Source: Candidatus Omnitrophota bacterium (GTDB lineage Bacteria > Omnitrophota > Gorgyraeia > Zapsychrales > JANLHA01). Taken from it: a DNA stretch of 64,000 nucleotides. Positions 1 through 64,000 of the stretch are shown here, one piece after another. Both the position numbers and the translations under genes were made by a program. The DNA is taken from the NCBI GenBank assembly GCA_029560465.1, contig JAKQKX010000069.1, positions 77,021 through 141,020 on the forward strand, written 5' to 3'. The notes beneath the pieces are model-generated. The model searched no databases. It had not been told where the DNA came from and worked only from the letters and a program-made list of their open reading frames with translations. How positions within the stretch are numbered: the first letter of the stretch is position 1; each line of letters starts with the position of its first letter.

Positions 1-717
1 GGGAAAACGACGACGCTCTACGCCTCTTTAAACGAGATATCATCCAAGGAAAAAAATATTATTACTTTAGAAGACCCTGTTGAATACCGCTTGCCGTTTA
101 TCCAGCAGTCTCAGGTGAACAGCGCGATCAAATTTGATTTTGCCAGGGGCTTGCGCTCTATTCTCAGGCAGGACCCCGATGTCATTATGATCGGAGAGAT
201 CCGGGACCGGGAAACGGCGGAGGTCGCGATCCATGCCGCCTTAACGGGGCATCTGGTTTTTTCCACGTTGCATACAAACGATTCTGTCGGAGCGGCCATC
301 CGTTTGATCAACATGGGCGTGGAGCCGTTTTTGATTACGTCCTCCTTAATCGGCGTCATCGGGCAGCGGCTGATTCGACGCGTTTGCCCGGCCTGCCGCG
401 AACGGATTCCTGCCGACCAAAAAATGTGGCAGGCGTTGGGAGGCCAGGAAGAGGTCGAGGAATTGTACCGGGGCCGGGGGTGTCCGCAGTGCGCTGGGCG
501 GGGTTACCATGGCCGGATCGGGGTTTTTGAACTGTTTGTTCCTGATGAACCGGCCCAGCAGATGATCCTGCAAAAGCAGTTCAGTCCTGCGATTCGGAAG
601 GCCGCCCGGGACAATGGGATGCGTACGATGAAACAGATGGCCTTGAAAAAAGCGGCGGCGGGACTGACAACGGTCGAGGAAGTTTTGAACTTTACGCATG
701 ACGTTGGCGAAGAATAA
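1..717 (+). CDS. Type II secretion / type IV pilus assembly ATPase (GspE/PilB family), 5'-truncated by window edge
   Basis: Frame 1 is open from nt 1. Walker A GKTTTLYA sits at the very start. Family-typical IMIGEIRD...[13 protein letters not shown] block and C-terminal CPAC...CPQC zinc-binding tetracysteine motif. Confidence 0.85.
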
Positions 718-728
718 GGAGATCTTTT

Positions 729-1946
729 ATGAATTATAAATTTGTGGCGATGGACCCCAAGGGGAAACGAGTCGCGAACTATGTTATCGCGGAAAATATG
801 GCGTTGGCGATTAAGCGCCTGAAGGACACGCAATTGCTTCCATTAAGGATTGATGAGGCGCCCTCGCTGGCCCACCGGGTGTCCCGTAAAGCCCGGCTGG
901 GTTACGGAGCCGTGACAGCCAAAGATTTGGCCATTTTTACCCGCCAGTTGGCCGCAATGTTAAACGCCGGATTAATTTTGAGTGACGCCTTGCTGGTCCT
1001 CAGCGAGGATTGTGACAATGAAAAACTGCAGAGAATTGTGTTGGATATGCATAAAGGGATTGTGGGCGGATTGAATTTGTCCGGTGTCTTAAGCCGGTAC
1101 CCACAGGTTTTCTCCAGGAGTTATGTCGCTATTATCAAGTCCGGGGAAATGAGCGGGCAGATCAATTATGCCTTGGACGGGCTGGCGGAATATTTGGAGA
1201 AGCAGGAAGAGCTCAAAGAGAGCGTCAAAAGCGCTTTAAGTTATCCTGTTTTTGTCATGATTTTTTCATTTATGGTTATGACGGCGGTGGTGCTGTTTCT
1301 CATTCCAAAATTCCAGGAAATTTATTCCCAGTCCGGGGAGAGCCTTCCATATCTTACCCGGGTGGTCATCGACACGAGCTCTTTTATAAACGCGCACCTT
1401 GGGGAGATTGGTTTTGGCCTGCTTGCGGTTTTGATCCTTCTCTGGCAATCCTTACGTTTTAGCCTGGTTGTCAGGTTGAAAGATATCGTTTTATTGAAAA
1501 TTCCGGTTTTTGGGAAGGGAATTATTCATAAATTTTTATTAGTGCGTTTTTGCCGGACCATGAGCCTTCTTTTGGCCGGAGGGGTTGACTTGTCAACGTC
1601 GTTGACCATCGCTTCCCAGGTGGTGCATCACGATAGCATGAGCAACGCGATTGAGAGGGTCCGCCGTAAGGTTTTGGCCGGGGCATCGATCCATAGCCAG
1701 ATGAAGCAACTGGCGCTGTTTCCGCATCTGGTCGTCAAGATGGTGGATATTGGAGAGAAAACCGGGAATCTCCCCGGGATGCTGACCCGGATCGCCGATT
1801 ACTATGAAAGCGACATGAATCGGATGACCAAAAAGATCCTGCCTTTGATTGAACCGTCTTTGATTGTGTTGATCGGAGGATTTGTTTGTTTTGTTATTGT
1901 GGCGCTGTATTTGCCGGTTTTCAACGTTTCTTTTTTGGTGCAATAA
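729..1946 (+). CDS. Type II secretion system protein F / PilC-like inner-membrane platform protein
   Basis: 405 aa with two T2SSF-like halves and three TM segments; lies 11 nt downstream of the GspE-like gene, the usual E-F order. Confidence 0.8.
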   Translation: MNYKFVAMDPKGKRVANYVIAENMALAIKRLKDTQLLPLRIDEAPSLAHRVSRKARLGYGAVTAKDLAIFTRQLAAMLNAGLILSDALLVLSEDCDNEKLQRIVLDMHKGIVGGLNLSGVLSRYPQVFSRSYVAIIKSGEMSGQINYALDGLAEYLEKQEELKESVKSALSYPVFVMIFSFMVMTAVVLFLIPKFQEIYSQSGESLPYLTRVVIDTSSFINAHLGEIGFGLLAVLILLWQSLRFSLVVRLKDIVLLKIPVFGKGIIHKFLLVRFCRTMSLLLAGGVDLSTSLTIASQVVHHDSMSNAIERVRRKVLAGASIHSQMKQLALFPHLVVKMVDIGEKTGNLPGMLTRIADYYESDMNRMTKKILPLIEPSLIVLIGGFVCFVIVALYLPVFNVSFLVQ

Positions 1947-1960
1947 AGAGAGGGCAGGAC

Positions 1961-2893
1961 ATGCATAGAACAACCATAACTTTAACGGCCCGATCGGCCG
2001 AGGAATTCCAGGGGAAACTGCAGTGGATCGGTAAGCCGTGCCGAAAGCCGCAGCCGCTCGTTCTTTTGTTGCAGGACCCTCGGATTTATGTCAACGCATT
2101 CCAGGTTCCCAATGGCCCGAGGCAGGGCATCCGGTATCATATTTTAATGGAAGCGGTTGAGAAATTGTCGTTACCGGTGGAGGACATCATCTTGGATTAT
2201 CAGATTTTGTCCCGGGATTCTGACATGGTTTTTGGAGTCTACCTCTGCGCTTCCCGGGACACGATTGCGGATTATGCGTCGGTGCCCGACCCCCAGACAG
2301 TCCGCCTGGTGAAGATCACCGACAGATTTTTATGCCTGTTGGAGCGATTCCGGAATCGTCAAAGTTGTCAAGACCGCTGTTACTGCCTTCTTTATATGGA
2401 TCGAGATCAGGAATTTCGCATCGCTGTCTTACAGGACGCCCGGATTACTTTAATCCGCAACGTGATGTTTGAAGATATGAACGAAGCCTCGGATGCGTTG
2501 ATCCAGACGTTACGTTTTGTCTGTGCGAAGAGCAAAATCAAGTCGCTGGACGGTATATATTGGGGCGGGGAAGGGGCCTCGTGTCCTCTCCTGATGGAAA
2601 CCCTTAAGAAGAATGTGGCGGTGGATTGCCCGGTGGAAGAATTGCCAGAAGAAGCTTCTGCGGGGGACATGAATGTGAATTTACTGAGAGAACGTTTGCG
2701 GTGGCAAAGAACGCAGCAGGCCCTGTATGCGGCCTGGACAGCGGGCCTTATGATCGTGTTTATGTTAACAGGCGCACTGACCTGGAAGATTTATCAACTT
2801 GAGACGGAAATCGGGAGCTTCTCCGCGGCCTATACCGTTTATGATTATGAATTAGCCCGGAAATACAAGGAAAGGCTGGCGCCCCATGAATAA
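1961..2893 (+). CDS. Hypothetical bitopic protein, possible GspL/PilM-PilN-like secretion-assembly component
   Basis: ATG at 1961 chosen in-frame to avoid a 60-nt overlap with the upstream gene (tool ORF starts at 1886). ~280-aa cytoplasmic domain, a single C-terminal TM (WTAGLMIVFMLTGALTW), short tail; position in a T2SS/T4P-like operon. Confidence 0.4.
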   Translation: MHRTTITLTARSAEEFQGKLQWIGKPCRKPQPLVLLLQDPRIYVNAFQVPNGPRQGIRYHILMEAVEKLSLPVEDIILDYQILSRDSDMVFGVYLCASRDTIADYASVPDPQTVRLVKITDRFLCLLERFRNRQSCQDRCYCLLYMDRDQEFRIAVLQDARITLIRNVMFEDMNEASDALIQTLRFVCAKSKIKSLDGIYWGGEGASCPLLMETLKKNVAVDCPVEELPEEASAGDMNVNLLRERLRWQRTQQALYAAWTAGLMIVFMLTGALTWKIYQLETEIGSFSAAYTVYDYELARKYKERLAPHE

Positions 2894-3824
2894 AAATATT
2901 CCCTTCTTTTCGTCAGAGTTGAATGTCCTGCCAACGCGATGCGGTGTTGCCCTCCTTTGCTTTATGCTCATCGGCGGTTTTCAGTCGTACTGGATCCACC
3001 AGAGGAGCGTTGTTTTGGCCCTGGAACGGCAGCGGTTCGCCCTGGCAGGAGAAAAGGCCAGGTTGGAAGCGTCATTAAGATCAAAAACAAAAAGGCAGCC
3101 GGTGGCGGTGCAGACCGGGGTTTTTGAGGCGGTGATTGAGGAGAGACGCGGAGTGGAAGCCAGCCCTCTGCCGGTTTTCAAGCGGGAAGCGGTAGAACAG
3201 GCGCGAGCCGAATCTCAGGCGGAAATGTTACCTCCTCTGGAAAGCGTTGTCCAGGAGGCGTCCTTTCCTCACGTGAATGGGATCGTGGAGTATCAAGGCC
3301 GTGCCACGGTCCTGATTCAGGACCGGTATTACGAAGAAGGGGACTTTTTTCAAGATTACCAGATCATCCATATTTCTCCCCGGGCGATCACGATTATCAA
3401 CACATCGACCGCGGAAGTCGCGTATTTGTATTTTTCCGAGGAGGCCGAACGCATGAAGCGGCTGGACCAGGCGTTAAAGACCGCCCAGTTTCACATGATT
3501 GTCCAAAAAGCCTTGGAGGAGAGGATGAAGGACACAGGAACTTTTGACCTGTTCGATAAAACTATTAATAAAGTGCGGAAACTTAAGCTGGGCGGCTTCC
3601 TTCAGGATGTCCAGGAAGGGAAGGATAGTGTGTATGTGCCCGTAGAATTCCAGGATATTCTTCATGATAAAAATGTCAGTGTTATTGCCGTGTTGAAGAA
3701 AGATGGTCATGACTGGGTGATTAAGAGTTGGGAATTGACCGCTATTGAAGACCCGGTCCCTCAAGTTGTTCAAGCTTCCAAGTTGGAGTTATCTTCCGTA
3801 TCAGCCGATCCGTATATCCAATAA
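2886..3824 (+). CDS. Hypothetical N-terminally anchored periplasmic protein, possible GspM/PilN/PilO-like component
   Basis: ATGA start/stop overlap with the previous gene; N-terminal TM (VALLCFMLIGGF) followed by a coiled-coil-like stretch and a periplasmic domain. Confidence 0.35.
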   Translation: MNKNIPFFSSELNVLPTRCGVALLCFMLIGGFQSYWIHQRSVVLALERQRFALAGEKARLEASLRSKTKRQPVAVQTGVFEAVIEERRGVEASPLPVFKREAVEQARAESQAEMLPPLESVVQEASFPHVNGIVEYQGRATVLIQDRYYEEGDFFQDYQIIHISPRAITIINTSTAEVAYLYFSEEAERMKRLDQALKTAQFHMIVQKALEERMKDTGTFDLFDKTINKVRKLKLGGFLQDVQEGKDSVYVPVEFQDILHDKNVSVIAVLKKDGHDWVIKSWELTAIEDPVPQVVQASKLELSSVSADPYIQ

Positions 3825-3940
3825 GCCCCGGCACAGAACAGTGCGTTATAATGGCTGCGGTTGTTTCCGGGGCAGTGCCCTGCCCCCCGGGAGAGAGGGA
3901 ACGGCGAGAGGTGTAACGCAGGGGTTTCGGCAGAGGCCTT

Positions 3941-5137
3941 TTATAGTTTTTTGTAGAGGGCCAGGGTTTTTCTTGCGACTTTTTCCCAAGTAAAATATTG
4001 GAGGACCCGTTGGCGTCCGGCTTTGCCGTACCGGGATCTTAACGTGTCGTTATCCATGAGTTGATTGATGTTGACCGCAAGATGCCTGGAAAATTCTTTC
4101 GGGTTCGTTGGTTCCAGATGGGAGTTTTTCCGCAGCCGGACCGGAACCAACAGCCCCGTTTTTTTGTCTTCCACAACTTCCTTGATCCCTCCGACGGCTG
4201 AAGCCACGACGGGAGTCGCGCAGGCCATGGCTTCGAGATTGATAATCCCAAACGGTTCATAGACGGAAGGACAGCAAAAAACCGCGGCGTGGGAATAGAG
4301 CGCGACTTTTTCTTCCTCGCTGATCATGTCTTTTATCCAGATAACCCCGGGATGGAGCGCTTGGGCTTGCTTGACAAGAGCCACCATCTCCCGGCTGATG
4401 TCCGGCGTGTCCGGGGACCCGGCACAGAGGACGATTTGAAAGTTTTTTTTCATGAAGGGAATGGCGTTCACCAGGTGTAGGATTCCTTTTTGCCTCGTGA
4501 TCCTGCCGACAAAAAGGACGAAAGGCTGGGCGGGATTGATCCCGAAACGCGTCAAAGTCGAGGGGGCTTGAACCGGTTTGTAAATCTGCGGGTTAATGCC
4601 GTTGGGGATGACGTGAATTTTTGATTCAGGAACCCGAGAGAACCGGAGGATATCCTTCTTGGTGTCTTCGGATACGGCTATGATGGCGTCGGCCATTTCA
4701 AGGGTGGTCTTTTCTAGCCAGGAGGTGAAATCATACCCTCCGCCCAATTGCTCTCTTTTCCAGGGACGAAGAGGCTCCAGGGAATGGACCGTGACCACCA
4801 GAGGGATCGCGTAGTTAAGCTTGGCCAGGATCCCTCCCCAATGGGTGTACCAGGTGTGCACATGGATAATGTCCGCGTCGACTTTATCGGTATTAAAATG
4901 CAGGCAGCGTTGCAGGGCATCAAAGACCCGGTTGTGACCGTCGGGGATGGAGTAATGCTCGGTGGAATTCTGATAGCCCGTTACCTTGAGGTTAGCTTGC
5001 CGGTTGTCTTGATCGCCGAAACACCGCACTTCAACCTGGCATAGTTTAGCCAGTTCCCGGCTGAGGTTGGCGACATGAACGCCAGCCCCACCGTAAATAT
5101 AAGGGGGATATTCATTGGTTAACAGCAATAGTTTCAT
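3941..5137 (-). CDS. Glycosyltransferase family 4 (GT-B fold, group 1)
   Basis: N-terminal KLLLLTNEYPPYIYGGAGVHV motif and C-terminal EPFGIINLEAMACATPVVASAVGGIKEVV nucleotide-sugar-binding motif. Confidence 0.8.
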   Translation of the reverse strand: MKLLLLTNEYPPYIYGGAGVHVANLSRELAKLCQVEVRCFGDQDNRQANLKVTGYQNSTEHYSIPDGHNRVFDALQRCLHFNTDKVDADIIHVHTWYTHWGGILAKLNYAIPLVVTVHSLEPLRPWKREQLGGGYDFTSWLEKTTLEMADAIIAVSEDTKKDILRFSRVPESKIHVIPNGINPQIYKPVQAPSTLTRFGINPAQPFVLFVGRITRQKGILHLVNAIPFMKKNFQIVLCAGSPDTPDISREMVALVKQAQALHPGVIWIKDMISEEEKVALYSHAAVFCCPSVYEPFGIINLEAMACATPVVASAVGGIKEVVEDKKTGLLVPVRLRKNSHLEPTNPKEFSRHLAVNINQLMDNDTLRSRYGKAGRQRVLQYFTWEKVARKTLALYKKL

Positions 5138-5280
5138 TGTAGATAAAATGAGAGTGTAAATGATATGTGTCTATTATAAAGGAAATAGGGAAAAAAGAAA
5201 GTTGAATGAAAAAAAAGGGCCTGGGCTCGTAGAATGGCCGATCTCGGAATGCGGCTTTAGGGCGGCCTGGTAGACGCGGG

Positions 5281-6315
5281 TTAATCATCATCTGGTTGCT
5301 GGACACGAAAGTCTGCCCATACCGGCCTGTAATCAGAAATAGCGCTGCCTGCTTTTTGATCATTGTTTTTAAACATGTTTTCGTCAAATTTTGTCACCCC
5401 GGAACGGCCCGTGTATTCCTGGCAGTATTTTTTCTGGAACCAGATGTTGTCATAAAGTCTTGTCCCGGCAATATTTGTCGTGTCCGGGGTTTTGATGAGG
5501 GGAGTCATCGTCGGAAACCGTTTAAGGTTGTCCCACGCTGGGTCTTCGGGAGGGAGGTTAAAGTGACCGAGGAGGATGATATCCTGCTCTCGGGGAAGTT
5601 CTTTTTGTATGAAATTGTAAAGGTCCGGCAGGGCTTTTATTTCAGTGCGACGCTGTTCTTCATTTACGCCCCAGGACATGTGGACAGTGACAAGAGTGAA
5701 GTCAAAATGTCCGGACTGGAACGTGGCGTAGAAAGGCTCTCGGATAAAGGGGGAATCTTTCGGATGGTAAATCATCCCTTCCCCAGACATCGAGATTTTG
5801 TCCGTGCGGTATAGAAACGCGTGAAGACCCGTATGCCGGACAGGCGCGGCCGCGGCAGATATATAGGCGTAAGGCAGCCCGAGGCCTTTTAGGATATCCA
5901 CGATTTTCTTTAGGGCCGTTTCCGTTTCGACCCCTTGAACGGCAACCACATCAAAATATTTGATAATCTGGGCCGTATAACCCAGATCCGGCACGTGGTT
6001 GTTATCAGAAGAACTGATATAAAAAGAAGCGATACGGATATCTCTCGGGGAGGGTTGTTTGGGCTCCTGGGCGTTATCTTGCTTGGAGCCGAGCCGTTTT
6101 TCCGGGGACGGTGTGACGGTTATAATCTTGGGACTGGAATTTTTTTGAAGCTTGGCGACCCGTTTTTTCAACGCTTCTTTGACCTCCGGGAAATATTCCT
6201 CGACAAACCCGGAAATATGGTCTTTGTAGGACCCGATATAGAAGCAGATCACCCCAACAATAATGAGACTGATCAGGCGCATGAGGCATGACGCCCGGAG
6301 ATTGCGAATTTGCAT
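5281..6315 (-). CDS. Secreted or membrane-anchored endonuclease/exonuclease/phosphatase (EEP) family protein
   Basis: N-terminal hydrophobic anchor; C-terminal SDYRPVWADF resembles the EEP/DNase I-like SDHxPV catalytic motif. Confidence 0.55.
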   Translation of the reverse strand: MQIRNLRASCLMRLISLIIVGVICFYIGSYKDHISGFVEEYFPEVKEALKKRVAKLQKNSSPKIITVTPSPEKRLGSKQDNAQEPKQPSPRDIRIASFYISSSDNNHVPDLGYTAQIIKYFDVVAVQGVETETALKKIVDILKGLGLPYAYISAAAAPVRHTGLHAFLYRTDKISMSGEGMIYHPKDSPFIREPFYATFQSGHFDFTLVTVHMSWGVNEEQRRTEIKALPDLYNFIQKELPREQDIILLGHFNLPPEDPAWDNLKRFPTMTPLIKTPDTTNIAGTRLYDNIWFQKKYCQEYTGRSGVTKFDENMFKNNDQKAGSAISDYRPVWADFRVQQPDDD

Positions 6316-6446
6316 GTGTCCTCCTATGGTCTAGAAAATATTGTAGCGGAAAAAATGGTCATGAAAAGCAGAGATCAATATAAAATCGTGCTGAAGACCT
6401 GAACTCAACAGCACGGGGCGAGGGACGCCAGGAAGCGTTTTAAAGA

Positions 6447-7511
6447 TTATTTTTTCTCAAACCTTTTTTTGAAATCCTCTTCTGATTCGAATGCCGTGTC
6501 CTCGGGGTAAGGATATTGGAAATCTTTCGGCTTGAGTTCCTCGTTTATTTTTATGTTTTCAAAAGTGACTTCGACATAAGTTTTTGCTTCGAGCCCCCAT
6601 CGAATGGCGTGGATATCTTTGATCGCCTGCCGGGCGATCTTTTGATTCTCGGCTGAGAGCTCCATTTTTAAAACGGGAAAGATGCTGTTGATGGCTTCTA
6701 TGTCTATGCCCCGCGCGAAAAATTCGTCGGAGTGCCCGGAAAATTCATAATCGATTTTCAAGATAAGATGATTGGACTTGGATATCCAGATCATATACGA
6801 TCCCGAATTGACATCCTGTTTAAAAAGGTAGCAATGTTCTCTCCCAAAAGTGGCATTCCCGAAGTATGAGAAGGTTTTTAGCAAGGCGCACTCGTCTGTA
6901 CAGCCAATAAAGAAATCATATAAAATATTTATATACCCCACGCCCATCCGCGCCAGAATAGCGTTAGGAAGCTGAAAATACTTTTTGTTTTTATAGTAAA
7001 AATGACCTTCTCCGCTGTGCCAGGCCGCGCGGATTTCTTCCACGCTTTTGGGCGCAGATGTTTTTTCCACGATTAAGTAAAAGCCGGGCCGCTGAAATTT
7101 AATGGTGATATATTTATACCCGCTTGAGAGGGAGCTCCCATAATTTGTGTTCGTGATCCCCCCGCCGTTGCATTGGAATGAACTCATTTCTTTATACTTA
7201 GCCAGGACCGCTTTAAGAACCTCTTCGCCCTGGACGTCTTCTCGGGAGATTTTTTGCCCTTTATACAGGAGGACTTCTTGGATTTCTACGGTTTTTTCCG
7301 GAAGAGCACGGTACGCGGCGGCAAATTTTTCATCCATACGTTTGAAGGGGATTTTCAGAACGCTGCTTCCGGTGTTGATTTTGATGTGCTCATCGGTTTT
7401 TTCGACAACCTCCCCCTGAATGACCATCCCGCTTTTGAGCACCACGGATTCTGCGAAAACGGTGTTGGCCGAGAGGAAAAGAAAAACAACTATCCTTAAA
7501 CATTGGCGCAT
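6447..7511 (-). CDS. Secreted hypothetical protein (paralog A of the pair flanking the M48/BI-1 unit)
   Basis: Signal peptide MRQCLRIVVFLFLSANTVFA. Homologous along its whole length to the 9475..10698 product, sharing LKNG..EKT..HIK, YKGKKI.RED, MSSFQCNG, WISK..L...IDY blocks and the acidic C-terminus. Confidence 0.6.
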   Translation of the reverse strand: MRQCLRIVVFLFLSANTVFAESVVLKSGMVIQGEVVEKTDEHIKINTGSSVLKIPFKRMDEKFAAAYRALPEKTVEIQEVLLYKGQKISREDVQGEEVLKAVLAKYKEMSSFQCNGGGITNTNYGSSLSSGYKYITIKFQRPGFYLIVEKTSAPKSVEEIRAAWHSGEGHFYYKNKKYFQLPNAILARMGVGYINILYDFFIGCTDECALLKTFSYFGNATFGREHCYLFKQDVNSGSYMIWISKSNHLILKIDYEFSGHSDEFFARGIDIEAINSIFPVLKMELSAENQKIARQAIKDIHAIRWGLEAKTYVEVTFENIKINEELKPKDFQYPYPEDTAFESEEDFKKRFEKK

Positions 7512-7777
7512 TTTAAACTCCTTTAGTTTATATTATAGATAATAAAACATAAAGTCCAAAAAATCAAAACAAGTTATTTCATCAACCTTAAAATGGCCTT
7601 TTGCACAGAGAAATAACCTTAGGCCCAGATTGCGATTTTATTAAAACCGAAACAAAAGCGGGAGACGCCGTGTGGTATAATAAATGGCCTGTTATTCAAT
7701 GGGGGGACCGGGTGAAAAGTTTGAGCCAAGCTGTTTGCCTGTGTGATTTTGGACCAAAAACAAAGGAAGCGTATTTT

Positions 7778-8590
7778 ATGATGCCGAGAATTAGATTTAT
7801 TTTTATTTGCGTTTGTGCCTGTCTCCTGTCCTCTTGTGCGACCGTTCCCATAACAGGCAGAACCCAATTGGAGCTTATTCCTGCGAATACGATGCTTTCC
7901 ATGAGCTTTCAGCAGTATGATGATTTTTTAAAGAACCATAAATTGAGTGCGGACAGCGCTCAAACGCGAATGGTTAAGACCGTGGGGGAGAGGATTCAGG
8001 GCGCGGTTGAGGAATATATGACGGAGCACGGGCTCTCGGCACGATTGAACGGTTACGTCTGGGAATTTAATGTGGTTGAAAACGAGGAGGCGAACGCTTG
8101 GTGCATGCCGGGGGGGAAAGTCGTCGTTTATACGGGAATTCTTCCGATCACTCAGGATGAGAATGGGTTAGCTGTTGTTTTATCACATGAAATTGCGCAT
8201 GCGATTGCCCGGCACGGGGATGAGCGCATGAGTCAGGGTTTGCTCACGGAGATGGGAGGCTTTGCCCTTTCAACAGCGTTGGAACAGAAACCGGAGAAAA
8301 CCCGGGCGCTCTGGATGACCGCCTTCGGTGTCGGAGCTAATTTGGGGGTTATTTTGCCTTATAGCCGACTTCATGAAAACGAAGCCGATCATTTGGGGTT
8401 GATTTTTATGGCTATGGCTGGTTATGATCCCCACAGGGCGGTCGCATTTTGGGAAAGAATGGCTCAACAGAAAGGAGGCTCGGCCTCGCTGGAGTTTTTA
8501 AGCACGCATCCATCGGACCAGACTCGGATTAATAAGATTTTGGCGACCATCCCCGAGGCGATGAAATATTATAAACCTCGATCTTATTAG
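7778..8590 (+). CDS. M48-family zinc metallopeptidase, lipoprotein
   Basis: HEIAHAIARH (HExxH) plus a downstream NEADHLG third-ligand region typical of M48. Lipoprotein signal with lipobox LLSSC. Start moved to the ATG at 7778, which carries the signal peptide (tool ORF begins 7601). Confidence 0.75.
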   Translation: MMPRIRFIFICVCACLLSSCATVPITGRTQLELIPANTMLSMSFQQYDDFLKNHKLSADSAQTRMVKTVGERIQGAVEEYMTEHGLSARLNGYVWEFNVVENEEANAWCMPGGKVVVYTGILPITQDENGLAVVLSHEIAHAIARHGDERMSQGLLTEMGGFALSTALEQKPEKTRALWMTAFGVGANLGVILPYSRLHENEADHLGLIFMAMAGYDPHRAVAFWERMAQQKGGSASLEFLSTHPSDQTRINKILATIPEAMKYYKPRSY

Positions 8591-8673
8591 GTGGCAGGCT
8601 CTTATAGGGCCTCGTTAGAAAAATGAAAAGAATTTTATTTTAATTATAGTGGTTCATGAAAGGAGGCGTTTTT

Positions 8674-9396
8674 ATGCGTTCAGGCAATCCCGTGTTAACA
8701 GACAACACCTTCAGCGGGGTCCGGTCGTATGAACCGGATGATGTCATGTCGATCCAGGGAACAACCAATAAAAGCTTTATCCTTCTTTTCCTTGTGATGT
8801 TGACGGCAAGCTGGGTATGGAGCAACCCAGCGCCTGGGCTTTCTTTTTTGTTGCCGGCTTTAGTGGGAGGCTTCGTGGCCGCCCTTATCACTATTTTTAA
8901 GAAAGAGTGGTCCCCGGTGACCGCACCGATATACGCTTTTTTGGAGGGGATTGTTCTGGGGGCTGTTTCGATCCTTTTTGAACAATCGTATCCGGGGATC
9001 GTCATGCAGGCGGTTGGACTTACGATGGGAACCTTATGTGCGTTATTAATTGCTTATCGGTCAGGGATGATCACTGTTACGGATCAGTTCCGCAGGGGCA
9101 TTGTGGCCGCCACCGGAGGGATCGCTCTATATTATCTGCTGAGTCTGATCCTGGGGTTTTTTCATATCCGTCTGCCGCTTATCTATAACAGTGGCCCGCT
9201 TGGTATCGGATTCAGCCTTATTGTTGTTATTATTGCCGCTTTGAATCTGGTGCTGGATTTCGATTTTATTGAACGAGGAACCCGTATGGGTGTTCCCAAA
9301 TATATGGAATGGTATGGGGCTTTTGGCCTCATGGTCACTTTGATTTGGCTGTATATGGAAATACTGCGGTTGCTGTCAAAGCTTCGCCGGAGATAA
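8674..9396 (+). CDS. Bax inhibitor-1 / YccA family seven-TM membrane protein
   Basis: Seven predicted TM segments; N-terminus MRSGNPVL and overall helix pattern parallel E. coli YccA. AGGAGG Shine-Dalgarno 7 nt upstream of the ATG at 8674. Confidence 0.65.
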   Translation: MRSGNPVLTDNTFSGVRSYEPDDVMSIQGTTNKSFILLFLVMLTASWVWSNPAPGLSFLLPALVGGFVAALITIFKKEWSPVTAPIYAFLEGIVLGAVSILFEQSYPGIVMQAVGLTMGTLCALLIAYRSGMITVTDQFRRGIVAATGGIALYYLLSLILGFFHIRLPLIYNSGPLGIGFSLIVVIIAALNLVLDFDFIERGTRMGVPKYMEWYGAFGLMVTLIWLYMEILRLLSKLRRR

Positions 9397-9474
9397 AAAA
9401 CGGAATCGTTTTGTTTGCCGCTCACGTCAACGGGGTTTGGCGGAGTCATCAGCTGACTTGGGCAACAAGTTGAT

Positions 9475-10698
9475 TTATTCTTCTTTTTCTTCTTCGAATA
9501 TCTTTTTTAGGTCTTCTTCGGACTGGAAGGCCGTTCCTTCGGGTATCCCGAAGCGAAACTCTCCGGGATCAATTTCCCAGTCGAGTTCAAAATTATCTAG
9601 AGTCAATTCAGCGTAAATACTTGTCTCGTATTGCGGCCCTTTTTTCGGGGGAGGAATGACCTTCTTTTTCTTCTTTTTTTTGGCTTTTTTGGGTTTCGGC
9701 TCGCCTGTTGCCTCGTTTTCTTCTTCAGGGGGCGGCTCGATGTTGAGAATGATTTTTCGGGCGATTTTTATGTTCTCTTCTGAGGGTTCCATCTCCATAG
9801 CCTTGAGGATTGTTTCAATTTCCTCATTTGTCGTAGGCTGGCGGTAAAATTCATCCGGATATCCTGATAGCGTGTAGTCAATTCTAGTAATCAGGTTGCG
9901 TTTTTTTGATATCCAAAGGACATAGTAGCCTATCGGCATGGTGCGGGACAATAGATAGCAGGGTTCGCCGTTTAAGTCCGTGTTCCCCAAATACGCCAGG
10001 TCTTGAACAAGAGGGCATTCTGATTCGCAGCCGGAGAACAATTGATAAAGGATTTTCAGGTATCCGATATCCATCAAAGCCATGGTGTCGTTCGGGGCGT
10101 AATTGTAGGTTTTGGCGGCACTGCTGTAAAAGAGGGTGGTCGCCCCGTTATTCCAAGCGGCCAAGGTTTCCTTGGGCCCTTTGCTAAGCGTGTTTTCGAG
10201 GACAATCAGGAAGTAGTTTGGGCGCTGGAATTTTACGGTGATATACGCCTGAGTCGTGTCCATCATTTTGTCCTGAATGCTGTTGGACACCCCTGTTCCA
10301 TTACATTGGAAGGACGTCATGTCTTTAAACTGGGCAAAGACAGGCTGGAGAATTTTTTCAACATCAGTATCTTCTCGTGTGATTTTTTTCCCTTTATAAA
10401 GAACGGGGGCCTCGCTTTTTGTCATTATCTTTTCAGGGATTTCTTTGACCTGCTCGGCCGTCGCATCGTCCATCATGGTAAAGGGAACTTTGATGACCCC
10501 GTTTTTTGTTTGCATTTTAATATGCCGTTTTGTCTTCTCGATGATCTGCCCTTCCAGGTTTTTCCCATTTTTTAAAAGGATGGTGTCAGCAGATAAGGGC
10601 TGTGTCATGCCGATGATGAAGGTAGCAAGAATGAACGCTCTCAAGGGTTGCCTCCTGTCCGTGCGGAATGGTTTAATGGCGAAGAAAAATTTATTCAT
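9475..10698 (-). CDS. Secreted hypothetical protein (paralog B) with a Lys/Pro-rich insertion
   Basis: Start chosen at MNKFFF (10698) giving signal peptide ...GMTQPLSA; tool ORF extends to 10746. Homologous to the 6447..7511 product and carries an extra KPKKAKKKKKKKVIPPPKKG insert. Confidence 0.6.
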   Translation of the reverse strand: MNKFFFAIKPFRTDRRQPLRAFILATFIIGMTQPLSADTILLKNGKNLEGQIIEKTKRHIKMQTKNGVIKVPFTMMDDATAEQVKEIPEKIMTKSEAPVLYKGKKITREDTDVEKILQPVFAQFKDMTSFQCNGTGVSNSIQDKMMDTTQAYITVKFQRPNYFLIVLENTLSKGPKETLAAWNNGATTLFYSSAAKTYNYAPNDTMALMDIGYLKILYQLFSGCESECPLVQDLAYLGNTDLNGEPCYLLSRTMPIGYYVLWISKKRNLITRIDYTLSGYPDEFYRQPTTNEEIETILKAMEMEPSEENIKIARKIILNIEPPPEEENEATGEPKPKKAKKKKKKKVIPPPKKGPQYETSIYAELTLDNFELDWEIDPGEFRFGIPEGTAFQSEEDLKKIFEEEKEE

Positions 10699-10854
10699 AT
10701 GTTCCAATACTTCCTGAATTATCGGGGAAGACTTTTTGTCCCCCACAATTTCGGGCCTAGCCGTGATTAAGAAATTTTATCATATTTTTAAGCTTATTAT
10801 ATATAATTTCCTTTAACAAAAAAATAGTTTGAAACAGTCCACAGCGCCTTAAGT

Positions 10855-11421
10855 TTATTCCGTGTCCCCTTCAAAACCTGTCGTCCGTGCGATTTGTGCG
10901 CGTGGCCCGTGCCCAAGTAACGCCTCGATAATGGCTAGCCCGAAGTTAAAGGCCGTTCCCGCCCCGCGGCTGGTAATGATGTTTTCGTCACGAACCACAG
11001 AGGAAGGGAGATAGGTCGCTGTTTCCGGGAAATGGTTCTCCATCCCCGGGAAACAGGTTGCTTTTCTATCCTGAAGAACACCGGCCTTGGATAAAACTAA
11101 AGCCGGCGCGGCGCATATCGCCGCGATAATTTTCTTTTGTTGATTCATCAAGCGGATTCGAGCCATCAGGTCCGGGGAGTTAGCCAGGTTTTCTGCTCCG
11201 GGCATCCCCCCCGGGAGAATCAGCGCGTCAAAGTTGTCGTGAACCGCTGATAATGTTGTGGGCACAATGATCGTCAGTCCGGATTTTGCCGCTTTGACAT
11301 GGGTGGAGGTTAGCCCGACAACAGTAACCTGTATGCCGGCCCGGGAGAGAAGATCAATGGGTGTCGCCGCTTCAATATCTTCAAACCCGTCTGCTAAAAT
11401 AACCAAAGCCGTTTTAGGCAT
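10855..11421 (-). CDS. DJ-1/PfpI family protein (class I glutamine amidotransferase-like)
   Basis: MPKTALVILADGFEDIEA...AICAAPALVL with the nucleophile-elbow cysteine. Confidence 0.8.
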   Translation of the reverse strand: MPKTALVILADGFEDIEAATPIDLLSRAGIQVTVVGLTSTHVKAAKSGLTIIVPTTLSAVHDNFDALILPGGMPGAENLANSPDLMARIRLMNQQKKIIAAICAAPALVLSKAGVLQDRKATCFPGMENHFPETATYLPSSVVRDENIITSRGAGTAFNFGLAIIEALLGHGPRAQIARTTGFEGDTE

Positions 11422-11646
11422 CAGAGTGCTCCTTTATAGGGGGTAGAAGTCATTGTGTTTATTTTAGCAGAAATGACGCTTATTGAGAACTCCGATTGTT
11501 TTCTCCTCCCGGAAGAAGTCCTTCCCCCGGGGTTCAACAACTAAAAAGTGCCGCAGGACAGTGCCGATAACGAGAGGAGAATGGCGGTCGCTTGTTTTAT
11601 GTTGTAATCGTCTTCAATGCGGCCTGTTGTTTGATATAATAATATT

Positions 11647-11913
11647 ATGTGGTATGCTTACATTTTAGAAACAATGAAAGGGACTTTTTATACTGGCATA
11701 ACCAATAACCTGGAGCGGCGTATTAAGGAGCATGCTCAAGGGCGTGGAGCCCGCTATACGAGGAATTGCGGTGTCCACAAATTGTTGTACACTGAGTCCT
11801 TCCCTTCCCGGGGTTTAGCTTTGAAGCGGGAATCTCAAATCAAGGCGTTGTCCCGGTCGTCTAAAATCGCGTTAATAAAAGGTTGTCCCGGGACAACAGG
11901 CGCGGAGGTCTAG
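11647..11913 (+). CDS. GIY-YIG nuclease-domain protein (stand-alone, ~88 aa)
   Basis: YAYIL...GTFYTGITNNLERRIKEH..G matches GIY-YIG motifs of the YhbQ-like family. Confidence 0.7.
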   Translation: MWYAYILETMKGTFYTGITNNLERRIKEHAQGRGARYTRNCGVHKLLYTESFPSRGLALKRESQIKALSRSSKIALIKGCPGTTGAEV

Positions 11914-11946
11914 GCCTTTTAAAATTAGCAGGGTGGATATGCAAAA

Positions 11947-13212
11947 ATGCGGAGGGCGAGGACGATGTCTTTCCCGGAACAATGGGGTTATGTGAACAAA
12001 GAGGGCCAGGTCTGGCAGAAAGACTGCCAGTATTTTAAAGGACGTCAAATCGGGCGGTTGGACGGGAAGAGCCCGGAGGAAATTTTGGCTTTTTACGCTT
12101 TGCGTTTTGAAAAGTTGGTGCAGTATCAGGAAGAGTTGCAGGCGCAGTTTGAGCAGGGCCATGACCGGCCTGGCCTTGTGGATAAAATAAATCGCATGCT
12201 TGATTTTATCGTTGAATCTGATGCTTTGGGCAATTTTGATGATTTGATAGGGCGGCTTATGACAATGAAAGGGGTTTTGGACGCAGAATTGAACGCGCAC
12301 TTGGAGGAACAGGAGAGATTGTGTGCCCGGGTTGAAGAATTATTGAGTCCCGCGGACTGGAAGGCGGCGACCGAAGAGGTGAAGAAATTGCAGGCCCAAT
12401 TTAAGCTTACCGGCCCGGTTCCGGAGCAGAAATCCCGGTTGCAGTGGGACCGTTTTCGGGCGGTCTGTGATCAGTTCTTTGAGAACCGGCGTTTATTTTT
12501 TGCGGAACTGGATCGGCAGAAAGAAGAAAATTATCAAAGAAAACTGGACCTGTGCCGGAAAGCGGAAGAGCTGAGCCTGTCCTCGGAGTGGAAAGAGACC
12601 GGTGAGGCGCTAAAACATTTACTAGATGAGTGGAAGTCGATCGGGCCGGTTGCCCGGGATAAAACTGAATACATTTGGCAGAGGTTTAAGACCGCTAGTG
12701 ACACGTTCTTTGAACGCCGGGATTCTCATTATGCGGAAAAAGAGCGGGAACGGCTGGAAAATTTGAAGAAGAAGCAGGCTTTGTGTGAACGATCGGAGAT
12801 ATTATCCGAATTTGATGACTGGAAAGCGGCCGGAGAAGAGCTTAAACAGTTGCAGGAAGAATGGAAACATGTCGGCCCGGTTCCCAAGCAGGATACGGAG
12901 CAGATTTGGAAGCGTTTCAAGGAGGCGCATGACCGTTTTTTTGAACGCCGTCATGCGTATTATAAAGCGCGCGATGAAGAGCGGCTGGCCCACCTGAAGG
13001 AGAAAGAACGGCTTTGTGAAGAAGTGGAAAGCTTATATTCTTTGCGGGACCTCGTGAGGGTCAGGGAAGAGGTTAAAGAGATACAGAAGAAGTGGAAAAT
13101 AATCGGGCCAGTGTCTCCGGACCAGGCTGATGGACTCTGGGCCCGGTTTAAACTGGCTTGTGACCGGATTTTTCAGGGGGAGGGGACCTCTTCCCCTGGC
13201 GGCGATAGTTAG
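11947..13212 (+). CDS. DUF349 repeat protein
   Basis: Five or more tandem ~75-aa repeats with the signature W+..G.V....E.IW.RF+.A.D.FFERR. Confidence 0.75.
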   Translation: MRRARTMSFPEQWGYVNKEGQVWQKDCQYFKGRQIGRLDGKSPEEILAFYALRFEKLVQYQEELQAQFEQGHDRPGLVDKINRMLDFIVESDALGNFDDLIGRLMTMKGVLDAELNAHLEEQERLCARVEELLSPADWKAATEEVKKLQAQFKLTGPVPEQKSRLQWDRFRAVCDQFFENRRLFFAELDRQKEENYQRKLDLCRKAEELSLSSEWKETGEALKHLLDEWKSIGPVARDKTEYIWQRFKTASDTFFERRDSHYAEKERERLENLKKKQALCERSEILSEFDDWKAAGEELKQLQEEWKHVGPVPKQDTEQIWKRFKEAHDRFFERRHAYYKARDEERLAHLKEKERLCEEVESLYSLRDLVRVREEVKEIQKKWKIIGPVSPDQADGLWARFKLACDRIFQGEGTSSPGGDS

Positions 13213-13289
13213 TCAAAAAGGAGGTCACGGTTTCTAGTTGCCATCTTGACAATTGAATGGTAAACTTTAAATAGTTCAAGGAGAGGATT

Positions 13290-13760
13290 ATGAGCGATTT
13301 ACAGCGCTATGGCATTATCGAAGGAGAGACCCCCAGCCAGGAAAAGTCGATTTACAGTTTAGCTTTGATTTATAATGTTTGTCATAATGAATTAACATCG
13401 TTTCTTAGGCCGTATCAACTCACCCCTGGCAAGCTGAACATCCTCGTTGCCATCCGGTTTCACGGGGGCAAGGCGGGATTAAGCCAGGTGGAGGTCAGCA
13501 AACATCTGATTGTAACCCCTTCTAATATGACGAAGTTAATTGATAAGCTTGAGGGCGAGGGATTTGTCGTCCGTTCGGCCTGTGAAGGAGACCGGCGAGT
13601 CAATGTGGTTAAAGTGACGAAAAAAGCCGAGGAATTATTAGACCGCCTCTGGGGTTTGTATATCGAGAAATTGCATAAATTTATGGAGCCGCTTTCTAAA
13701 AAAGAGCAGGATGCCTTGGCCGCTTTGCTGGTGAAATGGCTTGCCGCTCTGACGGGGTAA
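13290..13760 (+). CDS. MarR family transcriptional regulator
   Basis: Winged-helix block LSQVEVSKHLIVTPSNMTKLIDKLEGEGFVVR...DRR. Confidence 0.75.
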   Translation: MSDLQRYGIIEGETPSQEKSIYSLALIYNVCHNELTSFLRPYQLTPGKLNILVAIRFHGGKAGLSQVEVSKHLIVTPSNMTKLIDKLEGEGFVVRSACEGDRRVNVVKVTKKAEELLDRLWGLYIEKLHKFMEPLSKKEQDALAALLVKWLAALTG

Positions 13761-13800
13761 AATTTTTTTGTTTATATAATTGAATGGTTAATATTCTGTC

Positions 13801-14829
13801 ATGAAAAACAGCGCTTCTCAAAAACAGTATTCCATGAAAAATTACGTTCTGGTCGGCGTTCTTATCCTTGGAGTAATAAATATTTTGTATCAAGCGCCGC
13901 GGTCATATGCCTTAACGGTCGCCAAAGCAAAAATGATCCGGTACGCTGATAACATGGATATTCAGTCGGGGGATTTTATATTTCAACATTTGCCGGGGCC
14001 CTTGACAGAAATGATCGCCGCTGTCACGCACAGCGATTATTCACATTGCGGAATCATCGTGAGAAAGACAGGCCAATGGTTTGTCTTAGAAGCGATTGAG
14101 CCGGTCTCGTGGACGCCCCTTAATAAATGGATTGCCCGGGGGGAGGGCGCGCACGTCACCATTGTCAGGTTAAAACCTCCGTACCGTCAGTATATTCCGC
14201 GAATCATTCAAGAGGCCGAACATTATGTCGGCCGTCCTTATGATCTGCAATATGAATGGGATGATTCGGCCATCTACTGCTCAGAATTGATTTATAAGGC
14301 CGTGTGGAAGGGGGCTGGGATCCGTTTGGCTGATTTTGTCGGCCTCGGGGAGTTGAACTGGCGTCCTTATGAGCCCCTGATCCGTTCACTGGCCGGTGGC
14401 CGTCTGCCGCTTGACCGGCGGATGATTACTCCAGATGCCCTGGTGTTTTCTGATACGGTCGTGATGGTGTATTCCTCTTTTCCGGCCCGGGAGATAAAAG
14501 GAATTCAATACTCACGGCGTGATTTCAACGGGACCTGGCAGGGGAGATACCTGCTGTTGAATATCCCGCTGGACTTGCGGGTTGAAACTGATTCTAGAGG
14601 CGGTATCCTCGGCGGTAGACTGGCAAGCGGCTTGGAGTTCGACCCTGGGCCGATGGAAGCATTCGATCCCCGGACAGGGACTTTTAGTTATACATTTTTT
14701 TCTGATAATCATGTTCGCGTTCACGTCAAGGGCCGGATGGATAAGTCCAAAGAAGTTATTTTCGGGTCTTGGGAAGACACCCTCGGTTTTTCGGGAACCT
14801 TTGTCGGGAATAAGTTTGGTCAGGGTTAG
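13801..14829 (+). CDS. YiiX/YaeF-like permuted papain-fold enzyme (DUF830-type) with C-terminal extension
   Basis: GDFIFQH...SDYSHCGII and YDLQYEWDDSAIYCSELIYK blocks typical of permuted NlpC/P60-like YiiX proteins; N-terminal TM anchor. Confidence 0.55.
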   Translation: MKNSASQKQYSMKNYVLVGVLILGVINILYQAPRSYALTVAKAKMIRYADNMDIQSGDFIFQHLPGPLTEMIAAVTHSDYSHCGIIVRKTGQWFVLEAIEPVSWTPLNKWIARGEGAHVTIVRLKPPYRQYIPRIIQEAEHYVGRPYDLQYEWDDSAIYCSELIYKAVWKGAGIRLADFVGLGELNWRPYEPLIRSLAGGRLPLDRRMITPDALVFSDTVVMVYSSFPAREIKGIQYSRRDFNGTWQGRYLLLNIPLDLRVETDSRGGILGGRLASGLEFDPGPMEAFDPRTGTFSYTFFSDNHVRVHVKGRMDKSKEVIFGSWEDTLGFSGTFVGNKFGQG

Positions 14830-14832
14830 GAT

Positions 14833-16116
14833 ATGTGCGTTCACTTGCGACAGCGTGTTTTTTTTATTAAAGGGTTGCTCCTGATGTCCGGCTCTTGGTG
14901 TGTTGTGTTGGTCGTTCATCATAGGCTGCCGTTTGCGAACGAGGTCTTTTATATGAGCTTGCCGCTTGTCTGGCTTTTGTTTCATGTTTTATTCAGGCGG
15001 TCCTGGCTGAGTAACAGGTTGACAGGCCGTAACGCACTTGAAGGATTGGTTTCTTTGGCCGGGATCATGGGATTCTTTTGGTATTTCAGCGCATCTATGC
15101 AAGGGAAGATGATCTGGAAAGAAGTTTTGCTCGCGGCATATTTTTTAGTTTCCGTCGGTATTATTTTATATTACGCCCGCCGGGCCCTAAAAGCGGCCGC
15201 ATCCTTTCTAACGAAACGTTTGAGGGACGGCAGGATAAAACGGCTGGTGGCCGGAATCGCCTATGGCGTATTATGGCTTTGTCTGGTTTTCCCTTATGTC
15301 CTTGCGACGTTTTCGATTCACCGGCCCAAGATCGGGGACCGGCTGAACCCGGTCAGCGCCTTGGCCCTGCCTTATGAGGATGTCCGGTTGATGACACAGG
15401 ACGGCATCCGTCTTTGCGCCTGGTTTGTCCCAGCCCCGGATAGTGATAAAAGCGTTGTGATCGGCCACGGATTGGGAGCGAATAAATCAAACTTTATGCC
15501 GCTGGTCGACCTCTGGCACGGCCTTGGCTATAATGTTTTGATTTTCGATTTCCGTGGTCACGGGCATAGCGGGGGGCATACTGTGACCTTCGGCGCGCGG
15601 GAGAAATACGATATAAGGGCTGCCGTAGATTATTTGGCATCCCGGCAGGGGCTGGATGCGGGCGGGATTATCGGATACGGAGTCTCTTTTGGCGGGGCCG
15701 CTCTTATTCAGGCAGCGGCAGAAGAGCGGCGCATTCAGGCGCTGGTCGTTGATTCTGCTTTTGCCGATATTGAAACTATGGCTCAACAGGTCGTGGCCCT
15801 GGTCCGGTTCGTTCCGCCCTTTCTTAGGGGTGTTATTGCACGGGTGGGGGTCATGTTTGTTAATTTAGAATTGGGCTTTGATCTTCGCGAAATTTCACCG
15901 CATCAGGCTATTCCCAAACTTAAAGATCAGCCAATTTTGCTCATTCATGGGCAGAAAGATGCGCTGATCCCTTGGGAGGAGTCGAAACAATTATATAGAC
16001 TCGCTTCGGAACCCAAGTCCTGTTACTGGGTGAATTCGGCCGGGCATTATGCGACCCTCGTTGATCAGGATTATCGGGAACATATTCAGGCGTTCCTATC
16101 CGAGCATGGGTTATAA
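14833..16116 (+). CDS. Membrane-anchored alpha/beta hydrolase
   Basis: N-terminal TM helices, HGLGANKS oxyanion region, GYGVSFGG nucleophile elbow (GxSxG), C-terminal H; the exact start is uncertain. Confidence 0.65.
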   Translation: MCVHLRQRVFFIKGLLLMSGSWCVVLVVHHRLPFANEVFYMSLPLVWLLFHVLFRRSWLSNRLTGRNALEGLVSLAGIMGFFWYFSASMQGKMIWKEVLLAAYFLVSVGIILYYARRALKAAASFLTKRLRDGRIKRLVAGIAYGVLWLCLVFPYVLATFSIHRPKIGDRLNPVSALALPYEDVRLMTQDGIRLCAWFVPAPDSDKSVVIGHGLGANKSNFMPLVDLWHGLGYNVLIFDFRGHGHSGGHTVTFGAREKYDIRAAVDYLASRQGLDAGGIIGYGVSFGGAALIQAAAEERRIQALVVDSAFADIETMAQQVVALVRFVPPFLRGVIARVGVMFVNLELGFDLREISPHQAIPKLKDQPILLIHGQKDALIPWEESKQLYRLASEPKSCYWVNSAGHYATLVDQDYREHIQAFLSEHGL

Positions 16117-16257
16117 ATGATTTCTTGTCCTCTCCCGGTTTCGGGAGCCCCGGAATTTGGATTGGTTTCTTTTGTATCGTTAGGGGAGATGGTATACTAT
16201 ATTTTTCTGGTCATCCGGATTTGGATTTTTTGAAAAGTTTAATGATCCCTATTTCTT

Positions 16258-17682
16258 ATGTTGTTTAATTCATTAGCCTTTGCCCTCTTCTTGCCGCTCA
16301 CCCTTATCGTCTACTGGGGCCTCTCCAGGAATTTGCGGGTGCAGAATCTGTTTGTTATGGTTATGAGTTATTTCTTTTATGGTTGGTGGGACGCCCGGTT
16401 CCTGGCCTTGCTTTACATGAGCACGATTATAGATTTTTTTGCGGGACAGAAAATTTATACCGCGCGGACTTTGACGCGGAAGAGAATATTCCTGGCCGTT
16501 AGCCTCATCGCCAACTTGGGTATCCTGGGGTTTTTTAAGTATTGTAATTTTTTTATGGAGAGTTTCGTGCTTTTGCTCGGCCGCATGGGATGGCCGGCAC
16601 ATCTCCCCGCATTAAGGATTATTCTTCCCGTCGGGATTAGTTTTTATACTTTTCAGACTTTGAGTTATACGATCGATATTTACCGTCGGCGCATTGAACC
16701 GACAAAAGATTTTATTGCGTTTTCTGCTTTTGTGAGTTTTTTCCCCCAGTTGGTGGCTGGCCCGATCGAACGGGCCAGGAATCTCCTGGGTCAGTTTTTA
16801 CAGCCCAGGAGATTTGACTATGATGAGGCCCGGGACGCTTTGCGTCGGATGCTTTGGGGATTTTTTAAAAAGGTCGTGATTGCAGACCGGTGCGCTTACC
16901 TCGTGGATTTGGTCTTTATCGGGGAAGAGGATCCGACCGGGGTGTCTCTTTTGTTGGGCGTTTTCTTCTTTTCTTTTCAAATTTATTGTGACTTTTCCGG
17001 GTATTCGGATATCGCCATTGGCACGGCGAAACTTTTCGGTTTCCAGCTTATGCAGAATTTTAATTACCCGTATTTTTCACACGATATTGTCGAGTTCTGG
17101 CAGCGCTGGCACATATCCTTGTCAACCTGGTTCCGGGATTATGTTTATATCCCTTTGGGAGGGAACCGTTGTTCGCGGCCGAAGCATTTAAGAAATATAT
17201 TCCTGACGTTCGTTTTAAGCGGACTATGGCATGGGGCGAACTGGACTTTTGTTTTCTGGGGCGCCCTTCATGGTCTGTATTATGTGATGCACCACGTGTT
17301 CTTTATCAGAACGAACCGCCCCCCGGGACACAGTGCCCGGAACTGGCTAGGGCGGGTCCAACAGGGAGTGAACGGGATAATGACGTTTGGCTTGGTTGGG
17401 TTGAGTTGGATTTTTTTCCGTTGCGAAACGCTCGGCCAGGCGTTTAATTATATTTTTTCTGTTTTCTTCCTGAAATTCGGCCGTATCCCGAATAAGATGA
17501 TCCCTGGCTTGATCTTAGTGCTCGTTTTTGTCCTGGTTGAGTTTTTGCAGCGGAATAAGGCCCATGCTCTGGATGTCCGGCACCTCCCGGTCGCCACGCG
17601 TTGGGGAATTTATTATGTCATCATATTCTTAATCATGAACCTGTATGTCCCGGCTAAACCTTTTATCTATTTTCAATTTTAA
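16258..17682 (+). CDS. MBOAT family membrane O-acyltransferase (AlgI/DltB-like)
   Basis: Multi-TM protein with FWQRWHISLSTWFRDYVYIPLGGNR containing the MBOAT catalytic His. Confidence 0.85.
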   Translation: MLFNSLAFALFLPLTLIVYWGLSRNLRVQNLFVMVMSYFFYGWWDARFLALLYMSTIIDFFAGQKIYTARTLTRKRIFLAVSLIANLGILGFFKYCNFFMESFVLLLGRMGWPAHLPALRIILPVGISFYTFQTLSYTIDIYRRRIEPTKDFIAFSAFVSFFPQLVAGPIERARNLLGQFLQPRRFDYDEARDALRRMLWGFFKKVVIADRCAYLVDLVFIGEEDPTGVSLLLGVFFFSFQIYCDFSGYSDIAIGTAKLFGFQLMQNFNYPYFSHDIVEFWQRWHISLSTWFRDYVYIPLGGNRCSRPKHLRNIFLTFVLSGLWHGANWTFVFWGALHGLYYVMHHVFFIRTNRPPGHSARNWLGRVQQGVNGIMTFGLVGLSWIFFRCETLGQAFNYIFSVFFLKFGRIPNKMIPGLILVLVFVLVEFLQRNKAHALDVRHLPVATRWGIYYVIIFLIMNLYVPAKPFIYFQF

Positions 17683-17688
17683 CCGATT

Positions 17689-18633
17689 ATGAAAAAGTTA
17701 TTTTTAAGATTAGGACTATTTTCCCTTATTGGATTTACTCTGTTCATGATGGTTTCCCTTGGGCATTATCGGCTCTTGCAGCGATTGTTTCGTCCGGAAC
17801 ATCTGCGGGTCGATTCCGGTGTGTCTGTTTTAGTCATCGGGGACTCCCATCCTGAATGCGGTTTAAACCCGGACGCCATGAAAGGGGTCGTGAATGTTTC
17901 TCTTAGCGCAGAGCATTATTTGCTGACTTATTCCAAAATGAAAGCCCTTTTGGATGCCAATCCGCGGATTCATACGGTTATTCTAGGGTATTCGTTTCAC
18001 AACCTGAACCAGTTTTACGATGATTTCTTAAAGAAAGACGACCATGGCCAAGAGTGGCTCGACGCGTATTTCCCTTTATTGGATGCGGAAGGACGGGATA
18101 TGGTCCGGGCGGCCCCGGGTTTCCTTATAAGCAGGTTGAAATATCATTACGGATTCCCGTTGAGGATGGATTTTCGCATTTTGTATAAACTTTTGCGCGG
18201 GACACTCCGTGTTTCCGATTTTTATTTTTGGGGACATTTTCGTGAAGGGATAAAGAATTTACTGGAAGATAAATATCTCAAGAGGACGATAGACATCCAT
18301 TTCTACCAGGAAGGGAGGGTTCAAGGTCTATCGCCTTTACAAATATATTATTTGTTCAGGATGGCTGAAGACTGTGAGCGCCGCCGGGTTAATTTGGTCT
18401 TGCTGATGACTCCTCTTCATAAGACATACCGCACTAATATCCCTCCTGGGTTTCTTAGGTTTTATCGAGGGTTGGCAGAAACATTAATTCGCAGATATCC
18501 GCGCGCTCAATTCTGGGATTTTTCTGAACTCCCTCTTCCGGATAATTTTTTTAGGGACTCTGATCATATGAGTAAAGATGGCGCGGCCTATTTCTCAAGA
18601 ATGATCATGAGGTGCCTGGAGAACAGCTGGTAG
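17689..18633 (+). CDS. SGNH/GDSL-like hydrolase-fold partner of the MBOAT acyltransferase (AlgX/AlgJ/DltD-like)
   Basis: N-terminal TM; VLVIGDSH (GDS block) and DSDHMS (DxxH block); 6 nt downstream of the MBOAT gene. Confidence 0.5.
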   Translation: MKKLFLRLGLFSLIGFTLFMMVSLGHYRLLQRLFRPEHLRVDSGVSVLVIGDSHPECGLNPDAMKGVVNVSLSAEHYLLTYSKMKALLDANPRIHTVILGYSFHNLNQFYDDFLKKDDHGQEWLDAYFPLLDAEGRDMVRAAPGFLISRLKYHYGFPLRMDFRILYKLLRGTLRVSDFYFWGHFREGIKNLLEDKYLKRTIDIHFYQEGRVQGLSPLQIYYLFRMAEDCERRRVNLVLLMTPLHKTYRTNIPPGFLRFYRGLAETLIRRYPRAQFWDFSELPLPDNFFRDSDHMSKDGAAYFSRMIMRCLENSW

Positions 18634-18758
18634 GTTTAGTCAGTCATTTTTAATGGATTCCGGCCTCTCGGTGACGCAAAGAGGGAAGGACATTTGTATT
18701 TTCTAAAGAATGGTCCGGTGATGTGATGATTTCTAAAAGTTAAGAAAATAATTTTAAA

Positions 18759-19742
18759 ATGATTAGGCGAAAAATATGTGTTTTATTTTGCGTGCTATTT
18801 TTGACGCTGGCTGTCGCTGGGCACGGCCAGGGGAGAGAGCCGGGTGCTGGATTCGTTCCGTCCCAGGGACGGGTGCTTGTTATTGGCCAGCAGAAAGACA
18901 GCATGGAAATATATATCAAAGAGTTCGGGACCGTGCCGGCCGGGTTTATGATTTACACCTCTATTCAGGAACTGAACGGACTCGAGCAGCCTGATGATAA
19001 GGGCGCCGGAGTCGGCCACGGCCAGTATTGGGTGGACACCTATCCGGGGACGGTTCTGCAGGTCGGATTGTATCTGGTGGGGGCTTTGCCGGAAATCCTC
19101 TCCGGACAATATGATGATCATCTCAGGAAGATGGGGGAATGGATCCTTCGAACCCGTCGGCCGGTTTATTTAAGGATCGGGTATGAGTTTGATAATAAAG
19201 ACAACCAGTATGACCCTAAGCTGTATCAACAGGCGTTCCGCTATATCGTGGAGATGTTCCAGAAGCAAGGTGTGACCAACACGGCTTTTGTCTGGCATTC
19301 CACGGCTTATTCGGAGGGCGGAGTTGCCGTGATGGATTGGTATCCCGGCGATGCTTATGTTGATTGGTTTGGGGTTTCGTTTTTTTCAACGCAGCAACGC
19401 AGCCAGGTTGAAGCATTTTGCCGGCTGGCCCGTGAGCACGGGAAACCGGTTATGATCGCTGAATCCGCGCCGGCCGGCCTTTACACAACCAGAGGAAAAC
19501 TGGAATGGCTGAAACATTTTTTTGATTTGATTGAAAAGGAAGATATCAAGATCGTTTCGTATATCAACAGCGACTGGGACAAACTGCCCATGTTCGCGCA
19601 CATGAAATGGGGTAACAGCCGTCTGCACCGCACGAAAGAACTTCGGGACTATTGGCTTTCGCGCGTGCAGAATTCATCCTACCTTGTTTGTTCACCAGAA
19701 CTTTTTATGATCCTGGGTTTTTCTTCAATACCTTTAAAATAG
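18759..19742 (+). CDS. Glycoside hydrolase family 26-like (beta-mannanase-type) secreted enzyme
   Basis: Signal peptide; RIGYEFDN (acid/base Glu context), WYPGDAYVDWFGVSFF and KPVMIAESAP (nucleophile Glu context) resemble GH26 signatures. Confidence 0.55.
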   Translation: MIRRKICVLFCVLFLTLAVAGHGQGREPGAGFVPSQGRVLVIGQQKDSMEIYIKEFGTVPAGFMIYTSIQELNGLEQPDDKGAGVGHGQYWVDTYPGTVLQVGLYLVGALPEILSGQYDDHLRKMGEWILRTRRPVYLRIGYEFDNKDNQYDPKLYQQAFRYIVEMFQKQGVTNTAFVWHSTAYSEGGVAVMDWYPGDAYVDWFGVSFFSTQQRSQVEAFCRLAREHGKPVMIAESAPAGLYTTRGKLEWLKHFFDLIEKEDIKIVSYINSDWDKLPMFAHMKWGNSRLHRTKELRDYWLSRVQNSSYLVCSPELFMILGFSSIPLK

Positions 19743-19791
19743 TATCCCGGAAGAGCAATAGGTTTTCGGGCGTGCGTTCTAGCGGGGAAGA

Positions 19792-22155
19792 TCATTGAGC
19801 CGTGAGGGCGAGAGGAATTTTAACGAGGCGGTCCGCGGACGTGCTTTCGCAGATATTGGCTTTGATTTGAAGGCGGTTTTCCGTCAGGTGTCCTTCCTGT
19901 ATGAGCAGGGCTTTGAGATTTTCCGCTCTCTGTTTTCCAATATCCTGCAGAACAGCGGTTTCGACCTGATACCTTTCCACAAGCTGTTTTCGGAGTTCTT
20001 TGTAAAAGGCGGCCCTGTTTTCCGCCTTGTCCTGGCCCTCCCGGGCCAGCTGCCGGTATGTGTCGCGCAATTCGGTTAATGGTTTCCATCCGACATATTT
20101 TTTATACATCTGTTCAAGGATAAATTCCTCGGATTTGGTCGATTCCCGTCTCGCCTCAGCGTAGCTATTTTGAAACGCGGCGAGTCTTAACGCGTCCGTG
20201 TCACTTTGTGGGTCGTATGCTCCCTGTATTTCCAGAATAAGTTTGGGCCGATCCAGGAGGGCCTTGGATATCTTCAGGACTTTTTCTCTCTGCGGGCCGG
20301 TTAAGTCGGCTGTCCCGGCCGGAAAGCCGATGTAATCCAGCGGTTCGCTGGATTCTCCTCCTCCCACCAGGCCGGCGAGCATGCTGAACGGGGCGGTGAC
20401 AATTTTGGTGAAAATATTTTTAAACGCCATCAGAATAATATGCTTGAATTCAAATTCCGGCTCCGCCGGATTCCCTTTCACGGGTATCGCGAGGTCAATT
20501 TGCTGACGGCTGTCTTCCATAATAGCCAGGGCCAGCTTAATCGGCACTTTAATGGCGTCGGGGCTGTCGACTTTATTGCCCAGGGTGAATTTGTTTAAGA
20601 TCAGGCGATGGTCTCCGGCCATTTGCTGTGGTTTGATGTCATAGGAGATGTCTATTTTTAAACGCCCCAGGTCGATCGCATATCCAAGATATTTCCCGAA
20701 ATAGGGGGAAAGAGCCGTCATTTCATAATCCTGTAAGGATAAACTCAATTTTTTATCCGCGTCCATATTGAGCGGATAAACATAACCGTTGATCGCCAGA
20801 GTACCGGTGGTATCCAGGCGAGTTTTAAGATCAAAGTCGGTGCGCTGGGCGCTGTGCCCGGAAACAGGGGCCAGGGTCAGGTCCAGGGAAGACACGTTTG
20901 TTTTGAACGGCGGCTTAACGGATTGATCGGTGAAGGAGACGGTCCCGTCCTTGAATTGCACCCGGTTGACCAAAAACTGAAAAGCCGGGTTCGAATTTAA
21001 GGTTCCTGCGGTCCCGGCTTGACTTGGCTGGGCCGGAGGTGTTGGGCCGGGTTTTGCTTCCGTATCGGACGGCCCGGGTGATGCCGGGGCGAATAACCGC
21101 ACGAAATTGATTTGGCCTTTTTCGTCCATGACGGCGGAAATATGGAGTTTATCCAAGAGGATGTCTTCAATGTTCAGGGTTTGGTCCAGGAGGGAAAGAT
21201 TGATATTCTTAAAGGAAAGAGTTTCCCACCCGAAAACGTCCATTTGGGTTTGGGGGTCAAAAATTTTTAAACCTGCCAAACGCAAGGACCCTTTAAAGCC
21301 AGCATTAGGCTGGGCCTGATTCCCTGCTCGGTAAGACATTTCGCCGTTCAGGGACAAGGTCCCGTCCTTAAGCTGCAGGGGGAGGGTATTGGCGATATAC
21401 GGCTGCAGGACGTTTAAGGGTATGGAATGGATATCAATGGTCGTGTGACAGGCTAAGGCCCCGATCGAGCAGGCGCCCTGAACAGCAATCGTTCCCTGGG
21501 GGCCGTTGAGGAGGCGGACCTGTAAGCCGCTGGCTTTGTCGACTCGGGTGGTTAGATGCTCCAGACGGGTGTTGATGGGCCGGAGAGAGAATTCAAAGGG
21601 TGTTTGCGGTGTTTCATCGCGAAAATGGACTGTGCCGTTTGTGAGGCGGAAGGAAGAGATGAGGACCGCTTTGGGGTTTTCCTTTTTATCTTCTTGCTCC
21701 TCTGTTTCGGGTTTTGGAGTCGGCGAAGGGGCGCCGTCGCCTGGTGTGGCAGCGTCCCCGGCAGGCGGTACTAAGTCTAACAGGTTCAAGCGGCCGTCCC
21801 GGGTTAAGACGATGTTGATATACGGCTGGTCTAGAAAAATATGTTGAAACGACCAATCATCAGCCCAAAGGGAGGACAACTGAAAGTCAACGTCCAGTCC
21901 TTCAAACCCGACAACCCGGGTTCCGGATTGGTTGATCAATTCAAACTGCTGCAGGGTGAACCTGAATTGGAAGGGGTCGAAGTGTATCTTGCGGATATAG
22001 ATGTTATGTCTAAGGAGGGCCGGGATTTTATGACTCAGCGTCCAGTGCAGCGCGTACGGCACAACAACACACCCCAGGAAGGCGTAGAATAATATCAGTC
22101 CAATGAAAATATAAGCAATTTTCTTGAGAAATTTTGGCGCTGATATTTTTATCAT
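19792..22155 (-). CDS. DUF748 / AsmA-like large envelope protein
   Basis: 787 aa with an N-terminal TM anchor followed by the IHFDPFQFRF...DLVPP AsmA/DUF748-like N-domain and a Pro/Thr-rich linker. Confidence 0.55.
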   Translation of the reverse strand: MIKISAPKFLKKIAYIFIGLILFYAFLGCVVVPYALHWTLSHKIPALLRHNIYIRKIHFDPFQFRFTLQQFELINQSGTRVVGFEGLDVDFQLSSLWADDWSFQHIFLDQPYINIVLTRDGRLNLLDLVPPAGDAATPGDGAPSPTPKPETEEQEDKKENPKAVLISSFRLTNGTVHFRDETPQTPFEFSLRPINTRLEHLTTRVDKASGLQVRLLNGPQGTIAVQGACSIGALACHTTIDIHSIPLNVLQPYIANTLPLQLKDGTLSLNGEMSYRAGNQAQPNAGFKGSLRLAGLKIFDPQTQMDVFGWETLSFKNINLSLLDQTLNIEDILLDKLHISAVMDEKGQINFVRLFAPASPGPSDTEAKPGPTPPAQPSQAGTAGTLNSNPAFQFLVNRVQFKDGTVSFTDQSVKPPFKTNVSSLDLTLAPVSGHSAQRTDFDLKTRLDTTGTLAINGYVYPLNMDADKKLSLSLQDYEMTALSPYFGKYLGYAIDLGRLKIDISYDIKPQQMAGDHRLILNKFTLGNKVDSPDAIKVPIKLALAIMEDSRQQIDLAIPVKGNPAEPEFEFKHIILMAFKNIFTKIVTAPFSMLAGLVGGGESSEPLDYIGFPAGTADLTGPQREKVLKISKALLDRPKLILEIQGAYDPQSDTDALRLAAFQNSYAEARRESTKSEEFILEQMYKKYVGWKPLTELRDTYRQLAREGQDKAENRAAFYKELRKQLVERYQVETAVLQDIGKQRAENLKALLIQEGHLTENRLQIKANICESTSADRLVKIPLALTAQ

Positions 22156-22236
22156 AAGACGGCAACAGGTATATCCCAGGTTGATTTTCCAGAAAGGCAG
22201 TCAGGCTGGGGCAACCGGAGCGTTGGGTTCGGGTTT

Positions 22237-22650
22237 TTATTTTGATTTAAAAAACTGTTCGAGCCGTGACAGGTTTTTTTCAATCACAGCCAATTCATCC
22301 TCTGAGGCCGTAGACAGTTGCTGCAAGCCGGGAAGCATATCGGGGGTGTCGCTCTTTTTTAATTTTATGATAGTTATGCCGGTAGCGATTTTTTGAAGTA
22401 ATAGCGAGAAACTTTCCGGGGTCAATCCGTGATCCCGGAGCAACTGATCTCGTTCTTCTTTGAATTTTAGGCTCTTTGGAATCGCATTGATATTGTTTGC
22501 GTTTTCTCCATATTTCCACGCAATTTCTTTATATTGGGAGAAAACATTAATGAACTTATTAATAACATCATCATTCAAGACCAAGTCATCCGCAGCGATG
22601 GCGCTGACACACAAGCCCAGGATGCATAACGCCGTGATAAAGATTTTCAT
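22237..22650 (-). CDS. Small secreted hypothetical protein
   Basis: Signal peptide MKIFITALCILGLCVSAIAADD; no recognisable domain. Confidence 0.45.
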   Translation of the reverse strand: MKIFITALCILGLCVSAIAADDLVLNDDVINKFINVFSQYKEIAWKYGENANNINAIPKSLKFKEERDQLLRDHGLTPESFSLLLQKIATGITIIKLKKSDTPDMLPGLQQLSTASEDELAVIEKNLSRLEQFFKSK

Positions 22651-22976
22651 GTCATTTCTCCTTAAGGGTGCACTCGGTGAATTTGGCTGTGCCTATGGTA
22701 TCATTAAAAAGAAAGGACGGCAATAAATAACCCTTTTAAAGTATCATGTTTTGTCTGTATAATACAACAAAAAGGCTTGAATGGGAAGAGGGTGTGTGTT
22801 AGCGTAATCATGGTTTGTGGTTCTCTGTCCCTTTTTCACGGAAGTGAAATTAATAAAAAAAATCCGTTTGAAACGCCAAGAATCATTGGACATTATGAGG
22901 GCAGCCGTAGAAAATGGGGTGTGGCTGTCCTTGCTTGCGTACGATGGAGTTATTAAATACTTTCTAAAGGTGTCGT

Positions 22977-24122
22977 ATGAATACGCTTGTGTTAATAGGG
23001 GTTTTGTTTTGCGTTGCGCCTGTGATGGCTCTGGCCGGGGATGTTCCGCAAGACGGAATTCATACACAATATTATGATTCCGGCAAGATTAAAGCGGAAT
23101 ATCGTTATCAAAACGGTCAATTAAACGGCCCGGCGAAGCTGTATTATGAAAATGGGTTTCTACGGGAAGAAGCCTTTTATAAAGAGGGGCGGCTTCACGG
23201 GATTAACAAGAAATATTATACCAACGGGCTGCTTTCCGAACGGATGACGTATAATAACGGTGTCCTTGCCGACGTGCCGTTTAAATTTGAATATGGGGAT
23301 ATCCCTTTACATGAGGCTTTGCCGGTGCCGAGAGAGGAACGGAAGATCAAAAGTTCGGCTTGGCGGATTATGCTCGAGGAAAAACAGGCGGGCGAAAACA
23401 GGTCTGTCGCATTGACAAAATTGGAGGAATTTATCAGGGCGCGGCTTATGTTTGCCGGCATCCTGGAGGTGGATTACACCTTGACGCTGGAGCAGGACCA
23501 AATTTATGTCCGGGTCAACAGTTTATTTGATGCACAGGATTTTGTCCTGCTGTTTTCTTCTCCCGGTGTCCTTTATTTTAAAGGGATAGAATCATCCCCG
23601 GATGTGATCCAAAATAATGCACAAAAAATTAGCCCGGAATACGAATGGATCGAAATTAATCAAGAAAAATTGATGATGGAGAAACGTCCTTGGTTAACGG
23701 TTAAGGCCGTGGAAACCGCGGATTTCCAGGATGCCGGTTATAACAAAAAGAATCTTGTCCTGAAGTTTAAAGAAGCAGAGGCGGAAGTCCTTAAAAAGAT
23801 GACAGAGAAGCATGTCGGGGAGCAAACAGCGCTTGTCGTTGGAGATTATGTGGTTGCGGTTTTGGATGTGAAGCAGCCCCTGCGTGCGGGTGAACTGACG
23901 CTTGGCAGTGAACTTTTATCAGAGAACATGCAAAAGGTGGTGTTTAGCCTTGTTTTTAGTCCGGATATCCCTGTGAACTTTAAGATTGAAGAAATCAGAG
24001 AAGACACCCCTGGAAAGAATCCTTCAGCCCAAGAGGACTGCTCGTGCAAGATGCTCCGGCCCGTAGAAAAGCCCGATGGAAGGGTATCGTTGCGCTTAGC
24101 ACGGTATCTTGCGGTTTATTGA
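22977..24122 (+). CDS. Secreted MORN/YwqK-repeat protein
   Basis: Signal peptide followed by four or more YxNGxxxxE/G repeats (YYDSGKIKAEYRYQNGQLNGPAKLYYENG...). Confidence 0.55.
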   Translation: MNTLVLIGVLFCVAPVMALAGDVPQDGIHTQYYDSGKIKAEYRYQNGQLNGPAKLYYENGFLREEAFYKEGRLHGINKKYYTNGLLSERMTYNNGVLADVPFKFEYGDIPLHEALPVPREERKIKSSAWRIMLEEKQAGENRSVALTKLEEFIRARLMFAGILEVDYTLTLEQDQIYVRVNSLFDAQDFVLLFSSPGVLYFKGIESSPDVIQNNAQKISPEYEWIEINQEKLMMEKRPWLTVKAVETADFQDAGYNKKNLVLKFKEAEAEVLKKMTEKHVGEQTALVVGDYVVAVLDVKQPLRAGELTLGSELLSENMQKVVFSLVFSPDIPVNFKIEEIREDTPGKNPSAQEDCSCKMLRPVEKPDGRVSLRLARYLAVY

Positions 24123-24459
24123 GCGCCTGTTTTACGGCCGCTGGAGCGAATTGTTGTGGGGGGGAATAGCCGTCTTGGGGGAAGAGATTCCCGATGACCT
24201 GTCGATACCCTGTGCAATATTTATGAAACGATGATGGATGCCCTCCTTATTTCATTAGAAGAACATTCTTTCCTTAAATTTCTTTCATTTAACTTTTTCG
24301 CGCTATTATATCCCCTGGACAGGGGCATTTTTAGAAAACACTATGATACGCAGGATAGCCCAAGCAGGGTTTCTGCGCGTTTTTTATTTTATGCAACAAA
24401 AGGTCCTGGCTGGTTGTCAAAAGGAGTGAAGGATCAACCAGCAACAACAGGAGGATGTT

Positions 24460-24951
24460 ATGATGAATCATGTTAAATTTGACAGGAAGATTTTGATGAC
24501 AGGGGGGCTGTTAGCGGGCCTCTGCTTGAGTCAGACGGTTAGTGCGGGGGAGATGGAGCTGGCGAAACGCCATGGCCCCACAAGGCATAAGGAGGAGAGG
24601 GGGTGGAGTTCTTATGACCACGGGAGCCACGCTATGCGCTATCCCGATCACAGGCATTATCGCCTACTGTCCCCTTATTTCAATGTTGAAGGGGGAGGGC
24701 AGTTCATTCGAAGCTTGCCATTTCGTACGGAAAGAATATATTTTAACGGGGCGGTCTTTTATTACTATAATGGCCTTTTTTATCGTCCCAAGGATTACGG
24801 ATATATCCTGGTGGCAGCGCCTATCGGGATCTGTGTCGCACGCTTGCCTGCTGTTCATCGCGGGGTTATCCACCATGAAGGGCCGGCGTATGAACATAAT
24901 GGCCATTTTTACGTTAAATATCATGGAAAATATAAAGTCATCGCTCCTTAG
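24460..24951 (+). CDS. Secreted hypothetical protein, His/Tyr-rich
   Basis: AGGAGG Shine-Dalgarno and signal peptide; no recognisable domain. Confidence 0.45.
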   Translation: MMNHVKFDRKILMTGGLLAGLCLSQTVSAGEMELAKRHGPTRHKEERGWSSYDHGSHAMRYPDHRHYRLLSPYFNVEGGGQFIRSLPFRTERIYFNGAVFYYYNGLFYRPKDYGYILVAAPIGICVARLPAVHRGVIHHEGPAYEHNGHFYVKYHGKYKVIAP

Positions 24952-25050
24952 CTTTATTGGGCTGCCCCGGCGTGGAGAGAAAGATGCCGCCATGGTTTGT
25001 CTTTTTGATAAAAAATATATAGTTATAAATTGAAGGGACTCCGGGAGAGC

Positions 25051-25605
25051 ATGCAGGAGATACCAGAAGATATTATTCGTGCGGCCGCGCAAGGGGACCG
25101 GTCATCGTTTCGGATCATTTACGACAGATCCAGTGACTACGTTTACGGCTTAGCGGCCCGTATTCTGGGCCAGGAACAGGATGCCGAAGAAGTTACTCAA
25201 GATGTTTTTGTGCAGATTTATCAGCGGTTGAAAGACTTTCGTTTTGAAGCGTCGCTCAAGACTTGGATATACCGGATTACGGTCAATACCGCTTATAATT
25301 ATCATAAAAAAAATAAAAGGCGGTACAAGAGACTTGCGGATTACAGGCAAGAAACCGAGTATGTGGTGTCAACTAGGTCGGGTCAAGAAGGATATGATGA
25401 TGGCAGGGAATCCATCGACTGGCTGTTGAGTGCGCTTCCGCAAGACCAGCGGACATGTATTATATTACGGAGCATTGAGAATTTGAGTTATGAAGAAATT
25501 TCCGAAGTCCTCAAGGTGAATATTAATACGGTTCGCAGCCGGGTTATGCGTGCGAGAGAAAAGCTGATGTCTTTGAAGGAGGTGTTGCGGAATGAAGGCC
25601 TATAA
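25051..25605 (+). CDS. ECF-type RNA polymerase sigma-70 factor
   Basis: Region 2 (DAEEVTQDVFVQIYQRLKDFRFEASLKTWIYRITVNTAYNY) and region 4 HTH (LSYEEISEVLKVNINTVRSRV). Confidence 0.85.
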   Translation: MQEIPEDIIRAAAQGDRSSFRIIYDRSSDYVYGLAARILGQEQDAEEVTQDVFVQIYQRLKDFRFEASLKTWIYRITVNTAYNYHKKNKRRYKRLADYRQETEYVVSTRSGQEGYDDGRESIDWLLSALPQDQRTCIILRSIENLSYEEISEVLKVNINTVRSRVMRAREKLMSLKEVLRNEGL

Positions 25606-26071
25606 GAAACACGTCAAAAGGTTGATTCTTACAGATTATTTGGATAATCGACTTGGGGAAAAGCAGAAACATGAGATGGACCGTATTATTGCTGAAGACG
25701 AAGAATTAAGAGGCTTCTTACGGGAAGCCCGGAACAAAACGGTTTCGCCTTTTTCTGCTGCCCCTGTTTTTCATGCTCCGGAGAGGATATGGGTTGGCGT
25801 GGAGGGGCGGCTGGCAGAACTTCCGCCGCCGGCGAATTCCCGATTTTGGCCCGGGTGGCTTTTTGATTTGCCGCAATCCCGTTGGGTGTGGGCGGAATTC
25901 GGGTTCGCTTTAGTTTTGATTTTAGCGATGACGTTTGTCCGGACAGGGGGGCAGTCCTTCGCGCGCTATGATAAGGATTCACAAATTGAATATTTGATGT
26001 TTCTGACCCAGGGCCAGGCAGGGGCTGGGGTTGGGGAATCGAAAACAAATATTGAAAAGTTTTTCCTGTAA
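25592..26071 (+). CDS. Putative membrane anti-sigma factor
   Basis: Overlaps the sigma gene stop by 14 nt (translationally coupled); cytoplasmic N-terminus, single TM (FALVLILAMTFV), periplasmic tail. Confidence 0.45.
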   Translation: MKAYKKHVKRLILTDYLDNRLGEKQKHEMDRIIAEDEELRGFLREARNKTVSPFSAAPVFHAPERIWVGVEGRLAELPPPANSRFWPGWLFDLPQSRWVWAEFGFALVLILAMTFVRTGGQSFARYDKDSQIEYLMFLTQGQAGAGVGESKTNIEKFFL

Positions 26072-26096
26072 AAGATAATTAATAAGGGAGCGGATT

Positions 26097-26540
26097 ATGA
26101 ACAACTTGAAAACATGGTCGGCTATTGTTTTAACTTTTTTATTAGGATTGTCAGGATGGGCTGGGGGAGGCCCAGCCTGGGCGAACCCTAGGTTTGCTGC
26201 CCGGGGCATATTCCTGGCGAAGAATATCAGCAAAGAAGACATGTCTGTCCTTTATGAACGGCTGAATTTGACTGAAAAACAGCGGGTGCAATTGGAAGAA
26301 AATCGTAAAAGGCATCATGAAAGCATGAAAGCCCTGTCTGACCAGCTTGTTTTTATGCGTCAGCAGTTGAATCAGGCGCTAGAAAAATCGGTTTTAGACA
26401 AAGGCGAAATAGACCAGATTAAAGCCCGGATGGACCGTTTGCAGTTAGAGTTGTCCGACCTGCGACTGAAAGGGATTTTGGATGTCCGGGCCATCCTTAC
26501 CCCGGAGCAATATGAAATATTTTCAGAAATTTTGCAGTGA
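26097..26540 (+). CDS. CpxP/Spy-family periplasmic chaperone-like protein
   Basis: Signal peptide; helical LTxxQ-type motifs (LNLTEKQRVQL, ILTPEQYEIF) as in CpxP/Spy. Confidence 0.5.
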   Translation: MNNLKTWSAIVLTFLLGLSGWAGGGPAWANPRFAARGIFLAKNISKEDMSVLYERLNLTEKQRVQLEENRKRHHESMKALSDQLVFMRQQLNQALEKSVLDKGEIDQIKARMDRLQLELSDLRLKGILDVRAILTPEQYEIFSEILQ

Positions 26541-26708
26541 CGCGTTGCCCTGCAGTCTTTCTCTTTTCCAGGGATAATTCCCCCCGCTCTTCCCCGGTTT
26601 TTTCATTTTTTAAAATTTTATGCAACATATTTTTATTGTCTGTTGTCTAAGACAGTGAAAATAGGCGTATCATTTAATGTTTCCGGTATTAAAGAAAGGG
26701 AGGTCCGC

Positions 26709-27098
26709 ATGAAAAGGATTGTCACAATGATTTTGGTTTTAACGGTGTTTTTATCATATCCCGTTTCTGCCTTTGCCAGTCATTGGGATAAGGCCGGGAA
26801 AGCGTTGGCGGTCATTGAAGGATTGCGCGTTTTATCGGGAGGGGACATTGATGTGATTGGAAACCTGACCGGGATTTCCAGGACGGATTATCCGAGGGGC
26901 GTCCCTCCGCGCACGATGGCGGGCCGGAGGGATTGTTCCAGAAAGGTTTGGGTGCCGCACTATAAGTGGGACAGAAGATATGTCCCGGAACATGAAGAAT
27001 ATGATGAGACTCACGGACGGGTTATTGTGGAAGCTCATTTTATTAGGTTTAAGGTTGAGAATGGGGGGCATTGGGAATATGAATATTATTGCGATTAA
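26709..27098 (+). CDS. Small secreted hypothetical protein
   Basis: GGGAGG Shine-Dalgarno before the ATG at 26709; signal peptide MKRIVTMILVLTVFLSYPVSAFA. Confidence 0.45.
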   Translation: MKRIVTMILVLTVFLSYPVSAFASHWDKAGKALAVIEGLRVLSGGDIDVIGNLTGISRTDYPRGVPPRTMAGRRDCSRKVWVPHYKWDRRYVPEHEEYDETHGRVIVEAHFIRFKVENGGHWEYEYYCD

Positions 27099-27259
27099 TC
27101 AACTGAAAGAGTCAATCGCCGCTAGTTTCAGATTTTGGAATTGTACTCCTCCCTTTTGAGGTTATGGGACAGGTCAATCTTGTGCTTGCCATAACCCGTC
27201 ATTTTCTATTATAATGACGTTCAAAAAAGTTTTATATTCACCAAGAGGGAGGAAAGGTT

Positions 27260-27790
27260 ATGAGCAAACAGCTTGGTCCCAAAACCCAACAAAATTTAAG
27301 AACGGCTTTTTCCGGCGAAGCGCAGGCGCGTAATAAATACACGTATTTTGCTCAAGTGGCGAGAAAAGAAGGGTATCTTTATATTGCGAAAATTTTTGAA
27401 GAAACCGCGCAGAATGAGTTAAGTCACGCCAAAGATGAGTTTAAATTTCTGAATGGTCTCGGCGATACGAAAGAGAACCTTAAGGCGGCGATGGAAGGGG
27501 AAATGTACGAAACCATGACGATGTATCCGGAGTTTGCCAAAGACGCGGAAGCGGAAGGGCATAAAGACGTGGCGTGGCTTTTTAAGCAGATCGCTAGAGT
27601 CGAGCAGGAGCACGCCGAAAGGTATAAGAAATTATTGAAGATGGTGGAAGAGGGCACCGTTTACTCCCGGCCTAACCCGATCAAGTGGAAATGTGGTGTC
27701 TGCGGGTATATTCATGAAGGGACGGAGCCTCCACCAAAATGCCCTTGTTGCCAGCATACGAAAGAGCATTTTGAACCGGAAACCATTTGA
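27260..27790 (+). CDS. rbr: Rubrerythrin
   Basis: Ferritin-like diiron domain with ExxH motifs and a C-terminal rubredoxin-like CGVCGY...CPCC domain. Confidence 0.9.
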   Translation: MSKQLGPKTQQNLRTAFSGEAQARNKYTYFAQVARKEGYLYIAKIFEETAQNELSHAKDEFKFLNGLGDTKENLKAAMEGEMYETMTMYPEFAKDAEAEGHKDVAWLFKQIARVEQEHAERYKKLLKMVEEGTVYSRPNPIKWKCGVCGYIHEGTEPPPKCPCCQHTKEHFEPETI

Positions 27791-27825
27791 TTTTTAGAAG
27801 ACACAATGAAGAGGATGGCTAGGAA

Positions 27826-28197
27826 ATGATCAAATTTCATGTTTGTCAGAAAAAGTCTGTGGGCTTCTTTGTTTTTTCGGTTTTAGGAATGGCTTTGTTG
27901 TTGGCGGCAGGGGGCTGTTCTTCGGTCCGGTACTCGTCACGGACGGACAATTACCTGAAAGCCAAGGGGCTGTTTGAAGGCGGTCGGTATGAAGAGGCGG
28001 CGAAGTATTATAAGACTTATCTTGAGGAATACCCGGACAGCCGGTTACATGAAGTGATCTTGTTCCGCCTGGGACAATGTTATCGGCATATGAATGATTT
28101 GACGGGCGCCCGGTCCTCTTTTCAAGCCCTGGTCGAGCGTTATCAAACCGGTTTTTGGGCCGATCAAGCCCAGGAAGCGTTAGCCGAAATCCCTTGA
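27826..28197 (+). CDS. TPR-like lipoprotein
   Basis: Lipobox LLAAGGC; two TPR-like helix pairs. Confidence 0.45.
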   Translation: MIKFHVCQKKSVGFFVFSVLGMALLLAAGGCSSVRYSSRTDNYLKAKGLFEGGRYEEAAKYYKTYLEEYPDSRLHEVILFRLGQCYRHMNDLTGARSSFQALVERYQTGFWADQAQEALAEIP

Positions 28198-28259
28198 TGC
28201 GAGAGCGCAAGAACCCTCGCTATTCCTAACGGTGTTAAAGCTTGAAGAGGATACGATTT

Positions 28260-29990
28260 TTAAGACACAGGGTTGGCATCGTTATTTTTGACGATAACGA
28301 CTCTTCTTGGAAATGGGATTTCAATGTTGTCGTGGTCAAACGCCTCTTTGATACGTTTACGCAGATCGTAGGAAACTGCCATGTGCGCGCCGGGTTTCAC
28401 TTTCGTGGTCGTCCGGATCGTGAGTTCTGATTCCCCAAAATCTTTAAGTCCGCGCACCTGTGTGGGTTCAAGAACATCCGGGTTCTCTTCCTTTATTTTT
28501 TTGCCCACTTCTTCCAGCGTGGCATATACCTGATTTAGGTCGGAGTCATAGGCCACCCCTACTTCGACAACCGCATAGATATACTTTTTGCTGTAATTTA
28601 CGATTTCGTTGATTTGCCCGTTGCGTAAAATGTACAGTTGGCCGTTCGTATGCCTTAGGCGGGTTGTCCTGATGTCGATTGCCTCCACAATGCCGCTGGC
28701 ACCGCCGGTTTCGATATAGTCGCCGACCAGGAAGAGATTTTCAAAGATGATAAAGAATCCGGAAACCAAGTCGTTAATCAACGGCTGCGCGCCGAGCCCC
28801 ACCACGACGCCGACTATCCCGGCGCCGGCGAGGATCGGGGTTGGATTCAGATGGAAGGTTTTAAGGATCAGGACAAACGCGACAAAATAGATGATATATT
28901 TAAACAGACTTTTTATCAGCGGAATAAGCGTGAGGTGCCGTTGGAGGACTTCTCCGGAAATGTCTTTTGTTTTTAAAATGAAATTGTCGATAAAGAGGTA
29001 AATCACCTCGACAGCCACCCGGCTTAAGAAAAAGATCCCGATCACTTGGACAGCTCGCGGGCCGTATTCCGCAAACCGGGCGATGAATTCCACTTGCATG
29101 GAAACGAGGGTGGCGACAATGATGTAAATGATGTATTCCAGGCATCGCCGCATCAGAGGCACGAGCCCTCGCAGGTGATCATAATATCGCAAAAGATTAT
29201 CATCCCGCTGGTATTTCGTGCTTAAAGCATCCAGGCTGTCGATCGCGGCCGTGGTGGCCTTCACGACCAGAAGCCCGATGGAGATGTATAGGTAAATTTT
29301 GAGGATGATGAGAAGAAAAGCCCCTGTCATGGCTGGCAATTTAAGAAAATGGGCCGTGGCGTAGGCGTAGGCCAGCCAGAGGGCTTTTTGCTGGATGGTG
29401 TCCAATGCCTGGAATGCTATTTCAATGCTTTCATCATTGGCTTTGATTTGTTCATAGGCTTTTGCGTGGTCCATCCCGGCCATCAGCAAAGCATGAATTC
29501 TTTTGGTGCCATAATACACCGCTGCGGCTAACCCTAGGGATTTTATCACTCCTAGGATAATATCGGCCCAAAAATGCGGGGAAATATGCGACATCCAAGT
29601 ATGAAGCTGGGATAATAAGTCTTTTTGTAGGTATATGAGCACTCCGTTTGTGAGCAACAGCCCTCCCGTGGCACAGAAAAAGATGATCTTCAGGAGCCGT
29701 GTCCCTTGGCGTTCAACGGTATGGAGAGCTTCTTTATAAGGCCTGAAAAGCGGCAGGCTAATGCCGATTTTCAACATCATCTTAAAAAGATTCCTTATGA
29801 ACAGCCCAACGAGGAAGAGAAGCCCAATTTCGCCGACGATCACAAAAGCATTTGTGTATAGAAGATGCATATGAGATGAATTATAGGTGTGGAAGGCGTC
29901 TCGGTCAAGAGATTGTAAGGATGTTTTTTTCAAAGATAGGGCATCCGAGGCGAGCGCCGGCAAAGGTGGCATTAGAAAAAGAAAAGGCAA
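28260..29990 (-). CDS. Mechanosensitive ion channel, MscS family (large multi-TM variant)
   Basis: Multiple N-terminal TMs, then the conserved pore helix and beta-domain (GAQPLINDLVSGFFIIFENLFLVGDYIE...GIVEAIDIRTTRLRHTNGQLYILRNGQI). Confidence 0.8.
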   Translation of the reverse strand: MPFLFLMPPLPALASDALSLKKTSLQSLDRDAFHTYNSSHMHLLYTNAFVIVGEIGLLFLVGLFIRNLFKMMLKIGISLPLFRPYKEALHTVERQGTRLLKIIFFCATGGLLLTNGVLIYLQKDLLSQLHTWMSHISPHFWADIILGVIKSLGLAAAVYYGTKRIHALLMAGMDHAKAYEQIKANDESIEIAFQALDTIQQKALWLAYAYATAHFLKLPAMTGAFLLIILKIYLYISIGLLVVKATTAAIDSLDALSTKYQRDDNLLRYYDHLRGLVPLMRRCLEYIIYIIVATLVSMQVEFIARFAEYGPRAVQVIGIFFLSRVAVEVIYLFIDNFILKTKDISGEVLQRHLTLIPLIKSLFKYIIYFVAFVLILKTFHLNPTPILAGAGIVGVVVGLGAQPLINDLVSGFFIIFENLFLVGDYIETGGASGIVEAIDIRTTRLRHTNGQLYILRNGQINEIVNYSKKYIYAVVEVGVAYDSDLNQVYATLEEVGKKIKEENPDVLEPTQVRGLKDFGESELTIRTTTKVKPGAHMAVSYDLRKRIKEAFDHDNIEIPFPRRVVIVKNNDANPVS

Positions 29991-30118
29991 AAAATGTAAA
30001 AAAGAATTTAAATTATTTTAAATTATTTTAAATAAATATTGTGCCGACTAGTGGTTATGACATAATAAAAATGTTTGTCCGTTCAAAGTTTTGAAAATGC
30101 TTAAAGCAGGAGATCAAG

Positions 30119-30985
30119 ATGGATTCTTTGAGATTGGCGGGGCGAAATATTCTTGTTTGCATGTGCATGTGTTTAATGTCTGTTTCTTGGTCGTGGGCGT
30201 CCGAGGATGCTTCAGCTTTCCCGTTGCGGGCGGCGTATCCTGATGTGCCTTTTATCAGCATGGAAGACCTGGCCGCTGAATATGACGACGTGATCATTGT
30301 GGACGTGCGTTCGAACTTCGAATATGACGTTGTGAGCATCGCAAAGGCGGTTCACATCCCCATTGCTTTGGAATCCTTTCTTTTCGACTTGGAAAATCTT
30401 CGGGCCAAGGACTCCTTTAAAAAATTTGTTTTTTACTGCAATGGAACAACCTGCCCGAAAAGTTATGATGCCGTCCAGCGGGCCCAAGAGAATGGTTTTA
30501 AGCAGTGTTACGTTTATGATACCGGAATTTTTGAATGGATCAAAGCCTATCCCGAAAGAGGCGTTTTGATGGGGGAAACTCCTGTTCCCCAAGAGAAAAT
30601 TATCTCTGAAGAAAGATTCCAGGCCAAGATGATTGATGATTTTGATGTTTTTCTTTTAAAGGCGCGGGAAGAAAACAGCTTGGCGATCGACATCCGCGAT
30701 CCTATTCAGCGGGATGTTATCCCGGATATCCCGTTCTTACGGAATATCCCCTTGGACCGGCTGCTGCCTCTTTTGAAAGCGGGGGAATTGAAAGACAAGC
30801 GTCTGTTGCTGCACGATAATGTCGGAAAGCAGGTCCGCTGGTTGCAGTATTACCTGGAACATTACGGTTACGAGCAATATTTCTTCCTGGAAAAAGGGGC
30901 TATTAATCCTACGATTGGCAACAGGGTTAAGGAGTCCTTGAATAAGGAGAGTTCTCTGTATTTTCTTAAAGAACTCAGTCAATAA
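30119..30985 (+). CDS. Secreted tandem rhodanese-like domain protein
   Basis: Signal peptide; first domain with active-site-like loop [11 protein letters not shown]; second domain (IDIRDP...LLHDNVGKQ) lacks a cysteine and is probably inactive. Confidence 0.5.
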
Positions 30986-31016
30986 AGTATTTTTTATAAA
31001 AGGGATTAGAGATGAA

Positions 31017-32498
31017 ATGTTAGTTCAAAAAAACATTTCTTTATTTTGGAAAAAATTTGTCGGTCGAACCCTTGGTATTGTTTTTTTAGGGATAGCTGTT
31101 TTCGCGATATTTGTTTTTATGATTCAGCAAGTGACCTTAAAAATTATGGTGCAGGACGCCTATGCCCGCCTGGAAAAAAGAGGGGAATATTTTCTGCAGT
31201 TTTTTTCGCGAACAGCCGTGATGCCGATTTTGAATTTTGATTATGATTTGCTGTCAGTTTATGTTGAGGAAGCTTTGAAGGACCCATCCATCGATCATGT
31301 GGAGTATTTTGACAAGAACGGGAAGCCCCTTACGGATATCCCTGGAAAGGAAGGCCGGTCTTCCTTTAAAGAATACAGTTCTCCAATTATTTATCAAGGA
31401 GTTAACCTCGGCTCTGTCCGTCTTAGATTGAATCGGAATACCATTGTGGATATGGAGTTGAAATTTTTGCAGGCCAGAAAACGCCTTTTGTTGGGATTGG
31501 TATTGGCTTTACTCCTTGAGGGGGTGATGGTCAGCTTTTTCCTTTTGATCATGATCCGGGACTTGATCCTCCGTCGTCTTTCCTTGTTGGCTGACAGTTT
31601 TAAGAAGGTTGCCGCCGGGGATTTGCGGGCCCGGATCCCTAAGGAGGCCAAGTCTGCGGACCAGATGGATGAATTGGATATGGTTTTAGACGGCTTCAAT
31701 ACGTTTGTGGGGCAGATTGCGGCTATCATAGAAGAAATTAGGCAGACGACCCAGAAATTCGTCGATTCGACCGAGGAAATCCGGTCGCACACTCAGCAAA
31801 TTTCTATGGGGGCTGAGGAGCAGGCGGCAGGCTATTCTCAAATATCGACCTCTTTCCAGAGTAACGCCGATAATGCTTTTTCTGCGAACACCAAGGCCCA
31901 AGAGAGCCTGCGGGAAGCCCAGAAAGCAGGGCATAATATGGAACGGGTGATTAAGGCGATGGGCGCGATTGAAACAAGTTCAAAACAGATTGCGGCCGCG
32001 GTCAACATCATCACGGAGATTGCTGAACAGACCAATTTGCTGGCGTTAAACGCGGCTATTGAAGCCGCCCGCGCTCAGGTTCACGGCAGGGGTTTTGCGG
32101 TGGTCGCGGATGAAGTCCGTAAACTCGCCGAGCGAAGCGGCGCTGCCGCCAAACAGATCAAAGCTCTGATACAGGAAAACGACAAGCAGGTTGTGGACGG
32201 AGTCAGTTTGGTGATAAATTCGGGAGACCACATCCGTTTTGTTTTGGACAACACGACCCATGTCGCCCGGCAAATCAATTCTATTTCCGAAGCCACGCAA
32301 CAGCAGGCGGTGACGGTGGAGCAAGTTTCGTCGGTTACGGAATCGAATACCAACACATGCCAGGAGTTAGCGAGTTTGTCCAACGCCATTGCTTTGCAGG
32401 CTAGCGTCCTGAAGACGTTGGTGGATCAATTTAGAATTTCCGATATGCCGGTCGGCGCCAATTTTCTAAAAGATGGCAGTGCTAAAGATCGTGTGTGA
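31017..32498 (+). CDS. Methyl-accepting chemotaxis protein
   Basis: Two TMs, a HAMP region, and the highly conserved signalling domain [40 protein letters not shown]. Confidence 0.85.
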
Positions 32499-32513
32499 GA
32501 GGGCCGGGGTTTT

Positions 32514-33203
32514 ATGCGAGAGATGAAATCTTATAAAATGGGCTGGATCAGTCTGGTGGCGGGATTTTTTTTGGCGGGATTTTTCTTAAACGCGTTTGCT
32601 TCTCCTTTTCCTAAAAGTTTTCCTTTCAGCGATCAGAGAGCCCTTGATGAATGGCAGGAAAAAATTTTCCGGGGCAAGGTCCTTTACACGGTCAAAACGG
32701 CCGGGCATGGACAGGGATTTCTACAGGCGCACAGCCTCAGCGCCAGCTCGGGATTGATTCACAGGCTCAAGCTGGACATTAATCGTTATCCGATGATCAG
32801 CTGGCAATGGAGGGTTAAAACGTTTCCCGGGAAAAAGATTCAGGAGACCGCCCGAGGGGGGTGGGTCGAACAGGATGACTATGCGGCCCGTGTTTATGTG
32901 ATCTTCCTCAGCTGGAATATTGCCCGGATCCAAAGCCTGGAATATGTTTGGGATGAGGTCTATCCGGAAGGAACCATCCTGCCCAGCCCTTTTTCAAATA
33001 ATATTAAGCTTGTCGTCGTGGAGTCCGGGGTGCGGAATCTTGATCAGTGGGTTAAGGAAGAACGGAATATTCACAAAGATTACCAGAAGGCTTTCGGCCG
33101 TCGTCCTCCCCGGATCGTCGGGGCGATCGCTTTAATGACGGATTCGGATAATTCTATGTCAAGCGCGGAAACCTTTTATAAAGACCTAAAAGTGGGGTAC
33201 TAA
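32514..33203 (+). CDS. Secreted protein, DUF3047-like
   Basis: Signal peptide; WQWRVKTFP...DDYAARVYVIF block recalled as characteristic of DUF3047; not verifiable here. Confidence 0.4.
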   Translation: MREMKSYKMGWISLVAGFFLAGFFLNAFASPFPKSFPFSDQRALDEWQEKIFRGKVLYTVKTAGHGQGFLQAHSLSASSGLIHRLKLDINRYPMISWQWRVKTFPGKKIQETARGGWVEQDDYAARVYVIFLSWNIARIQSLEYVWDEVYPEGTILPSPFSNNIKLVVVESGVRNLDQWVKEERNIHKDYQKAFGRRPPRIVGAIALMTDSDNSMSSAETFYKDLKVGY

Positions 33204-33204
33204 A

Positions 33205-33633
33205 ATGATCAAGAATTCTAATTTGCGAAAACGGCTGTTTGCCAATGCCATGCATAAGGAAATTTTCTTCCTGGTTTTTGGCGCGGCTATTATTCCAACT
33301 GTTATCGTCGCTGTTTCCCTGTACCATTTTATATTTTATGTGACAGCGGAACAAATCGGGATCCCGGAGACCATCGCTTATCACATTGTCCCGGCCGCGA
33401 GCAAAGTTACGGAAATGCTTTTTCTGGTTATCCCGACGGTGATTGTATTTATTTTGGTCATTGCCTACCGTATTTCCCACAGCATTGTCGGCCCGTATGA
33501 CAGGATTATTCGGGAAATGAATGAGAGCTTAAACGGCCAGCGCAGGGGCCCTATTTCTCTTCGAAAGAATGACCGTTTTTGGCCGCTGGTTTGTGCTATT
33601 AATGACATCCTTCATAAGATGGAAAATCCTTAA
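33205..33633 (+). CDS. Small membrane protein (two TM), hypothetical
   Basis: Start 2 nt after the upstream stop; two clear TM helices. Confidence 0.45.
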   Translation: MIKNSNLRKRLFANAMHKEIFFLVFGAAIIPTVIVAVSLYHFIFYVTAEQIGIPETIAYHIVPAASKVTEMLFLVIPTVIVFILVIAYRISHSIVGPYDRIIREMNESLNGQRRGPISLRKNDRFWPLVCAINDILHKMENP

Positions 33634-33773
33634 TCCCGAGTGTGTTTCTTTTGCTTTTTTCTCCCCTCCGGGAAAGGGCCTTTCCCCGGGAAATTTTTTG
33701 GAAGCCTTGGGGCGGACTTTTCCGACGGGCAGATGGGGACAGGGAAGCCGGAGCATAAAAAAATAATAAATAT

Positions 33774-33802
33774 TTGACAAAACGGGAAAAATAGTGCATA
33801 AT
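33774..33802 (+). promoter_or_regulatory. Sigma-70-type promoter for the csp gene
   Basis: -35 TTGACA at 33774-33779, a 17-nt spacer, -10 CATAAT at 33797-33802 preceded by TG. Confidence 0.6.
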
Positions 33803-33836
33803 TTCCCTCGAGTAAAGCAAGGAAAAGAGATCTTAG

Positions 33837-33878
33837 ACCGCAAGGTAGAAGGTTACTTACCTTGCGGTTTTTGTTTTT
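33837..33878 (+). promoter_or_regulatory. Leader hairpin plus U-tract (attenuator-like) inside the csp 5' UTR
   Basis: 11-bp perfect stem ACCGCAAGGTA / TACCTTGCGGT (33837-33847 with 33858-33868), 10-nt loop, then TTTTGTTTTT. Sits between the promoter and the csp start codon. Confidence 0.5.
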
Positions 33879-33926
33879 GAGTATGCCATCATTTACTCAA
33901 GTTTTATCGAAAGGAGGCACTGAGTA

Positions 33927-34127
33927 ATGGCAAAAGGAATAGTCAAATGGTTTAACAACCAAAAAGGTTACGGATTTATTACTCCTGAATCTGGCGAAGA
34001 TGTATTTGTACACCACAGCGAAATACAGGGTAATGGCTACAAGACCTTGGAGGAAGGACAGAAAGTCGAATTCGAAATCGCTAACGGTCCTAAAGGCGAA
34101 CAAGCCAAGAATGTAGTTAAAATCTAA
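33927..34127 (+). CDS. csp: Cold-shock protein, CspA family
   Basis: [21 protein letters not shown]...VFVHHS with RNP1/RNP2 motifs; 66 aa; GGAGG Shine-Dalgarno. Confidence 0.95.
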
Positions 34128-34156
34128 CCCTGAACTTAAATAGATCCGGGTAAAAA

Positions 34157-34196
34157 AGACAGAACTTCAATAAAATGAGTTCTGTCTTTTTTTTCC
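34157..34196 (+). terminator. Rho-independent terminator after csp
   Basis: Stem AGACAGAACT / AGTTCTGTCT (34157-34166 with 34178-34187), followed by a T9 run. Confidence 0.75.
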
Positions 34197-34248
34197 CTGG
34201 TTATAACAAGCGGGTTCTTATTTCCGGCACCATTGAATTTACGTCAAA

Positions 34249-34680
34249 TTGGGGGTTGTTATGATGATTTGCAGTGCCTGTTTACTGGGTGTGTGTTGCC
34301 GGTACGACGGCAGAAGCAAGCCGCATCAAGGGGTGGTGTCTTTGCTGGGGCAAGAAGCCCTTATTCCGGTTTGTCCGGAACAATTGGGCGGGCTTTCGAC
34401 TCCCCGGCTTCCTGTGGAAATCCATGACCGCCGGGTCCTGGCCCAAGACGGGACCGATGTGACACGGGCCTTTCAGCGGGGCGCTCAGGAAGTCCTTGAG
34501 GTTGCGCGGCTCATGGGCATTAGTAAGGCCTTACTGAAGCAGCGAAGCGCATCCTGTGGCTGCGGGCAGGTGTATGACGGAACTTTCTCCGGGATAATCA
34601 TCCCCGGAGACGGCGTCACAACAGCGTTACTGAAATCCGAGGGTATTGAAGTCTGGACGGAAGAATCGTTCCCGTTTTAG
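34249..34680 (+). CDS. DUF523-family protein (TudS-like [4Fe-4S] protein)
   Basis: N-terminal SACLLGVCCRYDG cysteine block and overall ~140-aa size are typical of DUF523. Confidence 0.55.
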   Translation: MGVVMMICSACLLGVCCRYDGRSKPHQGVVSLLGQEALIPVCPEQLGGLSTPRLPVEIHDRRVLAQDGTDVTRAFQRGAQEVLEVARLMGISKALLKQRSASCGCGQVYDGTFSGIIIPGDGVTTALLKSEGIEVWTEESFPF

Positions 34681-34759
34681 GCCGGGGTTCACGGAACCCC
34701 TTTGGATGGCTCAACCCGTATTTCAGGTTGGGACGCTGCGCGGATCCCTTAGCCCTTTC

Positions 34760-35926
34760 CTAAAACCAGGCGTTCCTCAGGCGGGTTTTCTCTGCCATCA
34801 GCAGTTTCATGTAGACAGTTTCCATTTCGATCATGTCGGTGTCTGATTTCCGGAGCCATTCCGAAAGCCACCCAAACCGGACTGCGATAACGAATTCGAC
34901 CAAGTAATCCCAGCTGGTATCCGGCAGGAAACGCTCTTGCCGAAGTCTGTGGATGAATTCGGAAACCAGCCCGCCGAGCAGCCCGGAAGGATGTTCTATC
35001 CCTATGCAGCCGATCATGTTGGCGGTGTCATAAATTTCCGGTTTATATCCGGCGAATTCCCAGTCGATCACTATTTTAATGTCATTTGTTGCCCAAATGA
35101 TGTTCAGGGGATGATAGTCTCCGTGACAGAACGCCACCGGGAAACTGTTATAAACATGGAAAAAATTTTTTTCCAAGAATACCATGATCGGTTGAAGCGA
35201 TTGAGCAAGCGGTGGATTGTGTCGGGTAATATTTTGAAATAACCGGAGGACGTAGTCTTTGAGCGAAAAGTGCTGCGCGGGGTTAAAGAACGGAAGTCCT
35301 TCCGTCTTGTCCTTTAATGCGATGAGAAAATCCGCCAACCGACCACCCCGCCATTGTTCGTAGAGATATGTTTGCCGGTCCAACGCGGTTCCTGGTATAA
35401 ACGGCGCGATTTGCCAGAGTTGTCCTTTGTGTTCCAGGAGGTAGCGGTTTTGTCCGTCCGGCAGGTAAGGCCGCACCCTGTTTAATCCCTGTTGTTTTAA
35501 ATAGGTTAACGTTTCGGCAATCCGGATCCTCGTTCCCCGAGATTGGGGAGGGATTTGTTCGAGAATAAAACGATCCCCCTTCGTATCCTCGAACACGGTC
35601 CGGAAAAGACTCCTTTCCGGGCTCCCTTCTATATTGATGCAGGGAAGGAGCCTTTTGACCTTTAGGCCCCAGCGGGCTGAGATATCTTCTAGCGCTTCCC
35701 GGGAAAGCATGGCGGGGCGTTCCCCCGTGACTTGAGTTGGCTGGCGGAAATCGGCGGGTAAAGGCCCGGCGGCACCGTTGATAAAACGCAAGGCGTGATC
35801 AATGCCTTTCTGACATTGATTCCCGGTGATTTTTACAGGGGCGCCGCCCCCGGCATGAATATGGAGGTGACAGCCGTTAGGGCAAGCCTGACATATGATA
35901 TTTTGGGGAGAAGATTTTGAATACAT
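34760..35926 (-). CDS. Fusion of a DUF1667-like Cys-rich zinc-ribbon domain with a phosphotransferase (APH/choline-kinase-like) domain
   Basis: N-terminal CQACPNGCHLHI...ITGNQCQKG (CxxCxxGC...GNxCxxG pattern); C-terminal kinase core with HGDYHPLNIIW and IDWEFAGY (Brenner and DxD-type motifs). Start set at the MYSKSS ATG (35926) to avoid overlap with the upstream gene. Confidence 0.5.
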   Translation of the reverse strand: MYSKSSPQNIICQACPNGCHLHIHAGGGAPVKITGNQCQKGIDHALRFINGAAGPLPADFRQPTQVTGERPAMLSREALEDISARWGLKVKRLLPCINIEGSPERSLFRTVFEDTKGDRFILEQIPPQSRGTRIRIAETLTYLKQQGLNRVRPYLPDGQNRYLLEHKGQLWQIAPFIPGTALDRQTYLYEQWRGGRLADFLIALKDKTEGLPFFNPAQHFSLKDYVLRLFQNITRHNPPLAQSLQPIMVFLEKNFFHVYNSFPVAFCHGDYHPLNIIWATNDIKIVIDWEFAGYKPEIYDTANMIGCIGIEHPSGLLGGLVSEFIHRLRQERFLPDTSWDYLVEFVIAVRFGWLSEWLRKSDTDMIEMETVYMKLLMAEKTRLRNAWF

Positions 35927-35948
35927 GGGCGCGTAGGGACGTAGGTCG

Positions 35949-37727
35949 TCAGGATGAATCCTCTTTTGATTCAGGCCCGGCAATAAAGTATTGATAGGTA
36001 AAGTCATAAAAGGTTTTCTTGAATTTCTGGCTGTCTTCCCACCGGCCTTGTTCCCGAAGCAGATTAAAGGACCGGGAAGCGTAATCTTCCGCGCTTTTCA
36101 TGTCGCCCTGCAGGACTTTCATGATGGCCAGGTTGAAATAGGCTTCTGCGTATTTAGCGTCCAGGTGAATGGCTTTAAGTAAAGTTTTTTCCGCATGGGG
36201 GAATTTCTTTTGAGCTGTGTAGGCCTCCGCCAGGCCGAAATAATAGAGGGGCATCTTGGGCTGAATAGTCACGGCGCGTTGAAAAGCTTCAACGGCTTTT
36301 TGGCTTTGACCGTCCTGAAGGTACGCTTTTCCAAGCCCGTTCCAAAGGTCGGCGCTTTGGGGGTTCGCCCTCACTTCCGCCTGGAAGAAAGTCAATTGTG
36401 TGCGCCAGTCACGGTTCCTAATAAAGGTTCGTACAAAATAAAACGTTGTGACCATCACAAGGAGGGCCATCGCGACATATTGCACCAGAGCCCTGGGAAT
36501 CATCCACTGTGCGATAGGAACAGCCCCGGTTTTTGTGGAATCAAGCCCAAGGGAGAACCCATAGGCGAGGAGCAGGCAGAAGGCCCAAGATCCGGGGTAG
36601 AGGTATCGTTCGGCAAAGAAAGATTCTATCGGAATGATGTTCGCAGCGGGCAAAACACTGATATAGAACCAGCAGATGCAGAAAAAAATCAGGCGGTTGT
36701 TTTTATAGGCCCAGACCGCGGCCGTTACGATCAGTCCCAAAAACAGGATGGCGCTGATGACTTGGGGGTCCAGGATGGATTGCTGCAGAACCGCCTGCTG
36801 GTCAAAGTCCCAGACATCTACGGCAAATATCCCTTTTGAAATGACATGTTTTATCGCCAGAGTGAAGGGGAAGAACATGATCAGGCAGTTTTTGACCTGC
36901 ACTTTTAAGATGACGAGCATTGTGAGATAGAAACTGCCTCCAAGGTAATCCCCACGCGAAATGTCTTTCAGGATCCAGAATTTGAGAGCGATATAAACGC
37001 CGGCAATCGCTAAAAATGGAAAGATCCGAAGCGCGGCGTTGCGTATTTTTTTCGTTTCCCAGGGGAAGGGAAAGGTGATTTCATGCAAAGCCCAGAGCAG
37101 GGGGATCGTCAGGCAGAGTTCATGCAGGAATATGGATAAACATGAGAATAAGAGCGCCAGTTTGTAATTCCGGTTCCATATTCGCGAGATGGGGGCTGGC
37201 CCTGGCACGAGGTCCTTGCGGGCCCGGAGGTAGTAATAGAAAGCGATGAATAGAAAGAGGACCCCGGTTGTGTCCACGCTGCCGGTTTTGGTGGCTGCGG
37301 TTTCGGTGTGAACGGGATGCAGCCCGAAGAAGACGGCGGAGAGAAACGCGATCACCCGGTTGTTCGTGACAAGGAAACTCAGGCGGTACACGTAAAAAGT
37401 GGAAAGCAAGAGAACCAGGATAGCGACCAGATGGTGCCCCAGAGGGTCGGTGCCCCAGAGAGCGTAGTTGAGGGCATGCATGAGGGTTTTCAGGGGAGAG
37501 TACACCCCTTCTTCGCCCGGAGGCTGATTATGCGGGCCGAAAAATTGAGGGAAGTTACGGAGGTCCTGGATCAGCGGCCAGTCTACGATAAAGCTGAAAT
37601 CGTCAATAATGAAGTCATGCGCCAAGCTGTTGCTGTAAGCGATAAAAGTTAACAGCAGGCAGAAAACGAGAGCCCGGAGCGGGTCCTCGGCCATGAATTG
37701 AAGAAATTTAAAGAATGAACGTTTCAT
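35949..37727 (-). CDS. Multi-TM GT-C-fold glycosyltransferase-like protein (PMT/ArnT/TMTC-like) with C-terminal TPR repeats
   Basis: Ten or more TM helices with a large hydrophobic N-domain; about three TPR units at the C-terminus. Confidence 0.45.
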   Translation of the reverse strand: MKRSFFKFLQFMAEDPLRALVFCLLLTFIAYSNSLAHDFIIDDFSFIVDWPLIQDLRNFPQFFGPHNQPPGEEGVYSPLKTLMHALNYALWGTDPLGHHLVAILVLLLSTFYVYRLSFLVTNNRVIAFLSAVFFGLHPVHTETAATKTGSVDTTGVLFLFIAFYYYLRARKDLVPGPAPISRIWNRNYKLALLFSCLSIFLHELCLTIPLLWALHEITFPFPWETKKIRNAALRIFPFLAIAGVYIALKFWILKDISRGDYLGGSFYLTMLVILKVQVKNCLIMFFPFTLAIKHVISKGIFAVDVWDFDQQAVLQQSILDPQVISAILFLGLIVTAAVWAYKNNRLIFFCICWFYISVLPAANIIPIESFFAERYLYPGSWAFCLLLAYGFSLGLDSTKTGAVPIAQWMIPRALVQYVAMALLVMVTTFYFVRTFIRNRDWRTQLTFFQAEVRANPQSADLWNGLGKAYLQDGQSQKAVEAFQRAVTIQPKMPLYYFGLAEAYTAQKKFPHAEKTLLKAIHLDAKYAEAYFNLAIMKVLQGDMKSAEDYASRSFNLLREQGRWEDSQKFKKTFYDFTYQYFIAGPESKEDSS

Positions 37728-37811
37728 AATATTTTTATCGACCGGCTCAATCGGGTCAAGGTATCATAACGAAGGTTTATATTTTATGGGAATCCTTTTT
37801 TTATCTTTTTT

Positions 37812-39464
37812 TCAGAGGATCGAATTCCCCTTACGGAAAACTAAGGCTGGTTCAGAAGGCGCGGGTTGACCGGCCCCGCGTTCCGGGAAGGATTGGGAGT
37901 CGGTCCCCCTGCCCGGAAAAGAATCTTCGCAGCGCGCCCGGGTGGCCGGCGGAACGGGGCGCCCGCATTTTAAAAGGACAAATCGGATCATGTGGTGCAG
38001 ATAATATTTCGCGTACCCGGCATGGTCAGGATTTTTGTTCCATAATCCGCTGATGATATCGGCCATGAAACTGATCCCGGAATTCAGGAATTTTGGAAGT
38101 TTCTGGAAGCGCCGGGCCTGGAGATGTTTCCTTAAGCCGGGAGGGGTCATGGGCAGGAGTTTGAATACGGTTTCATAGGCGGCGTAGAGGTTCCGGTTCC
38201 GGGGGACCGTCATTTTTGAACTGTCACGGTAAAAATCAGCCTGTTTGCCGTCCTTAAGATTTTCAACCTCCGCAGAAGAGAGGAGCCCGTTCGAGAGGGC
38301 GTATTCTGTCATTTCGGTGCCCGGGAAATAGTTCATCCAGAACGTCTGAATCCGGTAGGGGGGGGTTCTGGCGTAAAGCTCCCGGGCGCTTTCCTGGGCT
38401 GCGAGAGGTTCGCCGGGGAGCCCGAACATGTGATCCACTTTCAGCTCGACATGAAATTTGCGCATCGTTTCCATGACCGTTTCAATTTGGCGGTTTTTTT
38501 CGTAACGTTTGATCACCTGGTTTTTAAAGTTTTCGTCAGCGCTTTGAATCCCCATCTGGACAAACCGGCAGCCGGCTTCGGAAAGCCAGCGGATAACGTC
38601 GTCATCCATAAACGAAGGGTGGGAGAGGCATTGGAAGGGGATGCCGATTTCCTTTTTGTACCGGCTCAGGAAGCCTTTCAGCCACGGTTTATTGAAGGTG
38701 AAAATGTCGTCTTCAAATTCAACCAGCCTTAAGTTGTATCTCCGGCGGGCGTGACGCAGTTCCTGCAACATATGCTCCGCGCTGCGTTGCCGGACGTATT
38801 TCGTTTTGTGAGCCCCGCCTAATTGGCTGTAGAAATTATTAAAACAATACGTGCAGCGGAACGGACAGCCCCGGGACGCCATGGTGAAATAAATGTCACC
38901 CAAACGGATATACTCTTCCCAGAGGGATTTGTCAAACCCCGGGAGGCTGTCCAAATCCTGGATAAAACCGGACTGGGAACCTTGAATGATCTTGCCGTCG
39001 GGTGATTTGTAGCGCGTGTTCGGGATCGGCGATGAGAAGTTTTTCCGGGCGATGGCCTGTAATATGAACCGGAAAGCGAGGTCTCCTTCTCCGACACAGA
39101 CAAAATCAACCGGTTCTTGTTGAAGAACCCGGTCCGGGACGGCGGAGGCGTGCACGCCTCCGAACAGGACCTTGACATTGGGATCCATGCGTTTGGCGTC
39201 CCGCGCAATTCCAAGCATCCATTGATAGGTCGCAGTCATTGCCGAGAACGCGAGCACGTCCGGTTTTTGTTTGGCGATCGTATGGAGGACATGGTCCCGG
39301 TCGTCGAAGAGATTGGCCAAAAACGGAACGTGCAAATTGTATCGGTCATGGAACAACCCGGGGCTGAACGCGAGGCTCACCTCATGTCCGTCGCGTTTCG
39401 CCAGGGCCGTCAGCAGGGAAACGCTGAGCTGCTCCCAGCCCAGGGCCACAAAAGTAATCCGCAT
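37812..39464 (-). CDS. B12-binding-domain radical SAM enzyme (class B)
   Basis: N-terminal Rossmann-like cobalamin-binding domain and radical SAM core with SRGCPFRCTYC (Cx3Cx2C). ATG at 39464 preferred over the TTG at 39488. Confidence 0.8.
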   Translation of the reverse strand: MRITFVALGWEQLSVSLLTALAKRDGHEVSLAFSPGLFHDRYNLHVPFLANLFDDRDHVLHTIAKQKPDVLAFSAMTATYQWMLGIARDAKRMDPNVKVLFGGVHASAVPDRVLQQEPVDFVCVGEGDLAFRFILQAIARKNFSSPIPNTRYKSPDGKIIQGSQSGFIQDLDSLPGFDKSLWEEYIRLGDIYFTMASRGCPFRCTYCFNNFYSQLGGAHKTKYVRQRSAEHMLQELRHARRRYNLRLVEFEDDIFTFNKPWLKGFLSRYKKEIGIPFQCLSHPSFMDDDVIRWLSEAGCRFVQMGIQSADENFKNQVIKRYEKNRQIETVMETMRKFHVELKVDHMFGLPGEPLAAQESARELYARTPPYRIQTFWMNYFPGTEMTEYALSNGLLSSAEVENLKDGKQADFYRDSSKMTVPRNRNLYAAYETVFKLLPMTPPGLRKHLQARRFQKLPKFLNSGISFMADIISGLWNKNPDHAGYAKYYLHHMIRFVLLKCGRPVPPATRARCEDSFPGRGTDSQSFPERGAGQPAPSEPALVFRKGNSIL

Positions 39465-39666
39465 GGGGGTATCCTTTTTGGTGAACAATAAAAGACATTA
39501 TAACAATGAACCTGGATAATGCAAAAAATAATAGAACGCGCGGCCTTTAACGCCGTGTATCCTTTTTTTATAAATATCCCCAGGAGATTAAATTATATGT
39601 GGCTGCTGGACACCCGCCAGGAGAATTATTATAATAATATTCATTATTTATTTTAAAGAGCTTTTC

Positions 39667-41349
39667 ATGTTTAAGAAAAAAATAATCCTTTTCTTTGCGA
39701 TACTGATACTTTTTATCAGCCTGGACGCTCCGGCCTGGTGCGGGTCGTTTAAACTGCGCTGGGTCGAGGTGGACGTTGTTTTGGACGCGGATGGGAAAGC
39801 CCATGTTTCCTATGCGGTCCGCTGGTCCTGCCAGGGCGCTGATCTGCACGGTTTTTATTTTGAGGGATTTGCCGGGCGCCCCCGGTTTAATGACCTGGAC
39901 GCGCACGCTGTTGACGAGAAGGGCACGCGGTATCCTCTGGACATCACGTTCCTGTCAGACCGTAAATATGATATTGTGTTGGCGGGGGGGCAGGCTTTTC
40001 ATGACGGAGAGATTACCTACCGTTTTAATTATGAAACTGATTTACAGGAGAGCGGCCATGTCGTCTTGACTGAAAGCCAGGATGGCCGGCTGGTGGTTTT
40101 TAACTGGGCGCCGGTTCAGTGGAGCGACGCCCTAGAGCATGAAACGGTGACCGTCCATTACCCGGTTGTTATGAACACGCCTGAAGGTTCCCCCGAGGCT
40201 CTGTCAGCCGTTAACTTTTTAACCGAGAAGTATGTCAATCAGCGCTATAAGATTGATTATCCGGCGGCGACCAACGCGCAAGGGAATCCGGTGTTCACGG
40301 TCCGCTTTCACCGTGATGATTTGCCCTCACGGTATCATTTCCAGATTCAGACTTATCTCGACGCGAAATATTTTAATCTCACGACCATGGCCGCTTCCCA
40401 ACCCTGGGCGGAGACGCCCGGCTTCCGGAAGGCGGAAGAGAATTATATTTTCAACCGGTACTTCCCTGGCAGCGTCCTGGCCGTGGTGCCGCTTTCCGCC
40501 GGGGGGCTGCTGGGGCTGTTGCTGTTTGGGGGCGTTGTCCTGCTGGTTTTCCCGTTTTTTATTATGACGAGAAAGCATGTGTCCATGCTGTCGGCCCAGG
40601 ACGGGATCGCTCCGATCCGCTGGGACGGGGACGAATGGGTTCCTCCGAAAATTCAAGTGGGGTCGTTCCGGAAGGACGGAAAAATTAACAAGGATCTGAC
40701 AGCGTTGGAAGCGGGGCTTTTACTGGACATCCCTTTGGGGACATTGGCCGGCTTGATGATCCAGAATCTTGAACGTAAAGGGCTCCTGAAGATCATCAGC
40801 CATGAGCCGTTGAAGGTCGAGAGGATGTCGGCCACTGCGGGTGGGGATGATCCTTATGAAAATAATATTTTAAACGCGATCGACATGTCCGGGAATATCC
40901 CGCAGGGATTCATCAACGATCTTTTTCATGCCATGGCCGCGGGGCTTGAGCAAAAAATTTGGGACTGCGATGTGGACGCCACGAAAGCGTATTACAAACA
41001 GCGTATGGACGCCATCCTGGACCAGGAGAAACAGAACCCCCAACAGGAAACGGACACAGGATATTATTGGGATGGGTATTACCACCATTATTACGGACGG
41101 ATGTATTATCATAACCGGGATTATTACCGCCGGGGCCAGGATATCGGACGGGCGCTTGAGGTGAACGCGCCCCAGGTCAAGGAAGGGTTTTCTTCTTTCC
41201 GGAATTCCTCGCTTTGTTATGAAGGGCCGTTTTTGCAGAATGTCTGCCATGACGCGTGCCATTCTGCGTGTCATTCCGCCTGCCATTCCGCGTGTCATTC
41301 CGCCTGCCACGGGGCCTGTCATGGGGCGTGCGTGAGCAGCGGGCATTAA
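39667..41349 (+). CDS. Bitopic membrane protein (signal peptide, ~260-aa extracytoplasmic domain, TM, cytoplasmic tail) ending in a (C-H-x-A)x7 CXXX tandem repeat
   Basis: Signal peptide and single TM (VLAVVPLSAGGLLGLLLFGGVVLLVFPFF). Tyr/His-rich segment (YYWDGYYHHYYGRMYYHNRDYYRRG) and the final 33 aa CHDACHSACHSACHSACHSACHGACHGACVSSGH. The overall architecture loosely resembles DUF2207-type proteins; this is unverified. Confidence 0.7.
   Translation: MFKKKIILFFAILILFISLDAPAWCGSFKLRWVEVDVVLDADGKAHVSYAVRWSCQGADLHGFYFEGFAGRPRFNDLDAHAVDEKGTRYPLDITFLSDRKYDIVLAGGQAFHDGEITYRFNYETDLQESGHVVLTESQDGRLVVFNWAPVQWSDALEHETVTVHYPVVMNTPEGSPEALSAVNFLTEKYVNQRYKIDYPAATNAQGNPVFTVRFHRDDLPSRYHFQIQTYLDAKYFNLTTMAASQPWAETPGFRKAEENYIFNRYFPGSVLAVVPLSAGGLLGLLLFGGVVLLVFPFFIMTRKHVSMLSAQDGIAPIRWDGDEWVPPKIQVGSFRKDGKINKDLTALEAGLLLDIPLGTLAGLMIQNLERKGLLKIISHEPLKVERMSATAGGDDPYENNILNAIDMSGNIPQGFINDLFHAMAAGLEQKIWDCDVDATKAYYKQRMDAILDQEKQNPQQETDTGYYWDGYYHHYYGRMYYHNRDYYRRGQDIGRALEVNAPQVKEGFSSFRNSSLCYEGPFLQNVCHDACHSACHSACHSACHSACHGACHGACVSSGH
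41245..41328 (+). repeat. In-frame tandem repeat, 7 x 12 nt (2 x 24-nt higher-order units) encoding C-H-x-A
   Basis: TGCCATGACGCG, TGCCATTCTGCG, TGTCATTCCGCC, TGCCATTCCGCG, TGTCATTCCGCC, TGCCACGGGGCC, TGTCATGGGGCG. The 24-nt units at 41257-41280 and 41281-41304 differ by a single nucleotide. Confidence 0.95.
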
Positions 41350-41360
41350 CGGAGTTTGCC

Positions 41361-42692
41361 ATGGAATATTATTCCAATATCCGGTGGGTTGACGAATATA
41401 TCAAACGGGTTTCCCCGTATATCCACGTGCGGGAGCACGATCAGCTGCTCATCAAGATCCCCAACGAGGCACATAAAATCAACGCTTCGGGAGTGGCCGT
41501 TTTGAAAACACTCCTGGAGGGGAACAGTATTTATACGGTCGTGGACCGGTATCCGGATAAAGAGGGGGTCGCCCGGGACCTGCATTATTTTTTTTGTGAT
41601 ATCATGGCGCTTCTAAAAGGCTGTTATCATGAACGGGACGGCCGTAAAGCGGTCGAGCGGTATCCTTTCAAGCTTCCTTTTAATACCCTGCCGGTTTTAA
41701 GCGAGATCGCGGTCACGTACCGGTGCAACCTGGCCTGCCAGTTTTGCTACGCGGGGTGCGGCTGCCGCAAGGATATCCGGGCGGAAGAGTGCTCTCTCGA
41801 TCAGCTGAAACGCGTGCTGACCGTGATCCGGAAAGAGGCCGAGGTGCCGTCCGTCAGTTTTACCGGTGGGGAACCCACGCTCCGGGCGGATTTGCCGGAT
41901 TTGGTGCGGTTCGCCAAGTCTTTAAGAATGTGGACGAATCTGATCACCAATGGGACCCTAGTCACGCCAAACCTGGCGGCCACGTTAAAAGCCGCAGGGT
42001 TGGATTCTGCCCAGGTCAGCCTGGAGGCCGCGGATGCGCGCCTGCATGACCGGATTGTCCGTTCTCCCGGGGCTTTTGAGAAGACACTGGTTGGGCTGAG
42101 AGCCTTACGGGACGCGGATATCCGGGTGCACACCAACACAACCATTTCCGCCCTGAACAAAGATTATTTGAACGCGATCCTAGCCCTGGTGCGTGACGAG
42201 GGATTTGATAAGTTTTCCATGAATTTGCTTATGCCCGAAGGCTCGGCGGTCGCGCATTTGGAAGAGGTGCTGATCCGTTATTCCGATATAGGCCCGGTTG
42301 TTTTGGCTGTCCAGCGGGAAGCCCTCACGCTGGGGTTGGAGTTCATGTGGTATTCGCCCACACCGTTATGCATTTTTAACCCGATCGTGCATGGCTTGGG
42401 GAACCGGGGATGTGCGGCTTGCGACGGGTTGCTCAGCATCGCCCCGAACGGGGATATCCTGCCGTGTTCGAGTTTTCCCCAGCCCATGGGAAATATCCTG
42501 GATATGCGGGGCCGTTTCCGGGAGTTGTGGGCCGGCCCGGCTTTTCAATATTTTCAGCGCAAGCATTTCGCTCACAAGCAATGCCAGGCGTGTGAAGACC
42601 TGGCCGTCTGTAATGGCGGCTGCCCGCTGTACTGGCGGCAGGTTGGGTATGAGGAGCTTCTGCAACATAAACCGATGGAGGTGGGCGCATGA
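41361..42692 (+). CDS. Radical SAM / SPASM-domain protein (peptide-maturase type)
   Basis: YRCNLACQFCYAG (Cx3Cx2C); C-terminal SPASM-like cysteines (CAACDG...PCSSF...CQACEDLAVCNGGCP). ATG at 41361 with a GGAG Shine-Dalgarno, 11 nt after the repeat-protein stop. The tool ORF start at 41256 is a frame shadow of the repeat. Confidence 0.8.
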   Translation: MEYYSNIRWVDEYIKRVSPYIHVREHDQLLIKIPNEAHKINASGVAVLKTLLEGNSIYTVVDRYPDKEGVARDLHYFFCDIMALLKGCYHERDGRKAVERYPFKLPFNTLPVLSEIAVTYRCNLACQFCYAGCGCRKDIRAEECSLDQLKRVLTVIRKEAEVPSVSFTGGEPTLRADLPDLVRFAKSLRMWTNLITNGTLVTPNLAATLKAAGLDSAQVSLEAADARLHDRIVRSPGAFEKTLVGLRALRDADIRVHTNTTISALNKDYLNAILALVRDEGFDKFSMNLLMPEGSAVAHLEEVLIRYSDIGPVVLAVQREALTLGLEFMWYSPTPLCIFNPIVHGLGNRGCAACDGLLSIAPNGDILPCSSFPQPMGNILDMRGRFRELWAGPAFQYFQRKHFAHKQCQACEDLAVCNGGCPLYWRQVGYEELLQHKPMEVGA

Positions 42693-43651
42693 AGTGGTTG
42701 CCTGATGCGCAAAGACGGGGGGAGATTCATTTTCTGTTTGCCAAGAGGATGCCTTACCATAGCCGGTTGATCCTGATTTTGGCCCTCCTTACTGGCGGCC
42801 TTCTGGTGCAATTGATGATTGAATTCTGGGGGGGGCTGTTTCTCCTCGTGGCGGCCACGGCCCTCTCGCTCATTAAAGGGTATTCCGCCCGTCCGAAGCT
42901 GAGCGGGCCGGAGGAATGGAATCAGGTCACTCCTGATGAATATCAAAAAGTACAGCTGAAGCAGAAACAGTTGAAAAAGTGGGACCAGGATTGTTTTGAT
43001 ATCACCAATCCTTTGGGGTTTTTCTGTGCGATGTTGTGCGCTGGGGTGGGGCTTTTTATCTGGGTCGGCCTGATGGGGGCCGGGCAGGAACGGCTAGCCG
43101 GGTTCTGGGCCTGGGACACGTTTGTCCTTTTCGCCCCGCATTGGGTCACGGGAGTGCGGAGTTATCTTAAAAAAGATCAGCTTATTATTAAGATTAAACT
43201 CCTGGAACAGATGATGCGGTTTTTGTCCTCCCCGAGTGATGTGCAGGTCCTGCCCATGCTGGCGACCCAAGAAACGAATGACGGGAAACGTGTGCCCACC
43301 GACGCCCGGTTGATGTTGAGATTTCTCCCCGCGCCGGCCGAGTGCCTGGGGTTGCAGGTGCAGATTTCCATTAATAACGTGCAGGGCCAGGATTATCCGT
43401 ATTTATATTGTGTCCTGATAGGCAAATCCCGTAAGTTTTTTGACAAAGCCGGCCTTCTTATAAAAGACGCTCCCCGGAATATCACGCTTGAATTAAAAAC
43501 GGCCCAGGATGTGGTTGTGCTTGTGATCAGGCAGAAAACAACCCAGACATCCGGGTATTTTACAAATCAGAAAGCCGCGGAATATGTTTTGAAATCGGCC
43601 CTTGATATAAGCCGGAAAATTTTGGCTGGCCAGTTATCCGGACAGGGTTGA
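42689..43651 (+). CDS. Hypothetical multi-TM membrane protein
   Basis: ATGA overlap with the radical SAM gene; four predicted TM helices in the N-terminal half; no recognisable domain. Confidence 0.45.
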   Translation: MKWLPDAQRRGEIHFLFAKRMPYHSRLILILALLTGGLLVQLMIEFWGGLFLLVAATALSLIKGYSARPKLSGPEEWNQVTPDEYQKVQLKQKQLKKWDQDCFDITNPLGFFCAMLCAGVGLFIWVGLMGAGQERLAGFWAWDTFVLFAPHWVTGVRSYLKKDQLIIKIKLLEQMMRFLSSPSDVQVLPMLATQETNDGKRVPTDARLMLRFLPAPAECLGLQVQISINNVQGQDYPYLYCVLIGKSRKFFDKAGLLIKDAPRNITLELKTAQDVVVLVIRQKTTQTSGYFTNQKAAEYVLKSALDISRKILAGQLSGQG

Positions 43652-43706
43652 GGGCGCTTTCCAAGAATTTCCGGAAGCCCTTCCTTGGGTATACGTCCAA
43701 ATATTC

Positions 43707-45335
43707 ATGAAAACGTTGATTTCCGTTAACAATATCAGTAAGACATTTATCTCCCAGGCGGGGAAACATCCGCACATTAAAGCTCTGGATAATATTTCTT
43801 TGGATATTCGAGAAGGGGAAATTTTGGGGGTTTTGGGCCCGAATGGCGCGGGCAAAACGACATTTTTGAATATCCTCTCCACGTTGCTGTTACCCGACAG
43901 CGGGACGATCACGATGATGGGAAAACAACTGGTCCCCGCGCATTATTCCGAATTGCGTCAGTGTTTTAATATGTGTTCCGGGCACCCCAATTTTCCCTGG
44001 AGTTTGACCCTGGAAGAAAATTTATATTTTTACGGCCGGTTGTATAACCTTAAAGGGAGAATTTTGAAACAACGTGTGGCATCCTTGATTGACATGTTCG
44101 GCTTGGGACAGGTCGCGCGGCTTCGTTTTGACGAACTCTCCAGCGGGACCAAGCAGAAGCTGGCCCTGGCTAAGTGTTTGATCAACGAACCCAAGATTAT
44201 TTTTCTCGATGAGCCGACCGTGGGGTTTGACCCGGATGTGGCGGTTAAAATCCGCCGGCTGATTCTGGATATTTATGAGAAGACGGGTGCGACGATCCTG
44301 CTGACGACGCATTATATGCCGGAAGCGGAAAAAATGTGCCAGCGGATCGCCTTTCTGAAAGAGGGGCGTCTTATCCGGTTGGCAACGCCGGAAGAACTAA
44401 AGACACGGCAGGGCCAAAAGGATTTGGAGTCTGTTTTTATCGATTTGGCGGGCAAGATAGCAGAGACGGGCTTGGGTTCCCCACTACAGGAGGCGGGTGA
44501 TTTATTGAGCTGGCAGGAAAGCCGCCCTGCGCCGCGTTCGTTTGCCCCGGATGTGGCCAGATGGCTGAACGGCTGTTTCGCGTTTACATACCGCAACATG
44601 CTGTATGCGTTGAGGAATTTTTTTGCTTTTATGGAACTGGTGTTCTGGCCGATCGTCAGTTTGATCTCGATTGGGCTCATGGGGGATTTTTTAGAGATGG
44701 AAGAGCGCGCGTTCGCGTTTGTTATAACGGGCGCGATAACCGCGGGAATTTTACAAGTCACGCAGCTGGATGTGGCGTACAGCCTGTTGTATGAAGTGTG
44801 GGCCAAAAGTTTAAAGCACACCCTCCTGACACCGGTGGGGATCAGCGAGCATCTTTTCGGGTCCTGGGTGATCGGCATTGCCAGAGGAGTGATTATTTTT
44901 GTGATTTTGGGTTGCGCCGCCACGGTGTTTTTTGGTTTTGAATTTCCTCCTTTATTGGTGACAGGCGTTTTTCTGTTAGGGATTTTCGGCTCCGCGCTTC
45001 TTTTGGGGACGCTTGTATGTTATTTGCTGCTTTGTTTTGGGCAGAAAGCGGAGATAACCGCCTGGATGTTGGCGTATCTTTTCATGCTGATTTGCGGCAT
45101 CTATTATCCGGTAAGCACGTTGCCGAAGTTTTTTTACTATTGCGCTCAATGCGTCCCGATAACATATTTTTTAGAATATTTCCGGCAAAGTTTCGGGTTT
45201 CAGCCCGTCCTTAACTATGTGCTTTGGAAGGGGTTTGCGTTAATTGTTTTTTATCTCATTGTCGGGCTTTTTTTTATGAAACACGCTTTTATTCAGGCAC
45301 GGAAGAACGGAGTGATTGTCAAATTGTCTGAATAA
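43707..45335 (+). CDS. Fused ABC transporter: ATP-binding domain plus ABC-2-type permease domain
   Basis: Walker A GPNGAGKTT, signature LSSGTKQKLALA, Walker B IIFLDEPT, then six TM helices of an ABC-2-type permease. Confidence 0.8.
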   Translation: MKTLISVNNISKTFISQAGKHPHIKALDNISLDIREGEILGVLGPNGAGKTTFLNILSTLLLPDSGTITMMGKQLVPAHYSELRQCFNMCSGHPNFPWSLTLEENLYFYGRLYNLKGRILKQRVASLIDMFGLGQVARLRFDELSSGTKQKLALAKCLINEPKIIFLDEPTVGFDPDVAVKIRRLILDIYEKTGATILLTTHYMPEAEKMCQRIAFLKEGRLIRLATPEELKTRQGQKDLESVFIDLAGKIAETGLGSPLQEAGDLLSWQESRPAPRSFAPDVARWLNGCFAFTYRNMLYALRNFFAFMELVFWPIVSLISIGLMGDFLEMEERAFAFVITGAITAGILQVTQLDVAYSLLYEVWAKSLKHTLLTPVGISEHLFGSWVIGIARGVIIFVILGCAATVFFGFEFPPLLVTGVFLLGIFGSALLLGTLVCYLLLCFGQKAEITAWMLAYLFMLICGIYYPVSTLPKFFYYCAQCVPITYFLEYFRQSFGFQPVLNYVLWKGFALIVFYLIVGLFFMKHAFIQARKNGVIVKLSE

Positions 45336-45483
45336 AGAGGGGAAACGCTAGAGGCCGGGCCGCTTCTTTAAAAGGCGTCCTGGTTACAGAATACGTTTGG
45401 ATTTATAATCGACACTGATTTTTCTGTCTGTTATAATTGAGCCAGATGTGTTATCCCAGGTCATCAAATTAAGGAGGTGTCCA

Positions 45484-46092
45484 ATGGACGGGGGCCTTAT
45501 GCAGCAGGCAACATCTTTAGAGGCGCTTTTTTGGTTTTGCGCTCTTGCCGGCACGGTTTTTTTTATTATAAGGGTTATTTTTATGGTGATAGGCGGGGCC
45601 CTGGATACCGGTGGAGACGTGGATTTGGGGCCGGATGCGCACATGGATATGGGCCACTCCGGGCATGACGGTACGGTATCAGATACCCATTTCGAGTTTA
45701 TTTCAGTGAATTCCATCACGGCTTTTTTTATGATGTTCGGGTGGATAGGCTTGACGTGTCATAAACAGTTTCTTTTAAACGGAGGGCTTTCTGTTATTAT
45801 CGGATTCCTGGCCGGGGTGGGCTGTATGCTGATAACAGCCTATCTTTTCAAACTTGCCAGGAAACTGGTCAGCCGGGGGAGCGTTTTTTCGGTGGACCAG
45901 GCGATGGGAAAAAAGGGGACCGTTTATCAGCGGATTTCGGCGGACGGCCGGGGAAAAATCACTGTTGAGTTAAATGATAGTACTCGGGAAATTGAGGCGA
46001 TCGCTGAAGATAAACAGGATATTGATTCATTTCAGACCATTGAAGTCGTCCGAGTCGTTGATCAAAGAACCGTGGCGGTTAAAAAAATATAG
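45484..46092 (+). CDS. NfeD-like membrane protein (SPFH-partner family)
   Basis: N-terminal TM helices plus a C-terminal OB-fold-like soluble domain; AAGGAGG Shine-Dalgarno before the ATG at 45484; immediately upstream of a flotillin gene. Confidence 0.5.
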   Translation: MDGGLMQQATSLEALFWFCALAGTVFFIIRVIFMVIGGALDTGGDVDLGPDAHMDMGHSGHDGTVSDTHFEFISVNSITAFFMMFGWIGLTCHKQFLLNGGLSVIIGFLAGVGCMLITAYLFKLARKLVSRGSVFSVDQAMGKKGTVYQRISADGRGKITVELNDSTREIEAIAEDKQDIDSFQTIEVVRVVDQRTVAVKKI

Positions 46093-46104
46093 GAGGAATC
46101 GGCT

Positions 46105-47499
46105 ATGAGTTTACTTGCAATCTCTGTCTTGATTTTCACTTTTTTTCTCTTTGCATTGATTTTATTTCTAGCCAGCTGTTATAAACGATGTCCATCCAAT
46201 AAAATTTTAGCGATTTATGGAAAAGTAGGGGAAGGGAAGTCCGTGACGTGTTTTCATGGCGGCGGTGCCTTTATTTGGCCCTTAATCCAGGATTCAAAAT
46301 TTTTGGACTTAACACCTATGACGATCAGCATTCCGCTTAAAGGAGCCCTATCGTTCCAGAATATCCGGATTAATGTTCCCAGCACCTTTACGATCGCCAT
46401 CGACACATCTTCGGAAGCCATGCATAACGCTGCCGTCCGTCTTCTGGAATTGAACCAGCAGGAAATTGAAAAGATGGCCACGGAAATTATTTTCGGGCAG
46501 TTGAGGCTTACGGTGGCCACGTTGACGATTGAAGATATCAATCAGGACCGGGAAAAATTTTTGCAGGCGATCCGGAACAACATTGAGCCGGAGTTGAGAA
46601 AGATCGGCTTAACTTTGATTAACGTGAACATCACGGACATTGCTGATGAGTCGGGTTATATTGAGAGTATCGGGAAAAAGGCCGCGTCGACCGCGATCAA
46701 TCAGGCCAAGATTGATGTGGCGGAACAGGAGAAAAAAGGGGATGTCGGCGCCGCCGCGGCTCAAAGGGAACGCCGTATTCAGGTCGCGAGTTACAACGCA
46801 GAAGCGGTTGAGGGGGAGAATGTTGCTCAAGCGAACATTGTTAATTATAACGCTGATTTGGCGGAAAAAGCCGCGGACGCGGATCGCCGCGGGCAGGTCG
46901 CCCGGCAGAACGCGATCGCGGAAATCCAGAAAGCGAAAGCGTTGGCGGAAACGAAGCGTTTGGAAGCGGAAGAGATTGTCGTGAAAGAAATTGAAAAACG
47001 GAAGATAGAAATATCGGCCGAAGCGGAAGCCGAGCGGGTTCGTCGGGAGGCCCGGGGGCAGGCGGACGCGATTGTCGCTGTAAAATCCGCCGAAGCGGAA
47101 GGGATTCAGAAAGTCCTTGACGCCAAGGCAGAAGGGTATAACCAGTTGGTCAATTCTTGCGGTGATAACGCGAAAGATGCGGCGACCATGCTTATCGTCG
47201 AGAAGCTGGAAGATATCGTGAAATTGCAGACTGAAGCGATTCAGAAGTTAAAGATCGATAAAATCACCGTTTGGGACAGCGGGAACGCGGAAAAAGGCAG
47301 TTCGACGGCGAATTTTGTGAGCAATATGATTAAATCGTTGCCGGCTTTGCATGATATTGCGGGTATGGCCGGGGTTCAATTGCCGGATTATTTGGGTAAG
47401 ACGACGGACGGGAAGGAAAAGGTCACGCCTCCTTTGGGGAACAGGCCGAAACCGAATATTATAGTGAAAGAGGAAAAGAAGGAGCAGGAAAAGAAATAG
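46105..47499 (+). CDS. Flotillin-like SPFH/band-7 protein
   Basis: N-terminal TM, SPFH domain, long Ala/Glu-rich coiled coil (EA-repeat region) typical of bacterial flotillins (YqiK/FloA-like). Confidence 0.8.
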   Translation: MSLLAISVLIFTFFLFALILFLASCYKRCPSNKILAIYGKVGEGKSVTCFHGGGAFIWPLIQDSKFLDLTPMTISIPLKGALSFQNIRINVPSTFTIAIDTSSEAMHNAAVRLLELNQQEIEKMATEIIFGQLRLTVATLTIEDINQDREKFLQAIRNNIEPELRKIGLTLINVNITDIADESGYIESIGKKAASTAINQAKIDVAEQEKKGDVGAAAAQRERRIQVASYNAEAVEGENVAQANIVNYNADLAEKAADADRRGQVARQNAIAEIQKAKALAETKRLEAEEIVVKEIEKRKIEISAEAEAERVRREARGQADAIVAVKSAEAEGIQKVLDAKAEGYNQLVNSCGDNAKDAATMLIVEKLEDIVKLQTEAIQKLKIDKITVWDSGNAEKGSSTANFVSNMIKSLPALHDIAGMAGVQLPDYLGKTTDGKEKVTPPLGNRPKPNIIVKEEKKEQEKK

Positions 47500-47510
47500 A
47501 ATTTGTCTTT

Positions 47511-47559
47511 AAAAAAGGGGGCAGCGTTTTTATTGAAAAAGCGCTACCCCCTTTTTTTT
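47511..47559. terminator. Bidirectional rho-independent terminator between convergent genes
   Basis: A-tract, GC-rich stem (GGGGGCAGCG...CGCTACCCCC with one mismatch), then T8. Confidence 0.65.
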
Positions 47560-47569
47560 GTTGCCACTT

Positions 47570-49498
47570 TTATTTCCACAGTCGCTCGCTGGCGACTTTA
47601 AGAATGTCCTCCACCATGCGGGCATAGGATATGTCGGCCAATTTTGCCATTTTGGCCAGATGCCCGTCCCAGCACCATCCGGGGTTGGGGTTCACTTCTA
47701 GGAGTTTCGGATTCCCCGCTTTATCCAGTCGCCAGTCAACCCGCGCGTAGTCCCGGCATTCCAGGCGTTCGAAAAGCTTTAAACAACAGGCTTCAATATA
47801 TTTTTCTGCCTCATCCGGGAGATTGGCCGGCACAGACCGGATTTTCCCATAGGGAGATTCGGGTAGCCATTTCGCTTCATACCCGCAAATCCTCGGAAGT
47901 TCTTTGGGGAGATGGGAATAATCTTCTTCAATGATGGGGAGGATTGTGTAGGATTCAGGAGGATTCCCGATGATTCCAACGCTTAAATCCGCGCCTTCCA
48001 GGAATTCCTCGACCAGAATAGGCTTGTCAAAACCGATCTGGTCACGGATCCGCTGAATCGCGTTCACCAAATCTTCGATGTTATAGGCCACGCTTTTTTG
48101 CGTGATCCCAAGGCTGGAATCGCCGAAATTTGGTTTGACTAGGACAGGGAACGGGAAAGACAGGTCAAACACATTGTCTTCCGCTTTAATAAAGAAAGCG
48201 AGCGGAACCATGATCCCCATTTCGTTGGCAATCCCCCTGACCAGAGATTTGTCATAACAGTGGGCCAGACACTGGGGACCCGCCCCGGTATAAGGGATGT
48301 TTAACATCTCCAGAAGGGCAGGGACGTGCAGTTCTTTGCTGGCCATATTGTTGAAGCCTTCGTCACACAGATTGAATATAAAATCAATTTTGGCCCGGTT
48401 TTTTACGAGGTCATTGATTAAACTATCATGGTTATTAAAATACGTGAATTTATACATAGGCAACCGGCTGAGGACAGATTTCATCTGGTCGATGGTGTAG
48501 AAATCATCGTCATCAAACACCGAGGAAGGTTTTAGCGTATCGGTTTTTTGCGGATCCCCTAAAAGCACCGCCACATGCTTCAGGGCGACGCCCTTTTTGG
48601 CGACTGGCGGGGTCCATGCTTTCTTGACGACAGCCGTAACGATGACCCGCTGTTCCATCATGCCGAGGTCCTGGTTCCTTTGCGAATGCGTTTTGATTTC
48701 CTGGGCAAAGCAGATATCTTTAAACCCCGCGTTTTCAAGCAAGTTTGATAATGTCTCTCTGGAATAAAGCCGTTCCGCGTAGAATTGGTCGGCGACCACT
48801 CCTTTTTCCACATGAGAGATGACTTCCCGGCTGATGAGACGCTGTTTGTCTATGGATAAAGACCTTTCCCGGCAGACGAAATGTTTTTTGTCGATCCACT
48901 CCCAGCTCCTGGGGCTGAAATGCTTCTGAAGGTAGTCTCCGTCAGAGACATCAATGAGGATTTTCCCCCAAGGTTTGATGACCCGGAAGATTTCTTTTAA
49001 GACCAGAAGGTCGTCATTAATGGTTTCAAAATAGCCGAAACTGTTTCCCAGAAGAGTCACGCAGTCAAATTTGCATGCCGGGTAAGGGAGTTTTCTGGCG
49101 TCGCCTTCCTTGAATTTGATGTTTAATCCTTCCCGTTTGGTCTGCAGACGTGCCCGTTGGATGAGATAATGAGATCGGTCAAGGCCGTAGACGTTTTTAA
49201 AACCTTGCCGAGCGAGTTCAAGGCAATGCCGCCCTTGCCCGCAGCACAAATCCAGGATCAGGTGGTCTTTCTGCAGCTGGATAGAGGAGAGAAAAAGCTG
49301 TATTTCATGTCGGGTGATGGAAGGGTCGTCCACGACATCAGCATCGGTTTTTAAATAATTGGCGTTGAAGATGCGGCACCACCAGTCCGATGATACATGG
49401 GCCTCCAGGTCATCAATAGGGCCGAACGTCCTTTTTTCCGGTTGTACCCGTGGTTTAATTTTTTGTTGATCGCAGGGGCTTTCTACTGTGTCTCTCAT
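47570..49498 (-). CDS. Fusion of a class I SAM-dependent methyltransferase (N-terminal) with a D-Ala-D-Ala-ligase-like ATP-grasp domain (C-terminal)
   Basis: Methyltransferase motif I LDLCCGQGRH and a post-I acidic residue. ATP-grasp blocks PVLVKPNFGDSS, ILVEEFLEGADLSVGIIGN and RVDWRLDKAGNPKLLEVNPNPG. Confidence 0.7.
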   Translation of the reverse strand: MRDTVESPCDQQKIKPRVQPEKRTFGPIDDLEAHVSSDWWCRIFNANYLKTDADVVDDPSITRHEIQLFLSSIQLQKDHLILDLCCGQGRHCLELARQGFKNVYGLDRSHYLIQRARLQTKREGLNIKFKEGDARKLPYPACKFDCVTLLGNSFGYFETINDDLLVLKEIFRVIKPWGKILIDVSDGDYLQKHFSPRSWEWIDKKHFVCRERSLSIDKQRLISREVISHVEKGVVADQFYAERLYSRETLSNLLENAGFKDICFAQEIKTHSQRNQDLGMMEQRVIVTAVVKKAWTPPVAKKGVALKHVAVLLGDPQKTDTLKPSSVFDDDDFYTIDQMKSVLSRLPMYKFTYFNNHDSLINDLVKNRAKIDFIFNLCDEGFNNMASKELHVPALLEMLNIPYTGAGPQCLAHCYDKSLVRGIANEMGIMVPLAFFIKAEDNVFDLSFPFPVLVKPNFGDSSLGITQKSVAYNIEDLVNAIQRIRDQIGFDKPILVEEFLEGADLSVGIIGNPPESYTILPIIEEDYSHLPKELPRICGYEAKWLPESPYGKIRSVPANLPDEAEKYIEACCLKLFERLECRDYARVDWRLDKAGNPKLLEVNPNPGWCWDGHLAKMAKLADISYARMVEDILKVASERLWK

Positions 49499-49826
49499 GG
49501 GTTCCTTTTTAGAAATGGGTTGGATAAATGGTTTAAAATAAGAAAATGGATAATAAAAAAAGCATTCAGGTTCCAGCCAACATCTTTTGGGGGAGATTGT
49601 TAACCAAACCTTAAATGCTTTATTATGCTTTCTTCCCGTTGCAGATCGACAGAGAGAACCTCATAACCTGCGGTTGGAAAAGGAGTCTATCCAACATGGA
49701 ACACGGGATTTCGGATCCTTGTATATTTTCCATCAATCTTAACAACGTTTAGCATTTTGTCAAGTAAAACAAAAGAGGGGAAGGAAATTAGTTGAGGGCG
49801 GGGATACCTGATTTCAGCGTTGTGGC

Positions 49827-50123
49827 TTGACAATGGCGGGGGTGGAATATTATAATCGCGAACAGTTCCATATAAAACATTTTTCAAGGAGGCATTTCTT
49901 GGCAAGAATTAATGAATTGATTGAGTGGGATGATTGTGGCTCCAGCTACAGTCTTTATGTCAGACATTTTTCCGATGATGAAGGCCAGGTAGGGGTTAAG
50001 ATGATTTTTGAAGATGTGACCCGTGAAAAAGTTACGGAAATAATGATCCCGGCCAGAAAATTCCCTTCGTTTTTAAGGGCGGTCAATGTCGGGCCCCGCA
50101 ATCCTTTCGGCAGTATTCTTTAG
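49827..50123 (+). CDS. Small hypothetical protein
   Basis: 98-aa ORF in an otherwise non-coding gap; no recognisable domain. Confidence 0.3.
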   Translation: MTMAGVEYYNREQFHIKHFSRRHFLARINELIEWDDCGSSYSLYVRHFSDDEGQVGVKMIFEDVTREKVTEIMIPARKFPSFLRAVNVGPRNPFGSIL

Positions 50124-50270
50124 GGCGTGGATTGGCTGATGTGTTTGGTTTTTTGTGCCTGATGGGGATTGTAAAAGGGCAAAAAATCTTGACAGGGTTC
50201 TTTCCGGATAGTAGCATATTCCCTTAAGGGAATATGGTCAAGAGGCTTTAATGGGCAGGGGAGGCTTGCT

Positions 50271-50645
50271 TTGGGCATCAAGAAGGTCCGGCAAATACTG
50301 AAATCGTTCGCAGACGATACGCGGCTGCGAATTATTAATTTATTAAACCAGCAGGAAGAACTGAGCGTGAGCGAACTGTGCCTGATTCTGGACGTTAACC
50401 AGTCCAGCCTTTCTAAGCACTTGGGCCGGCTAAGGTTAACAGGGATTGTGAATGACCGGCGAGAGGGGATGAGTGTTTATTATTCTCTTGTTAAACCTAA
50501 AGAAAAAGCCCACAGGGAGCTTTTGAACGCGATCACATCTGGCCTTGCCGAGTCACAAGCCTTTATCCGTGACTCCCTGAAATTAAAAGAAATTTATGGC
50601 CATAAGAAATCAAAGCCAAAGCGTGTTGGACGTGTTGGTGATTAA
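50271..50645 (+). CDS. ArsR/SmtB family transcriptional regulator
   Basis: RLRIINLL...LSVSELCLILDVNQSSLSKHLGRLRLTGIV wHTH; TTG start uncertain. Confidence 0.65.
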   Translation: MGIKKVRQILKSFADDTRLRIINLLNQQEELSVSELCLILDVNQSSLSKHLGRLRLTGIVNDRREGMSVYYSLVKPKEKAHRELLNAITSGLAESQAFIRDSLKLKEIYGHKKSKPKRVGRVGD

Positions 50646-50788
50646 ACATCGGAATATCGGGGTGCCCCAGCACGGGTTACTAAGGAAGGGGGTGGACAAG
50701 GATATATTAACCAATCGTTTTAGATAAGATTTCAAATGAAGAATATTTATTAAGGAGCTGTTGCGCTCCACAATGAGCGGAGGAAGAA

Positions 50789-51151
50789 ATGAAAAAAGTA
50801 TTCATGACCCTTGGAGCGGCCCTTCTTACAGGGGTCGTAATGATTAACACGAGCGCGGTCTACGCTCAGGAAGACGATGTGGAGGAATATTCCTGGGGAA
50901 CCGTCGCGGAGATCTCCGGTGACCAGATTGTTATTGTTGAATATAATTATGAAACGGAAGAAGAACAGAATGAAACATACCTGATCGCCCCGGATGTCGA
51001 GTTGTTGGGAATCAGCGCGTTAAGCGAGATCAAGGTCGGAGATGCCGTCGAATTCCGGTATGCGGTGCAGGGCGGTAAGAAGGTTGTCTTGGCGATCGGT
51101 TTGGATAAGTCCGTTATGGAAGAAAGCCCTGCCGACGTCTTTAGCGAATAA
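50789..51151 (+). CDS. Small secreted acidic hypothetical protein
   Basis: Signal peptide MKKVFMTLGAALLTGVVMINTSAVYA; GGAGG Shine-Dalgarno. Confidence 0.45.
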   Translation: MKKVFMTLGAALLTGVVMINTSAVYAQEDDVEEYSWGTVAEISGDQIVIVEYNYETEEEQNETYLIAPDVELLGISALSEIKVGDAVEFRYAVQGGKKVVLAIGLDKSVMEESPADVFSE

Positions 51152-51190
51152 TCTATATAAGGATTTTTTAAGATTAGTGTTGAGGAGATT

Positions 51191-51532
51191 ATGAACTTAG
51201 AACCTAATAAACTCTATATAGGAAATTTGGGTTACGACGTGACAGATGATGACCTGACCGTGTTCCTGGAGCATAACGGAATTAATGTCCAGGCGTGCCA
51301 GGTCGTTATTGATAAAAATTTGGACCGGTCCAAAGGGTTCGCATTCGTAGAAGTGGCGTCTGCGGACGACCTTCGGAATGCGATCGAGAACGTGAACGGC
51401 AAAGAATTAAATGGCCGGGCCGTAAAAATTAATCAGGCCAGAGAGCGAAGGGAAAAAGAGGATAGCTCGTCCAAGCCGCATAGAAAAGGAAAACGCGGTC
51501 GGTTCCGAGACGAGTATGATGAGAATTATTAA
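51191..51532 (+). CDS. RNA-binding protein with RRM domain
   Basis: RNP2 LYIGNL and RNP1 KGFAFVEV; basic C-terminal tail. Confidence 0.75.
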   Translation: MNLEPNKLYIGNLGYDVTDDDLTVFLEHNGINVQACQVVIDKNLDRSKGFAFVEVASADDLRNAIENVNGKELNGRAVKINQARERREKEDSSSKPHRKGKRGRFRDEYDENY

Positions 51533-51680
51533 GCCCGCGTGATGCCTTTTGTGTGGGATATCAGGAGAAAAAGAGAGATATGAGCCGAAAGACGTTCGTA
51601 TCTCTTTTTTTATCCTTTTCGTTTCTGTCCGAGCCTTTTGTAGACCAGGGGATTGCGCTTTGTGGAGGAGGTGAGATAGG

Positions 51681-52265
51681 ATGGGAAAAATCTTTATGGC
51701 TTTTATTCCTATTTGCGTTGCCGTGGACGCTTTGGGAGTTTTGCCGATTTATATTTCTTTAACCCAGGGGATGGATAAGAAAATTCAAAATAAGATTATC
51801 CGTCAGTCCATCCTGACTGCTTCTTTGTTAGCGTTTGGATTTATTTTTTTGGGTAAATTTATTTTCCGGATTTTGGGGATTACGATCGCTGATTTTATGA
51901 TCGCTGGAGGACTGATCCTGTTTTGTATCGCTTTATTAGATATTTTGAAACCCGGGAAACAAAGGCGTTATCCTCCCGATGATGTGGGGGCGGTTCCGAT
52001 CGGGACCCCGTTGATTACCGGGCCGGCTGTCCTGACGACATCGCTGGTTATGATGGATCAGTATGGATGGCTGGCCACTGTGTTCGCGGTTCTGGCCAAC
52101 GTCATTCTGGCGGGATGCGCTTTTTACAGCGCGGATTTTTTAGTCCAGCGATTGGGATTAACCGGCATCAGGGCCTTTTCCAAAGTCATGGCTTTATTGT
52201 TAGCCGCCATCGCGGTTGAGATGATCCGCAAGGGCGTCCTGCAAGTTTTTCCATGTAATGTATAA
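51681..52265 (+). CDS. MarC family (UPF0056) integral membrane protein
   Basis: N-terminal FIPICVAVDALGVLPIYISLT block and six TM helices. Confidence 0.65.
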   Translation: MGKIFMAFIPICVAVDALGVLPIYISLTQGMDKKIQNKIIRQSILTASLLAFGFIFLGKFIFRILGITIADFMIAGGLILFCIALLDILKPGKQRRYPPDDVGAVPIGTPLITGPAVLTTSLVMMDQYGWLATVFAVLANVILAGCAFYSADFLVQRLGLTGIRAFSKVMALLLAAIAVEMIRKGVLQVFPCNV

Positions 52266-52426
52266 CCTGTTTCCTGGTCCACCCCTTTGCTCCCTGAAGC
52301 CGTTGGACACGAAAAATGTCAAGGAGGGCTATCACGGAACGGGCCGGTTCAAATAGTGCTTCCCCGCGTTCCGTTTCAAGATTATAATTAGAAAAACTCA
52401 AAGCTAATCATACGGTATCTTTCCGC

Positions 52427-55400
52427 ATGCCCATGCCCGATTCCTTCTTCAATACGCTGAAAGTTTTATTCCAATCTTTTAGGGAACCCCCTATCAAACA
52501 TATCTGTTCTCTTGAAGCCGCTTACCAGAAAACGTTGGGCCCTTTTAATCCTGACACTTTAAGTGTCCTGCACACGCGCAGACGGGCGGAAAGGGCGTAC
52601 AAACGTTTGCGCTCTTATATTGTGTCTCTTCAACGCCATGCCCCGGCGGGGGCCACGCAAGGGCAGCGTATCCTCCGGGCGTATTTGGAGCGTATTGACG
52701 CGATCCATGGGGACGTGCGCCGCTGGGGCGCGTTGTCCTGTGACCTGCGGTGGCCCGAGGAGGGCCGTCTCCCTGGGGTTAAAACAAAGGACCGGATTGC
52801 TTTCCGGGAGCGCCTGGCTTCGGAGGCCAGGGAATTATGGGATGAGCTTCGGGCGCGGGTGCAAGGGGGCACATGGCCGCGACCCCGGGAACGGGACATT
52901 TATCTTCTTAAGCAACGGTTGGGACGGATGGAGGTGAATGACGGGGCTTGGCGGGGCGTGTTCCAGCAATTGTGCCTTTTGGTGGACCGGCATGTGCGTT
53001 TTGTTTTCATGGACGCACGATACGCCATGCGGCACCGTTTCCAAATCACCCTGGCGCAGGAATCCTTGTTGTCAGACCCCGGAGATTTCTTTGTGAAATC
53101 TGGGAAGGCGGGGGCAGGTGGGGCGGAGGGGAAGAAGCGGCTTATGCTTTTGGAAGATTGGGTGCACGGGTATTATCCCCCTTGGGCGCATATTCAGGCG
53201 GTGTACCAGCGCTGCGTGAGTCCGGTGATTAAATTTTTAGAGCGTTGCGAAGGGAAGCGGGTACGCGTTATTATGGCCGTTGGATTCCTTCTGGTCTTGG
53301 TGTTTGGCTCCGGGGTTTTTGTCCTCCGGCAGACCGACGCGGATAATCGTATGTGGCGGGTCATGGTTTTTGAAATCAAGAAATTAATCCGTTCCGATCC
53401 GGAATCCCTGGCGGATCAGGAAAAGAAGAAGTACTTTCGCGACCAGATCGCCCGGATTGATGAAATGTATTCTCCAGATCAAATCCGCGCCCATATCGAG
53501 GAGTTTTACGGCAGGGAACTCTATCGTACGCAGGAAGGGTTCCTTTTTTTCTGCAGGAATATTCTTAAAGGATTTTTTATGCTCTTGGCGGAATGGAAGG
53601 CCGATGACCAGCTGAAACAGGACGTCGTGGACGCGGCTTTTTATCTGGATGGACGTATCGCGGGGGCCGTTGCGCATATCATCGCTCTTTATGAACAGCC
53701 CATGATCCGTGAAGGGGAGCTCCGGGGGGAGATCCTGCGGATGCGCCGGGCCTTTGTCTCCTACAATGTTTTTCCGTTTACGTTTATTATCCTCGAAGAT
53801 GATGTCCCGTATCTTTTTCTGTTCTCCGAGACGGTGATAAAAAAGTACGTGCTGGCCAAAGAGGCGTTTGAAAGAATGCATCTGGATGGGAATTTGTATT
53901 CCGGCGCCGCTCTCTGGCCGGGGGTGGCTTATATTGTGGAAGGGGAAGAATACCCTTTTACGGACCGGTCCGGGTATTTTGAAGGAGAATTTGCCGTCAT
54001 ATTCCGGCGTTTTGCCCCAGAGGTGTTATGGACGGTTTATCATGAGGTCGGGCACGTGATCGATCATTTGCGTTTTCTCTTTGAAAGGAAACCCTACCCG
54101 GCTAACGTTGAATTGCATTCCATGTTGGCGCCTGTCATGTGGGCGGAAGACCGGAAGGCTTATGTGGCCCGGCGCTTGGCAGACGAAGCGGAAAAAGGGG
54201 ATGAGTTTGATAATTATTCCCAGGCGGCGAAAGGGCTTTTAAACGGGATGTTCATTTATCTGTCCGAACAAAATCCGCGCATTCGGGGCCCGTTGATTTC
54301 CAACCGGTTTGAGAAGGAACGCATCCGGCGGATAGTTGAGCTCGTCGGAGACATGGACCCGGAAGCATTGCATGAGGCGGCGTACGCATTTTATCGGCAG
54401 CCGCAGAAGTATTTGTCAACGGCGGAACCCGGCCGTTATGTGGCGTACCTTCAGAATTATCAGGAGGTCATCGCGGGAACGGATCATAAGGTCGCCCAGA
54501 GGGGTTTTATCCTGGGGGGAGGAGGTTGGGTCGGCCCGCGCAGTGGACCGCGGCTCATTTTTGACGGGGCCGACGACAATAGCCTTGGGAATGATTTTCA
54601 TTTATGGCTTTTCCTGAGAAACGCTGTTAGTCTTATTTTCTACCCGTCCCAAAACTTGCCTCAAGCCACGAGCGCGGAGTCGATCGTGGCATCGGTTATG
54701 GTTTTTGTTCTCTTTAACCTGACGGCTTTGATGATTCATGCCTTGGCCGCCCCTTACCGGAAGAAGATGTTTTCCGGATACGCGTTGGAGAGACGGGTTG
54801 ACCGTATCTATGACCATAATCCTTGGTCCCGCGGAATCAGTTACGGCGCGGAACTGCGGGAAAGGAAATTGTTGAAAAAAATTTTTTCGCCCAGAGGGCC
54901 ACTTGATCCGCAGATTAAAAAAGACATTCTTGCGTTTAAGTCAACCGCGCATGAACGGGAACGCGTGGTTTTTGATATTTGCCTTTTCCTGGCGCCGTTG
55001 AATCCGCGTCAGTCCGCCATCATAAATAAGGCGCATGACCTTTTGTTTTTTCTCCCTTTTTTAGGCCCGTATTTAGGCCGGTCACCCTGGCTCTGGCCGG
55101 TGCAGAGGCGGTTCCATCAGAGGGAACGTTATAATGAGCGGATCGAAATTTTGCTTTCAGGGATCGGCAAGGAACAATTGACTGTGGAGATGTTGCCTCT
55201 TGCCCTTCGCGGTTTGTTGCGTGAATTCGAGCTCCCCGTAAGTGCGGCTGCGGGACGGGGCTTTTTAAATGTTGCCGATATGTTTATTCGGCTTCGGTCC
55301 ATGGTGTTGGAGTCTCTTTTGAGGGAATCTCCGGTGACGCACATGAATTTTGATTTTATCCGGGATAAAATGCCAGAGAACCATGAGACCAGCGTTGAGT

Positions 55401-56008
55401 TTGACCGGATTGATGAGTATATGCCGGGTGACGATATCCGCCATATCGATTGGAAGGCCACGGCCCGGTACGCAACCGCGATGCCCATGGTGAGGCGGTT
55501 CAGTAATCCTTACGGGGTGCGTGTGGCCCTCTGGCTCGATATGCGTTTTTTGGAGGAAGAGGAGGGGCGCCGGCGCTGGGCCTTGGACTTTGCGCGGTCT
55601 ATCAGAATGTTCCATTTATTTCGGTCGGAAACCATATGCGAGCAGCTCATCCTGGTCGGGTCCGGCGGCCACTTGGAAGAGATCCCTGTCTTTCTTTCCG
55701 CCGAGAAGGAATGTTTGTCCTTGGCGGTGAAAATATTCGAAACGATAAAACAGAAGTATGAGGAGACATGTTCCCGGCAGATGGCCTTGGACTTGGAGGG
55801 TTTGGTTTTTTACACGGAAGAGGAGAACCGGTTTTTTTTGCGGCAAGCCGGGTTATCGGATTTTCTTCGGGGCGGCGCGGCGCAGGAGATCCGCCGGACG
55901 CCTCTTCGCGAAAAAAAAATGAATATTTTCGTGGTCGGTGCTAAGATGAGTGAAAAAAATATGATCGAAACTCTTGCCGGAGAAAAGAATAAGGTCTTTT
56001 ACTGGTAA
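52427..56008 (+). CDS. Giant (1193 aa) protein: Arg-rich N-domain, one TM, HExxH zincin-like region, C-terminal DUF58-like domain
   Basis: HEVGHVIDH at about aa 540; C-terminal YMPGDDIRHIDWKATARYATAMPMVRRF matches the DUF58 signature (xPGDxxRxIDWKxxAR); directly upstream of MoxR. Confidence 0.55.
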   Translation: MPMPDSFFNTLKVLFQSFREPPIKHICSLEAAYQKTLGPFNPDTLSVLHTRRRAERAYKRLRSYIVSLQRHAPAGATQGQRILRAYLERIDAIHGDVRRWGALSCDLRWPEEGRLPGVKTKDRIAFRERLASEARELWDELRARVQGGTWPRPRERDIYLLKQRLGRMEVNDGAWRGVFQQLCLLVDRHVRFVFMDARYAMRHRFQITLAQESLLSDPGDFFVKSGKAGAGGAEGKKRLMLLEDWVHGYYPPWAHIQAVYQRCVSPVIKFLERCEGKRVRVIMAVGFLLVLVFGSGVFVLRQTDADNRMWRVMVFEIKKLIRSDPESLADQEKKKYFRDQIARIDEMYSPDQIRAHIEEFYGRELYRTQEGFLFFCRNILKGFFMLLAEWKADDQLKQDVVDAAFYLDGRIAGAVAHIIALYEQPMIREGELRGEILRMRRAFVSYNVFPFTFIILEDDVPYLFLFSETVIKKYVLAKEAFERMHLDGNLYSGAALWPGVAYIVEGEEYPFTDRSGYFEGEFAVIFRRFAPEVLWTVYHEVGHVIDHLRFLFERKPYPANVELHSMLAPVMWAEDRKAYVARRLADEAEKGDEFDNYSQAAKGLLNGMFIYLSEQNPRIRGPLISNRFEKERIRRIVELVGDMDPEALHEAAYAFYRQPQKYLSTAEPGRYVAYLQNYQEVIAGTDHKVAQRGFILGGGGWVGPRSGPRLIFDGADDNSLGNDFHLWLFLRNAVSLIFYPSQNLPQATSAESIVASVMVFVLFNLTALMIHALAAPYRKKMFSGYALERRVDRIYDHNPWSRGISYGAELRERKLLKKIFSPRGPLDPQIKKDILAFKSTAHERERVVFDICLFLAPLNPRQSAIINKAHDLLFFLPFLGPYLGRSPWLWPVQRRFHQRERYNERIEILLSGIGKEQLTVEMLPLALRGLLREFELPVSAAAGRGFLNVADMFIRLRSMVLESLLRESPVTHMNFDFIRDKMPENHETSVEFDRIDEYMPGDDIRHIDWKATARYATAMPMVRRFSNPYGVRVALWLDMRFLEEEEGRRRWALDFARSIRMFHLFRSETICEQLILVGSGGHLEEIPVFLSAEKECLSLAVKIFETIKQKYEETCSRQMALDLEGLVFYTEEENRFFLRQAGLSDFLRGGAAQEIRRTPLREKKMNIFVVGAKMSEKNMIETLAGEKNKVFYW

Positions 56009-56029
56009 TATTTAGGGAGAAGAGAGGAT

Positions 56030-57025
56030 ATGGACGATGTCATGATGAAGAAGCTCGAGGAGGAGATCAAGAACGCCTGTTTCACTCTGGAGGGGTTCTT
56101 TCGTGAAATTGAAAACGTGATGATTGGGCAGACGTATCTTATTGAACGGATTCTTTTGGGCCTGCTGGCCGGAGGGCATATCCTGATCGAAGGGTTGCCT
56201 GGGCTGGCGAAGACGCTGGCGGTTAAGACTTTCGCCATGGCGGTGCGGTTAAATTTCAGCCGGATTCAGTTTACGCCTGATATGCTTCCAGCCGACTTGA
56301 CCGGCTCTCCGGTCTATGACCAGCGTTCAGCGTCTTTTTATATCAAAAAGGGCCCTGTTTTTGCCAACATTGTGTTGGCGGACGAAATTAACCGCGCGCC
56401 GGCGAAAGTGCAAAGCGCTTTGCTGGAGGCGATGCAGGAGAAGCAGGTCACCATCGGGGATGCCTCATATGCCTTGGAAGAACCCTTCCTTGTTCTGGCG
56501 ACCCAGAACATGATCGAGCAGGACGGCACTTACGCTTTGCCGGAGTCGCAGTTGGACCGTTTTATGCTGAAAGTCAATATGACCTATCCGTCCCGTGAGG
56601 AAGAAGCCCTGATCCTTCAGCGGATGTCGTATACGGATGTGAAGTATGATGTGAAGCAGGTCCTTAATCCCGAGCATGTCCTGAAACTCCGCGCTTTGGT
56701 GGACAGGGTCCATATTGAGAAAAAAGTCGAGAATTATATCCTAGATATTGTTGAGGCGACCCGTCAGCCTGATAAATTCGGGCTTAATGATTTGGTGGAT
56801 TTGATTAAATATGGTGTTTCCCCTCGGGCGGGGATCCACCTTTCCGTGGCGGCGAGAGCGTATGCCTTGATACAGGGACGCGCGTATGTCCGGCCCCAGG
56901 ATATCCGGGTGCTGGCCCGGGACGTTTTGAGCCACCGGCTCATTGAGAGTTATCAGGCCCGGGGGCTTAACGTTACCGCCGAAGAACTGGTCGACCGGAT
57001 TGTTAACGGCGTGGAAATGCCTTAG
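56030..57025 (+). CDS. MoxR-family AAA+ ATPase
   Basis: Walker A GLPGLAKT, Walker B/sensor LADEINRAPAKVQSALLEAMQE, arginine-finger region. Confidence 0.85.
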   Translation: MDDVMMKKLEEEIKNACFTLEGFFREIENVMIGQTYLIERILLGLLAGGHILIEGLPGLAKTLAVKTFAMAVRLNFSRIQFTPDMLPADLTGSPVYDQRSASFYIKKGPVFANIVLADEINRAPAKVQSALLEAMQEKQVTIGDASYALEEPFLVLATQNMIEQDGTYALPESQLDRFMLKVNMTYPSREEEALILQRMSYTDVKYDVKQVLNPEHVLKLRALVDRVHIEKKVENYILDIVEATRQPDKFGLNDLVDLIKYGVSPRAGIHLSVAARAYALIQGRAYVRPQDIRVLARDVLSHRLIESYQARGLNVTAEELVDRIVNGVEMP

Positions 57026-57031
57026 GCCCTC

Positions 57032-58363
57032 ATGAAAACAGCCGTGAAAAAATGTTTTTCCCCGGAGCTATGTGTGGCCGATGCCGGCGGGCGGATTTTT
57101 AACGTCCCTTTTTTGTCCGCTGTGGGCATGAAGGCCGGATTTTACGACGTCCTGCGCCCGGCTCAACTGATCAAGATGCCCTTCGGCAGTCAGTTATTCA
57201 TGCTGCCGGGCCGCACGCCGGTCGGGTTTGCCTCTTCCGACAATCAGCTGGTTTCCCTGGACCGGAATCCTTTCTCCGTGTCCCCGGAGCCGTGTTTTGC
57301 GGTTGCCGCTTTTGTGGCCCCGGGATATACGTCAACATATAATGCCGCCTACACTGAAATTAACGGGGCGAGGATATTGCCTTTGTTTGCGTATACGGCG
57401 GTGGCCTTTTACAGGGGAGAATTTTATGTGGCCAGTACCCGTGTTGACCGGGAGCTGAGGCAGGATATCCGGTTTATGGATATGAACCGGATTAAGCGGA
57501 ATATAAAAATTTTTCGGAAACAATTCCCCACAAATAGGCTGGTCGCGCATCTGGAGTCCTGTGCTCTGGTGAACCAGTGCCCTGCGGCCAAGAATTTTTT
57601 CCTGCAGAGGTATGAAGGGCCGCTCCCGACCTCTCCGTCCTGTAACGCCAGGTGCGCCGGGTGTCTTTCCCTGCAGCCCGAGGGCGCCTGCCCGGCGACA
57701 CAGCCCCGCATCCGTTTTATCCCCACGCCGGAGGAGATCGCTGAAGTCGCGCTTTATCACCTCGCGGTGGTGGCAGACCCAGTCGTGAGTTTCGGCCAGG
57801 GCTGCGAAGGGGAGCCGCTTTTAGCCGGGAACGCCATCGAAAAAGCGGTGAAATTGATCCGGGCCAGGACCCGGAAAGGGATGATTAATATTAACACCAA
57901 TGCCAGCAAACCGGACGTGGTGGCGCGTCTTTGGGACGCGGGGATGGACAGTATCCGGGTGAGTCTAAACAGCCTTCAGCCTGATAGCTACCGGCGGTAT
58001 TACCGTCCCAAGGGATATACATTTTCTGACGTGATGAAGTCTATCCGGGTGGTGAAACAGAAGGGCGGGTTTGTTTCCGTGAATTATCTGTCTCTCCCGG
58101 GGTTTACCGATTCCCGTGCGGAAGTTGAGGCGTTCCGGAAATTTTTAGACGGAGGGCGCGTTGACATGATCCAGTGGCGAAACCTGAATTATGATCCGCG
58201 GGCGTATTTCCGTTTGCTGAAGTCCTGTCCGGATGTGAAGGACCTGCTGGGTATTAAGAATTTGATTGATCTGGTTAAGAGGGATTACCCGCGCGTCATG
58301 GCCGGGTATTTTAATCCGTCCCGCCGGAGAATCAGGCGATTCCGGCCGGAAAGTTTTAAATAA
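57032..58363 (+). CDS. Radical SAM domain protein with an ~170-aa N-terminal extension
   Basis: SCNARCAGC (Cx3Cx2C) and the GQGCEGEPLL glycine-rich SAM-binding motif. Confidence 0.6.
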   Translation: MKTAVKKCFSPELCVADAGGRIFNVPFLSAVGMKAGFYDVLRPAQLIKMPFGSQLFMLPGRTPVGFASSDNQLVSLDRNPFSVSPEPCFAVAAFVAPGYTSTYNAAYTEINGARILPLFAYTAVAFYRGEFYVASTRVDRELRQDIRFMDMNRIKRNIKIFRKQFPTNRLVAHLESCALVNQCPAAKNFFLQRYEGPLPTSPSCNARCAGCLSLQPEGACPATQPRIRFIPTPEEIAEVALYHLAVVADPVVSFGQGCEGEPLLAGNAIEKAVKLIRARTRKGMININTNASKPDVVARLWDAGMDSIRVSLNSLQPDSYRRYYRPKGYTFSDVMKSIRVVKQKGGFVSVNYLSLPGFTDSRAEVEAFRKFLDGGRVDMIQWRNLNYDPRAYFRLLKSCPDVKDLLGIKNLIDLVKRDYPRVMAGYFNPSRRRIRRFRPESFK

Positions 58364-58406
58364 TAAGCGGTGTTTCCGTTTGTCTGGGGCGCCGGCAAGG
58401 AGGGGG

Positions 58407-59480
58407 ATGGTGACGAGCCGTGTTTATTATGAAAAGGTGGATCAGGCCGATTCTTCTGAAGTTATTCAACAGAGATTTCGGCGGTTGCTTGATGCCAGCG
58501 GGATCCTTGTCCAGGTGAAGCCCCGAGACCAGGTCGTGATGAAGCTTCATTTCGGGGAAGCAGGGAACACGGGATTTATCAAGCCGGAATGGGTCCGGGT
58601 GATTTCCCAAAAGATCAAGGAGCGGCAGGCGGTTCCCGTGATGGCCGAAACCAACACGCTTTATCGCGGGCAGAGAACCAATTCTAAGGATCATCTGGCC
58701 TTGGCGGCCCGGCACGGGTTCACCCTGGAAAAGGCCGGGGCCGGCATCATTATCCCCGAAGACAGCCCGGACAATGTTATGGATGTTTCTGTTGAACAGC
58801 CGTACATTAAAGTAGCCAAAGTTATAAAATTGTTCTTGGAGGCGGATGTCCTGGTGTCTTTGGCCCATTTTAAGGGGCATTTGATGACGGGGTTTGGCGG
58901 GGCTTTAAAGAATATCGGCATGGGTTGCGCTTCCCGTGAAGGAAAACTCGCCCAGCATGGAGGGGTGGCGCCTTTTGTTGATGAGGGTCGGTGTGTTGGA
59001 TGCGGGGAATGCGCAGTGGTTTGCCCGGCGGACGCGATCGCCCTGGAGCAGAAGAGGGCTTTTATTGACGGTGAGCTTTGCATCGGTTGCGCCAGCTGTA
59101 TCGCCGCCTGTCCGCAGGAGGCGATTGACGTTCCTTGGGAGGCCGGGGGAGAAACCATTCAGGAAAAGATGGTGGAGTATGCTAAAGCGGTGCTTGATGC
59201 CCGGCAGGGGAAGACGGTCTTTGTTAATTTCGCAGTCAAAATCACAAAAGAATGTGATTGCCTGGCCAAAGATGATCCACGGATTTGTCCGGATATTGGT
59301 CTTTTCGCGTCTTTAGACCCGGTGAGCGTGGACAAGGCTTGTTATGATCAAGTGATGGCGGCCTCTGGGAGGGATGTTTTACGGGAAGCCCACCCGCACT
59401 GTGATGGGATGAAACAGCTGCTGTACGCTCAACGATTAGGGTTGGGGCGGATGGATTACACGTTGATCTTGGTTGAATAG
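58407..59480 (+). CDS. DUF362-domain protein with 2x[4Fe-4S] ferredoxin insert
   Basis: CVGCGECAVVCP and CIGCASCIAACP motifs; DUF362-like flanks; GGAGGGGG Shine-Dalgarno before the ATG at 58407. Tool ORF start at 58266 overlaps the upstream gene. Confidence 0.6.
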   Translation: MVTSRVYYEKVDQADSSEVIQQRFRRLLDASGILVQVKPRDQVVMKLHFGEAGNTGFIKPEWVRVISQKIKERQAVPVMAETNTLYRGQRTNSKDHLALAARHGFTLEKAGAGIIIPEDSPDNVMDVSVEQPYIKVAKVIKLFLEADVLVSLAHFKGHLMTGFGGALKNIGMGCASREGKLAQHGGVAPFVDEGRCVGCGECAVVCPADAIALEQKRAFIDGELCIGCASCIAACPQEAIDVPWEAGGETIQEKMVEYAKAVLDARQGKTVFVNFAVKITKECDCLAKDDPRICPDIGLFASLDPVSVDKACYDQVMAASGRDVLREAHPHCDGMKQLLYAQRLGLGRMDYTLILVE

Positions 59481-59482
59481 AT

Positions 59483-59522
59483 AAAAAAACACGCCTCATA
59501 AGATTGAGGCGTGTTTTTTTGT
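59483..59522. terminator. Bidirectional rho-independent terminator
   Basis: A7, stem AACACGCCTCA / TGAGGCGTGTT, then T9. Confidence 0.8.
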
Positions 59523-59537
59523 TTAAAGAAAACGCGA

Positions 59538-59855
59538 TTAGTCGCCGTAAACGATGGTTGTGTACTCCCCGATGACGCCGAGGATGTTTTTCACGTTGTA
59601 ATCGACATATTTAATTTCGGTAATCCCGCCGTTCTTCGCCGCGGCTTCGATGCTGGCATCTCCGGTCGCGATCAAAGTGAGATAGGATTTCGCCGTGGCT
59701 TTCCCCACTTTTGAGTAATCAGCGTCTCCGTCGCCGACAAGCGTCGGGACAGATACTTCAGTGTAAAAAGTCCCAACTGGATAAAGCGTTGCGCATCCAG
59801 AAGCCACGATGCTGATTAAAAGAACAAGACCTAGTAATGTCGCTGTGCTTTTCAC
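59538..59855 (-). CDS. Small lipoprotein (TRL-like)
   Basis: Lipobox IVASGC. Confidence 0.4.
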   Translation of the reverse strand: MKSTATLLGLVLLISIVASGCATLYPVGTFYTEVSVPTLVGDGDADYSKVGKATAKSYLTLIATGDASIEAAAKNGGITEIKYVDYNVKNILGVIGEYTTIVYGD

Positions 59856-60182
59856 CCCCCACCCCCTTTGTTAATAATGTTTGATACTGCGTATTCTTAT
59901 TTTTGTAAAAAATATTATATCACAATAATCTTGGCGGGATAGCATGTTTTATAGAAAGATTTCTCCCGTTATGGGGCTTGATCAGGGTATCCGGCCGGAG
60001 ACGGGGATCTCTGCGGCGGCAGGCGGGGAGAAAAGAAGAGGGGAGAATTGAAAAAGAATGTTGTCGCGATATAATTTCTTGTAATAAAATAAATGCTGGT
60101 AAATACCAAGAGGCGGTTTTGATAATAAATTTTTTATTTGAATAAAAATTATAAACCACGGCTTCATGTGCTTTATTAAAAA

Positions 60183-61388
60183 ATGACGCGATTCCAGAAT
60201 TTTGTCCAGGCTTATAAAAGCCTCGCGGTCATCCTGCTCAATACTGTCTTATTGGCAGGGTTCCTTTATGCCGTGTTAAGCGGCGTGTTTTTGATCAGGA
60301 ACACTTTGTTAAGAAGGGCGCGCCCCGCGCCTGAAAATTACGTGTCCAAGACTTACGGCAAGATGCTAAAAAGTGTGTATCTCCACCTGAATGAGGAAGA
60401 GATGGACCGCCTTCTTGAGGAAAGCTGGACGCGGCCGTTCCAATACGAGCCTTTCACGCAATTCAAGGAAGGGCTTTTACAGGGGAAGTTTGTTAATGTC
60501 CGTCCGGAAGGGTTCCGCGTAACCCCGCCTCAAGGCCCTTGGCCCCCGGTCCCGGAGCATTATAATATTTTTCTGTTCGGAGGGTCCACGACTTTTAATT
60601 ATGGGCTTCCGGATTCGCAAACAATAGCGTCCGTTTTGCAGAATGACTTGCGGCGCCGGTATCCTGATCAGAACATCAACATTTATAATTTCGGCCGGGG
60701 CTATTATTATTCATCCCAGGAGTTGATCCTCTTTATGCGGCTTTTGGCTCAAGAGCGTGTTCCGGATATGGCGGTCTTCATTGATGGTTACAATGAGTTT
60801 GTTTTTTATCAGGATCAACCGTATTTTAGCGAAGATATTTCCAAATATTTCCAGCAGCGAGAACAGAGTTCCTTAAAAACGGTTTTAGAAAAACAGGGGG
60901 TTCAGGCTTTCAGGAAAATATTGCGGCAAAAGAGCCCTGTTAAGTCAAAGGCGCACCAGGAAAAGGAAAACACAGAGTATGAGAACATGGTGTATCAGCA
61001 TAAGGAAGAAATCTCTCATGTGGTCTTGAAACGGTATTTGGTGAATAAACGGCTTATTGAAGCCATGGCCCGTGATTTTCAAGTCACCCCGGTTTTTGTC
61101 TGGCAGCCGGTTGCGGCGTATCGGTACGATTTGAGCTCTTCTCCTTTTCCAATCCCTATTCTGGATGACGTGCTGATCCGTTACGGGTATTCCCGCATGG
61201 CGGAATTAAACCAGGACGGGGTGCCGGGTCCCAATTTTTTGTGGTGCGCGGATATCCAGGCTCAGGTCCAGGAACCGCTTTATGTGGACGCGTGTCATTA
61301 CAATGAAAAGAATTCCCGTAATCTCGCGGCCTGTATTATCCAGCATATCGTGGGGCAGGAATTGCTCCACAAGATTTCGGGACAATGA
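60183..61388 (+). CDS. N-terminally anchored SGNH/GDSL-like hydrolase-fold protein
   Basis: TM helix, then IFLFGGSTTF (block I-like) and DACHYN (DxxH-like). Confidence 0.4.
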   Translation: MTRFQNFVQAYKSLAVILLNTVLLAGFLYAVLSGVFLIRNTLLRRARPAPENYVSKTYGKMLKSVYLHLNEEEMDRLLEESWTRPFQYEPFTQFKEGLLQGKFVNVRPEGFRVTPPQGPWPPVPEHYNIFLFGGSTTFNYGLPDSQTIASVLQNDLRRRYPDQNINIYNFGRGYYYSSQELILFMRLLAQERVPDMAVFIDGYNEFVFYQDQPYFSEDISKYFQQREQSSLKTVLEKQGVQAFRKILRQKSPVKSKAHQEKENTEYENMVYQHKEEISHVVLKRYLVNKRLIEAMARDFQVTPVFVWQPVAAYRYDLSSSPFPIPILDDVLIRYGYSRMAELNQDGVPGPNFLWCADIQAQVQEPLYVDACHYNEKNSRNLAACIIQHIVGQELLHKISGQ

Positions 61389-61453
61389 GTAAGGTATTTA
61401 TCTTTTAAAGAAATTTTAATTAAACATATTATGCTCCGTAAAGACACGTGGGG

Positions 61454-62977
61454 TTAATGGCGAGCTGGGCGGGAGAAAAGCCATACGACAGGCATGTCTG
61501 TGGAGTATCCATCGGTGAAAAACCAGGGTTTGATTATGGTTAATTCCTTTGTAAATCCTCCCTGGATCAGAACGTCGGCCATCCCTGTCCCCGGAGGGCC
61601 GTCGGGATCGAGATACGGTACCCTTTGCCAGCGGCTGTATTCCAGGATCAGGGGGCCCGGGTTTTCCGCAAGAAGATGATCCCATTCCGCCCGCGTCGCA
61701 GGTAATGGAACCAGGTGGCCTGATTCTTCTTTAAATTCAATTCCGCTGAAATACCGCAGGGCTCTTATGGAAGAACTGATCACTACGGTGTCTTCCTTTA
61801 TATTTTCAGCAATCCATGCGCCGGTTTCTCGGAGCCCGGTGAAAGCGTAAAGCTGCTTTTTAATGCTCGGGATCCGTCTTTCCGGGGGAGTGATGGTGAG
61901 CATAGCGCCGATCAGCAGAACCCAGCAGGCGGTTGCGATACTTTGGGCCCGGTGTCTACCCGGGATGAGCATTTTGACGGCCGTTTCGATCCCGATTCCC
62001 GATAAAAGAATGAAGCAGGGGATCACGGGCAGAAAATATCGGGGTACTTTTTCAGGGACAAAAGAGATAATCCCCAGCCAGATAAGCCAACCCAAAAGAA
62101 CACTCACAATTTCTTTCTTTTTCTTCATTAATCCTGCGAAGCCTAATAGCACCAAAGGCAGGAACGTATTCGGCAGCAGGATGAGATAGTTCCGGAGATA
62201 ACAGAAGGGATCTCTATGGATGAAATATTTCCCTGATAGAGCCGTAAGCGAGCTAAAGGGTTGTCCGGTAATCAGAATATTCCGTAAAAGGTAAAATGCG
62301 GAGACGAGGAGTGTCACAATGAGGGGGGTGACACTCTTCGGGAGCTCCTGCCAGCGTTTGTCTAAGGTGAGGCTGAGCGCGGTGACAGCCAGCCAGGGAA
62401 GGATCAGCATCGCGATAGGGATTTTAATTAATACGGCCGCGGAGCAGAAGACAGTTAAGAATACTGTGTTTTTCCATGACGGAGAGGCAGAGGTTTTTAT
62501 GAGGAAAAAGGCTATGTAGATGACACATACAGTCAGGAGGCCGTCTAAGAGTATTTTGGTCGTAATTGTGTAATAGATTGTGTTTGTCCCTAGCAGAATA
62601 GCGGCGTAGAGGCCAAGCGCGGGGGTGCTTATCAATGCGCCTAGTTGATAGATGGCCACTAAACCCAGCAACCCGGTGGACAGGCTGAATAGTTTATAGA
62701 AAAATAAGGGATAGGGGAAAAAATTCCCGAAACTGAGGAGGACGGGAAGAAGGCTGGGGTAAGAGAAGTTTTTAGAAAAAATGAAAAGAGGGTTTTCGAA
62801 TATTTTTTCCCCCTGCCACGCATACAAGGCTTCATCCGGCCAAAGGTTGTCGGTCATCAGATATTTCAGCTTGATCATCCCGAAATAGCAAAGAACGAAG
62901 AGGAAGCCTAGTTTATATATCCATTGTTGGGGAGAGATTGGTTTTTGGGGGACCATGGCTTTTCCTGTTTTCAGCAT
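61454..62977 (-). CDS. GT-C family membrane glycosyltransferase (ArnT/PMT-like, GT39/GT83-type)
   Basis: Eleven or more TM helices and a first-loop WPDEALY (DE motif). Confidence 0.55.
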   Translation of the reverse strand: MLKTGKAMVPQKPISPQQWIYKLGFLFVLCYFGMIKLKYLMTDNLWPDEALYAWQGEKIFENPLFIFSKNFSYPSLLPVLLSFGNFFPYPLFFYKLFSLSTGLLGLVAIYQLGALISTPALGLYAAILLGTNTIYYTITTKILLDGLLTVCVIYIAFFLIKTSASPSWKNTVFLTVFCSAAVLIKIPIAMLILPWLAVTALSLTLDKRWQELPKSVTPLIVTLLVSAFYLLRNILITGQPFSSLTALSGKYFIHRDPFCYLRNYLILLPNTFLPLVLLGFAGLMKKKKEIVSVLLGWLIWLGIISFVPEKVPRYFLPVIPCFILLSGIGIETAVKMLIPGRHRAQSIATACWVLLIGAMLTITPPERRIPSIKKQLYAFTGLRETGAWIAENIKEDTVVISSSIRALRYFSGIEFKEESGHLVPLPATRAEWDHLLAENPGPLILEYSRWQRVPYLDPDGPPGTGMADVLIQGGFTKELTIIKPWFFTDGYSTDMPVVWLFSRPARH

Positions 62978-63105
62978 TATAACATAGAGTCATGGTTTTC
63001 TGGCCCCAATATCCCCCGATGCACGCCATAATATTTATATTTCTTAAAGCAGCGTTATGCTACAATCGATAAATAAATTATGCTTTTAAACCGGGGTGAG
63101 TCGTT

Positions 63106-63789
63106 ATGCGGGTGTTAATTATAGAAGATGAGAAAAAAGTGGCTGATTTTGTCAAAAGGGGGCTTAAAGAGAACAACTTCTCCGTTGATATTGCGCCTGA
63201 CGGAGAAGAAGGCTTGTTCTTAGCGGAAAGCGAGAATTACGATCTGATCATTTTGGATTTGATGCTTCCAAAAATAAGCGGGATTGATATCCTGCAGAAA
63301 ATTCGCAAAGAAGGGAAGGAGGTCCCTGTGATTTGCTTGACGGCTAAAGGGGACCTGAAAGATAAAATGGAGGGCTTTAACGCGGGGACGGATGATTATA
63401 TTGTCAAGCCCTTTATGTTCACGGAACTTCTGGCGAGGATCCGCGCTGTCCTCAAGCGGGCCAACCGGACGCCGGCTTCAACGGAGCTAAAATATGGTGA
63501 TTTGATTTTAGATCAGCGCACGAGGCGCGCCGAAAGGCGCGGCCGGGAGATCATTCTGACGGCCAAAGAATACAGTATCCTGGAATTGCTGATGATGAAC
63601 CCGGACCAGGTCGTGACCCGCACGATGATTATCGAGTCGGCGTGGGATTATAATTTTAACCTTATGTCAAACATCGTCGAGGTGCATATCAAGCGCCTGC
63701 GAGAGAAGATTGACGCTGATGAGCAGGAGAAATTGATCCACACGGTTTGGGGAATGGGATATATTCTTAAAAGACAGGCAGAGCCGTAG
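63106..63789 (+). CDS. OmpR/PhoB-family response regulator
   Basis: Receiver domain (DLIILDLMLP, phospho-acceptor Asp, conserved T/K) plus a winged-helix output domain. Confidence 0.9.
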   Translation: MRVLIIEDEKKVADFVKRGLKENNFSVDIAPDGEEGLFLAESENYDLIILDLMLPKISGIDILQKIRKEGKEVPVICLTAKGDLKDKMEGFNAGTDDYIVKPFMFTELLARIRAVLKRANRTPASTELKYGDLILDQRTRRAERRGREIILTAKEYSILELLMMNPDQVVTRTMIIESAWDYNFNLMSNIVEVHIKRLREKIDADEQEKLIHTVWGMGYILKRQAEP

Positions 63790-64000
63790 ATGAGAAGCAA
63801 GTTTAACAGTTTTGGCTTGAGGATCACGCTGTGGTATGTGCTGCTCTTCCTTGTGTCCAGCGTCATTATTTCCTTATGCCTGTATCATCAGCTTAAATTC
63901 CAATTATATGAAGAGGTCGATCTCTTTTTAGCCGATGAGATGAATGAATTCAAACAATTCGTCTCGGAACACCATCAAAGCCTTTCCTTAATTGAGAGCC
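63789..64000 (+). CDS. Sensor histidine kinase, 5' part only (runs off the window)
   Basis: ATGA overlap with the response regulator; N-terminal TM (ITLWYVLLFLVSSVIISLCLY). Confidence 0.5.

Follow-up and report, generated by a model that had tools for sequence, protein, structure and literature searches.

Genes and promoters at the locus

We analyzed a 64,000-nucleotide stretch of Omnitrophota DNA (the window) in which a preliminary description had seen two homologous secreted proteins, here A and B, bracketing an M48 lipoprotein peptidase and a protein of the BI-1/YccA type, here M48 and BaxI_1. All four open reading frames are present as described, and A and B are full-length paralogs, both on the minus strand. 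The features of the locus are the following.

6447 to 7511, minus strand: paralog A, 354 aa
6546 to 7229, minus strand: LolA-superfamily domain of A, residues ~95 to 322, delimited by the secondary structure of the model and the invariant columns
7539 to 7567, minus strand: sigma-70-like promoter of A (TTGATT, 17-nt spacer, TATTAT), from a promoter scan
7673 to 7681, plus strand: extended -10 element TGgTATAAT, likely a separate promoter of M48-BaxI_1
7778 to 8590, plus strand: M48 zinc metallopeptidase lipoprotein, 270 aa (PF01435, 6.4e-33)
8656 to 9396, plus strand: BaxI_1 (PF12811), BI-1-like inner-membrane protein (Pfam 4.6e-79, full length)
9475 to 10644, minus strand: paralog B, 389 aa from a probable TTG start at 10644

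A and M48 are divergent, with an intergenic region of 233 to 366 bp across the aligned genomes. M48 and BaxI_1, both on the plus strand, follow each other with a gap of 65 bp and are probably co-transcribed; B, downstream of a DJ-1 gene, is convergent with BaxI_1. The length of about 350 aa first given for A agrees with the 354 aa found, whereas the 405 aa given for B probably does not hold: since its orthologues have 381 to 390 aa and begin MRAFI or LRAFI, B probably starts at TTG 10644 rather than at 10746 or at the start of the ~405-aa call. Orthologues of like length (265 to 274 aa) make ATG 7778 the probable start of M48, rather than TTG 7601, and BaxI_1 probably begins at ATG 8674 (240 aa) because its orthologues are 240 aa long and start MRSGNP. 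The window holds no further A/B paralogs, and Rfam and tRNA scans of it gave no matches.

When the six related intergenic regions were aligned, the promoter of A proved to be conserved throughout. The element TGgTATAAT matches the consensus of an extended -10 box and is the likely promoter from which M48 and BaxI_1 are read; a corresponding TATAAT box occurs in relatives, where L001, L002 and L003 have the block TTATTATAGTAC on the opposite strand. A regulatory element common to A and M48 was considered and rejected, as the six aligned regions give two separate conserved promoter boxes; they contain neither a shared operator-like element nor a common palindrome.

The M48 protein fits its description as an HExxH lipoprotein peptidase. 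It has HEIAH at residues 137 to 141 and ENEAD at 200 to 204, that is, the HExxH motif and downstream Glu ligand of peptidase family M48, and it has a single hydrophobic segment, at the N terminus, whose end is the lipobox LLSSC, with the cysteine at position 20 and Ala at position +2. It has no TM helices, and no TPR domain because 270 aa leave no room for one. The best solved relatives are 3c37 (6.8e-28) and BepA (2.6e-15), while the HtpX model scores 12.5 bits against a cutoff of 369. Judged by these matches, the enzyme, a lipoprotein with a soluble domain, belongs to the BepA/LoiP/3c37 type and is not an HtpX.

BaxI_1 shows six hydrophobic segments above threshold and a weaker first one, which bears out the proposed count of about seven TM helices. 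Its kinship with BI-1 also stands (PF12811, 265.7 bits against a cutoff of 26.2), whereas membership of PF01027, the family of YccA and BI-1 themselves, does not (30.1 bits against a gathering threshold of 34.1). By its family scores, BaxI_1 is a member of PF12811 and merely a relative of YccA. An NCBIfam search gave no match, and a PDB sequence search found no solved relative.

These assignments bear on the proposal that the four genes form a protease module, in which A and B would be substrates, inhibitors or adaptors of an M48/BI-1 pair acting like HtpX and YccA. BI-1/YccA family members do modulate FtsH-type membrane proteases, as YccA does FtsH and TMBIM5 does AFG3L2 (PMC9379554, PMC7876416). 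However, the documented protease partner of YccA is the AAA protease FtsH and not an M48 enzyme (PMC7876416, PMC9379554); of the two partners named for YccA in the preliminary description, FtsH is thus documented, while HtpX is known only to be co-regulated with YccA and jointly required under AmgRS (PMC12906115). Moreover, A, B and M48 are periplasmic, whereas control of the YccA type takes place at the inner membrane and on the cytoplasmic side of it. We rejected the HtpX-YccA analogy because neither the subtype of the M48 enzyme nor its compartment agrees with it.

Architecture and predicted fold of A and B

BLASTP aligned A and B from end to end with 37% identity and 57% positives (E 2e-92), a similarity that is far above chance. 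Across 11 aligned family members the blocks SFQCNG and (K/R)IDY..SG..DEF and the acidic tail F(E/Q)SEED are invariant, in agreement with the conserved blocks and acidic C termini noted at the outset. The signal peptides proposed for both proteins were likewise found; they are of the Sec type, with predicted cleavage between TVFA and ESVV in A and between PLSA and DTIL in B. Neither has a lipobox, and we rejected A and B as lipoproteins because no lipobox cysteine is conserved in either.

In A, the signal peptide (residues 1 to 20) is followed by an SH3-like beta module (~21 to 55), a linker, a LolA-like barrel with a helical lid (~95 to 322) and the acidic tail. B has the same architecture with a Lys/Pro-rich low-complexity insert ahead of the last strand. 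The domain of A contains Cys114 in strand 1 and Cys204 and Cys208 in the helical lid; all three are conserved in the A/B clade only and are absent from the outgroup proteins P0132 and P0134.

The AF2 model of A (pLDDT 79) fits the LolA-like superfamily, which is defined by an unclosed antiparallel beta-barrel of 11 to 12 strands with an alpha-helical lid or plug. Its best structural matches are LolA and LolB, and all top five Foldseek matches are LolA, so the LolA-like fold raised as a possibility in the preliminary description was borne out for A. The model of B was poor (pLDDT 49, pTM 0.40) and was set aside as unusable, although the order of its secondary-structure elements mirrors that of A; the fold of B was therefore assigned from its homology to A and its match to DUF2092 (PF09865; 2.1e-5, 24.4 bits, gathering threshold 21.2 bits). 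DUF2092 gave no match to A at E <= 0.1, but an orthologue of A (P0002) is annotated as DUF2092, and distant homologues match DUF2092/LolA_like. A link between DUF2092 and LolA was described earlier (PMC4520260). The LolA and LolB models of Pfam and NCBIfam did not match A or B at E <= 0.1, and a PDB sequence search with the A/B profile gave no matches.

The fold suggests what the two proteins might do. A and B would shield a hydrophobic ligand in the barrel, either lipoprotein acyl chains or an envelope lipid, and would carry or present it in the periplasm, with the N-terminal SH3-like module as a possible localization or interaction handle. Shielding or carriage of a ligand is the most likely role that the predicted fold points to. 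LolA-fold proteins also include sensors and regulators (RseB/MucB) and even an enzyme (VioE), and for this reason a carrier role is open to doubt.

In a rival reading, A and B would be the functional equivalents of LolA and LolB in this lineage, lipoprotein-sorting chaperones with the M48 lipoprotein as one cargo. Such a role would fit the structural matches to LolA and LolB, the presence of two paralogs and the neighboring gene for a lipoprotein with Ala at +2. It is at odds with the lack of matches to the LolA and LolB family models and with the fact that neither A nor B is a lipoprotein, as LolB is; LolCDE genes are not consistently adjacent, and B is dispensable in OY759724. The distribution also argues against it: a factor essential for trafficking would be expected throughout the phylum, and the A/B subfamily turned up in only about six related genomes, all from one Omnitrophota subclade. 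We consider this role extremely improbable.

Full-length relatives of A and B were found in Omnitrophota MAGs only, and among 5.8 billion proteins there were seven protein clusters for A and five for B. An exhaustive HMM search returned 836 hits, most of which covered only positions 90 to 344 or only positions 1 to 80. Proteins matching the N-terminal part alone bear TPR, MORN_2, trypsin-like or HEAT domains; in Omnitrophota the SH3-like module occurs, as far as domain matches tell, in fusion with many different periplasmic domains. M48 and BaxI_1 were present at 3 of 45 loci of module-bearing proteins, namely those with full-length homologues of A (L006 to L008), and at none of the 42 loci whose proteins share only the N-terminal module.

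Gene order in relatives and its history

Each of the six genomes with A keeps A, M48 and BaxI_1 side by side, in a comparative sample that is small and made up of MAGs. The full order A-M48-BaxI_1-B is limited to the window, L005/L007 and L006. Two genes, encoding GNAT and PIG-L proteins, separate BaxI_1 from B in L003, and six genes do so in L001/L004. In OY759724 B is absent; the protein present there groups with A in the tree, and B has therefore been lost. Hence, of the proposed four-gene arrangement, the A-M48-BaxI_1 part was kept and the position of B was not.

In the outgroup L138, BaxI_1 precedes GNAT and PIG-L genes that are homologous (42% and 51%), neither of which is present in the window. 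The ancestral order was probably BaxI_1-GNAT-PIG-L, and from this it follows that the bracketing by B arose through deletion. In the history that we propose, a local duplication would have given A and B, BaxI_1 would originally have been followed by the GNAT and PIG-L genes, and their loss in the sublineage of the window would have brought B next to BaxI_1. These comparisons suggest that the flanking layout stems mostly from local duplication and later deletion, and not from a four-gene machine.

The four-gene module is accordingly weakly supported. In its favor, the window, L005/L007 and L006 have the four genes in one uninterrupted run. Against it, the adjacency of B and BaxI_1 is derived, B is split off by two or by six genes or lost in a third relative, and the M48 enzyme differs in type from HtpX. 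Paralogs scattered without the protease/BI-1 pair, which the preliminary description had itself named as contrary evidence, were seen in part: B is displaced or lost, and neither M48 nor BaxI_1 lies close to P0132, the nearest outgroup homologue. The roles of A and B as substrates, inhibitors or adaptors of the pair were not upheld, and we give the module very little credence.

A smaller unit has more in its favor. A might be a LolA-fold sensor or regulator of M48, in the way that RseB/MucB gates proteolysis through lipidic signals, with BaxI_1 as a co-transcribed membrane partner and B as a diverged spare. The A-M48 and M48-BaxI_1 junctions are unbroken in the six genomes, while the two neighboring junctions have been broken repeatedly, which is equally expected of a real A-M48-BaxI_1 unit; the divergent transcription of A and M48 and the short gap between M48 and BaxI_1 would also suit it. 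Since an M48 orthologue (52% identity) is still linked to BaxI_1 in the more distant genome L054, where it lies two genes upstream, the M48-BaxI_1 linkage may be older than the A/B family. In addition, Pseudomonas aeruginosa needs YccA together with HtpX, itself an M48 enzyme, to withstand a defect in lipoprotein maturation (PMC12906115).

Other results weigh against the three-gene unit. Its synteny is limited to one narrow clade, in which the unrelated neighbors DJ-1, DUF349, MarR and GT4 are syntenic too; the trio does not extend beyond close, globally syntenic genomes as a conserved module should. A and M48 have separate promoters with no shared operator, and both partners are missing from the surroundings of P0132. 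M48 is near BaxI_1 in only one of five outgroup contexts and at 2 of 80 metagenomic loci, a count obtained by tblastn with one M48 query that may miss very divergent M48 proteins, and with less than 2 kb of flank at 18 of the 80 loci. None of the 80 loci has an A/B-like gene. We regard the three-gene unit as unlikely. The more specific form, in which A is a dedicated lipid or lipoprotein sensor that controls M48 or delivers substrates to it, together with the BI-1-like membrane partner, as an undescribed envelope-surveillance unit of the RseB type, appears distinctly improbable. A working relationship between A and M48 is possible and stands as a candidate; B and BaxI_1 are not demonstrably parts of any such unit.

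A radical-SAM/ABC/FtsX cassette beside A in L002 and L003 was considered as a LolCDE equivalent and rejected, since neither the window nor L001/L005 contains it; it has the look of an insertion that varies between genomes.

Taken together, these results favor a conservative reading: A and B are probably ancient paralogs of a lineage-specific periplasmic family with a LolA-superfamily half-barrel and helical lid, related to DUF2092, and the flanking layout is historical. If so, the gain is one of annotation, as two hypothetical proteins of an uncultured phylum can be named as periplasmic members of the LolA superfamily that carry a promiscuous SH3-like module at the N terminus, and an attractive-looking cluster is largely the product of duplication and deletion. 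The regulation and substrate finding of periplasmic M48 proteases such as BepA, LoiP and YcaL is an active question. If A does partner the M48 lipoprotein, a LolA-fold regulator would be a new solution to it, and lipoprotein or lipid status would be tied to proteolysis, as the need for HtpX and YccA under LspA depletion in P. aeruginosa hints (PMC12906115).

Comparison with known systems

Like BepA, LoiP and YcaL, the M48 protein has an M48 catalytic domain with HExxH and a downstream Glu, and it shares with LoiP and YcaL a periplasm-facing, lipid-anchored location. Unlike BepA it has no TPR domain, and its scores lie far under the NCBIfam cutoffs for equivalogs of BepA (89.4 bits, cutoff 570) and LoiP (54.2 bits, cutoff 365). 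BaxI_1 resembles YccA and BI-1 (TMBIM) in its approximately seven TM helices and its membership of a related family (PF12811). It differs in falling under the PF01027 gathering score and in its linkage, in relatives and the outgroup, to GNAT and PIG-L rather than to M48.

A resembles RseB/MucB in being periplasmic and, by mechanistic analogy, in being encoded beside a protease-related gene (M48). A and B have neither a MucB_RseB Pfam match nor the RseB C-terminal domain and thus are not RseB/MucB proteins. There are no sigma-E or anti-sigma genes nearby, which also tells against the three-gene unit, and the protease is M48 instead of DegS or RseP.

With LolA and the LolA_LolB clan, which includes DUF2092, A and B share a periplasmic location and a Sec signal peptide, and B passes the DUF2092 score. 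Canonical LolA and LolB are single domains of about 180 to 200 aa that match their family models and work with LolCDE, LolB being a lipoprotein, and A and B (354 and 389 aa) are not of this kind. They have about 10% sequence identity to LolA and are about twice its size, with the SH3-like N-terminal module, a helical insert past the barrel and the acidic tail added; they also differ in having the clade-specific cysteine triad, a very narrow phylogenetic range and no linkage to LolCDE. Our verdict is that A and B are a lineage-specific subfamily of a known superfamily.

The four genes and the fold of A and B

All four genes of the preliminary description are present in the window, and the paralogy of the secreted proteins A and B, as well as the sequence blocks quoted for them, was verified. 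The mechanical ORF starts at 7601 (M48), 8656 (BaxI_1) and 10746 (B) are too far upstream of the likely true starts, which we corrected on the basis of orthologue lengths and signal-peptide position.

Genes and modules in the window
5281-6315, minus strand, EEP-like nuclease, 344 aa, N-terminal hydrophobic anchor
6447-7511, minus strand, A, 354 aa
7338-7451, SH3-like N-terminal module of A (residues 21-58), after the signal peptide, xSVVLKSG...G.I.EKT..I.I
7601-8590, plus strand, M48 peptidase ORF, likely start ATG 7778, 270 aa
8656-9396, plus strand, BI-1-like (BaxI_1) ORF, likely start ATG 8674, 240 aa
9475 (end of stop) to likely start TTG 10644, minus strand, B, 389 aa
10474-10587, the same module in B

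The peptidase matches Pfam M48 (6.4e-33), carries HEIAH and ENEAD motifs and has a single N-terminal hydrophobic segment that ends in an LLSSC lipobox. The PF12811 (BaxI_1) match spans the entire fourth protein (4.6e-79), in which about seven segments are hydrophobic.

BLASTP aligns A with B over their whole length (37% identity, 57% positives, E 2e-92). When 11 family sequences were aligned, the blocks SFQCNG and IDY..G..DEF, the acidic tail F-E/Q-S-E-E-D and the cysteines C114, C204 and C208 were invariant or nearly so; the cysteine triad was not found in the outgroup homologues P0132 and P0134. Both N-termini are Sec-type signal peptides, and inspection of the two sequences revealed a lipobox in neither. 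The AlphaFold2 model of A (pLDDT 79, pTM 0.70) contains an N-terminal beta module of four strands (residues 21-55), a linker, a helix and a long antiparallel sheet within which lies a helical segment (residues 184-213, bearing C204 and C208), followed by a helical insert, the last strand and the acidic tail. B's own model (pLDDT 49) was too poor and was left out of the fold assignment, and B exceeds the gathering score of DUF2092, a family whose relationship to LolA was published previously (PMC4520260). The model of A and the DUF2092 match of B bear out the earlier guess of a LolA-like fold: both proteins carry the LolA-superfamily fold. With this fold, A and B would be periplasmic binders of a hydrophobic ligand; that they serve as the lineage's LolA and LolB is, in our judgement, very unlikely.

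The A/B family tolerates large disordered insertions. P0007 (L002/L008 8001-9698), the sole A-type homologue in OY759724, has a 72-residue Pro/Ala/Glu/Lys-rich insert placed exactly between both lid cysteines and a repetitive, Lys/Glu-rich C-terminal tail of ~140 residues. The insert of B differs, being Lys/Pro-rich and preceding the last strand.

A narrowly distributed subfamily built from independent modules

The A/B subfamily is restricted to a single narrow Omnitrophota subclade, since full-length relatives occur in only three MAGs among GTDB contigs with one genome per species (two labelled Candidatus Omnitrophota, one 'uncultured Planctomycetales') and word-indexed searches of 5.8 billion proteins yielded few clusters (7 for A, 5 for B). 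Searching 1.84 billion representatives exhaustively with a profile gave 836 matches, only three of them from the A/B clade; next best were P0132 (5.5e-38) and P0134, both with the full architecture. Most remaining matches cover either the LolA-like part alone (positions 90-344), in DUF2092/LolA_like proteins, or the N-terminal 80 residues alone, in proteins bearing TPR, MORN_2, trypsin-like plus TPR, or HEAT domains. The N-terminal and LolA-like parts behave as independent modules. By itself, the SH3-like module matches in the 42 further loci of the GTDB contigs (L009-L050), mostly Omnitrophota, and is a promiscuous leader domain; the only name NCBIfam has for it is the Leptospira 'LA_0442/LA_0875 N-terminal domain', under whose cutoff it scores.

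With P0132 and P0134 as root, a neighbour-joining tree separated the A group from the B group and placed the only homologue of chromosome OY759724 (565 aa) within the A group. The duplication is therefore older than that split, and B was lost in OY759724.

Gene order and the origin of the bracket

Contexts of A-bearing relatives were listed in window gene order: DJ-1, B, BaxI_1, M48, A, EEP-like nuclease, GT4.

Gene order in the window and its relatives
Window, L005/L007, L006: identical four-gene order
L003: PIG-L and GNAT between B and BaxI_1-M48-A
L001/L004: B and BaxI_1 six genes apart
L002/L008 (OY759724): B absent, its place taken by two unrelated genes

The A/M48 and M48/BaxI_1 junctions are unbroken in 6/6 genomes, and the BaxI_1/B and A/nuclease junctions are each changed in three lineages. 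Synteny extends to the wider surroundings (DUF349, MarR, C92, DJ-1, GT4); because the genomes are close relatives, it is weak evidence of function. P0132, the nearest full-length outgroup homologue, is flanked by a small uncharacterised gene on one side and a Na+/H+ exchanger on the other, and has neither an M48 nor a BaxI_1 gene as neighbour. The earlier proposal of a functional four-gene module thus keeps the A-M48-BaxI_1 junctions in its favour but has against it that paralogs lie away from the protease/BI-1 pair in some relatives, B being displaced (L003, L001/L004) or lost (OY759724) and P0132 standing without partners; we regard it as quite unlikely. Two genes upstream of P0132 is a PrsW-family membrane protease (L055 4601-7149), which gives this architecture another protease neighbour, unlike the first; this may be coincidence.

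BaxI_1 proteins of 63-72% identity occur in five distinct contexts (L051, L052, L054, L138, L140), with an M48 gene nearby only in L054 (52% identical, same strand, two genes upstream, separated from BaxI_1 by an S11 peptidase gene and an 88-aa ORF). A metagenome scan with the BaxI_1 profile returned 80 loci (53-65% identity, 515 kb of flanking sequence). None had an A/B-like gene, and an M48-like gene was seen in 2 (30% identity, 2.5 and 4.1 kb off) against roughly 0.5 expected by chance, given a few M48 genes per genome, so M48 is not enriched near BaxI_1. The L054 string (2085-5723, GCA_042571725.1, a more distant Omnitrophota) reads DsbA-like (divergent), M48, S11 D-Ala-D-Ala carboxypeptidase/beta-lactamase-like, 88-aa ORF, BaxI_1; its last four genes are co-stranded, and it resembles an envelope-maintenance string without a LolA-like gene.

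In the outgroup L138, GNAT and then PIG-L follow BaxI_1 co-directionally and are homologous (42%, 51%) to the genes of L001 and L003 (BaxI_1-GNAT-PIG-L at L138 6001-9035, L001 3902-6769 and L003 3851-6694); neither gene of this linkage is in the 64-kb window. Judged from these sequences, BaxI_1-GNAT-PIG-L is probably the ancestral order, in which case the B/BaxI_1 contact that makes the bracket would be a derived product of GNAT and PIG-L deletion. The proximity of A and B would result from local duplication. The link of BaxI_1 to this acetyltransferase and deacetylase seems older than that to M48 and may be a better clue to its role.

The 344-aa EEP-like protein, which weakly resembles MnuA, a membrane nuclease, and the exonuclease III (EEP) fold and has no Pfam match at E <= 0.1, adjoins A or stays close in relatives (49-72% identity). 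In relatives, its junction with A (window 6316-6446) is a hot spot for insertions (L001 9174-10910; L002 9794-12807; L003 9167-14073): MurJ and Smr occupy it in L001 and L003, and L002 and L003 carry there a cassette of radical-SAM/SPASM, ABC ATPase and MacB/FtsX-type permease genes. Neither insertion is present in the window. Envelope genes abound in the wider context (91-1946, 16258-17682 and 19792-22155), with T2SSE/T2SSF (ATPase and platform protein of type II/IV secretion), an MBOAT acyltransferase and an AsmA/DUF748 protein of 787 aa. Two ORFs past T2SSF (1886-2893 and 2886-3824, together 1886-3824) have no Pfam match. GC skew is positive in all 2-kb bins of 1-64000 and the cumulative curve climbs steadily, so the entire window probably belongs to a single replichore; scans of the 64 kb gave neither tRNA genes nor Rfam families.

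Taken together, the paralogy, LolA-superfamily fold, modular architecture, narrow distribution and synteny pattern of A and B are firm, and these proteins are new lineage-specific members of a known superfamily beside ordinary envelope genes.

Regulation and the protease analogy

The A/M48 intergenic region (233-366 bp among relatives) contains a conserved predicted A promoter (TTGATT-17-TATTAT). A distinct TATAAT box on the opposite strand, which reads TGgTATAAT in the window, is assigned to M48. The regions compared showed neither a common palindrome nor an operator-like block. M48 and BaxI_1, on one strand and 65 bp apart, are probably co-transcribed, and B follows downstream of DJ-1, convergent with BaxI_1. 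A may work in an RseB-like manner with the M48 lipoprotein, BaxI_1 being co-transcribed, though the probability is low.

The closest solved relatives of M48 are the Geobacter M48 protein 3c37 (6.8e-28) and BepA (2.6e-15), its score with the HtpX model is only 12.5 bits, and hydropathy revealed no TM helices, which makes it a periplasm-facing lipoprotein of the BepA/LoiP/YcaL kind, although it scores under both the BepA and LoiP equivalog cutoffs. The suggested pairing in the style of HtpX and YccA does not hold, as M48 is not HtpX-type and the documented protease of YccA, which is both substrate and inhibitor, is FtsH (PMC7876416, PMC9379554). AmgRS co-regulates HtpX and YccA, and Pseudomonas aeruginosa needs both to survive LspA depletion (PMC12906115). 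This literature is no mechanistic precedent for BI-1 action on a periplasmic M48 lipoprotein; what it offers is a thematic link that ties an M48 enzyme and a BI-1-like protein to lipoprotein stress.

Follow-up and report, generated by a model that had tools for sequence, protein, structure and literature searches.

In the genome of an uncultivated Candidatus Omnitrophota bacterium, a gene for a cold-shock protein (csp) is separated from a strong upstream promoter by a hairpin that resembles an intrinsic terminator. The locus lies in a 64-kb stretch (GCA_029560465.1 JAKQKX010000069.1:77021-141020), the whole of which is here called the window. Does this hairpin end the operon upstream, or does it belong to the csp leader and, if so, what would a terminator be doing between a promoter and its start codon?

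The promoter, hairpin and U-tract ahead of csp

The promoter, the hairpin and the gene itself have the following layout:

33754-33773, plus strand: A/T-rich, UP-element-like stretch, at which the conserved block begins in relatives L002 and L004
33774-33802, plus strand: sigma-70-type promoter, TTGACA-17 nt-CATAAT, with 11/12 consensus positions (-35 at 33774-33779, -10 at 33797-33802)
33837-33847, plus strand: terminator 5' arm ACCGCAAGGTA, in which CCG and GG are (nearly) invariant across 44 leaders
33848-33857, plus strand: terminator loop of 10 nt, whose 3' part is predicted to pair with the linker in an alternative fold
33858-33868, plus strand: terminator 3' arm TACCTTGCGGT, completing an 11-pair stem with 94.4% of cells paired across 44 leaders
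33869-33878, plus strand: U-tract TTTTGTTTTT, containing UUUGUUU; the T-run is (nearly) invariant in relatives
33913-33917, plus strand: Shine-Dalgarno sequence GGAGG, read from the sequence and kept in the leader alignment
33927-34127, plus strand: csp gene, an ORF of 66 aa with a cold-shock domain (ATG at 33927, stop codon ending at 34127)
34152-34192, plus strand: bidirectional intrinsic terminator 3' of csp, with an A-run on one side and a T-run on the other

The promoter was described as near-consensus in the initial annotation, and the site is present with all but one consensus position; its -10 hexamer ends 124 nt before the csp ATG, in agreement with the distance of about 125 nt given there. 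Sites of this quality are rare: TTGACA-N17-TATAAT with at most one mismatch occurs four times in the 64 kb against 0.23 expected, a count reached by 0/100 shuffles. The TG noted upstream of the -10 is also present, but it abuts the hexamer directly (TG-CATAAT) instead of occupying the canonical TGn position, and it earned no extended -10 score in the scan. Judging by the -10 hexamer, we infer that csp transcription starts at about 33809-33811, approximately 7 nt past the hexamer, which places the hairpin about 27 nt downstream of the predicted start. A consensus scan of the window between the end of the U-tract (33878) and the csp ATG (33927) returned no further promoter-like site.

Between promoter and ATG, the perfect 11-bp hairpin followed by TTTTGTTTTT was recovered with all of its elements as first described. 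The stem at 33837-33868 is GC-rich and grows to 14 pairs with G-U and A-U extensions, around a loop of 8-10 nt. It has the sequence characteristics of an intrinsic terminator (a GC-rich stem of 5-14 bp, a short loop and an adjoining U-run), with a hairpin energy of -18.3 kcal/mol and a T-tail score of 4.59. Its discriminant score (d'Aubenton-Carafa-type) of 21.7 exceeds the 13.5 of the csp gene's own 3' terminator, so the label 'intrinsic-terminator-like' is borne out by every sequence property. Only three sites in the window (the csp leader, the csp 3' terminator and 59483) have a perfect hairpin of 11 bp or more with a loop of 3-12 nt, compared with an average of 0.1 in shuffles, and the fold of the leader has a z-score of -4.1 relative to dinucleotide shuffles. 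The arrangement of promoter, hairpin and U-tract is not due to chance. We aligned 44 related leaders by sequence only (alignment A2, used for both the terminator stem and the alternative fold discussed below). The discriminant score is positive in 34/44 of these, and one stem pair covaries extensively (CG 19, UA 11, UG 6, AU 4, GU 3). The terminator stem appears strongly supported by these comparisons.

The surroundings of the gene add several observations. Clean bidirectional intrinsic terminators, with a perfect stem between an A-run and a T-run, are found in the window at 34152-34192, 47514-47554 and 59483-59520; judged by such structures, the window organism clearly seems to use canonical intrinsic termination. 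A 14-codon ORF at 33883-33927, whose TAA overlaps the csp ATG, was considered as a leader peptide and rejected, because it has no Shine-Dalgarno sequence and its ATG is missing from the family consensus. The Pfam CSD domain was found on the protein identical to the window's Csp in 10 metagenome contigs. At the DNA level the csp coding sequence (33927-34127) keeps 99-99.5% identity even in lineages with neighbouring genes of only around 80%, indicating that its synonymous sites are almost frozen. This constraint perhaps reflects codon bias that goes with high expression, or else RNA structure reaching into the coding sequence. In 18 related loci a divergent second cold-shock-domain gene (33-43% identical) lies in tandem directly downstream of csp, as at L015:2779-2967, L018:2780-2968 and L048:2816-3004; the window has no such gene.

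Conservation of the leader and its use ahead of helicase genes

At least 20 metagenome contigs encode a Csp identical to the window's, of which ten syntenic contigs (L001-L010) were compared. In L002 and L004 the flanking genes are 80-86% identical (DNA) to those of the window, yet identity rises to 94-95% from some 20 nt ahead of the -35 as far as the ATG. The spacer from the upstream gene's stop codon to position -174, by contrast, is only 49-53% identical and hence unalignable. The conserved unit in these two relatives therefore starts at the promoter and not at the upstream gene. Folding of the window's upstream spacer (33630-33775) gave no signal (z = -0.08). With a conserved strong promoter upstream, the ATG downstream and a conservation footprint that begins at the promoter, the placement of the hairpin inside the csp leader stands.

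The leader extends well beyond the immediate relatives. A genome scan with the Csp protein returned 80 loci, essentially all from Candidatus Omnitrophota, with Csp proteins 71-85% identical to the query. A scripted search found a TTGACA-type promoter, a GC-rich hairpin (-12 to -20 kcal/mol), a T-run and the ATG in this order in 54/80, and the spacing from -35 to hairpin is mostly 59-63 nt across related loci. A covariance model of the core of the leader, from transcript start to U-tract (R1), matches upstream of csp in 56/80 Omnitrophota loci, including 13 outside the training set. In the window R1 has a single match, at 33805-33876 with 69.1 bits, and the 64 kb hold neither a second R1 match nor a second csp gene. 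Taken together, the sequence comparisons indicate a leader RNA that is conserved phylum-wide in Omnitrophota ahead of csp.

Around 20 of the 80 csp loci have no module and short leaders, which suggests that regulated and unregulated csp paralogs exist. A third class of csp leader is seen in L077, L089 and L090, in which a longer hairpin, AAACCG...CGGTTTTTTT, lies directly before the Shine-Dalgarno sequence and the anti-box described below is absent; L062 and L064 may belong to the same class, judged by eye only. L077 and L089 share metagenome-assembled genomes with the canonical L019 and L069, so several leader types may be present in one genome.

The same module is also found ahead of a different type of gene. 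R1 matches at L033:3419-3492, and an ORF for a 428-aa DEAD-box RNA helicase begins 14 nt further on; the match has its own TTGACA/TATACT promoter and a Shine-Dalgarno sequence within 4 nt of the U-tract. A metagenome scan with this helicase produced R1 matches in L091-L096, L099, L103 and L137, which lie upstream either of the helicase or of a small Cys-rich ORF that precedes it. The helicases with an R1 leader are the closest relatives of the L033 protein (at least 72% identity), and the alternative fold discussed below is predicted in 6/8 helicase leaders. Sharing of the module between csp and DEAD-box helicase genes would fit a cold-shock or RNA-chaperone regulon.

Further features of these helicase loci may be recorded here. 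Counted with its promoter, the L033 module just described (promoter, linker, hairpin and U-tract) is a second copy that spans L033:3390-3505, on a contig that also appears as L091 (1885-2000). The small conserved Cys-rich ORF (MMKVKTSHKGRKCRYPHCKHILSIYNHEAYCHVH..., zinc-ribbon-like) lies between module and helicase at L099:1787-1958 and L103:1200-1391 and in L097, L100 and L105; the arrangement suggests that the small Cys-rich protein and the helicase form an operon. On the 3' side of the U-tract, helicase leaders contain one to three tandem hairpin-like units, GCGCC..GGCGC ATGGTGGCGCAATACC..TTAGCGCCAGCCAT (L092:843-946, L093:1941-2000, L094:1894-2000 and L095/L096).

Predicted competing folds in the leader

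An attenuator needs a fold that competes with its terminator. The candidate here involves the linker between the RNA 5' end and the terminator:

33818-33834, plus strand: linker CAAGGAAAAGAGATCTT, 5' strand of a putative alternative (antiterminator-like) hairpin, predicted to pair with 33849-33864

In the window, the duplex between the linker and 33849-33864 has an energy of -10.2 kcal/mol (z = -2.2 against shuffled linkers). At the tip of the extended hairpin the terminator 5' arm closes on itself as an ACC-GCAA-GGT mini-hairpin with a GNRA tetraloop (33837-33846). A GNRA tetraloop fits in 35/44 leaders, with the 5' arm conserved as CC-G-N-R-A-GG, and constrained folding gives the same extended hairpin with CC-GNRA-GG at its tip in nearly all leaders. 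Linker-target duplexes average z = -1.64 against shuffled linkers over the 44 leaders, 34 of them falling below -1. Cognate linker-target pairs average -8.13 kcal/mol, compared with -6.38 for non-cognate pairs (permutation p < 0.0002). Reversed-sequence controls (around -5 kcal/mol) show a much smaller but present cognate effect, and a control with the 5' box (defined below) shows no cognate effect.

The order in which the two folds become favourable was followed by minimum-energy folding of growing prefixes, which approximates co-transcriptional kinetics only crudely. In the window, the nascent RNA has the alternative fold as its minimum-energy structure up to 59 nt, and in 41/44 leaders this fold stays ahead until the 3' arm is complete but for its last 4 nt. 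By the end of the arm the terminator has taken over in 33/44, and in 41/44 after three added U. Shuffling of the linkers lowers the share of cases won by the alternative fold to 29% when the prefix is 4 nt short of the arm end and to 14% when it is 2 nt short. The end of the alternative helix lies just 3 nt before the U-tract, so this helix might itself terminate weakly.

Evidence from the alignment is more mixed. In alignment A2 the alternative helices have 78% of cells paired, compared with 33-55% when the partners are slid. Pairs with changes on both sides are not significantly numerous (131/500 shuffles reach their count), even though the covariation score lies above all 500 shuffles, and we therefore regard an alternative fold that pre-empts the terminator as moderately supported. 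A column-wise scan of all pairs in A2 returned just the terminator stem and trivial purine:U-tract pairings, so that detection of the alternative fold comes from the alignment-free duplex tests and constrained folding. A simple antiterminator built from 'AAGG' repeats was also considered, and the column-wise scan did not support it.

The energies speak against a purely thermodynamic thermometer. Averaged over the 44 leaders, the terminator is more stable than the alternative fold by approximately 4.8 kcal/mol at 37 C; at 15 C the difference is 5.5, so that cooling does not narrow it, leaving such a thermometer unsupported outside the window's own lineage. In the window the two folds are nearly equal (-21.6 versus -20.1 at 37 C; -31.7 versus -31.3 at 15 C), and at 15 C the alternative fold is predicted to stay the minimum-energy structure through the U-tract. 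The general picture suggested by these models is one of kinetic competition between folds.

A second pair of mutually exclusive helices involves the region between the U-tract and the start codon:

33810-33816, plus strand: 5' box GAGTAAA at the predicted RNA 5' end, forming helix P1 with the anti-box in the RNAalifold consensus
33884-33899, plus strand: anti-box TGCCATCATTTACTCA, with the 5' box (open) or the start-codon region (locked) as alternate partners
33921-33932, plus strand: start box TGAGTAATGGCA, including the ATG and second codon, complementary to the anti-box and paired in the 37 C minimum-energy fold

RNAalifold, applied to 29 'short-class' leaders (alignment A1), predicts that P1 joins the RNA 5' end to the box after the U-tract and encloses the terminator. 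P1 has 10 pairs, with 90.6% of cells paired and compensatory changes in 8. The helix between anti-box and start box, spanning about -10 to +6 around the AUG, has 15 pairs, with 82.9% of cells paired and, again, compensatory changes in 8. Since the same anti-box pairs with both, the 5' box is a mimic of the start region. The leader has the defining element of an open/locked thermoswitch, namely an anti-start segment with two mutually exclusive partners, one of which is the initiation region. Prefix folding of the window sequence forms P1 first, and in the full RNA the locked state is favoured over the open state (-38.0 versus -34.7 at 37 C; -59.2 versus -57.0 at 15 C); the gap narrows from 3.3 kcal/mol at 37 C to 2.0 at 5 C with the locked state still ahead, and energy models of this kind cannot settle kinetics. 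In a 'long class' of 20 leaders there is an extra hairpin between terminator and Shine-Dalgarno sequence, and the start region GCAAACAATG has its complement in a box, CATTGTTTGC, that adjoins the U-tract on the 3' side.

In most relatives (e.g. L020:2463-2480) the anti-box is followed immediately by TTTACTATAAT, which contains a perfect TATAAT and could be the -10 of a second promoter. The equivalent stretch of the window, 33892-33901, reads TTTACTCAAG, which is not a -10.

A candidate attenuator and its place among known systems

On balance, we lean towards the view that the hairpin serves as the OFF element in a conserved leader RNA that regulates in cis and is used by csp and DEAD-box helicase genes across the phylum Omnitrophota. 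The best reading of the csp leader as a whole is a two-level device, in which transcription attenuation is combined with a translation switch akin to csp thermoswitches. The autoregulatory or temperature-responsive attenuator originally proposed for this locus holds up in so far as the csp leader contains a terminator-like hairpin with a predicted competing fold; the anti-start-codon layer and the phylum-wide conservation formed no part of that proposal.

We envisage the following sequence of events. Transcription would start near 33810, and the nascent RNA would first adopt the extended imperfect hairpin, in which the linker (33818-33834) pairs with the future loop and the distal 3' arm (33849-33864) while the 5' arm is held at the tip as the CC-GNRA-GG mini-hairpin. 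Only on emergence of the last 2-5 nt of the 3' arm would the GC-rich terminator become the better fold. Should refolding occur in time, with the polymerase on the U-tract, transcription would terminate to give an RNA of around 60-70 nt; otherwise the polymerase would read through. In read-through RNA the anti-box (33884-33899) would find its first partner in the 5' box (33810-33816), so that the ribosome site stays open; at equilibrium its partner would be the start-codon region (33921-33932), and translation would be locked. In both switches, then, the first-formed fold would be ON and the stable fold OFF. Cold slows refolding and should therefore raise expression, and abundant Csp or helicase should lower it by speeding refolding up; the net outcome would be cold induction with negative feedback.

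Gene context suggests that the signal is probably temperature or RNA-chaperone capacity. For the direction of feedback we favour chaperone-accelerated relaxation into the OFF folds, which would be negative. The opposite direction, in which Csp melts the terminator and feedback is positive, may equally apply as far as the sequence shows, but the anatomy of the leader fits at least as well a chaperone-aided relaxation from a kinetically trapped read-through fold into the more stable terminator. E. coli Csp proteins alter the efficiency of intrinsic termination (PMC9765468). Their documented action on terminators is antitermination, by CspA/C/E at metY-rpsO and by CspD at sRNA terminators (PMC9765468), which is the opposite of the feedback direction that we favour. 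A wider interpretation, which we offer tentatively and regard as doubtful in its full extent, is that the leader acts as a two-tier sensor of the RNA-remodelling capacity of the cell. Expression would then report the speed of escape from kinetic traps, ON under cold or chaperone shortage and OFF when Csp or helicase is ample, and would define a phylum-wide csp and helicase regulon without a dedicated protein regulator.

Of the rival readings, the one that survives best keeps control at translation or mRNA stability only: hairpin and U-tract would be mainly a structural and protein-binding part of a translational csp thermoswitch, the U-run a Csp site and termination incidental. P1 does enclose the hairpin, and both anti-box pairings covary. 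The window's U-tract carries UUUGUUU, the motif of the CspA-driven locked fold of S. aureus, and known csp leaders are translational switches. We nevertheless consider this reading unlikely, given that the hairpin scores as a strong terminator and that a GC-rich stem abutting 7-8 U is kept in more than 50 species. The stem-U module recurs, moreover, in leaders of csp paralogs and helicases without this arrangement of anti-box and start box (for example L033:3419-3492, with the Shine-Dalgarno sequence directly after), and a purely translational role leaves unexplained the linker complementarity that pre-empts the terminator.

It is also conceivable, if improbable, that the promoter, the first 60-70 nt and the terminator constitute an independent small RNA gene, with csp mRNA arising by leak-through or from another promoter. 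Such an RNA might act in trans, for example by exposing csp mRNA start regions with its 5' box or by titrating Csp with its U-tail. In favour of this reading, the locus has a strong promoter and a canonical terminator, the 5' box does mimic the start box, and the TATAAT just after the anti-box in many relatives is a possible second -10. The window, however, has TTTACTCAAG at that point and no other promoter-like site from hairpin to ATG, and in the helicase leader of L033 the Shine-Dalgarno sequence lies within 4 nt of the U-tract. Furthermore, the 5' box covaries with an anti-box that lies downstream of the terminator, a pairing that needs read-through molecules. The idea is in any case compatible with an attenuator, whose terminated leader could also act in trans.

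The last rival, that the hairpin is the terminator of an upstream operon (a 142-aa ORF ending at 33633) with csp transcription starting downstream of it, draws on the hairpin's terminator-like look and its position downstream of a co-directional gene; we reject it as extremely improbable on promoter position and conservation footprint, given a near-consensus promoter between that gene and the hairpin, fixed spacing in dozens of species, conservation that begins at the promoter and not at the upstream gene's stop codon, occurrence of the module with its own promoter ahead of helicase genes, and the lack of a promoter-like site in 33878-33927.

Returning to the two-level reading, the leader can be set beside known systems. 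Rfam searches of the window region (E up to 10) and of seven relatives (gathering threshold) returned just a sub-threshold, CDS-driven cspA match and tRNAs. The cspA thermoregulator RF01766 scored 35.5 bits against a gathering threshold of 78, with almost all of the aligned identity in the coding region. In the comparison with csp thermoswitch leaders by sequence homology, the enterobacterial family, the sole one in Rfam, thus failed the threshold. The literature that we searched held no described csp leader with an embedded intrinsic terminator and no Omnitrophota leader motif, and the Velamenicoccus metatranscriptome paper makes no mention of csp.

The closest functional parallel is with the cspB and cspC 5'UTR thermoswitches of S. 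aureus, which adopt open (O) and locked (L) conformations (Catalan-Moreno et al. 2021, PMC8034633). In that species CspA promotes the locked fold via a UUUGUUU motif in the cspB leader, and the paper reports no conservation of its leader beyond the genus (PMC8034633). Related switches occur in L. monocytogenes cspA and E. coli cspA, cspG and cspI (PMC13271884), and for S. aureus cspB/cspC and the three E. coli genes the evidence is experimental. The Omnitrophota leader resembles the S. aureus type in being a csp leader of about 110-160 nt in which an anti-RBS or anti-start segment pairs with a 5' segment or with the ribosome site, in carrying UUUGUUU within the region enclosed by the open-state helix, and in its expected ties to temperature and Csp feedback. 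It differs in having no sequence or Rfam relationship to such leaders (the Rfam comparison covering the enterobacterial family), in a locked state with the higher predicted stability at every temperature modelled, and in a promoter-proximal core common to DEAD-box helicase genes. A terminator with a competing fold also lies inside its open-state helix, a layer that we did not find described in the accessible parts of these sources.

A different precedent comes from E. coli transcription. The cold box, present in the 5'UTRs of cspA, cspB, cspG, cspI and csdA/deaD near the RNA 5' end, has the sequence UGACGUACAGA; it is short and functions in pausing, in contrast to a hairpin with a U-tract. It was reportedly proposed as a site of CspA-dependent attenuation or autoregulation (Jiang et al. 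1996, Bae et al. 1997, Fang et al. 1998). The window leader likewise has a promoter-proximal element common to csp and DEAD-box helicase genes and implicated in transcription-level feedback, but it bears no sequence resemblance to the cold box, and UGACGUACAGA is absent from 33803-33926 of the window.

With classical attenuators (riboswitch platforms, T-box, trp/pyr) the leader shares a 5'-leader terminator and a mutually exclusive upstream fold that forms earlier. The terminator-like hairpin was found between the gene's own promoter (from which the start site is predicted) and the csp start codon, and a conserved mutually exclusive fold was detected by alignment-free tests, with moderate column-level covariation. 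Unlike in those systems, no ligand-binding domain or leader peptide was found in the Omnitrophota leader, its sole upstream ORF (33883-33927) not being conserved. Its competing fold takes the 3' arm of the terminator and leaves the 5' arm as a GNRA-capped tip, and the proposed input is folding kinetics or chaperone capacity, not a metabolite. As judged from sequence, the leader is a device that would work like csp thermoswitches and classical attenuators without being a sequence member of any of them.

The leaders of csp genes are textbook RNA thermosensors, although the examples known to us act on translation or mRNA stability and come from few cultivated lineages. Omnitrophota are an uncultivated phylum of ultra-small bacteria. 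Here, a single leader appears to join an intrinsic terminator of canonical type, a rival fold that arises during transcription and an open/locked translation switch, and to have been reused on DEAD-box helicase genes. If this is correct, it would add a layer of transcription attenuation to cold-shock regulation and would provide a small, transferable element, about 120 nt long, under the control of temperature or chaperone level. The R1 model would then also serve as a marker for the cold-shock and RNA-chaperone regulon in Omnitrophota genomes.

What the first reader, a model, noticed from the sequence alone, without database searches (positions are those of the whole stretch)
47570..49498. 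Methyltransferase / ATP-grasp (Ddl-like) fusion protein
A single 642-aa ORF combines a class I SAM methyltransferase with a D-Ala-D-Ala-ligase-like ATP-grasp ligase. This is a bifunctional enzyme that could ligate and N- or O-methylate a small peptide or amino-acid conjugate, reminiscent of non-ribosomal small-peptide pathways. It converges on the flotillin gene and shares a bidirectional terminator with it.
Basis: partly seen in the sequence, partly recalled or inferred. Interest (0 to 1): 0.5.

Follow-up and report, generated by a model that had tools for sequence, protein, structure and literature searches.

The report
Conserved methyltransferase–ligase fusion enzyme, product unknown
This gene really does encode one protein joining a methyl-adding enzyme to an ATP-driven amide-bond-forming enzyme; it is not a cell-wall D-Ala-D-Ala ligase but belongs to a very conserved, uncharacterised family found in bacteria, archaea, early fungi and a choanoflagellate, whose product nobody has identified.

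Summary
Window 47570-49498 (-) is one intact 642-aa ORF under strong purifying selection (dN/dS 0.024). It has an N-terminal class I SAM methyltransferase and a C-terminal three-domain Ddl-fold ATP-grasp ligase. It converges on a flotillin gene across a strong bidirectional terminator hairpin.

It is not a D-Ala-D-Ala ligase. The ATP, Mg2+ and catalytic residues are kept, but the residues that specify D-Ala1 and D-Ala2 are replaced. Scores fall far below curated Ddl cut-offs. A canonical Ddl sits next to the fusion in some genomes. The methyltransferase half is closest to NmbA (bacillithiol Cys-N-methyltransferase, 35% identity) and folds like small-molecule and peptide amine N-methyltransferases.

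The fusion occurs in at least 579 species genomes across about 30 phyla, plus zoosporic fungi and Monosiga. Identity sits on a flat 62-72% plateau even between archaea and bacteria. The gene is usually solitary. Enriched neighbours are an AstE/AspA-type amidohydrolase with the same conservation signature, CorA transporters and, for stand-alone ligase forms in DPANN archaea, diphthamide genes.

Best model, inferred and not shown: a self-contained ligate-and-N-methylate pathway to an unknown small dipeptide-like metabolite. I found no functional study.

The parts
47570..49498 (-). Complete 642-aa ORF (stop codon 47570-47572): methyltransferase / Ddl-fold ATP-grasp fusion protein
   Evidence: The identical protein P0001 is on independent contigs. 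dN/dS is 0.024 against the L007 orthologue.
48623..49429 (-). Class I SAM-dependent methyltransferase domain (aa ~24-292). It comprises a conserved N-terminal lid segment (aa 24-70), a Rossmann core with motif I LDLCCGQGRH (aa 82-91), and a four-strand cap (aa ~187-245) with invariant SWEW, CRERSLS and YAERLY motifs.
   Evidence: Pfam. Best PDB sequence hit is NmbA 9RI2 (E 1.4e-25, 35% identity over 180 aa including the cap). Domain model has pLDDT 80, and its fold neighbours are CcbJ, CypM, NmbA, TylM1 and GSMT. Invariant columns are listed.
47573..48586 (-). Ddl-fold ATP-grasp ligase domain (aa ~305-642). ATP, Mg2+ and catalytic residues are retained: K417, K455, S461, E497, K543, R586, D588, E601, N603. 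Family-specific motifs are LLGDP (312), an acidic loop FDDDDF (328-333), LCDEG (377), YEAKW (540) and NPNPGWCWDGH (603-613).
   Evidence: Invariant columns are listed.
47511..47557 (.). Bidirectional intrinsic-terminator-like hairpin shared with the convergent flotillin gene (A-run, 21-bp stem, T-run)
   Evidence: Sequence. Fold is -27.1 kcal/mol, z -4.28.
49736..49763 (-). Candidate sigma-70-like promoter (TTGACA, 16 nt, TG-TAAGAT). It would give a ~235-nt leader. Consensus match only.
   Evidence: No Rfam family lies in the leader.
49503..49507 (-). Shine-Dalgarno-like AAGGA, 4-5 nt upstream of the ATG
   Evidence: Sequence read directly.

Best explanation
The ORF encodes an active, self-contained two-step enzyme. 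Inferred mechanism: the C-terminal ATP-grasp domain uses ATP and Mg2+ to turn the carboxylate of one small substrate into an acyl-phosphate. It then couples that to the amine of a second small substrate that carries a free alpha-carboxylate, giving an amide (a dipeptide-like or N-acyl-amino-acid-like compound) that is not D-Ala-D-Ala. The N-terminal SAM-dependent methyltransferase then methylates a free amine of that compound or of one precursor, most likely the alpha-amine of the acyl-donor residue, as NmbA does on the cysteinyl amine of bacillithiol. Because the gene is normally solitary, both substrates should be common metabolites, and the product is a small N-methylated pseudo-dipeptide of unknown identity and role. 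A co-distributed AstE/AspA-type zinc amidohydrolase probably hydrolyses it again. What is shown: the architecture, intact catalytic residues, loss of Ddl specificity residues, the family's distribution and conservation, and the neighbour enrichments. What is inferred: the substrates, N- rather than O-methylation, the order of steps, the hydrolase partnership and the physiological role.
For: Against E. coli DdlB, K97, K144, S150, E180, K215, R255, D257, E270, N272 and G276 are all conserved. Y216->W544, S281->G612 and L282->H613 are fixed family-wide, and the N-terminal (D-Ala1) domain is too diverged to align. The Ddl omega-loop motif YEAK is retained, which suggests a closed, small-substrate active site. 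The full Ddl fold is present. The MT domain's best sequence relative is NmbA, well above the next hit (93 vs 52 bits), with the alignment running through the substrate cap. NmbA is an experimentally shown N-methyltransferase of the Cys alpha-amine of bacillithiol (PMC12719100). Fold neighbours are mostly amine N-methyltransferases of small molecules and peptides: CcbJ, CypM, NmbA, TylM1, CalS10, GSMT. The gene is solitary: no neighbour is conserved across phyla in 163 loci, the median upstream gap is 269 nt, and neighbour strands are random. A split MT + ATP-grasp gene pair stays adjacent and co-directional (L089). An AstE/AspA-type amidohydrolase (PF24827) lies within 7-214 nt in 5 distinct loci from at least 4 phyla, on either side. 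That hydrolase family shows the same 58-64% cross-phylum identity plateau, including CPR and Asgard. Its closest solved relatives are N-acyl-amino-acid deacylases such as N-acetyl-DAB deacetylase, and it retains the HxxE/H zinc site and the LNR-x-FPG carboxylate-binding motif. Related ATP-grasp domains are fused to peptidases elsewhere (Monosiga S9; L037 M20), which fits a synthetase/hydrolase logic. Strong purifying selection: dN/dS 0.024.
Against: There is no biochemical datum for any family member, and I found no functional paper. Identity to NmbA in the substrate cap is only 26%. NmbA ranks 11th by fold, with rmsd ~9 A, so N-methylation of an alpha-amine is a homology guess; some fold neighbours are C-methyltransferases. 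Only about 3% of loci have the hydrolase next door, and genome-wide co-occurrence was not measured. The very high conservation (about 66% between archaea and bacteria) is unusual for a small-molecule enzyme and could point to a macromolecular substrate. DPANN stand-alone ligases lie next to diphthamide genes, and Planctomycete copies sit in the ffh-rpsP-trmD operon. This model does not explain either observation. CorA adjacency is also unexplained.
Confidence: 0.55

Rival explanations
1. The enzyme modifies a macromolecule of the translation apparatus rather than a free metabolite. It would act on an amino-acid-like stub with a free alpha-amine and alpha-carboxylate, for example a 3-amino-3-carboxypropyl group as in diphthamide on EF-2 or acp3U in RNA. 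It would N-methylate the amine and amidate or extend the carboxylate, which is the same pair of chemistries as Dph5 plus Dph6.
For: Stand-alone ATP-grasp orthologues that keep all family motifs lie 30 nt upstream of a conserved 102-108-aa Dph1/2 N-terminal-domain ORF (PF01866, 58 bits vs cut-off 33) in two DPANN genomes that are 70% identical. In an independent lineage (52% identical) the orthologue is divergent from a full-length Dph6 (PF01902, 222 bits). In Planctomycetes the fusion, or its split form, follows trmD in the ffh-rpsP-trmD operon, 3 nt after trmD in L004. The very high conservation across domains is typical of enzymes that recognise conserved macromolecules. Related ATP-grasp domains are fused to LRR repeats (Lokiarchaeia) and to a prolyl oligopeptidase (Monosiga).
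Against: Bacteria lack EF-2 and diphthamide, yet their copies are about 66% identical to archaeal ones and keep every motif. None of 163 fusion loci has a Dph2, Dph5 or Dph6 neighbour. Only 5 DPANN loci were sampled, and 2 show no such neighbour. The trmD synteny is confined essentially to one phylum. The Ddl-type omega-loop lid and the NPMT-type cap suggest enclosed small-substrate pockets.
Confidence: 0.15
2. It makes a low-molecular-weight thiol: the ligase joins cysteine to a partner and the NmbA-like domain N-methylates the cysteinyl amine, giving a bacillithiol/glutathione-type redox buffer for lineages with no known thiol. This is a specific sub-case of the best explanation.
For: NmbA, the closest characterised relative of the MT domain, methylates exactly the Cys alpha-amine of a thiol. 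From my own knowledge, not tested here: the glutathione-synthetase half of GshF is a Ddl-like ATP-grasp. Many host lineages (Thermotogota, Atribacterota, Asgard, DPANN) have no assigned LMW thiol.
Against: Nothing indicates cysteine as a substrate. Cap identity to NmbA is 26%. There is no linkage to cysteine or sulfur genes in 163 loci. GshF and glutathione synthetase structures are not among the top sequence or fold hits.
Confidence: 0.08
3. The methyltransferase O-methylates a carboxylate (a cryptic or protecting methyl ester) so that the ATP-grasp activates the right carboxyl of a dicarboxylic substrate, or it methyl-esterifies the product. It does not N-methylate.
For: Class I MTs of this Pfam group include O-methyltransferases (a D-glucose O-MT appears among PDB hits). 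Cryptic methyl-ester chemistry that directs ATP-dependent steps is documented in other pathways (PMC11427300). The AstE/AspA neighbour suggests dicarboxylic amino-acid moieties.
Against: The closest sequence relative and most fold neighbours are N-methyltransferases. DPANN organisms keep the ligase alone without the MT, so methylation is not a prerequisite for ligation.
Confidence: 0.1
4. It is simply a D-alanine-D-alanine (or D-Ala-D-Lac/Ser) ligase for cell-wall synthesis that carries an accessory domain, as most database names say.
For: Database names. Ddl is the best fold and sequence match for the C-terminal half.
Against: NCBIfam Ddl scores are 121 bits against cut-offs of 243-246. The D-Ala specificity residues Y216, S281 and L282 are replaced, and the D-Ala1 domain cannot be aligned. 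The family is present in archaea without murein, DPANN, fungi and a choanoflagellate. A canonical Ddl with the GGxSxEHEVS motif is encoded right beside the fusion in L031 and L043.
Confidence: 0.02

Closest known systems
D-alanine--D-alanine ligase (DdlB/DdlA; VanA-type ligases), ATP-grasp superfamily
   Same: Same three-domain fold (TM ~0.8). Same ATP-, Mg2+- and transition-state residues, and the same omega-loop YEAK motif. It therefore presumably uses the same acyl-phosphate mechanism of amide formation between two small substrates.
   Different: The substrate-specifying residues are replaced (Y216W, S281G, L282H). The N-terminal substrate-1 domain has diverged, with an extra acidic FDDDDF loop and an LCDEG motif. 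Scores are below family cut-offs. It is fused to a methyltransferase, present in organisms without peptidoglycan, and co-resident with a true Ddl.
NmbA, bacillithiol N-methyltransferase (PDB 9RI2; Hammerstad et al. 2025, PMC12719100)
   Same: Closest characterised sequence relative of the MT domain (35% over 180 aa, E 1e-25), with the alignment extending through the four-strand cap. Both are class I natural-product-type MTs. NmbA methylates the free alpha-amine of an amino-acyl amide, which is the kind of group a Ddl-type ligation product would present.
   Different: NmbA is a stand-alone 266-aa protein tied to the BshA/B/C pathway, which archaea and eukaryotes lack. Cap identity is only 26%, and the structural match to the NmbA crystal cap is poor (rmsd ~9 A). 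The fusion has an extra conserved N-terminal segment (aa 24-70).
Bifunctional ligase/modifier enzymes that make small peptide-like solutes or thiols in one polypeptide: Ngg (GNAT + ATP-grasp, N-acetylglutaminylglutamine amide), GshF (gamma-Glu-Cys ligase + Ddl-like ATP-grasp), glutathionylspermidine synthetase/amidase. Recalled from my own knowledge, not tested here.
   Same: The logic is the same: one polypeptide combines an ATP-grasp amide ligase with a second tailoring or opposing activity, acts on common metabolites and needs no gene cluster.
   Different: None of them pairs the ligase with a SAM methyltransferase. None shows comparable cross-domain sequence conservation. No sequence relationship beyond the ATP-grasp superfamily was seen.
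Diphthamide pathway steps Dph5 (N-methylation) and Dph6 (ATP-dependent amidation)
   Same: The same pair of chemistries acting on an alpha-amino-acid stub. DPANN stand-alone ligase orthologues neighbour Dph1/2-N-domain and Dph6 genes.
   Different: The folds are unrelated: Dph5 is a tetrapyrrole-methylase-type enzyme and Dph6 a PP-loop ATPase (PMC3541065). Diphthamide is absent from bacteria, where most fusion genes occur.

Membership tests
D-alanine--D-alanine ligase (EC 6.3.2.4) | Three-domain ATP-grasp fold of Ddl | tested here: met
   Foldseek top 50 hits are all Ddl or VanA, with TM 0.67-0.82 normalised to target.
D-alanine--D-alanine ligase (EC 6.3.2.4) | ATP/Mg2+/catalytic residues (DdlB K97, K144, E180, K215, R255, D257, E270, N272) | tested here: met
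   All are conserved in the query and in 15 of 15 sampled family members. The profile alignment agrees.
D-alanine--D-alanine ligase (EC 6.3.2.4) | D-Ala1/D-Ala2 specificity residues (E15-S150-Y216 triad; S281, L282) | tested here: not met
   Y216->W544, S281->G612 and L282->H613 are fixed in the family. The E15 region cannot be aligned by hhalign, and only S150 is kept.
D-alanine--D-alanine ligase (EC 6.3.2.4) | Score above curated family cut-off | tested here: not met
   NF002378 scores 121.5 bits against a cut-off of 243. TIGR01205 scores 119.5 against 245.65.
D-alanine--D-alanine ligase (EC 6.3.2.4) | Occurs as the peptidoglycan-precursor ligase of murein-containing organisms | tested here: not met
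   The family is present in Asgard, DPANN, methanogen and halobacterial MAGs, zoosporic fungi and Monosiga. A canonical Ddl is adjacent in L031 and L043.
NmbA-class N-methyltransferases (bacillithiol N-methylase) | Class I Rossmann SAM-MT with closest sequence similarity to NmbA, including the cap | tested here: met
   9RI2 is the best hit at E 1.4e-25 (93 bits; next hit 52 bits). Alignment covers aa 75-260 against NmbA 55-234 at 35% identity.
NmbA-class N-methyltransferases (bacillithiol N-methylase) | The distinctive NmbA cap architecture ('molecular basket') | tested here: inconclusive
   The domain model (pLDDT 80) matches 9RI2 only at rank 11, TM 0.51/0.65, rmsd 8.9 A. The NmbA paper itself reports that AlphaFold models disagree with the crystal cap.
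NmbA-class N-methyltransferases (bacillithiol N-methylase) | Co-occurrence with BshA, BshB, BshC (bacillithiol pathway) | not testable with these tools
   Whole genomes cannot be profiled here. The paper reports no BSH pathway in archaea or eukaryotes, yet both carry the fusion, so membership is unlikely.
Diphthamide biosynthesis system | Acts on EF-2 of archaea and eukaryotes; genes co-distributed with Dph2/Dph5 | tested here: not met
   Most carriers are bacteria. No Dph gene lies near any of 163 fusion loci. Only DPANN stand-alone ligases show adjacency.
Mobile/defence or phage-borne gene | Match to defence-system models, or presence on plasmids or phages | tested here: not met
   PADLOC gives only a generic MT-domain hit. 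There is no full-length match in 72,556 plasmids or 50,697 phage records.

The most novel reading that the evidence does not exclude
The fusion, with its co-distributed AstE/AspA-type hydrolase, would define a previously unrecognised one-gene pathway. It would be exchanged between bacteria, archaea and early-branching opisthokonts, and would make and turn over an unknown N-methylated dipeptide-like metabolite, possibly tied to divalent-cation homeostasis given the CorA and MgtC neighbours. The bolder variant is that it installs a diphthamide-like methylated, amidated amino-acid stub on a universally conserved component of the translation machinery.
Probability: 0.4. Interest if true: 0.8.

Novelty: new variant of a known kind. 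Interest (0 to 1): 0.6.

Why it matters
Both domains belong to well-known superfamilies. The combination, however, forms a very large family with no assigned product: at least 579 species-level genomes, 710 clusters at 50% identity with E<1e-30, about 30 prokaryotic phyla, zoosporic fungi and a choanoflagellate. Its sequence is conserved more tightly across the archaea/bacteria divide (about 66%) than most housekeeping enzymes. Databases mislabel it as 'D-alanine--D-alanine ligase', which creates false peptidoglycan signals in archaea, CPR/DPANN and fungi. Identifying the product would add a new widespread metabolite or modification to the biochemistry of anaerobic, subsurface and Asgard lineages and early fungi. 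It would also explain why a single gene has been exchanged so often across domains. The enzyme is solitary and soluble, so the question can be tested directly by expression plus metabolomics.

Tried and rejected
1. Riboswitch or leader RNA as a ligand clue. Rfam at a permissive E-value on window 45000-53000 gave only spurious hairpin hits on the terminator. Gathering-threshold scans of 14 loci from diverse phyla gave nothing.

2. Conserved operon partners. All-vs-all clustering of neighbour ORFs in 86 and then 163 loci found no partner conserved across phyla. The asd/thrB/hom genes near Atribacterota copies are convergent lineage synteny.

3. Defence, phage or plasmid origin. All rejected. The rhizobial plasmid ATP-grasp hits are distant (about 31%) and their context was uninformative.

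4. The metagenome scan meant to collect more stand-alone ligase loci returned 73 fusions and 7 mostly truncated forms. The diphthamide association therefore could not be extended.

5. The adjacent second methyltransferase in three archaeal loci (L006, L025, L027) is only 25-28% identical to the fusion's MT. Its relevance is unknown.

6. The AFDB50 fold library was unavailable. The Iyer et al. 2009 amidoligase survey (PMC3268129) is not held.

7. My first dN/dS calculation was wrong because of a one-codon indel. I redid it with a codon-aware alignment.

8. Literature searches with nine term sets found no functional characterisation. The only mention found is a list entry in a B. dendrobatidis HGT survey: 'D-alanine-D-alanine ligase' with SAM-methyltransferase GO activity, of bacterial origin (PMC5005798).
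Full report
OBSERVATION. The window holds a single ATG-initiated ORF at 47570..49498 on the minus strand, 642 aa. An AAGGA ribosome-binding motif precedes it. Pfam places class I SAM-methyltransferase models (Methyltransf_25/11/31/23) at aa ~75-262 and Dala_Dala_lig_C at aa 448-633. NCBIfam Ddl models align across aa ~339-639, but at 121 bits against cut-offs of about 245. PDB sequence hits fall into the same two halves. The convergent upstream-strand neighbour at 46105..47499 is a Band_7/SPFH flotillin-type protein. Between the two stop codons lies a perfect terminator-like hairpin at 47511-47557, with an A-run on one side and a T-run on the other (-27.1 kcal/mol, z = -4.3).

The fusion is not an assembly or frameshift artefact. 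The identical protein occurs on independent contigs. A 95%-identical orthologue in a Planctomycetales MAG (L007) gives dS 0.93, dN 0.022 and dN/dS 0.024. The same continuous architecture is found in essentially all related loci.

THE LIGASE HALF. An AlphaFold model (pLDDT 76) of the C-terminal half superposes on complete Ddl and VanA structures, with TM about 0.8 normalised to the target. I aligned it with E. coli DdlB by MAFFT and by profile-profile comparison. The ATP-binding, Mg2+-binding and transition-state residues (K97, K144, S150, E180, K215, R255, D257, E270, N272, G276) are conserved in the query and in all sampled relatives. The residues that define the D-Ala pockets are replaced family-wide: Y216->W544, S281->G612, L282->H613. 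The N-terminal domain that holds the D-Ala1 site is too diverged to align. That domain instead carries invariant acidic motifs: LLGDP, an FDDDDF loop and LCDEG. The Ddl omega-loop core YEAK is retained. I infer an active acyl-phosphate-forming amide ligase with a closed, small-substrate active site and a specificity different from Ddl. In two Atribacterota loci, a canonical Ddl with the GGRSGEHEVS motif is encoded right next to the fusion. This confirms that the fusion is not the housekeeping enzyme.

THE METHYLTRANSFERASE HALF. The best solved relative by sequence is 9RI2, at 93 bits and E 1e-25 against 52 bits for the next hit. The alignment runs through the substrate-binding cap, with 35% identity overall and 26% in the cap. 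9RI2 is NmbA of Chlorobaculum tepidum. It was shown biochemically to methylate the alpha-amino nitrogen of the cysteine moiety of bacillithiol (PMC12719100). A separate model of aa 1-300 (pLDDT 80, pTM 0.73) has as fold neighbours mainly amine N-methyltransferases of small molecules or peptide N-termini: CcbJ, CypM, NmbA, TylM1, CalS10 and GSMT. A few indole C-methyltransferases also appear. NmbA itself ranks only 11th with a poor rmsd, so membership in the NmbA class in the strict structural sense is unresolved. N-methylation of a free amine is the most likely chemistry, but this rests on homology.

DISTRIBUTION AND EVOLUTION. The word-indexed search found more than 5,700 homologues. The best 120 are all full-length fusions 65-72% identical to the query, and they come from Thermotoga, Synergistota, Nitrospirota, WOR-3, Atribacterota, Planctomycetota, Chloroflexota, Actinomycetota and Asgard archaea. 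The best 80 span about 30 phyla, including Jord- and Odinarchaeota, Halobacteria, Nitrosotalea, Methanococcoides, Methanomethylovorans, CPR groups and Chlamydiae, all at 62-69% identity. Mean pairwise identity between archaeal and bacterial copies (66%) is about the same as within phyla (66-69%), and Asgard copies have bacteria as nearest neighbours. The tree is therefore star-like and scrambled by transfer, under very strong constraint.

The exhaustive search of 50%-identity cluster representatives found 710 clusters below 1e-30. These include more divergent fusions (35-53%), stand-alone ligases, stand-alone methyltransferases and long multi-domain proteins. Look-ups show that the long ones are eukaryotic fusions from zoosporic fungi (Gonapodya, Synchytrium, Polyrhizophydium, Coelomomyces, Quaeritorhiza, Olpidium, Blastocladiella, Paraphysoderma) and from Monosiga brevicollis. 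They retain the family's signature motifs. In Monosiga, the fusion (MONBRDRAFT_25176) and a related ATP-grasp fused to a prolyl-oligopeptidase (25175) have consecutive locus tags on the same 1.3-Mb scaffold. A Lokiarchaeial protein fuses the ligase to LRR repeats. The only literature mention I found is a table entry in a Batrachochytrium HGT survey (PMC5005798). The gene is not on plasmids or phages and does not match defence systems.

GENOMIC CONTEXT. In the window the gene is alone on its strand. It has a promoter-like site about 235 nt upstream and no Rfam element. Across 163 loci no neighbour is conserved across phyla. The median upstream gap is 269 nt and neighbour orientation is random. 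A split version keeps the MT and ligase genes adjacent and co-directional (L089). Four recurrent associations stand out.

(a) An AstE/AspA-type zinc amidohydrolase (PF24827) lies within 7-214 nt in five distinct loci from at least four phyla, on either side of the fusion. By a rough estimate, about 0.1 such adjacencies would be expected by chance. The hydrolase family has the same flat 58-64% identity across Desulfobacterota, Planctomycetota, CPR, Spirochaetota, Hydrogenedentota and Asgard archaea. Its nearest solved relatives are N-acyl-amino-acid deacylases such as N-acetyl-diaminobutyrate deacetylase, with the zinc and carboxylate-binding motifs intact.

(b) CorA transporters lie on the same strand within 33-420 nt in about 11 loci from at least four phyla, in both orders.

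(c) In Planctomycetes the gene follows trmD in the ffh-rpsP-trmD operon. This is synteny confined to that lineage.

(d) Stand-alone ligase orthologues in DPANN archaea retain all ligase motifs. In three of five loci, representing two independent lineages, they sit beside diphthamide genes: a conserved Dph1/2 N-terminal-domain ORF or a full Dph6.

INTERPRETATION. The simplest model that fits the anatomy is a self-contained ligate-then-N-methylate enzyme. It would make a small dipeptide-like or N-acyl-amino-acid-like metabolite from common precursors, and the co-distributed AstE/AspA-type hydrolase would act as its degradative partner. The peptidase fusions of related ligases (Monosiga S9, L037 M20) echo that synthetase/hydrolase logic. 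I give this general model 0.55. Specific sub-hypotheses are individually weak: a cysteinyl thiol as for NmbA, a basic substrate bound by the acidic pocket, or a link to Mg2+ homeostasis.

The main rival (0.15) is modification of an amino-acid-like stub on the translation machinery. The DPANN diphthamide neighbours, the trmD operon context and the extreme conservation suggest it. Its weaknesses are the absence of diphthamide in bacteria and of any Dph linkage among fusion loci. O-methylation (0.10) and a true Ddl function (0.02) are less likely.

NOVELTY AND VERDICT. The domains and the reaction types are familiar, and the protein family is already in sequence databases under generic or wrong names. 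It is therefore a new variant of a known kind, not a new kind. It is nonetheless a worthwhile target: a solitary, soluble, very conserved enzyme spanning three domains of life, with a candidate hydrolase partner and no known product. Interest 0.6.

Noticed in passing
window 37812-45335: A possible peptide-maturation (RiPP-like) cluster lies upstream of the flotillin pair. It contains a B12-binding radical-SAM enzyme (37812-39488, -), a 560-aa protein with no Pfam match (39667-41349), a radical-SAM/SPASM enzyme (41256-42692), a 320-aa protein with no Pfam match (42689-43651) and a fused ABC ATPase/ABC-2 permease (43707-45335). A 45-aa ORF was called between the first two genes in the identical contig L001.
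   Followed up: partly
window 45448-47499: An NfeD-like membrane protein (no Pfam hit) is followed directly by a 464-aa Band_7/SPFH flotillin-type protein with a long Ala/Glu-rich coiled-coil tail. This is the classic NfeD-flotillin pair. It ends at the shared terminator hairpin.
   Followed up: partly
window 51681-52265; also L007, L025, L051, L054, L063, L067: A MarC-family (UPF0056) membrane protein lies within 0.1-5 kb of the fusion gene in six independent loci, including the window itself. This is mildly more than chance would give, but orientation and distance vary. An MgtC-family protein is divergent from the fusion in L025 and is also present in L008.
   Followed up: partly
window 52427-56008: A 1193-aa ORF has only a weak C-terminal DUF58 match. 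ORFs of 331, 443 and 404 aa follow it. I did not examine it further.
   Followed up: no
L092 2066-2374 and L094 6077-6403: Two DPANN genomes encode a conserved (71% identical) stand-alone 102-108-aa protein. It corresponds to only the first ~60 positions of the Dph1/Dph2 radical-SAM family model and includes one cluster cysteine motif (CFGACD). It lies immediately downstream of the stand-alone ATP-grasp. It could be a split Dph2, a remnant or a new small partner protein.
   Followed up: partly
L037 11574-13736: A 720-aa protein 1.6 kb downstream of the fusion joins a different Ddl-like ATP-grasp (32% identical to the fusion's) to a peptidase M20 domain. This is another ligase-hydrolase fusion of unknown function.
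   Followed up: no
L006 10010-10804, L025 4856-5650, L027 2492-3280: Three archaeal loci (a Wukongarchaeota MAG and two MAGs labelled Halobacteria) carry the same ~264-aa class I methyltransferase directly next to the fusion. It is only 25-28% identical to the fusion's own MT domain. It might add further methyl groups, or it might be unrelated.
   Followed up: partly
window 49499-50270: The 770-bp region upstream of the fusion gene is 81% identical to that of the L007 relative. It contains a 98-aa ORF (49827-50123, +) with no Pfam match and several promoter-like sites on both strands. An ArsR-family regulator follows at 50271-50645.
   Followed up: partly

Follow-up and report, generated by a model that had tools for sequence, protein, structure and literature searches.

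A conserved two-gene module of Candidatus Omnitrophota in which a zinc-protease-like domain joined to DUF58 precedes a MoxR gene

DUF58 proteins are very common partners of MoxR-type AAA+ ATPases, and according to a 2025 review their role is still not established (PMC12067865); the targets of MoxR-vWA machines are known in few cases only. In the window analysed here, a 64,000-nucleotide stretch of DNA from a Candidatus Omnitrophota bacterium, a large protein joins an undescribed zinc-protease-like (zincin-like) domain to DUF58 and is encoded directly ahead of a MoxR gene (Table 1). The initial annotation had placed a 1193-aa HExxH plus DUF58 protein immediately upstream of MoxR, and the ORF, the motifs and the Pfam matches agree with it.

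Table 1 Features of the large gene and the adjoining MoxR gene (coordinates of the window)
Feature	Extent	Coordinates	Strand	Basis
Large gene: protein with N-terminal domain, membrane helix, zincin-like domain, membrane helix, 'post' domain and DUF58	1193 aa	52427..56008	+	ORF list, translation
N-terminal Arg-rich all-helical domain, predicted cytoplasmic	aa 1-250	52427..53176	+	
Hydrophobic helix 1, predicted membrane span	aa ~281-299	53267..53323	+	Kyte-Doolittle
Zincin-like domain: helical subdomain, beta-sheet, HExxH helix, Glu helix	aa 321-670	53387..54436	+	
Putative metal/catalytic motif: H539-E540-x-x-H543, 16 residues, N560-x-E562		54041..54112	+	Conservation
Hydrophobic helix 2, predicted membrane span	aa ~752-770	54680..54736	+	Kyte-Doolittle
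'Post' helical domain, predicted cytoplasmic	aa 780-960	54764..55306	+	
C-terminal DUF58 domain	aa 979-1193	55361..56005	+	Pfam PF01882 match aa 997-1039
MoxR-type AAA+ ATPase	331 aa	56030..57025	+	Pfam AAA_3, AAA_lid_2, bpMoxR

The large protein has 24 full-length relatives of 1130-1224 aa at 23-74% identity. The full architecture is thus found in ~24 representatives, which have <50% mutual identity and come from many samples; every one of them with a named source belongs to Omnitrophota. For some family members the NCBI gene call is just 342 aa long and corresponds to the C-terminal DUF58 part, as might be expected if the large ORF were an artefact of assembly or gene calling that joins unrelated genes, with MoxR adjacent by coincidence. 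This explanation, to which we assign a negligible probability, is refuted by the uninterrupted architecture across the 24 representatives, two closed ~3.3-Mb chromosomes included, by the conservation of all four segments of the protein, and by a pairing with MoxR that repeats amid otherwise differing neighbours.

In searches of Pfam, NCBIfam and PADLOC with the whole protein, five fragments of it and all 24 relatives, DUF58 was the sole match, and the anti-phage defence models of PADLOC matched neither the large protein nor MoxR. PDB sequence and profile searches with three alignments returned no significant match for the large protein. An AlphaFold model of the full-length protein reached a mean pLDDT of 79.5 and a pTM of 0.57, and because of this pTM value the domain arrangement in it is unreliable; a Foldseek comparison of this model with the PDB gave nothing at E <= 0.001.

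The two genes form a module that is conserved in Candidatus Omnitrophota. The product of the second gene is matched by Pfam AAA_3 (5.2e-62, 208 bits, 131/131 profile positions), AAA_lid_2 (1.5e-18, 66.7 bits) and bpMoxR (1.5e-11), and its Walker A (GLPGLAKT) and Walker B (VLADE) motifs are intact. A gap of 21 nt, with a GGAG-type ribosome-binding site and no terminator-like site, separates it from the large gene; promoter and terminator scans gave nothing above shuffled expectation, and MoxR is probably co-transcribed with the large gene. The order seen initially, with the large protein first and MoxR second, recurs: MoxR lies directly 3' of the large gene in 10 of the 12 contexts surveyed, namely the window, loci L001-L004, L007, L089/L090 and L091, where the MoxR orthologues have 63-90% identity, and loci L094 and L095, where AAA_3 genes of 331 and 327 aa follow. 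In the remaining two (L008, L096) no MoxR adjoins the large gene. All other neighbours differ between the MoxR-paired contexts; in L095 the two genes are an isolated unit flanked by opposite-strand genes, and only in L007 is there a VWA gene upstream. The genes 3' of MoxR in the window encode a radical SAM enzyme and a DUF362/ferredoxin protein; we rejected both as parts of the module because they follow MoxR in close relatives only.

By our estimate, a few percent of proteins as large as this one would contain a single HExxH by chance alone; the evidence for the zincin-like domain is therefore the conservation of the motif. The motif HEVGHVIDH, which the initial annotation had described as zincin-like, is present at aa 539-547 (HEVGH, aa 539-543). 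That reading had been made to depend on conservation of the HExxH residues among homologues and on a downstream Glu, and both were found. All 63 aligned relatives, down to ~20% identity, retain H539, E540 and H543; E562 is kept in 62/62 sequences and N560 in 61/62. Also conserved are Y597 (64/64), Y579 (61/63) and P569 (62/63) near the motif and, upstream, a strand motif, G516-x-F-E-G520. In the model, HExxH sits in helix 533-553, E562, the candidate third metal ligand, is at the N-terminal end of helix 563-572, and a mixed beta-sheet packs on the active-site helix as in the zincin fold. Because a purely metal-binding site would not need E540, its retention argues for catalysis, and from these residues we infer that the domain may bind a metal and be proteolytic.

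Among the closest known systems is DPP III (MEROPS M49), especially the HEXXH-type bacterial enzymes 5zum and 5yfb. However, the second DPP III motif, EEX(R/K)A(E/D), is absent; the Glu of the family belongs to N-[VI]-E-[LV] and lies 19 residues past the second His, whereas in CoDPP III E417EAKAD begins 29 residues after H388. The DPP III family was without a match in the Pfam scan of all 24 members at E <= 1, and PDB profile searches at E <= 10 contained no DPP III chain. M1 aminopeptidases have the same spacing of 18 residues between HExxH and Glu (HEXXH-X18-E, PMC2241622), and the invariant G-[YF]-F-[ED]-G strand motif of the family, ~20 residues upstream, occupies roughly the place of their GXMEN; the full set of M1 features, HEXXH-X18-E together with GXMEN plus a profile match, was not found. 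To M3 oligopeptidase A the family profile aligns weakly (E ~1) on HEFGH...N-I-E...P. A protein search from a zincin-only alignment returned just two close fragments.

The assignment of the C-terminus to DUF58, which had been based on the signature that includes YMPGDDIRHIDWKATAR (aa 998-1014), is borne out by profile comparison. Pfam DUF58 (PF01882) scores 30.9 bits over profile positions 4-44 of ~216, compared with a gathering cut-off of 23.4, and exceeds this cut-off in 23 of the 24 members (best E 1.9e-10). Against 73 ordinary DUF58 proteins, hhalign gave a probability of 99.1% but over just 77 aligned columns, and an HMM built on ordinary DUF58 covers aa 987-1107; this reference set was drawn from loci L009-L088, all of them ordinary DUF58 genes, which a metagenome scan with the family alignment returned because the generic DUF58 motif dominated it. 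Pfam places DUF58 in a vWA-like clan; in the large protein the MIDAS-type DxSxS is replaced by D-M-R-x-L. We also considered the C-terminal ...FYW as a strict docking tail and rejected it because many members run up to ~15 residues further. Conservation in the family peaks in the 'post' domain ahead of DUF58, which has the motif NKAHDLLFFLPFLGPYLGR (aa 867-885) and invariant H870, F874, P877, G880, P881, R885, Q893 and F896; no Pfam family matches it, and a custom HMM of it matched 34 sequences.

Instead of the one TM segment that had been noted, two hydrophobic helices bracket the HExxH domain, both of them conserved in 24 of 24 members. Helix 1 has a 19-residue Kyte-Doolittle mean of 2.69 and helix 2, which is preceded by a Gly-rich linker (aa 670-745, pLDDT < 50), a mean of 2.34. 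Summed over the 24 sequences, the K+R counts in the flanks fall from 120 before helix 1 to 55 after it and rise from 34 before helix 2 to 101 after it. Based on this charge distribution around both helices, the zincin-like domain is predicted to lie outside the cytoplasm and the N-terminal domain, 'post' and DUF58 inside.

The zincin-like domain is also present in 28 giant Omnitrophota proteins of 1.3-7.6 kaa. Very large proteins are typical of the phylum. In 24 of these 28, the domain is preceded by an AAA_5 module whose end lies 47-145 aa away, and in the three giants scanned through that region Pfam VWA lies ~110-160 aa downstream. With three or more detectable AAA_5 modules, a match to AAA_lid_7 (the midasin lid) and a C-terminal VWA, the giants resemble midasin/Rea1-like multi-AAA_5 proteins that end in MIDAS/VWA; to our knowledge, midasin has no HExxH domain between its ring and the MIDAS domain. 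The AAA_5 modules were found by an HMM seeded from Pfam-defined AAA_5 segments, and a jackhmmer search from MoxR did not detect them. The repeated AAA_5-zincin-VWA fusion and the pairing with the MoxR gene thus link a MoxR-clade motor, the zincin-like domain and a vWA-type domain in two independent ways. There is no membrane helix between the AAA_5 modules and the zincin-like domain in the giants, which implies that the domain is cytoplasmic there, in conflict with its extracytoplasmic placement in the window protein. The giants are annotated merely as 'AAA family ATPase' or 'hypothetical', and the two giant-gene papers searched do not discuss them in AAA_5-zincin-VWA terms.

How does this module compare with known MoxR systems? 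In MRP-type MoxR operons (the Bat aerotolerance-like type with MoxR/DUF58/BatA/BatB vWA/TPR and the mycobacterial moxR1-Rv1480-Rv1481), an AAA_3 MoxR is likewise encoded beside a DUF58 protein, and these operons have been linked to the envelope (PMC5700661, PMC12067865). Some products of Bat-type operons are inner-membrane proteins with periplasm-facing domains, and envelope defects are seen in mutants of a related operon (PMC5700661). A hydrophobic stretch of 40-50 residues at the N-terminus also anchors some ordinary DUF58 proteins in the membrane. In contrast, the window has the DUF58 protein first, at ~4 times the usual ~290 aa, with the N-terminal helical domain, the 350-aa zincin-like domain between two helices and the 'post' domain added, the DxSxS degenerate, and no BatA, BatB or TPR genes adjacent. 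NorQ-NorD, CbbQ-CbbO, RavA-ViaA and the BchI-BchD Mg-chelatase follow the same logic, an AAA+ hexamer acting via a vWA-type adaptor. In NorQ-NorD, a finger of the vWA domain enters the AAA+ pore, and the ATPase activity exerts force on, and remodels, the linker N-terminal to vWA (PMC13036017); the zincin-like domain has this position in the window protein and in the giants. In those systems, however, the client is a separate enzyme, while here one chain carries both the vWA-related domain and the putative effector, which is predicted to be on the other side of the membrane, and the C-terminal domain is DUF58 rather than a canonical VWA with a MIDAS site.

Our working hypothesis, to which we give a probability of about 0.45, is that the module is a MoxR-driven, DUF58-coupled membrane metallopeptidase. 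Accordingly worded, the first gene would encode an inner-membrane protein with a gluzincin-like domain of ~350 residues (HExxH-x16-NxE) held between two membrane helices outside the cytoplasm. A MoxR hexamer would engage the vWA-related DUF58 domain, as MoxR-class ATPases do their vWA partners, and an ATP-driven pull or twist on DUF58 could be passed via the 'post' domain and helix 2 to the zincin-like domain, which would thereby be opened or activated to cut peptides or unfolded polypeptides in the envelope.

The same components could be connected in other ways. The best-known tasks of MoxR-class ATPases with vWA partners are the insertion of metals and the maturation of enzymes (PMC13036017; see also PMC3471820). 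As NorQ/NorD and CoxD do for their targets, MoxR might use DUF58 a single time, to fold the HExxH domain of its partner protein or to load the metal into it, after which the domain would be autonomous as a peptidase; the invariant metal-type site of the partner protein and the conserved MoxR pairing would also fit such a chaperone role. We consider this unlikely because zincins normally acquire zinc without a chaperone, the predicted topology, if right, would put the membrane between the metal site and the ATPase, and a multi-module AAA_5 motor that is permanently fused in the giants would suit an operating partner better than a factor needed only once. The giants themselves point to a different arrangement. 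In 24 of the 28, AAA_5 directly precedes the domain, which therefore shares the ATP-containing compartment there. The relatives that come closest to the domain in structure, and in sequence below the significance threshold, are DPP III and M3 oligopeptidases, cytosolic enzymes that act on short or unfolded peptides. By this token, the HExxH domain of the window protein would be cytoplasmic too and would form an FtsH-like ATP-dependent protease with MoxR, the helices serving as anchors only and MoxR and DUF58 delivering or unfolding substrates. FtsH, an AAA+ module fused to an M41 zincin with two membrane helices, is likewise a membrane-anchored combination of AAA+ ATPase and HExxH. Its AAA module is of the classical clade, however, and is cytoplasmic in one chain with the peptidase, and it has no vWA, whereas the window has a separate MoxR ATPase, a DUF58 coupling domain, a zincin-like domain between the helices and a large protein without an AAA module; Peptidase_M41 had no Pfam match in the family members. 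An FtsH-like protease is a less probable reading again, given that the domain has a strongly hydrophobic helix on either side (Kyte-Doolittle 2.3-2.7) in all 24 members, that the positive-inside counts are clear for both, and that two spans with a cytoplasmic zincin would leave DUF58 outside, away from MoxR.

No more probable than the FtsH-like protease is that the HExxH domain is no peptidase at all and serves as a metal- or peptide-binding sensor or linker, which MoxR would remodel mechanically for signalling or envelope-complex assembly, comparable to the linker between the AAA ring and MIDAS of midasin. The residues of the site argue against it: the catalytic Glu is usually lost in zincin-like domains that have become inactive, while the general-base Glu E540 is present in every aligned relative, Y579 and Y597 are nearly invariant, and G-x-F-E-G is kept.

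The metallopeptidase hypothesis can be extended, in a form that we regard as rather unlikely, to the whole set of proteins: HExxH-x16-NxE would define a new metallopeptidase family that works only with MoxR/midasin-clade AAA+ motors and a vWA-type coupling domain, the giants would be a new ATP-dependent protease on a midasin-like ring, and the window protein would be a cross-membrane machine in which ATP hydrolysis by cytoplasmic MoxR, acting on DUF58, switches on an envelope peptidase. Such a switch would be comparable in principle to the control of cell-wall hydrolases by FtsEX, with unrelated parts. The module extends the MoxR-VWA theme with a new architecture, and the domain shared with the giants suggests an ATP-driven machine controlling a peptidase. 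With a likely effector, the conserved zinc-peptidase-like domain, fused to DUF58, the MoxR-DUF58 pair gains a concrete and testable output, and the position of this domain between AAA_5 motors and VWA offers a first functional handle on one class of Omnitrophota giants. If proteolysis and its control by ATP hold true, this would be a new architecture among the few energy-dependent proteases; if the cross-membrane reading does, it may connect to the cell-surface or predatory lifestyle proposed for Omnitrophota.

Finally, we considered the 5' part of the large gene, for which an Arg-rich N-terminal domain, a raised GC content and a separate evolutionary origin had been put forward. The domain is indeed rich in Arg, with 30 in the first 200 aa, is all-helical in the model and holds a conserved DWxxGYYP motif (aa 244-251). 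The GC content of bases 52500-53100 is likewise above that of the surroundings (0.58-0.64 versus 0.49 for the window). By codon position, GC1 is 0.70, GC2 0.48 and GC3 0.67, with a GC3 of 0.65 in the MoxR and radical SAM genes; the high GC reflects the Arg/Ala/Gly content, which raises GC1 and GC2 and leaves GC3 ordinary. On these grounds, and because the N-terminal domain is present in 24 of 24 family members, we rejected a foreign origin of the 5' part. We note that the closest homologues begin with MPDSF, and the second ATG, at 52433, may therefore be the start of the large gene instead.

The initial annotation had placed a large protein, combining an HExxH motif with a DUF58 domain, directly ahead of a MoxR ATPase, and this finding as a whole proved to be real and richer than a bare annotation would suggest. 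The 1193-aa ORF was borne out by the ORF list and its translation, and an assembly artefact was excluded as its source. The motif HEVGHVIDH is present at aa 539-547 and the DUF58 signature YMPGDDIRHIDWKATAR at aa 998-1014, at the C-terminal end, where Pfam detected DUF58 as its sole match in the protein (aa 997-1039; score 30.9 bits, gathering cut-off 23.4); NCBIfam gave no match. The Arg-rich N-terminal domain was likewise recovered (30 Arg within the first 200 residues; helices in the model). The single TM segment originally suggested was wrong: two strongly hydrophobic helices flank a segment that we refer to as the mid domain and that holds the HExxH motif.

Features of the large gene, its product and its gene contexts. 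Residue conservation was counted over 70 sequences matching the mid-domain HMM, with denominators giving the sequences that cover each position; residue numbers refer to the window protein.
Feature	Position	Observation
Upstream genes	50271-52265 (+)	ArsR-type HTH regulator; 120-aa protein without Pfam match; RRM-domain RNA-binding protein; MarC membrane protein
Large gene	52427-56008 (+)	1193 aa
Shadow ORFs	52563-52937 (+), 52630-52899 (-), 52948-53232 (+)	89-124 aa
MoxR gene	56030-57025 (+)	complete
Radical SAM gene	57032-58363 (+)	~190-aa N-terminal extension without Pfam match
DUF362/two-4Fe-4S ORF	58266-59480 (+)	listed from TTG 58266
N-terminal helical domain	~250 aa	24/24 full-length members
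Hydrophobic helix 1	~aa 281-299, after N-domain	24/24
Mid domain	~440 aa, between helices 1 and 2	24/24
Hydrophobic helix 2	~aa 752-770, after mid domain	24/24
Post helical domain	~180 aa	24/24; very conserved motif NKAHDLLFFLPFLGPYLGR
NKAHDLLFFLPFLGPYLGR	55025-55081 (aa 867-885)	hydrophobic; extremely conserved; in predicted cytoplasmic post domain
DUF58 domain	C-terminal, ~230 aa	24/24
G520		63/64
H539		63/63
E540		63/63
H543		63/63
N560		61/62
E562		62/62
P569		62/63
Y579		61/63
Y597		64/64
L001-L004		MoxR directly downstream; close relatives
L007		MoxR directly downstream; large protein (P0011) 33% identical to window's
L089/L090		MoxR directly downstream; 41% identical
L091		MoxR directly downstream; 34% identical
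L094		MoxR directly downstream; 38% identical
L095	6001-10439	MoxR directly downstream; 31% identical

A word-indexed protein search returned only five close relatives, and an exhaustive HMMER search identified 92 proteins among 1.84 billion cluster representatives, ~24 of them full-length (1130-1224 aa; 23-74% identity to the window protein). All taxonomically named records belong to Candidatus Omnitrophota except one MAG labelled Planctomycetales, and two of the family's records are closed chromosomes of ~3.3 Mb. Some NCBI Omnitrophota MAGs carry a 342-aa "DUF58 domain-containing protein" that clusters at 90% identity with a 1162-aa full-length form (P0099 and P0100 versus P0024), indicating that public gene calls sometimes shorten the large gene. 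Five proteins of 1664-2963 aa (P0036, P0037, P0067, P0078, P0080) are enlarged versions of the architecture with long extra inserts; the N-domain, post and DUF58 domains occur in them, though not all three in every one, P0036 and P0037 additionally have the zincin domain, and none has an AAA module.

As claimed, a complete MoxR-type gene directly follows the large gene (AAA_3, 5e-62; AAA_lid_2, 1.5e-18; bpMoxR, 1.5e-11), with intact Walker A and Walker B motifs. It starts 21 nt past the stop codon of the large gene. A GGAG-type site precedes it, and the gap contains nothing resembling a terminator. MoxR lies immediately downstream in ten contexts (the window and the loci in the table) and, where measured, is 63-90% identical to the window MoxR; two members (L008, L096) have no adjacent MoxR. 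The other neighbours vary from context to context, and in L095 the two genes form an isolated pair with opposite-strand genes on both flanks. What is conserved as a unit is this pair of genes. Its order is that of an inverted MoxR module, as initially described, and the reverse of the usual MRP-type operon, in which DUF58 follows MoxR (PMC12067865; PMC5700661). In L007 (1393-4880), the large gene is immediately preceded by genes encoding a VWA protein of 550 aa and a protein with CARDB/CLIPPER domains, the former resembling the vWA genes of Bat-type operons. Because the radical SAM and DUF362/ferredoxin genes follow MoxR only in close relatives, we rejected them as parts of the module.

At the C-terminal end, Pfam matched DUF58 in 23/24 members. 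Compared by hhalign with a reference set of 73 ordinary DUF58 proteins recovered by a metagenome scan, the family profile gave 99.1% probability (E 1.4e-18), but the alignment spans just 77 columns (aa 979-1057); an HMM of the ordinary proteins aligned with aa 987-1107. With its signature region above the curated Pfam cut-off, this end can be assigned to DUF58.

Conservation of HExxH among homologues, a check named in the initial annotation, was complete. The motif reads HExxH-16 residues-N-x-E. The second His and the Glu are therefore 18 residues apart, the same spacing as in the M1 signature HEXXHX18E (PMC2241622), and ~20 residues upstream is a strand motif, G-[YF]-F-[ED]-G, that is invariant. 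No Pfam peptidase family matched any of the 24 members, and PDB chain searches with the protein and profiles gave no significant match; the sole sub-threshold match, M3 oligopeptidase A (E ~1), aligned exactly on HEFGH...N-I-E...P. M49 membership was ruled out by the missing second motif, EEXKAD, and a different spacing. A domain-only AlphaFold model (aa 321-670; alignment of 37 sequences) was confident (pLDDT 92.7, pTM 0.89) and places a helical subdomain and beta-sheet before the HExxH helix, followed by a helix starting at E562. We conclude that the domain is zincin-like, probably of gluzincin type, and outside all described families.

The mid domain with an intact motif also occurs in ~40 much larger proteins, 28 of which exceed 1250 aa (longest, 7593 aa). 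Six AAA_5-type giants were scanned with Pfam, which identified HEAT repeats, multiple AAA_5 modules, a lid of midasin type (AAA_lid_7) and a methyltransferase; in three of them, those with a match beyond the mid domain, a VWA domain lies ~110-160 aa past it. Using an HMM seeded from the Pfam-defined AAA_5 segments, we scanned the 28 proteins: an AAA_5 module ends 47-145 aa before the mid domain in 24, most of which have three detectable modules; P0060 has a single one 764 aa upstream; and three have none, namely P0036 and P0037 (the enlarged window architecture) and P0059, which starts inside the mid domain. The named giants are all from Omnitrophota and annotated as "AAA family ATPase" or "hypothetical". 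P0050 (4492 aa) has HEAT/Arm repeats over ~500 aa along with several AAA_5 modules and the zincin-like domain, and carries a methyltransferase domain at its C-terminus. A single hydrophobic helix is present at the N-terminus of several other giants. Fusion in the giants and gene adjacency in the window thus independently link this zincin-like domain with an AAA+ motor from the MoxR/dynein-midasin clade and with a domain of vWA type. No other argument speaks as strongly for joint action of MoxR, DUF58 and the HExxH domain. The MoxR-vWA/DUF58 theme is known; new is an undescribed zincin-like family that is joined to DUF58 within one membrane protein. Judged by sequence, this family is common to the midasin-like giants and the window protein, and it is apparently confined to Omnitrophota, as far as records carry names. 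The literature searched on Omnitrophota giant genes mentions neither DUF58, MoxR nor HExxH.

To orient the protein, we counted K+R in the 15 residues on each side of both helices, summed over the 24 members. The counts were 120 (N side) versus 55 (C side) for helix 1 and 34 versus 101 for helix 2, with the opposite bias for acidic residues. The positive-inside rule predicts that both the N-terminal domain and the post and DUF58 part are cytoplasmic, on MoxR's side, and that the zincin-like domain lies outside. Because longer ordinary DUF58 proteins have one N-terminal hydrophobic stretch of 40-50 residues, which fits a helical hairpin, the family could have arisen from such a protein if the zincin domain was inserted in its external loop.

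We infer that the protein may be a peptidase under MoxR control. In the most likely reading, to which we give a probability of roughly 0.45, MoxR would engage the DUF58 domain and pull or twist it at the expense of ATP, and the post domain and helix 2 would relay the force, so that the peptidase domain in the envelope is gated or activated. Within the family, only the DUF58 signature is more conserved than the NKAHDLLFFLPFLGPYLGR block, which could provide a surface that contacts the membrane or MoxR. The NorQ-NorD structure is the precedent for the proposed mechanism: a vWA finger is inserted in the AAA+ pore, and the ATPase remodels the linker that precedes the vWA domain on its N-terminal side (PMC13036017); the zincin domain occupies that linker position in both the window protein and the giants. 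Alternatively, MoxR may act once, in metal insertion into or maturation of the HExxH domain. Should the topology prediction be wrong, the protein might instead be a cytoplasmic FtsH-like protease; in the giants, the mid domain follows straight after ATP-dependent modules and lacks flanking membrane helices, an arrangement that sits badly with an outside location in the window protein. The domain might also be a non-catalytic sensor or linker, but the general-base Glu, E540, is invariant, which favours catalysis over metal binding alone.

The GC-rich 5' part noted initially is evident (bases 52500-53100, 58-64% GC; window, 49%). GC1, GC2 and GC3 are 0.70, 0.48 and 0.67 for aa 61-200 and 0.53-0.62, 0.33-0.40 and 0.57-0.64 for the rest of the gene, and GC3 is 0.65 in both the MoxR and radical SAM genes, indicating that the excess stems from amino-acid composition (Arg, Ala, Gly). 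Because composition explains the GC content and every family member has the N-terminal domain, the separate evolutionary origin once proposed is not indicated. The overlapping ORFs reported there exist and look like ordinary shadow ORFs, a by-product of GC-rich coding and not genes. The four upstream genes, including one for an RRM-domain protein, a type uncommon in bacteria, are syntenic in L002 and not in more distant relatives. In L001 (14690-15997), an extra 435-aa gene without a Pfam match lies between MoxR and radical SAM. The DUF362 ORF overlaps the radical SAM end by ~100 nt as listed; because its orthologues in L001 and L002 have 356-357 aa, translation probably begins at the ATG near 58407.
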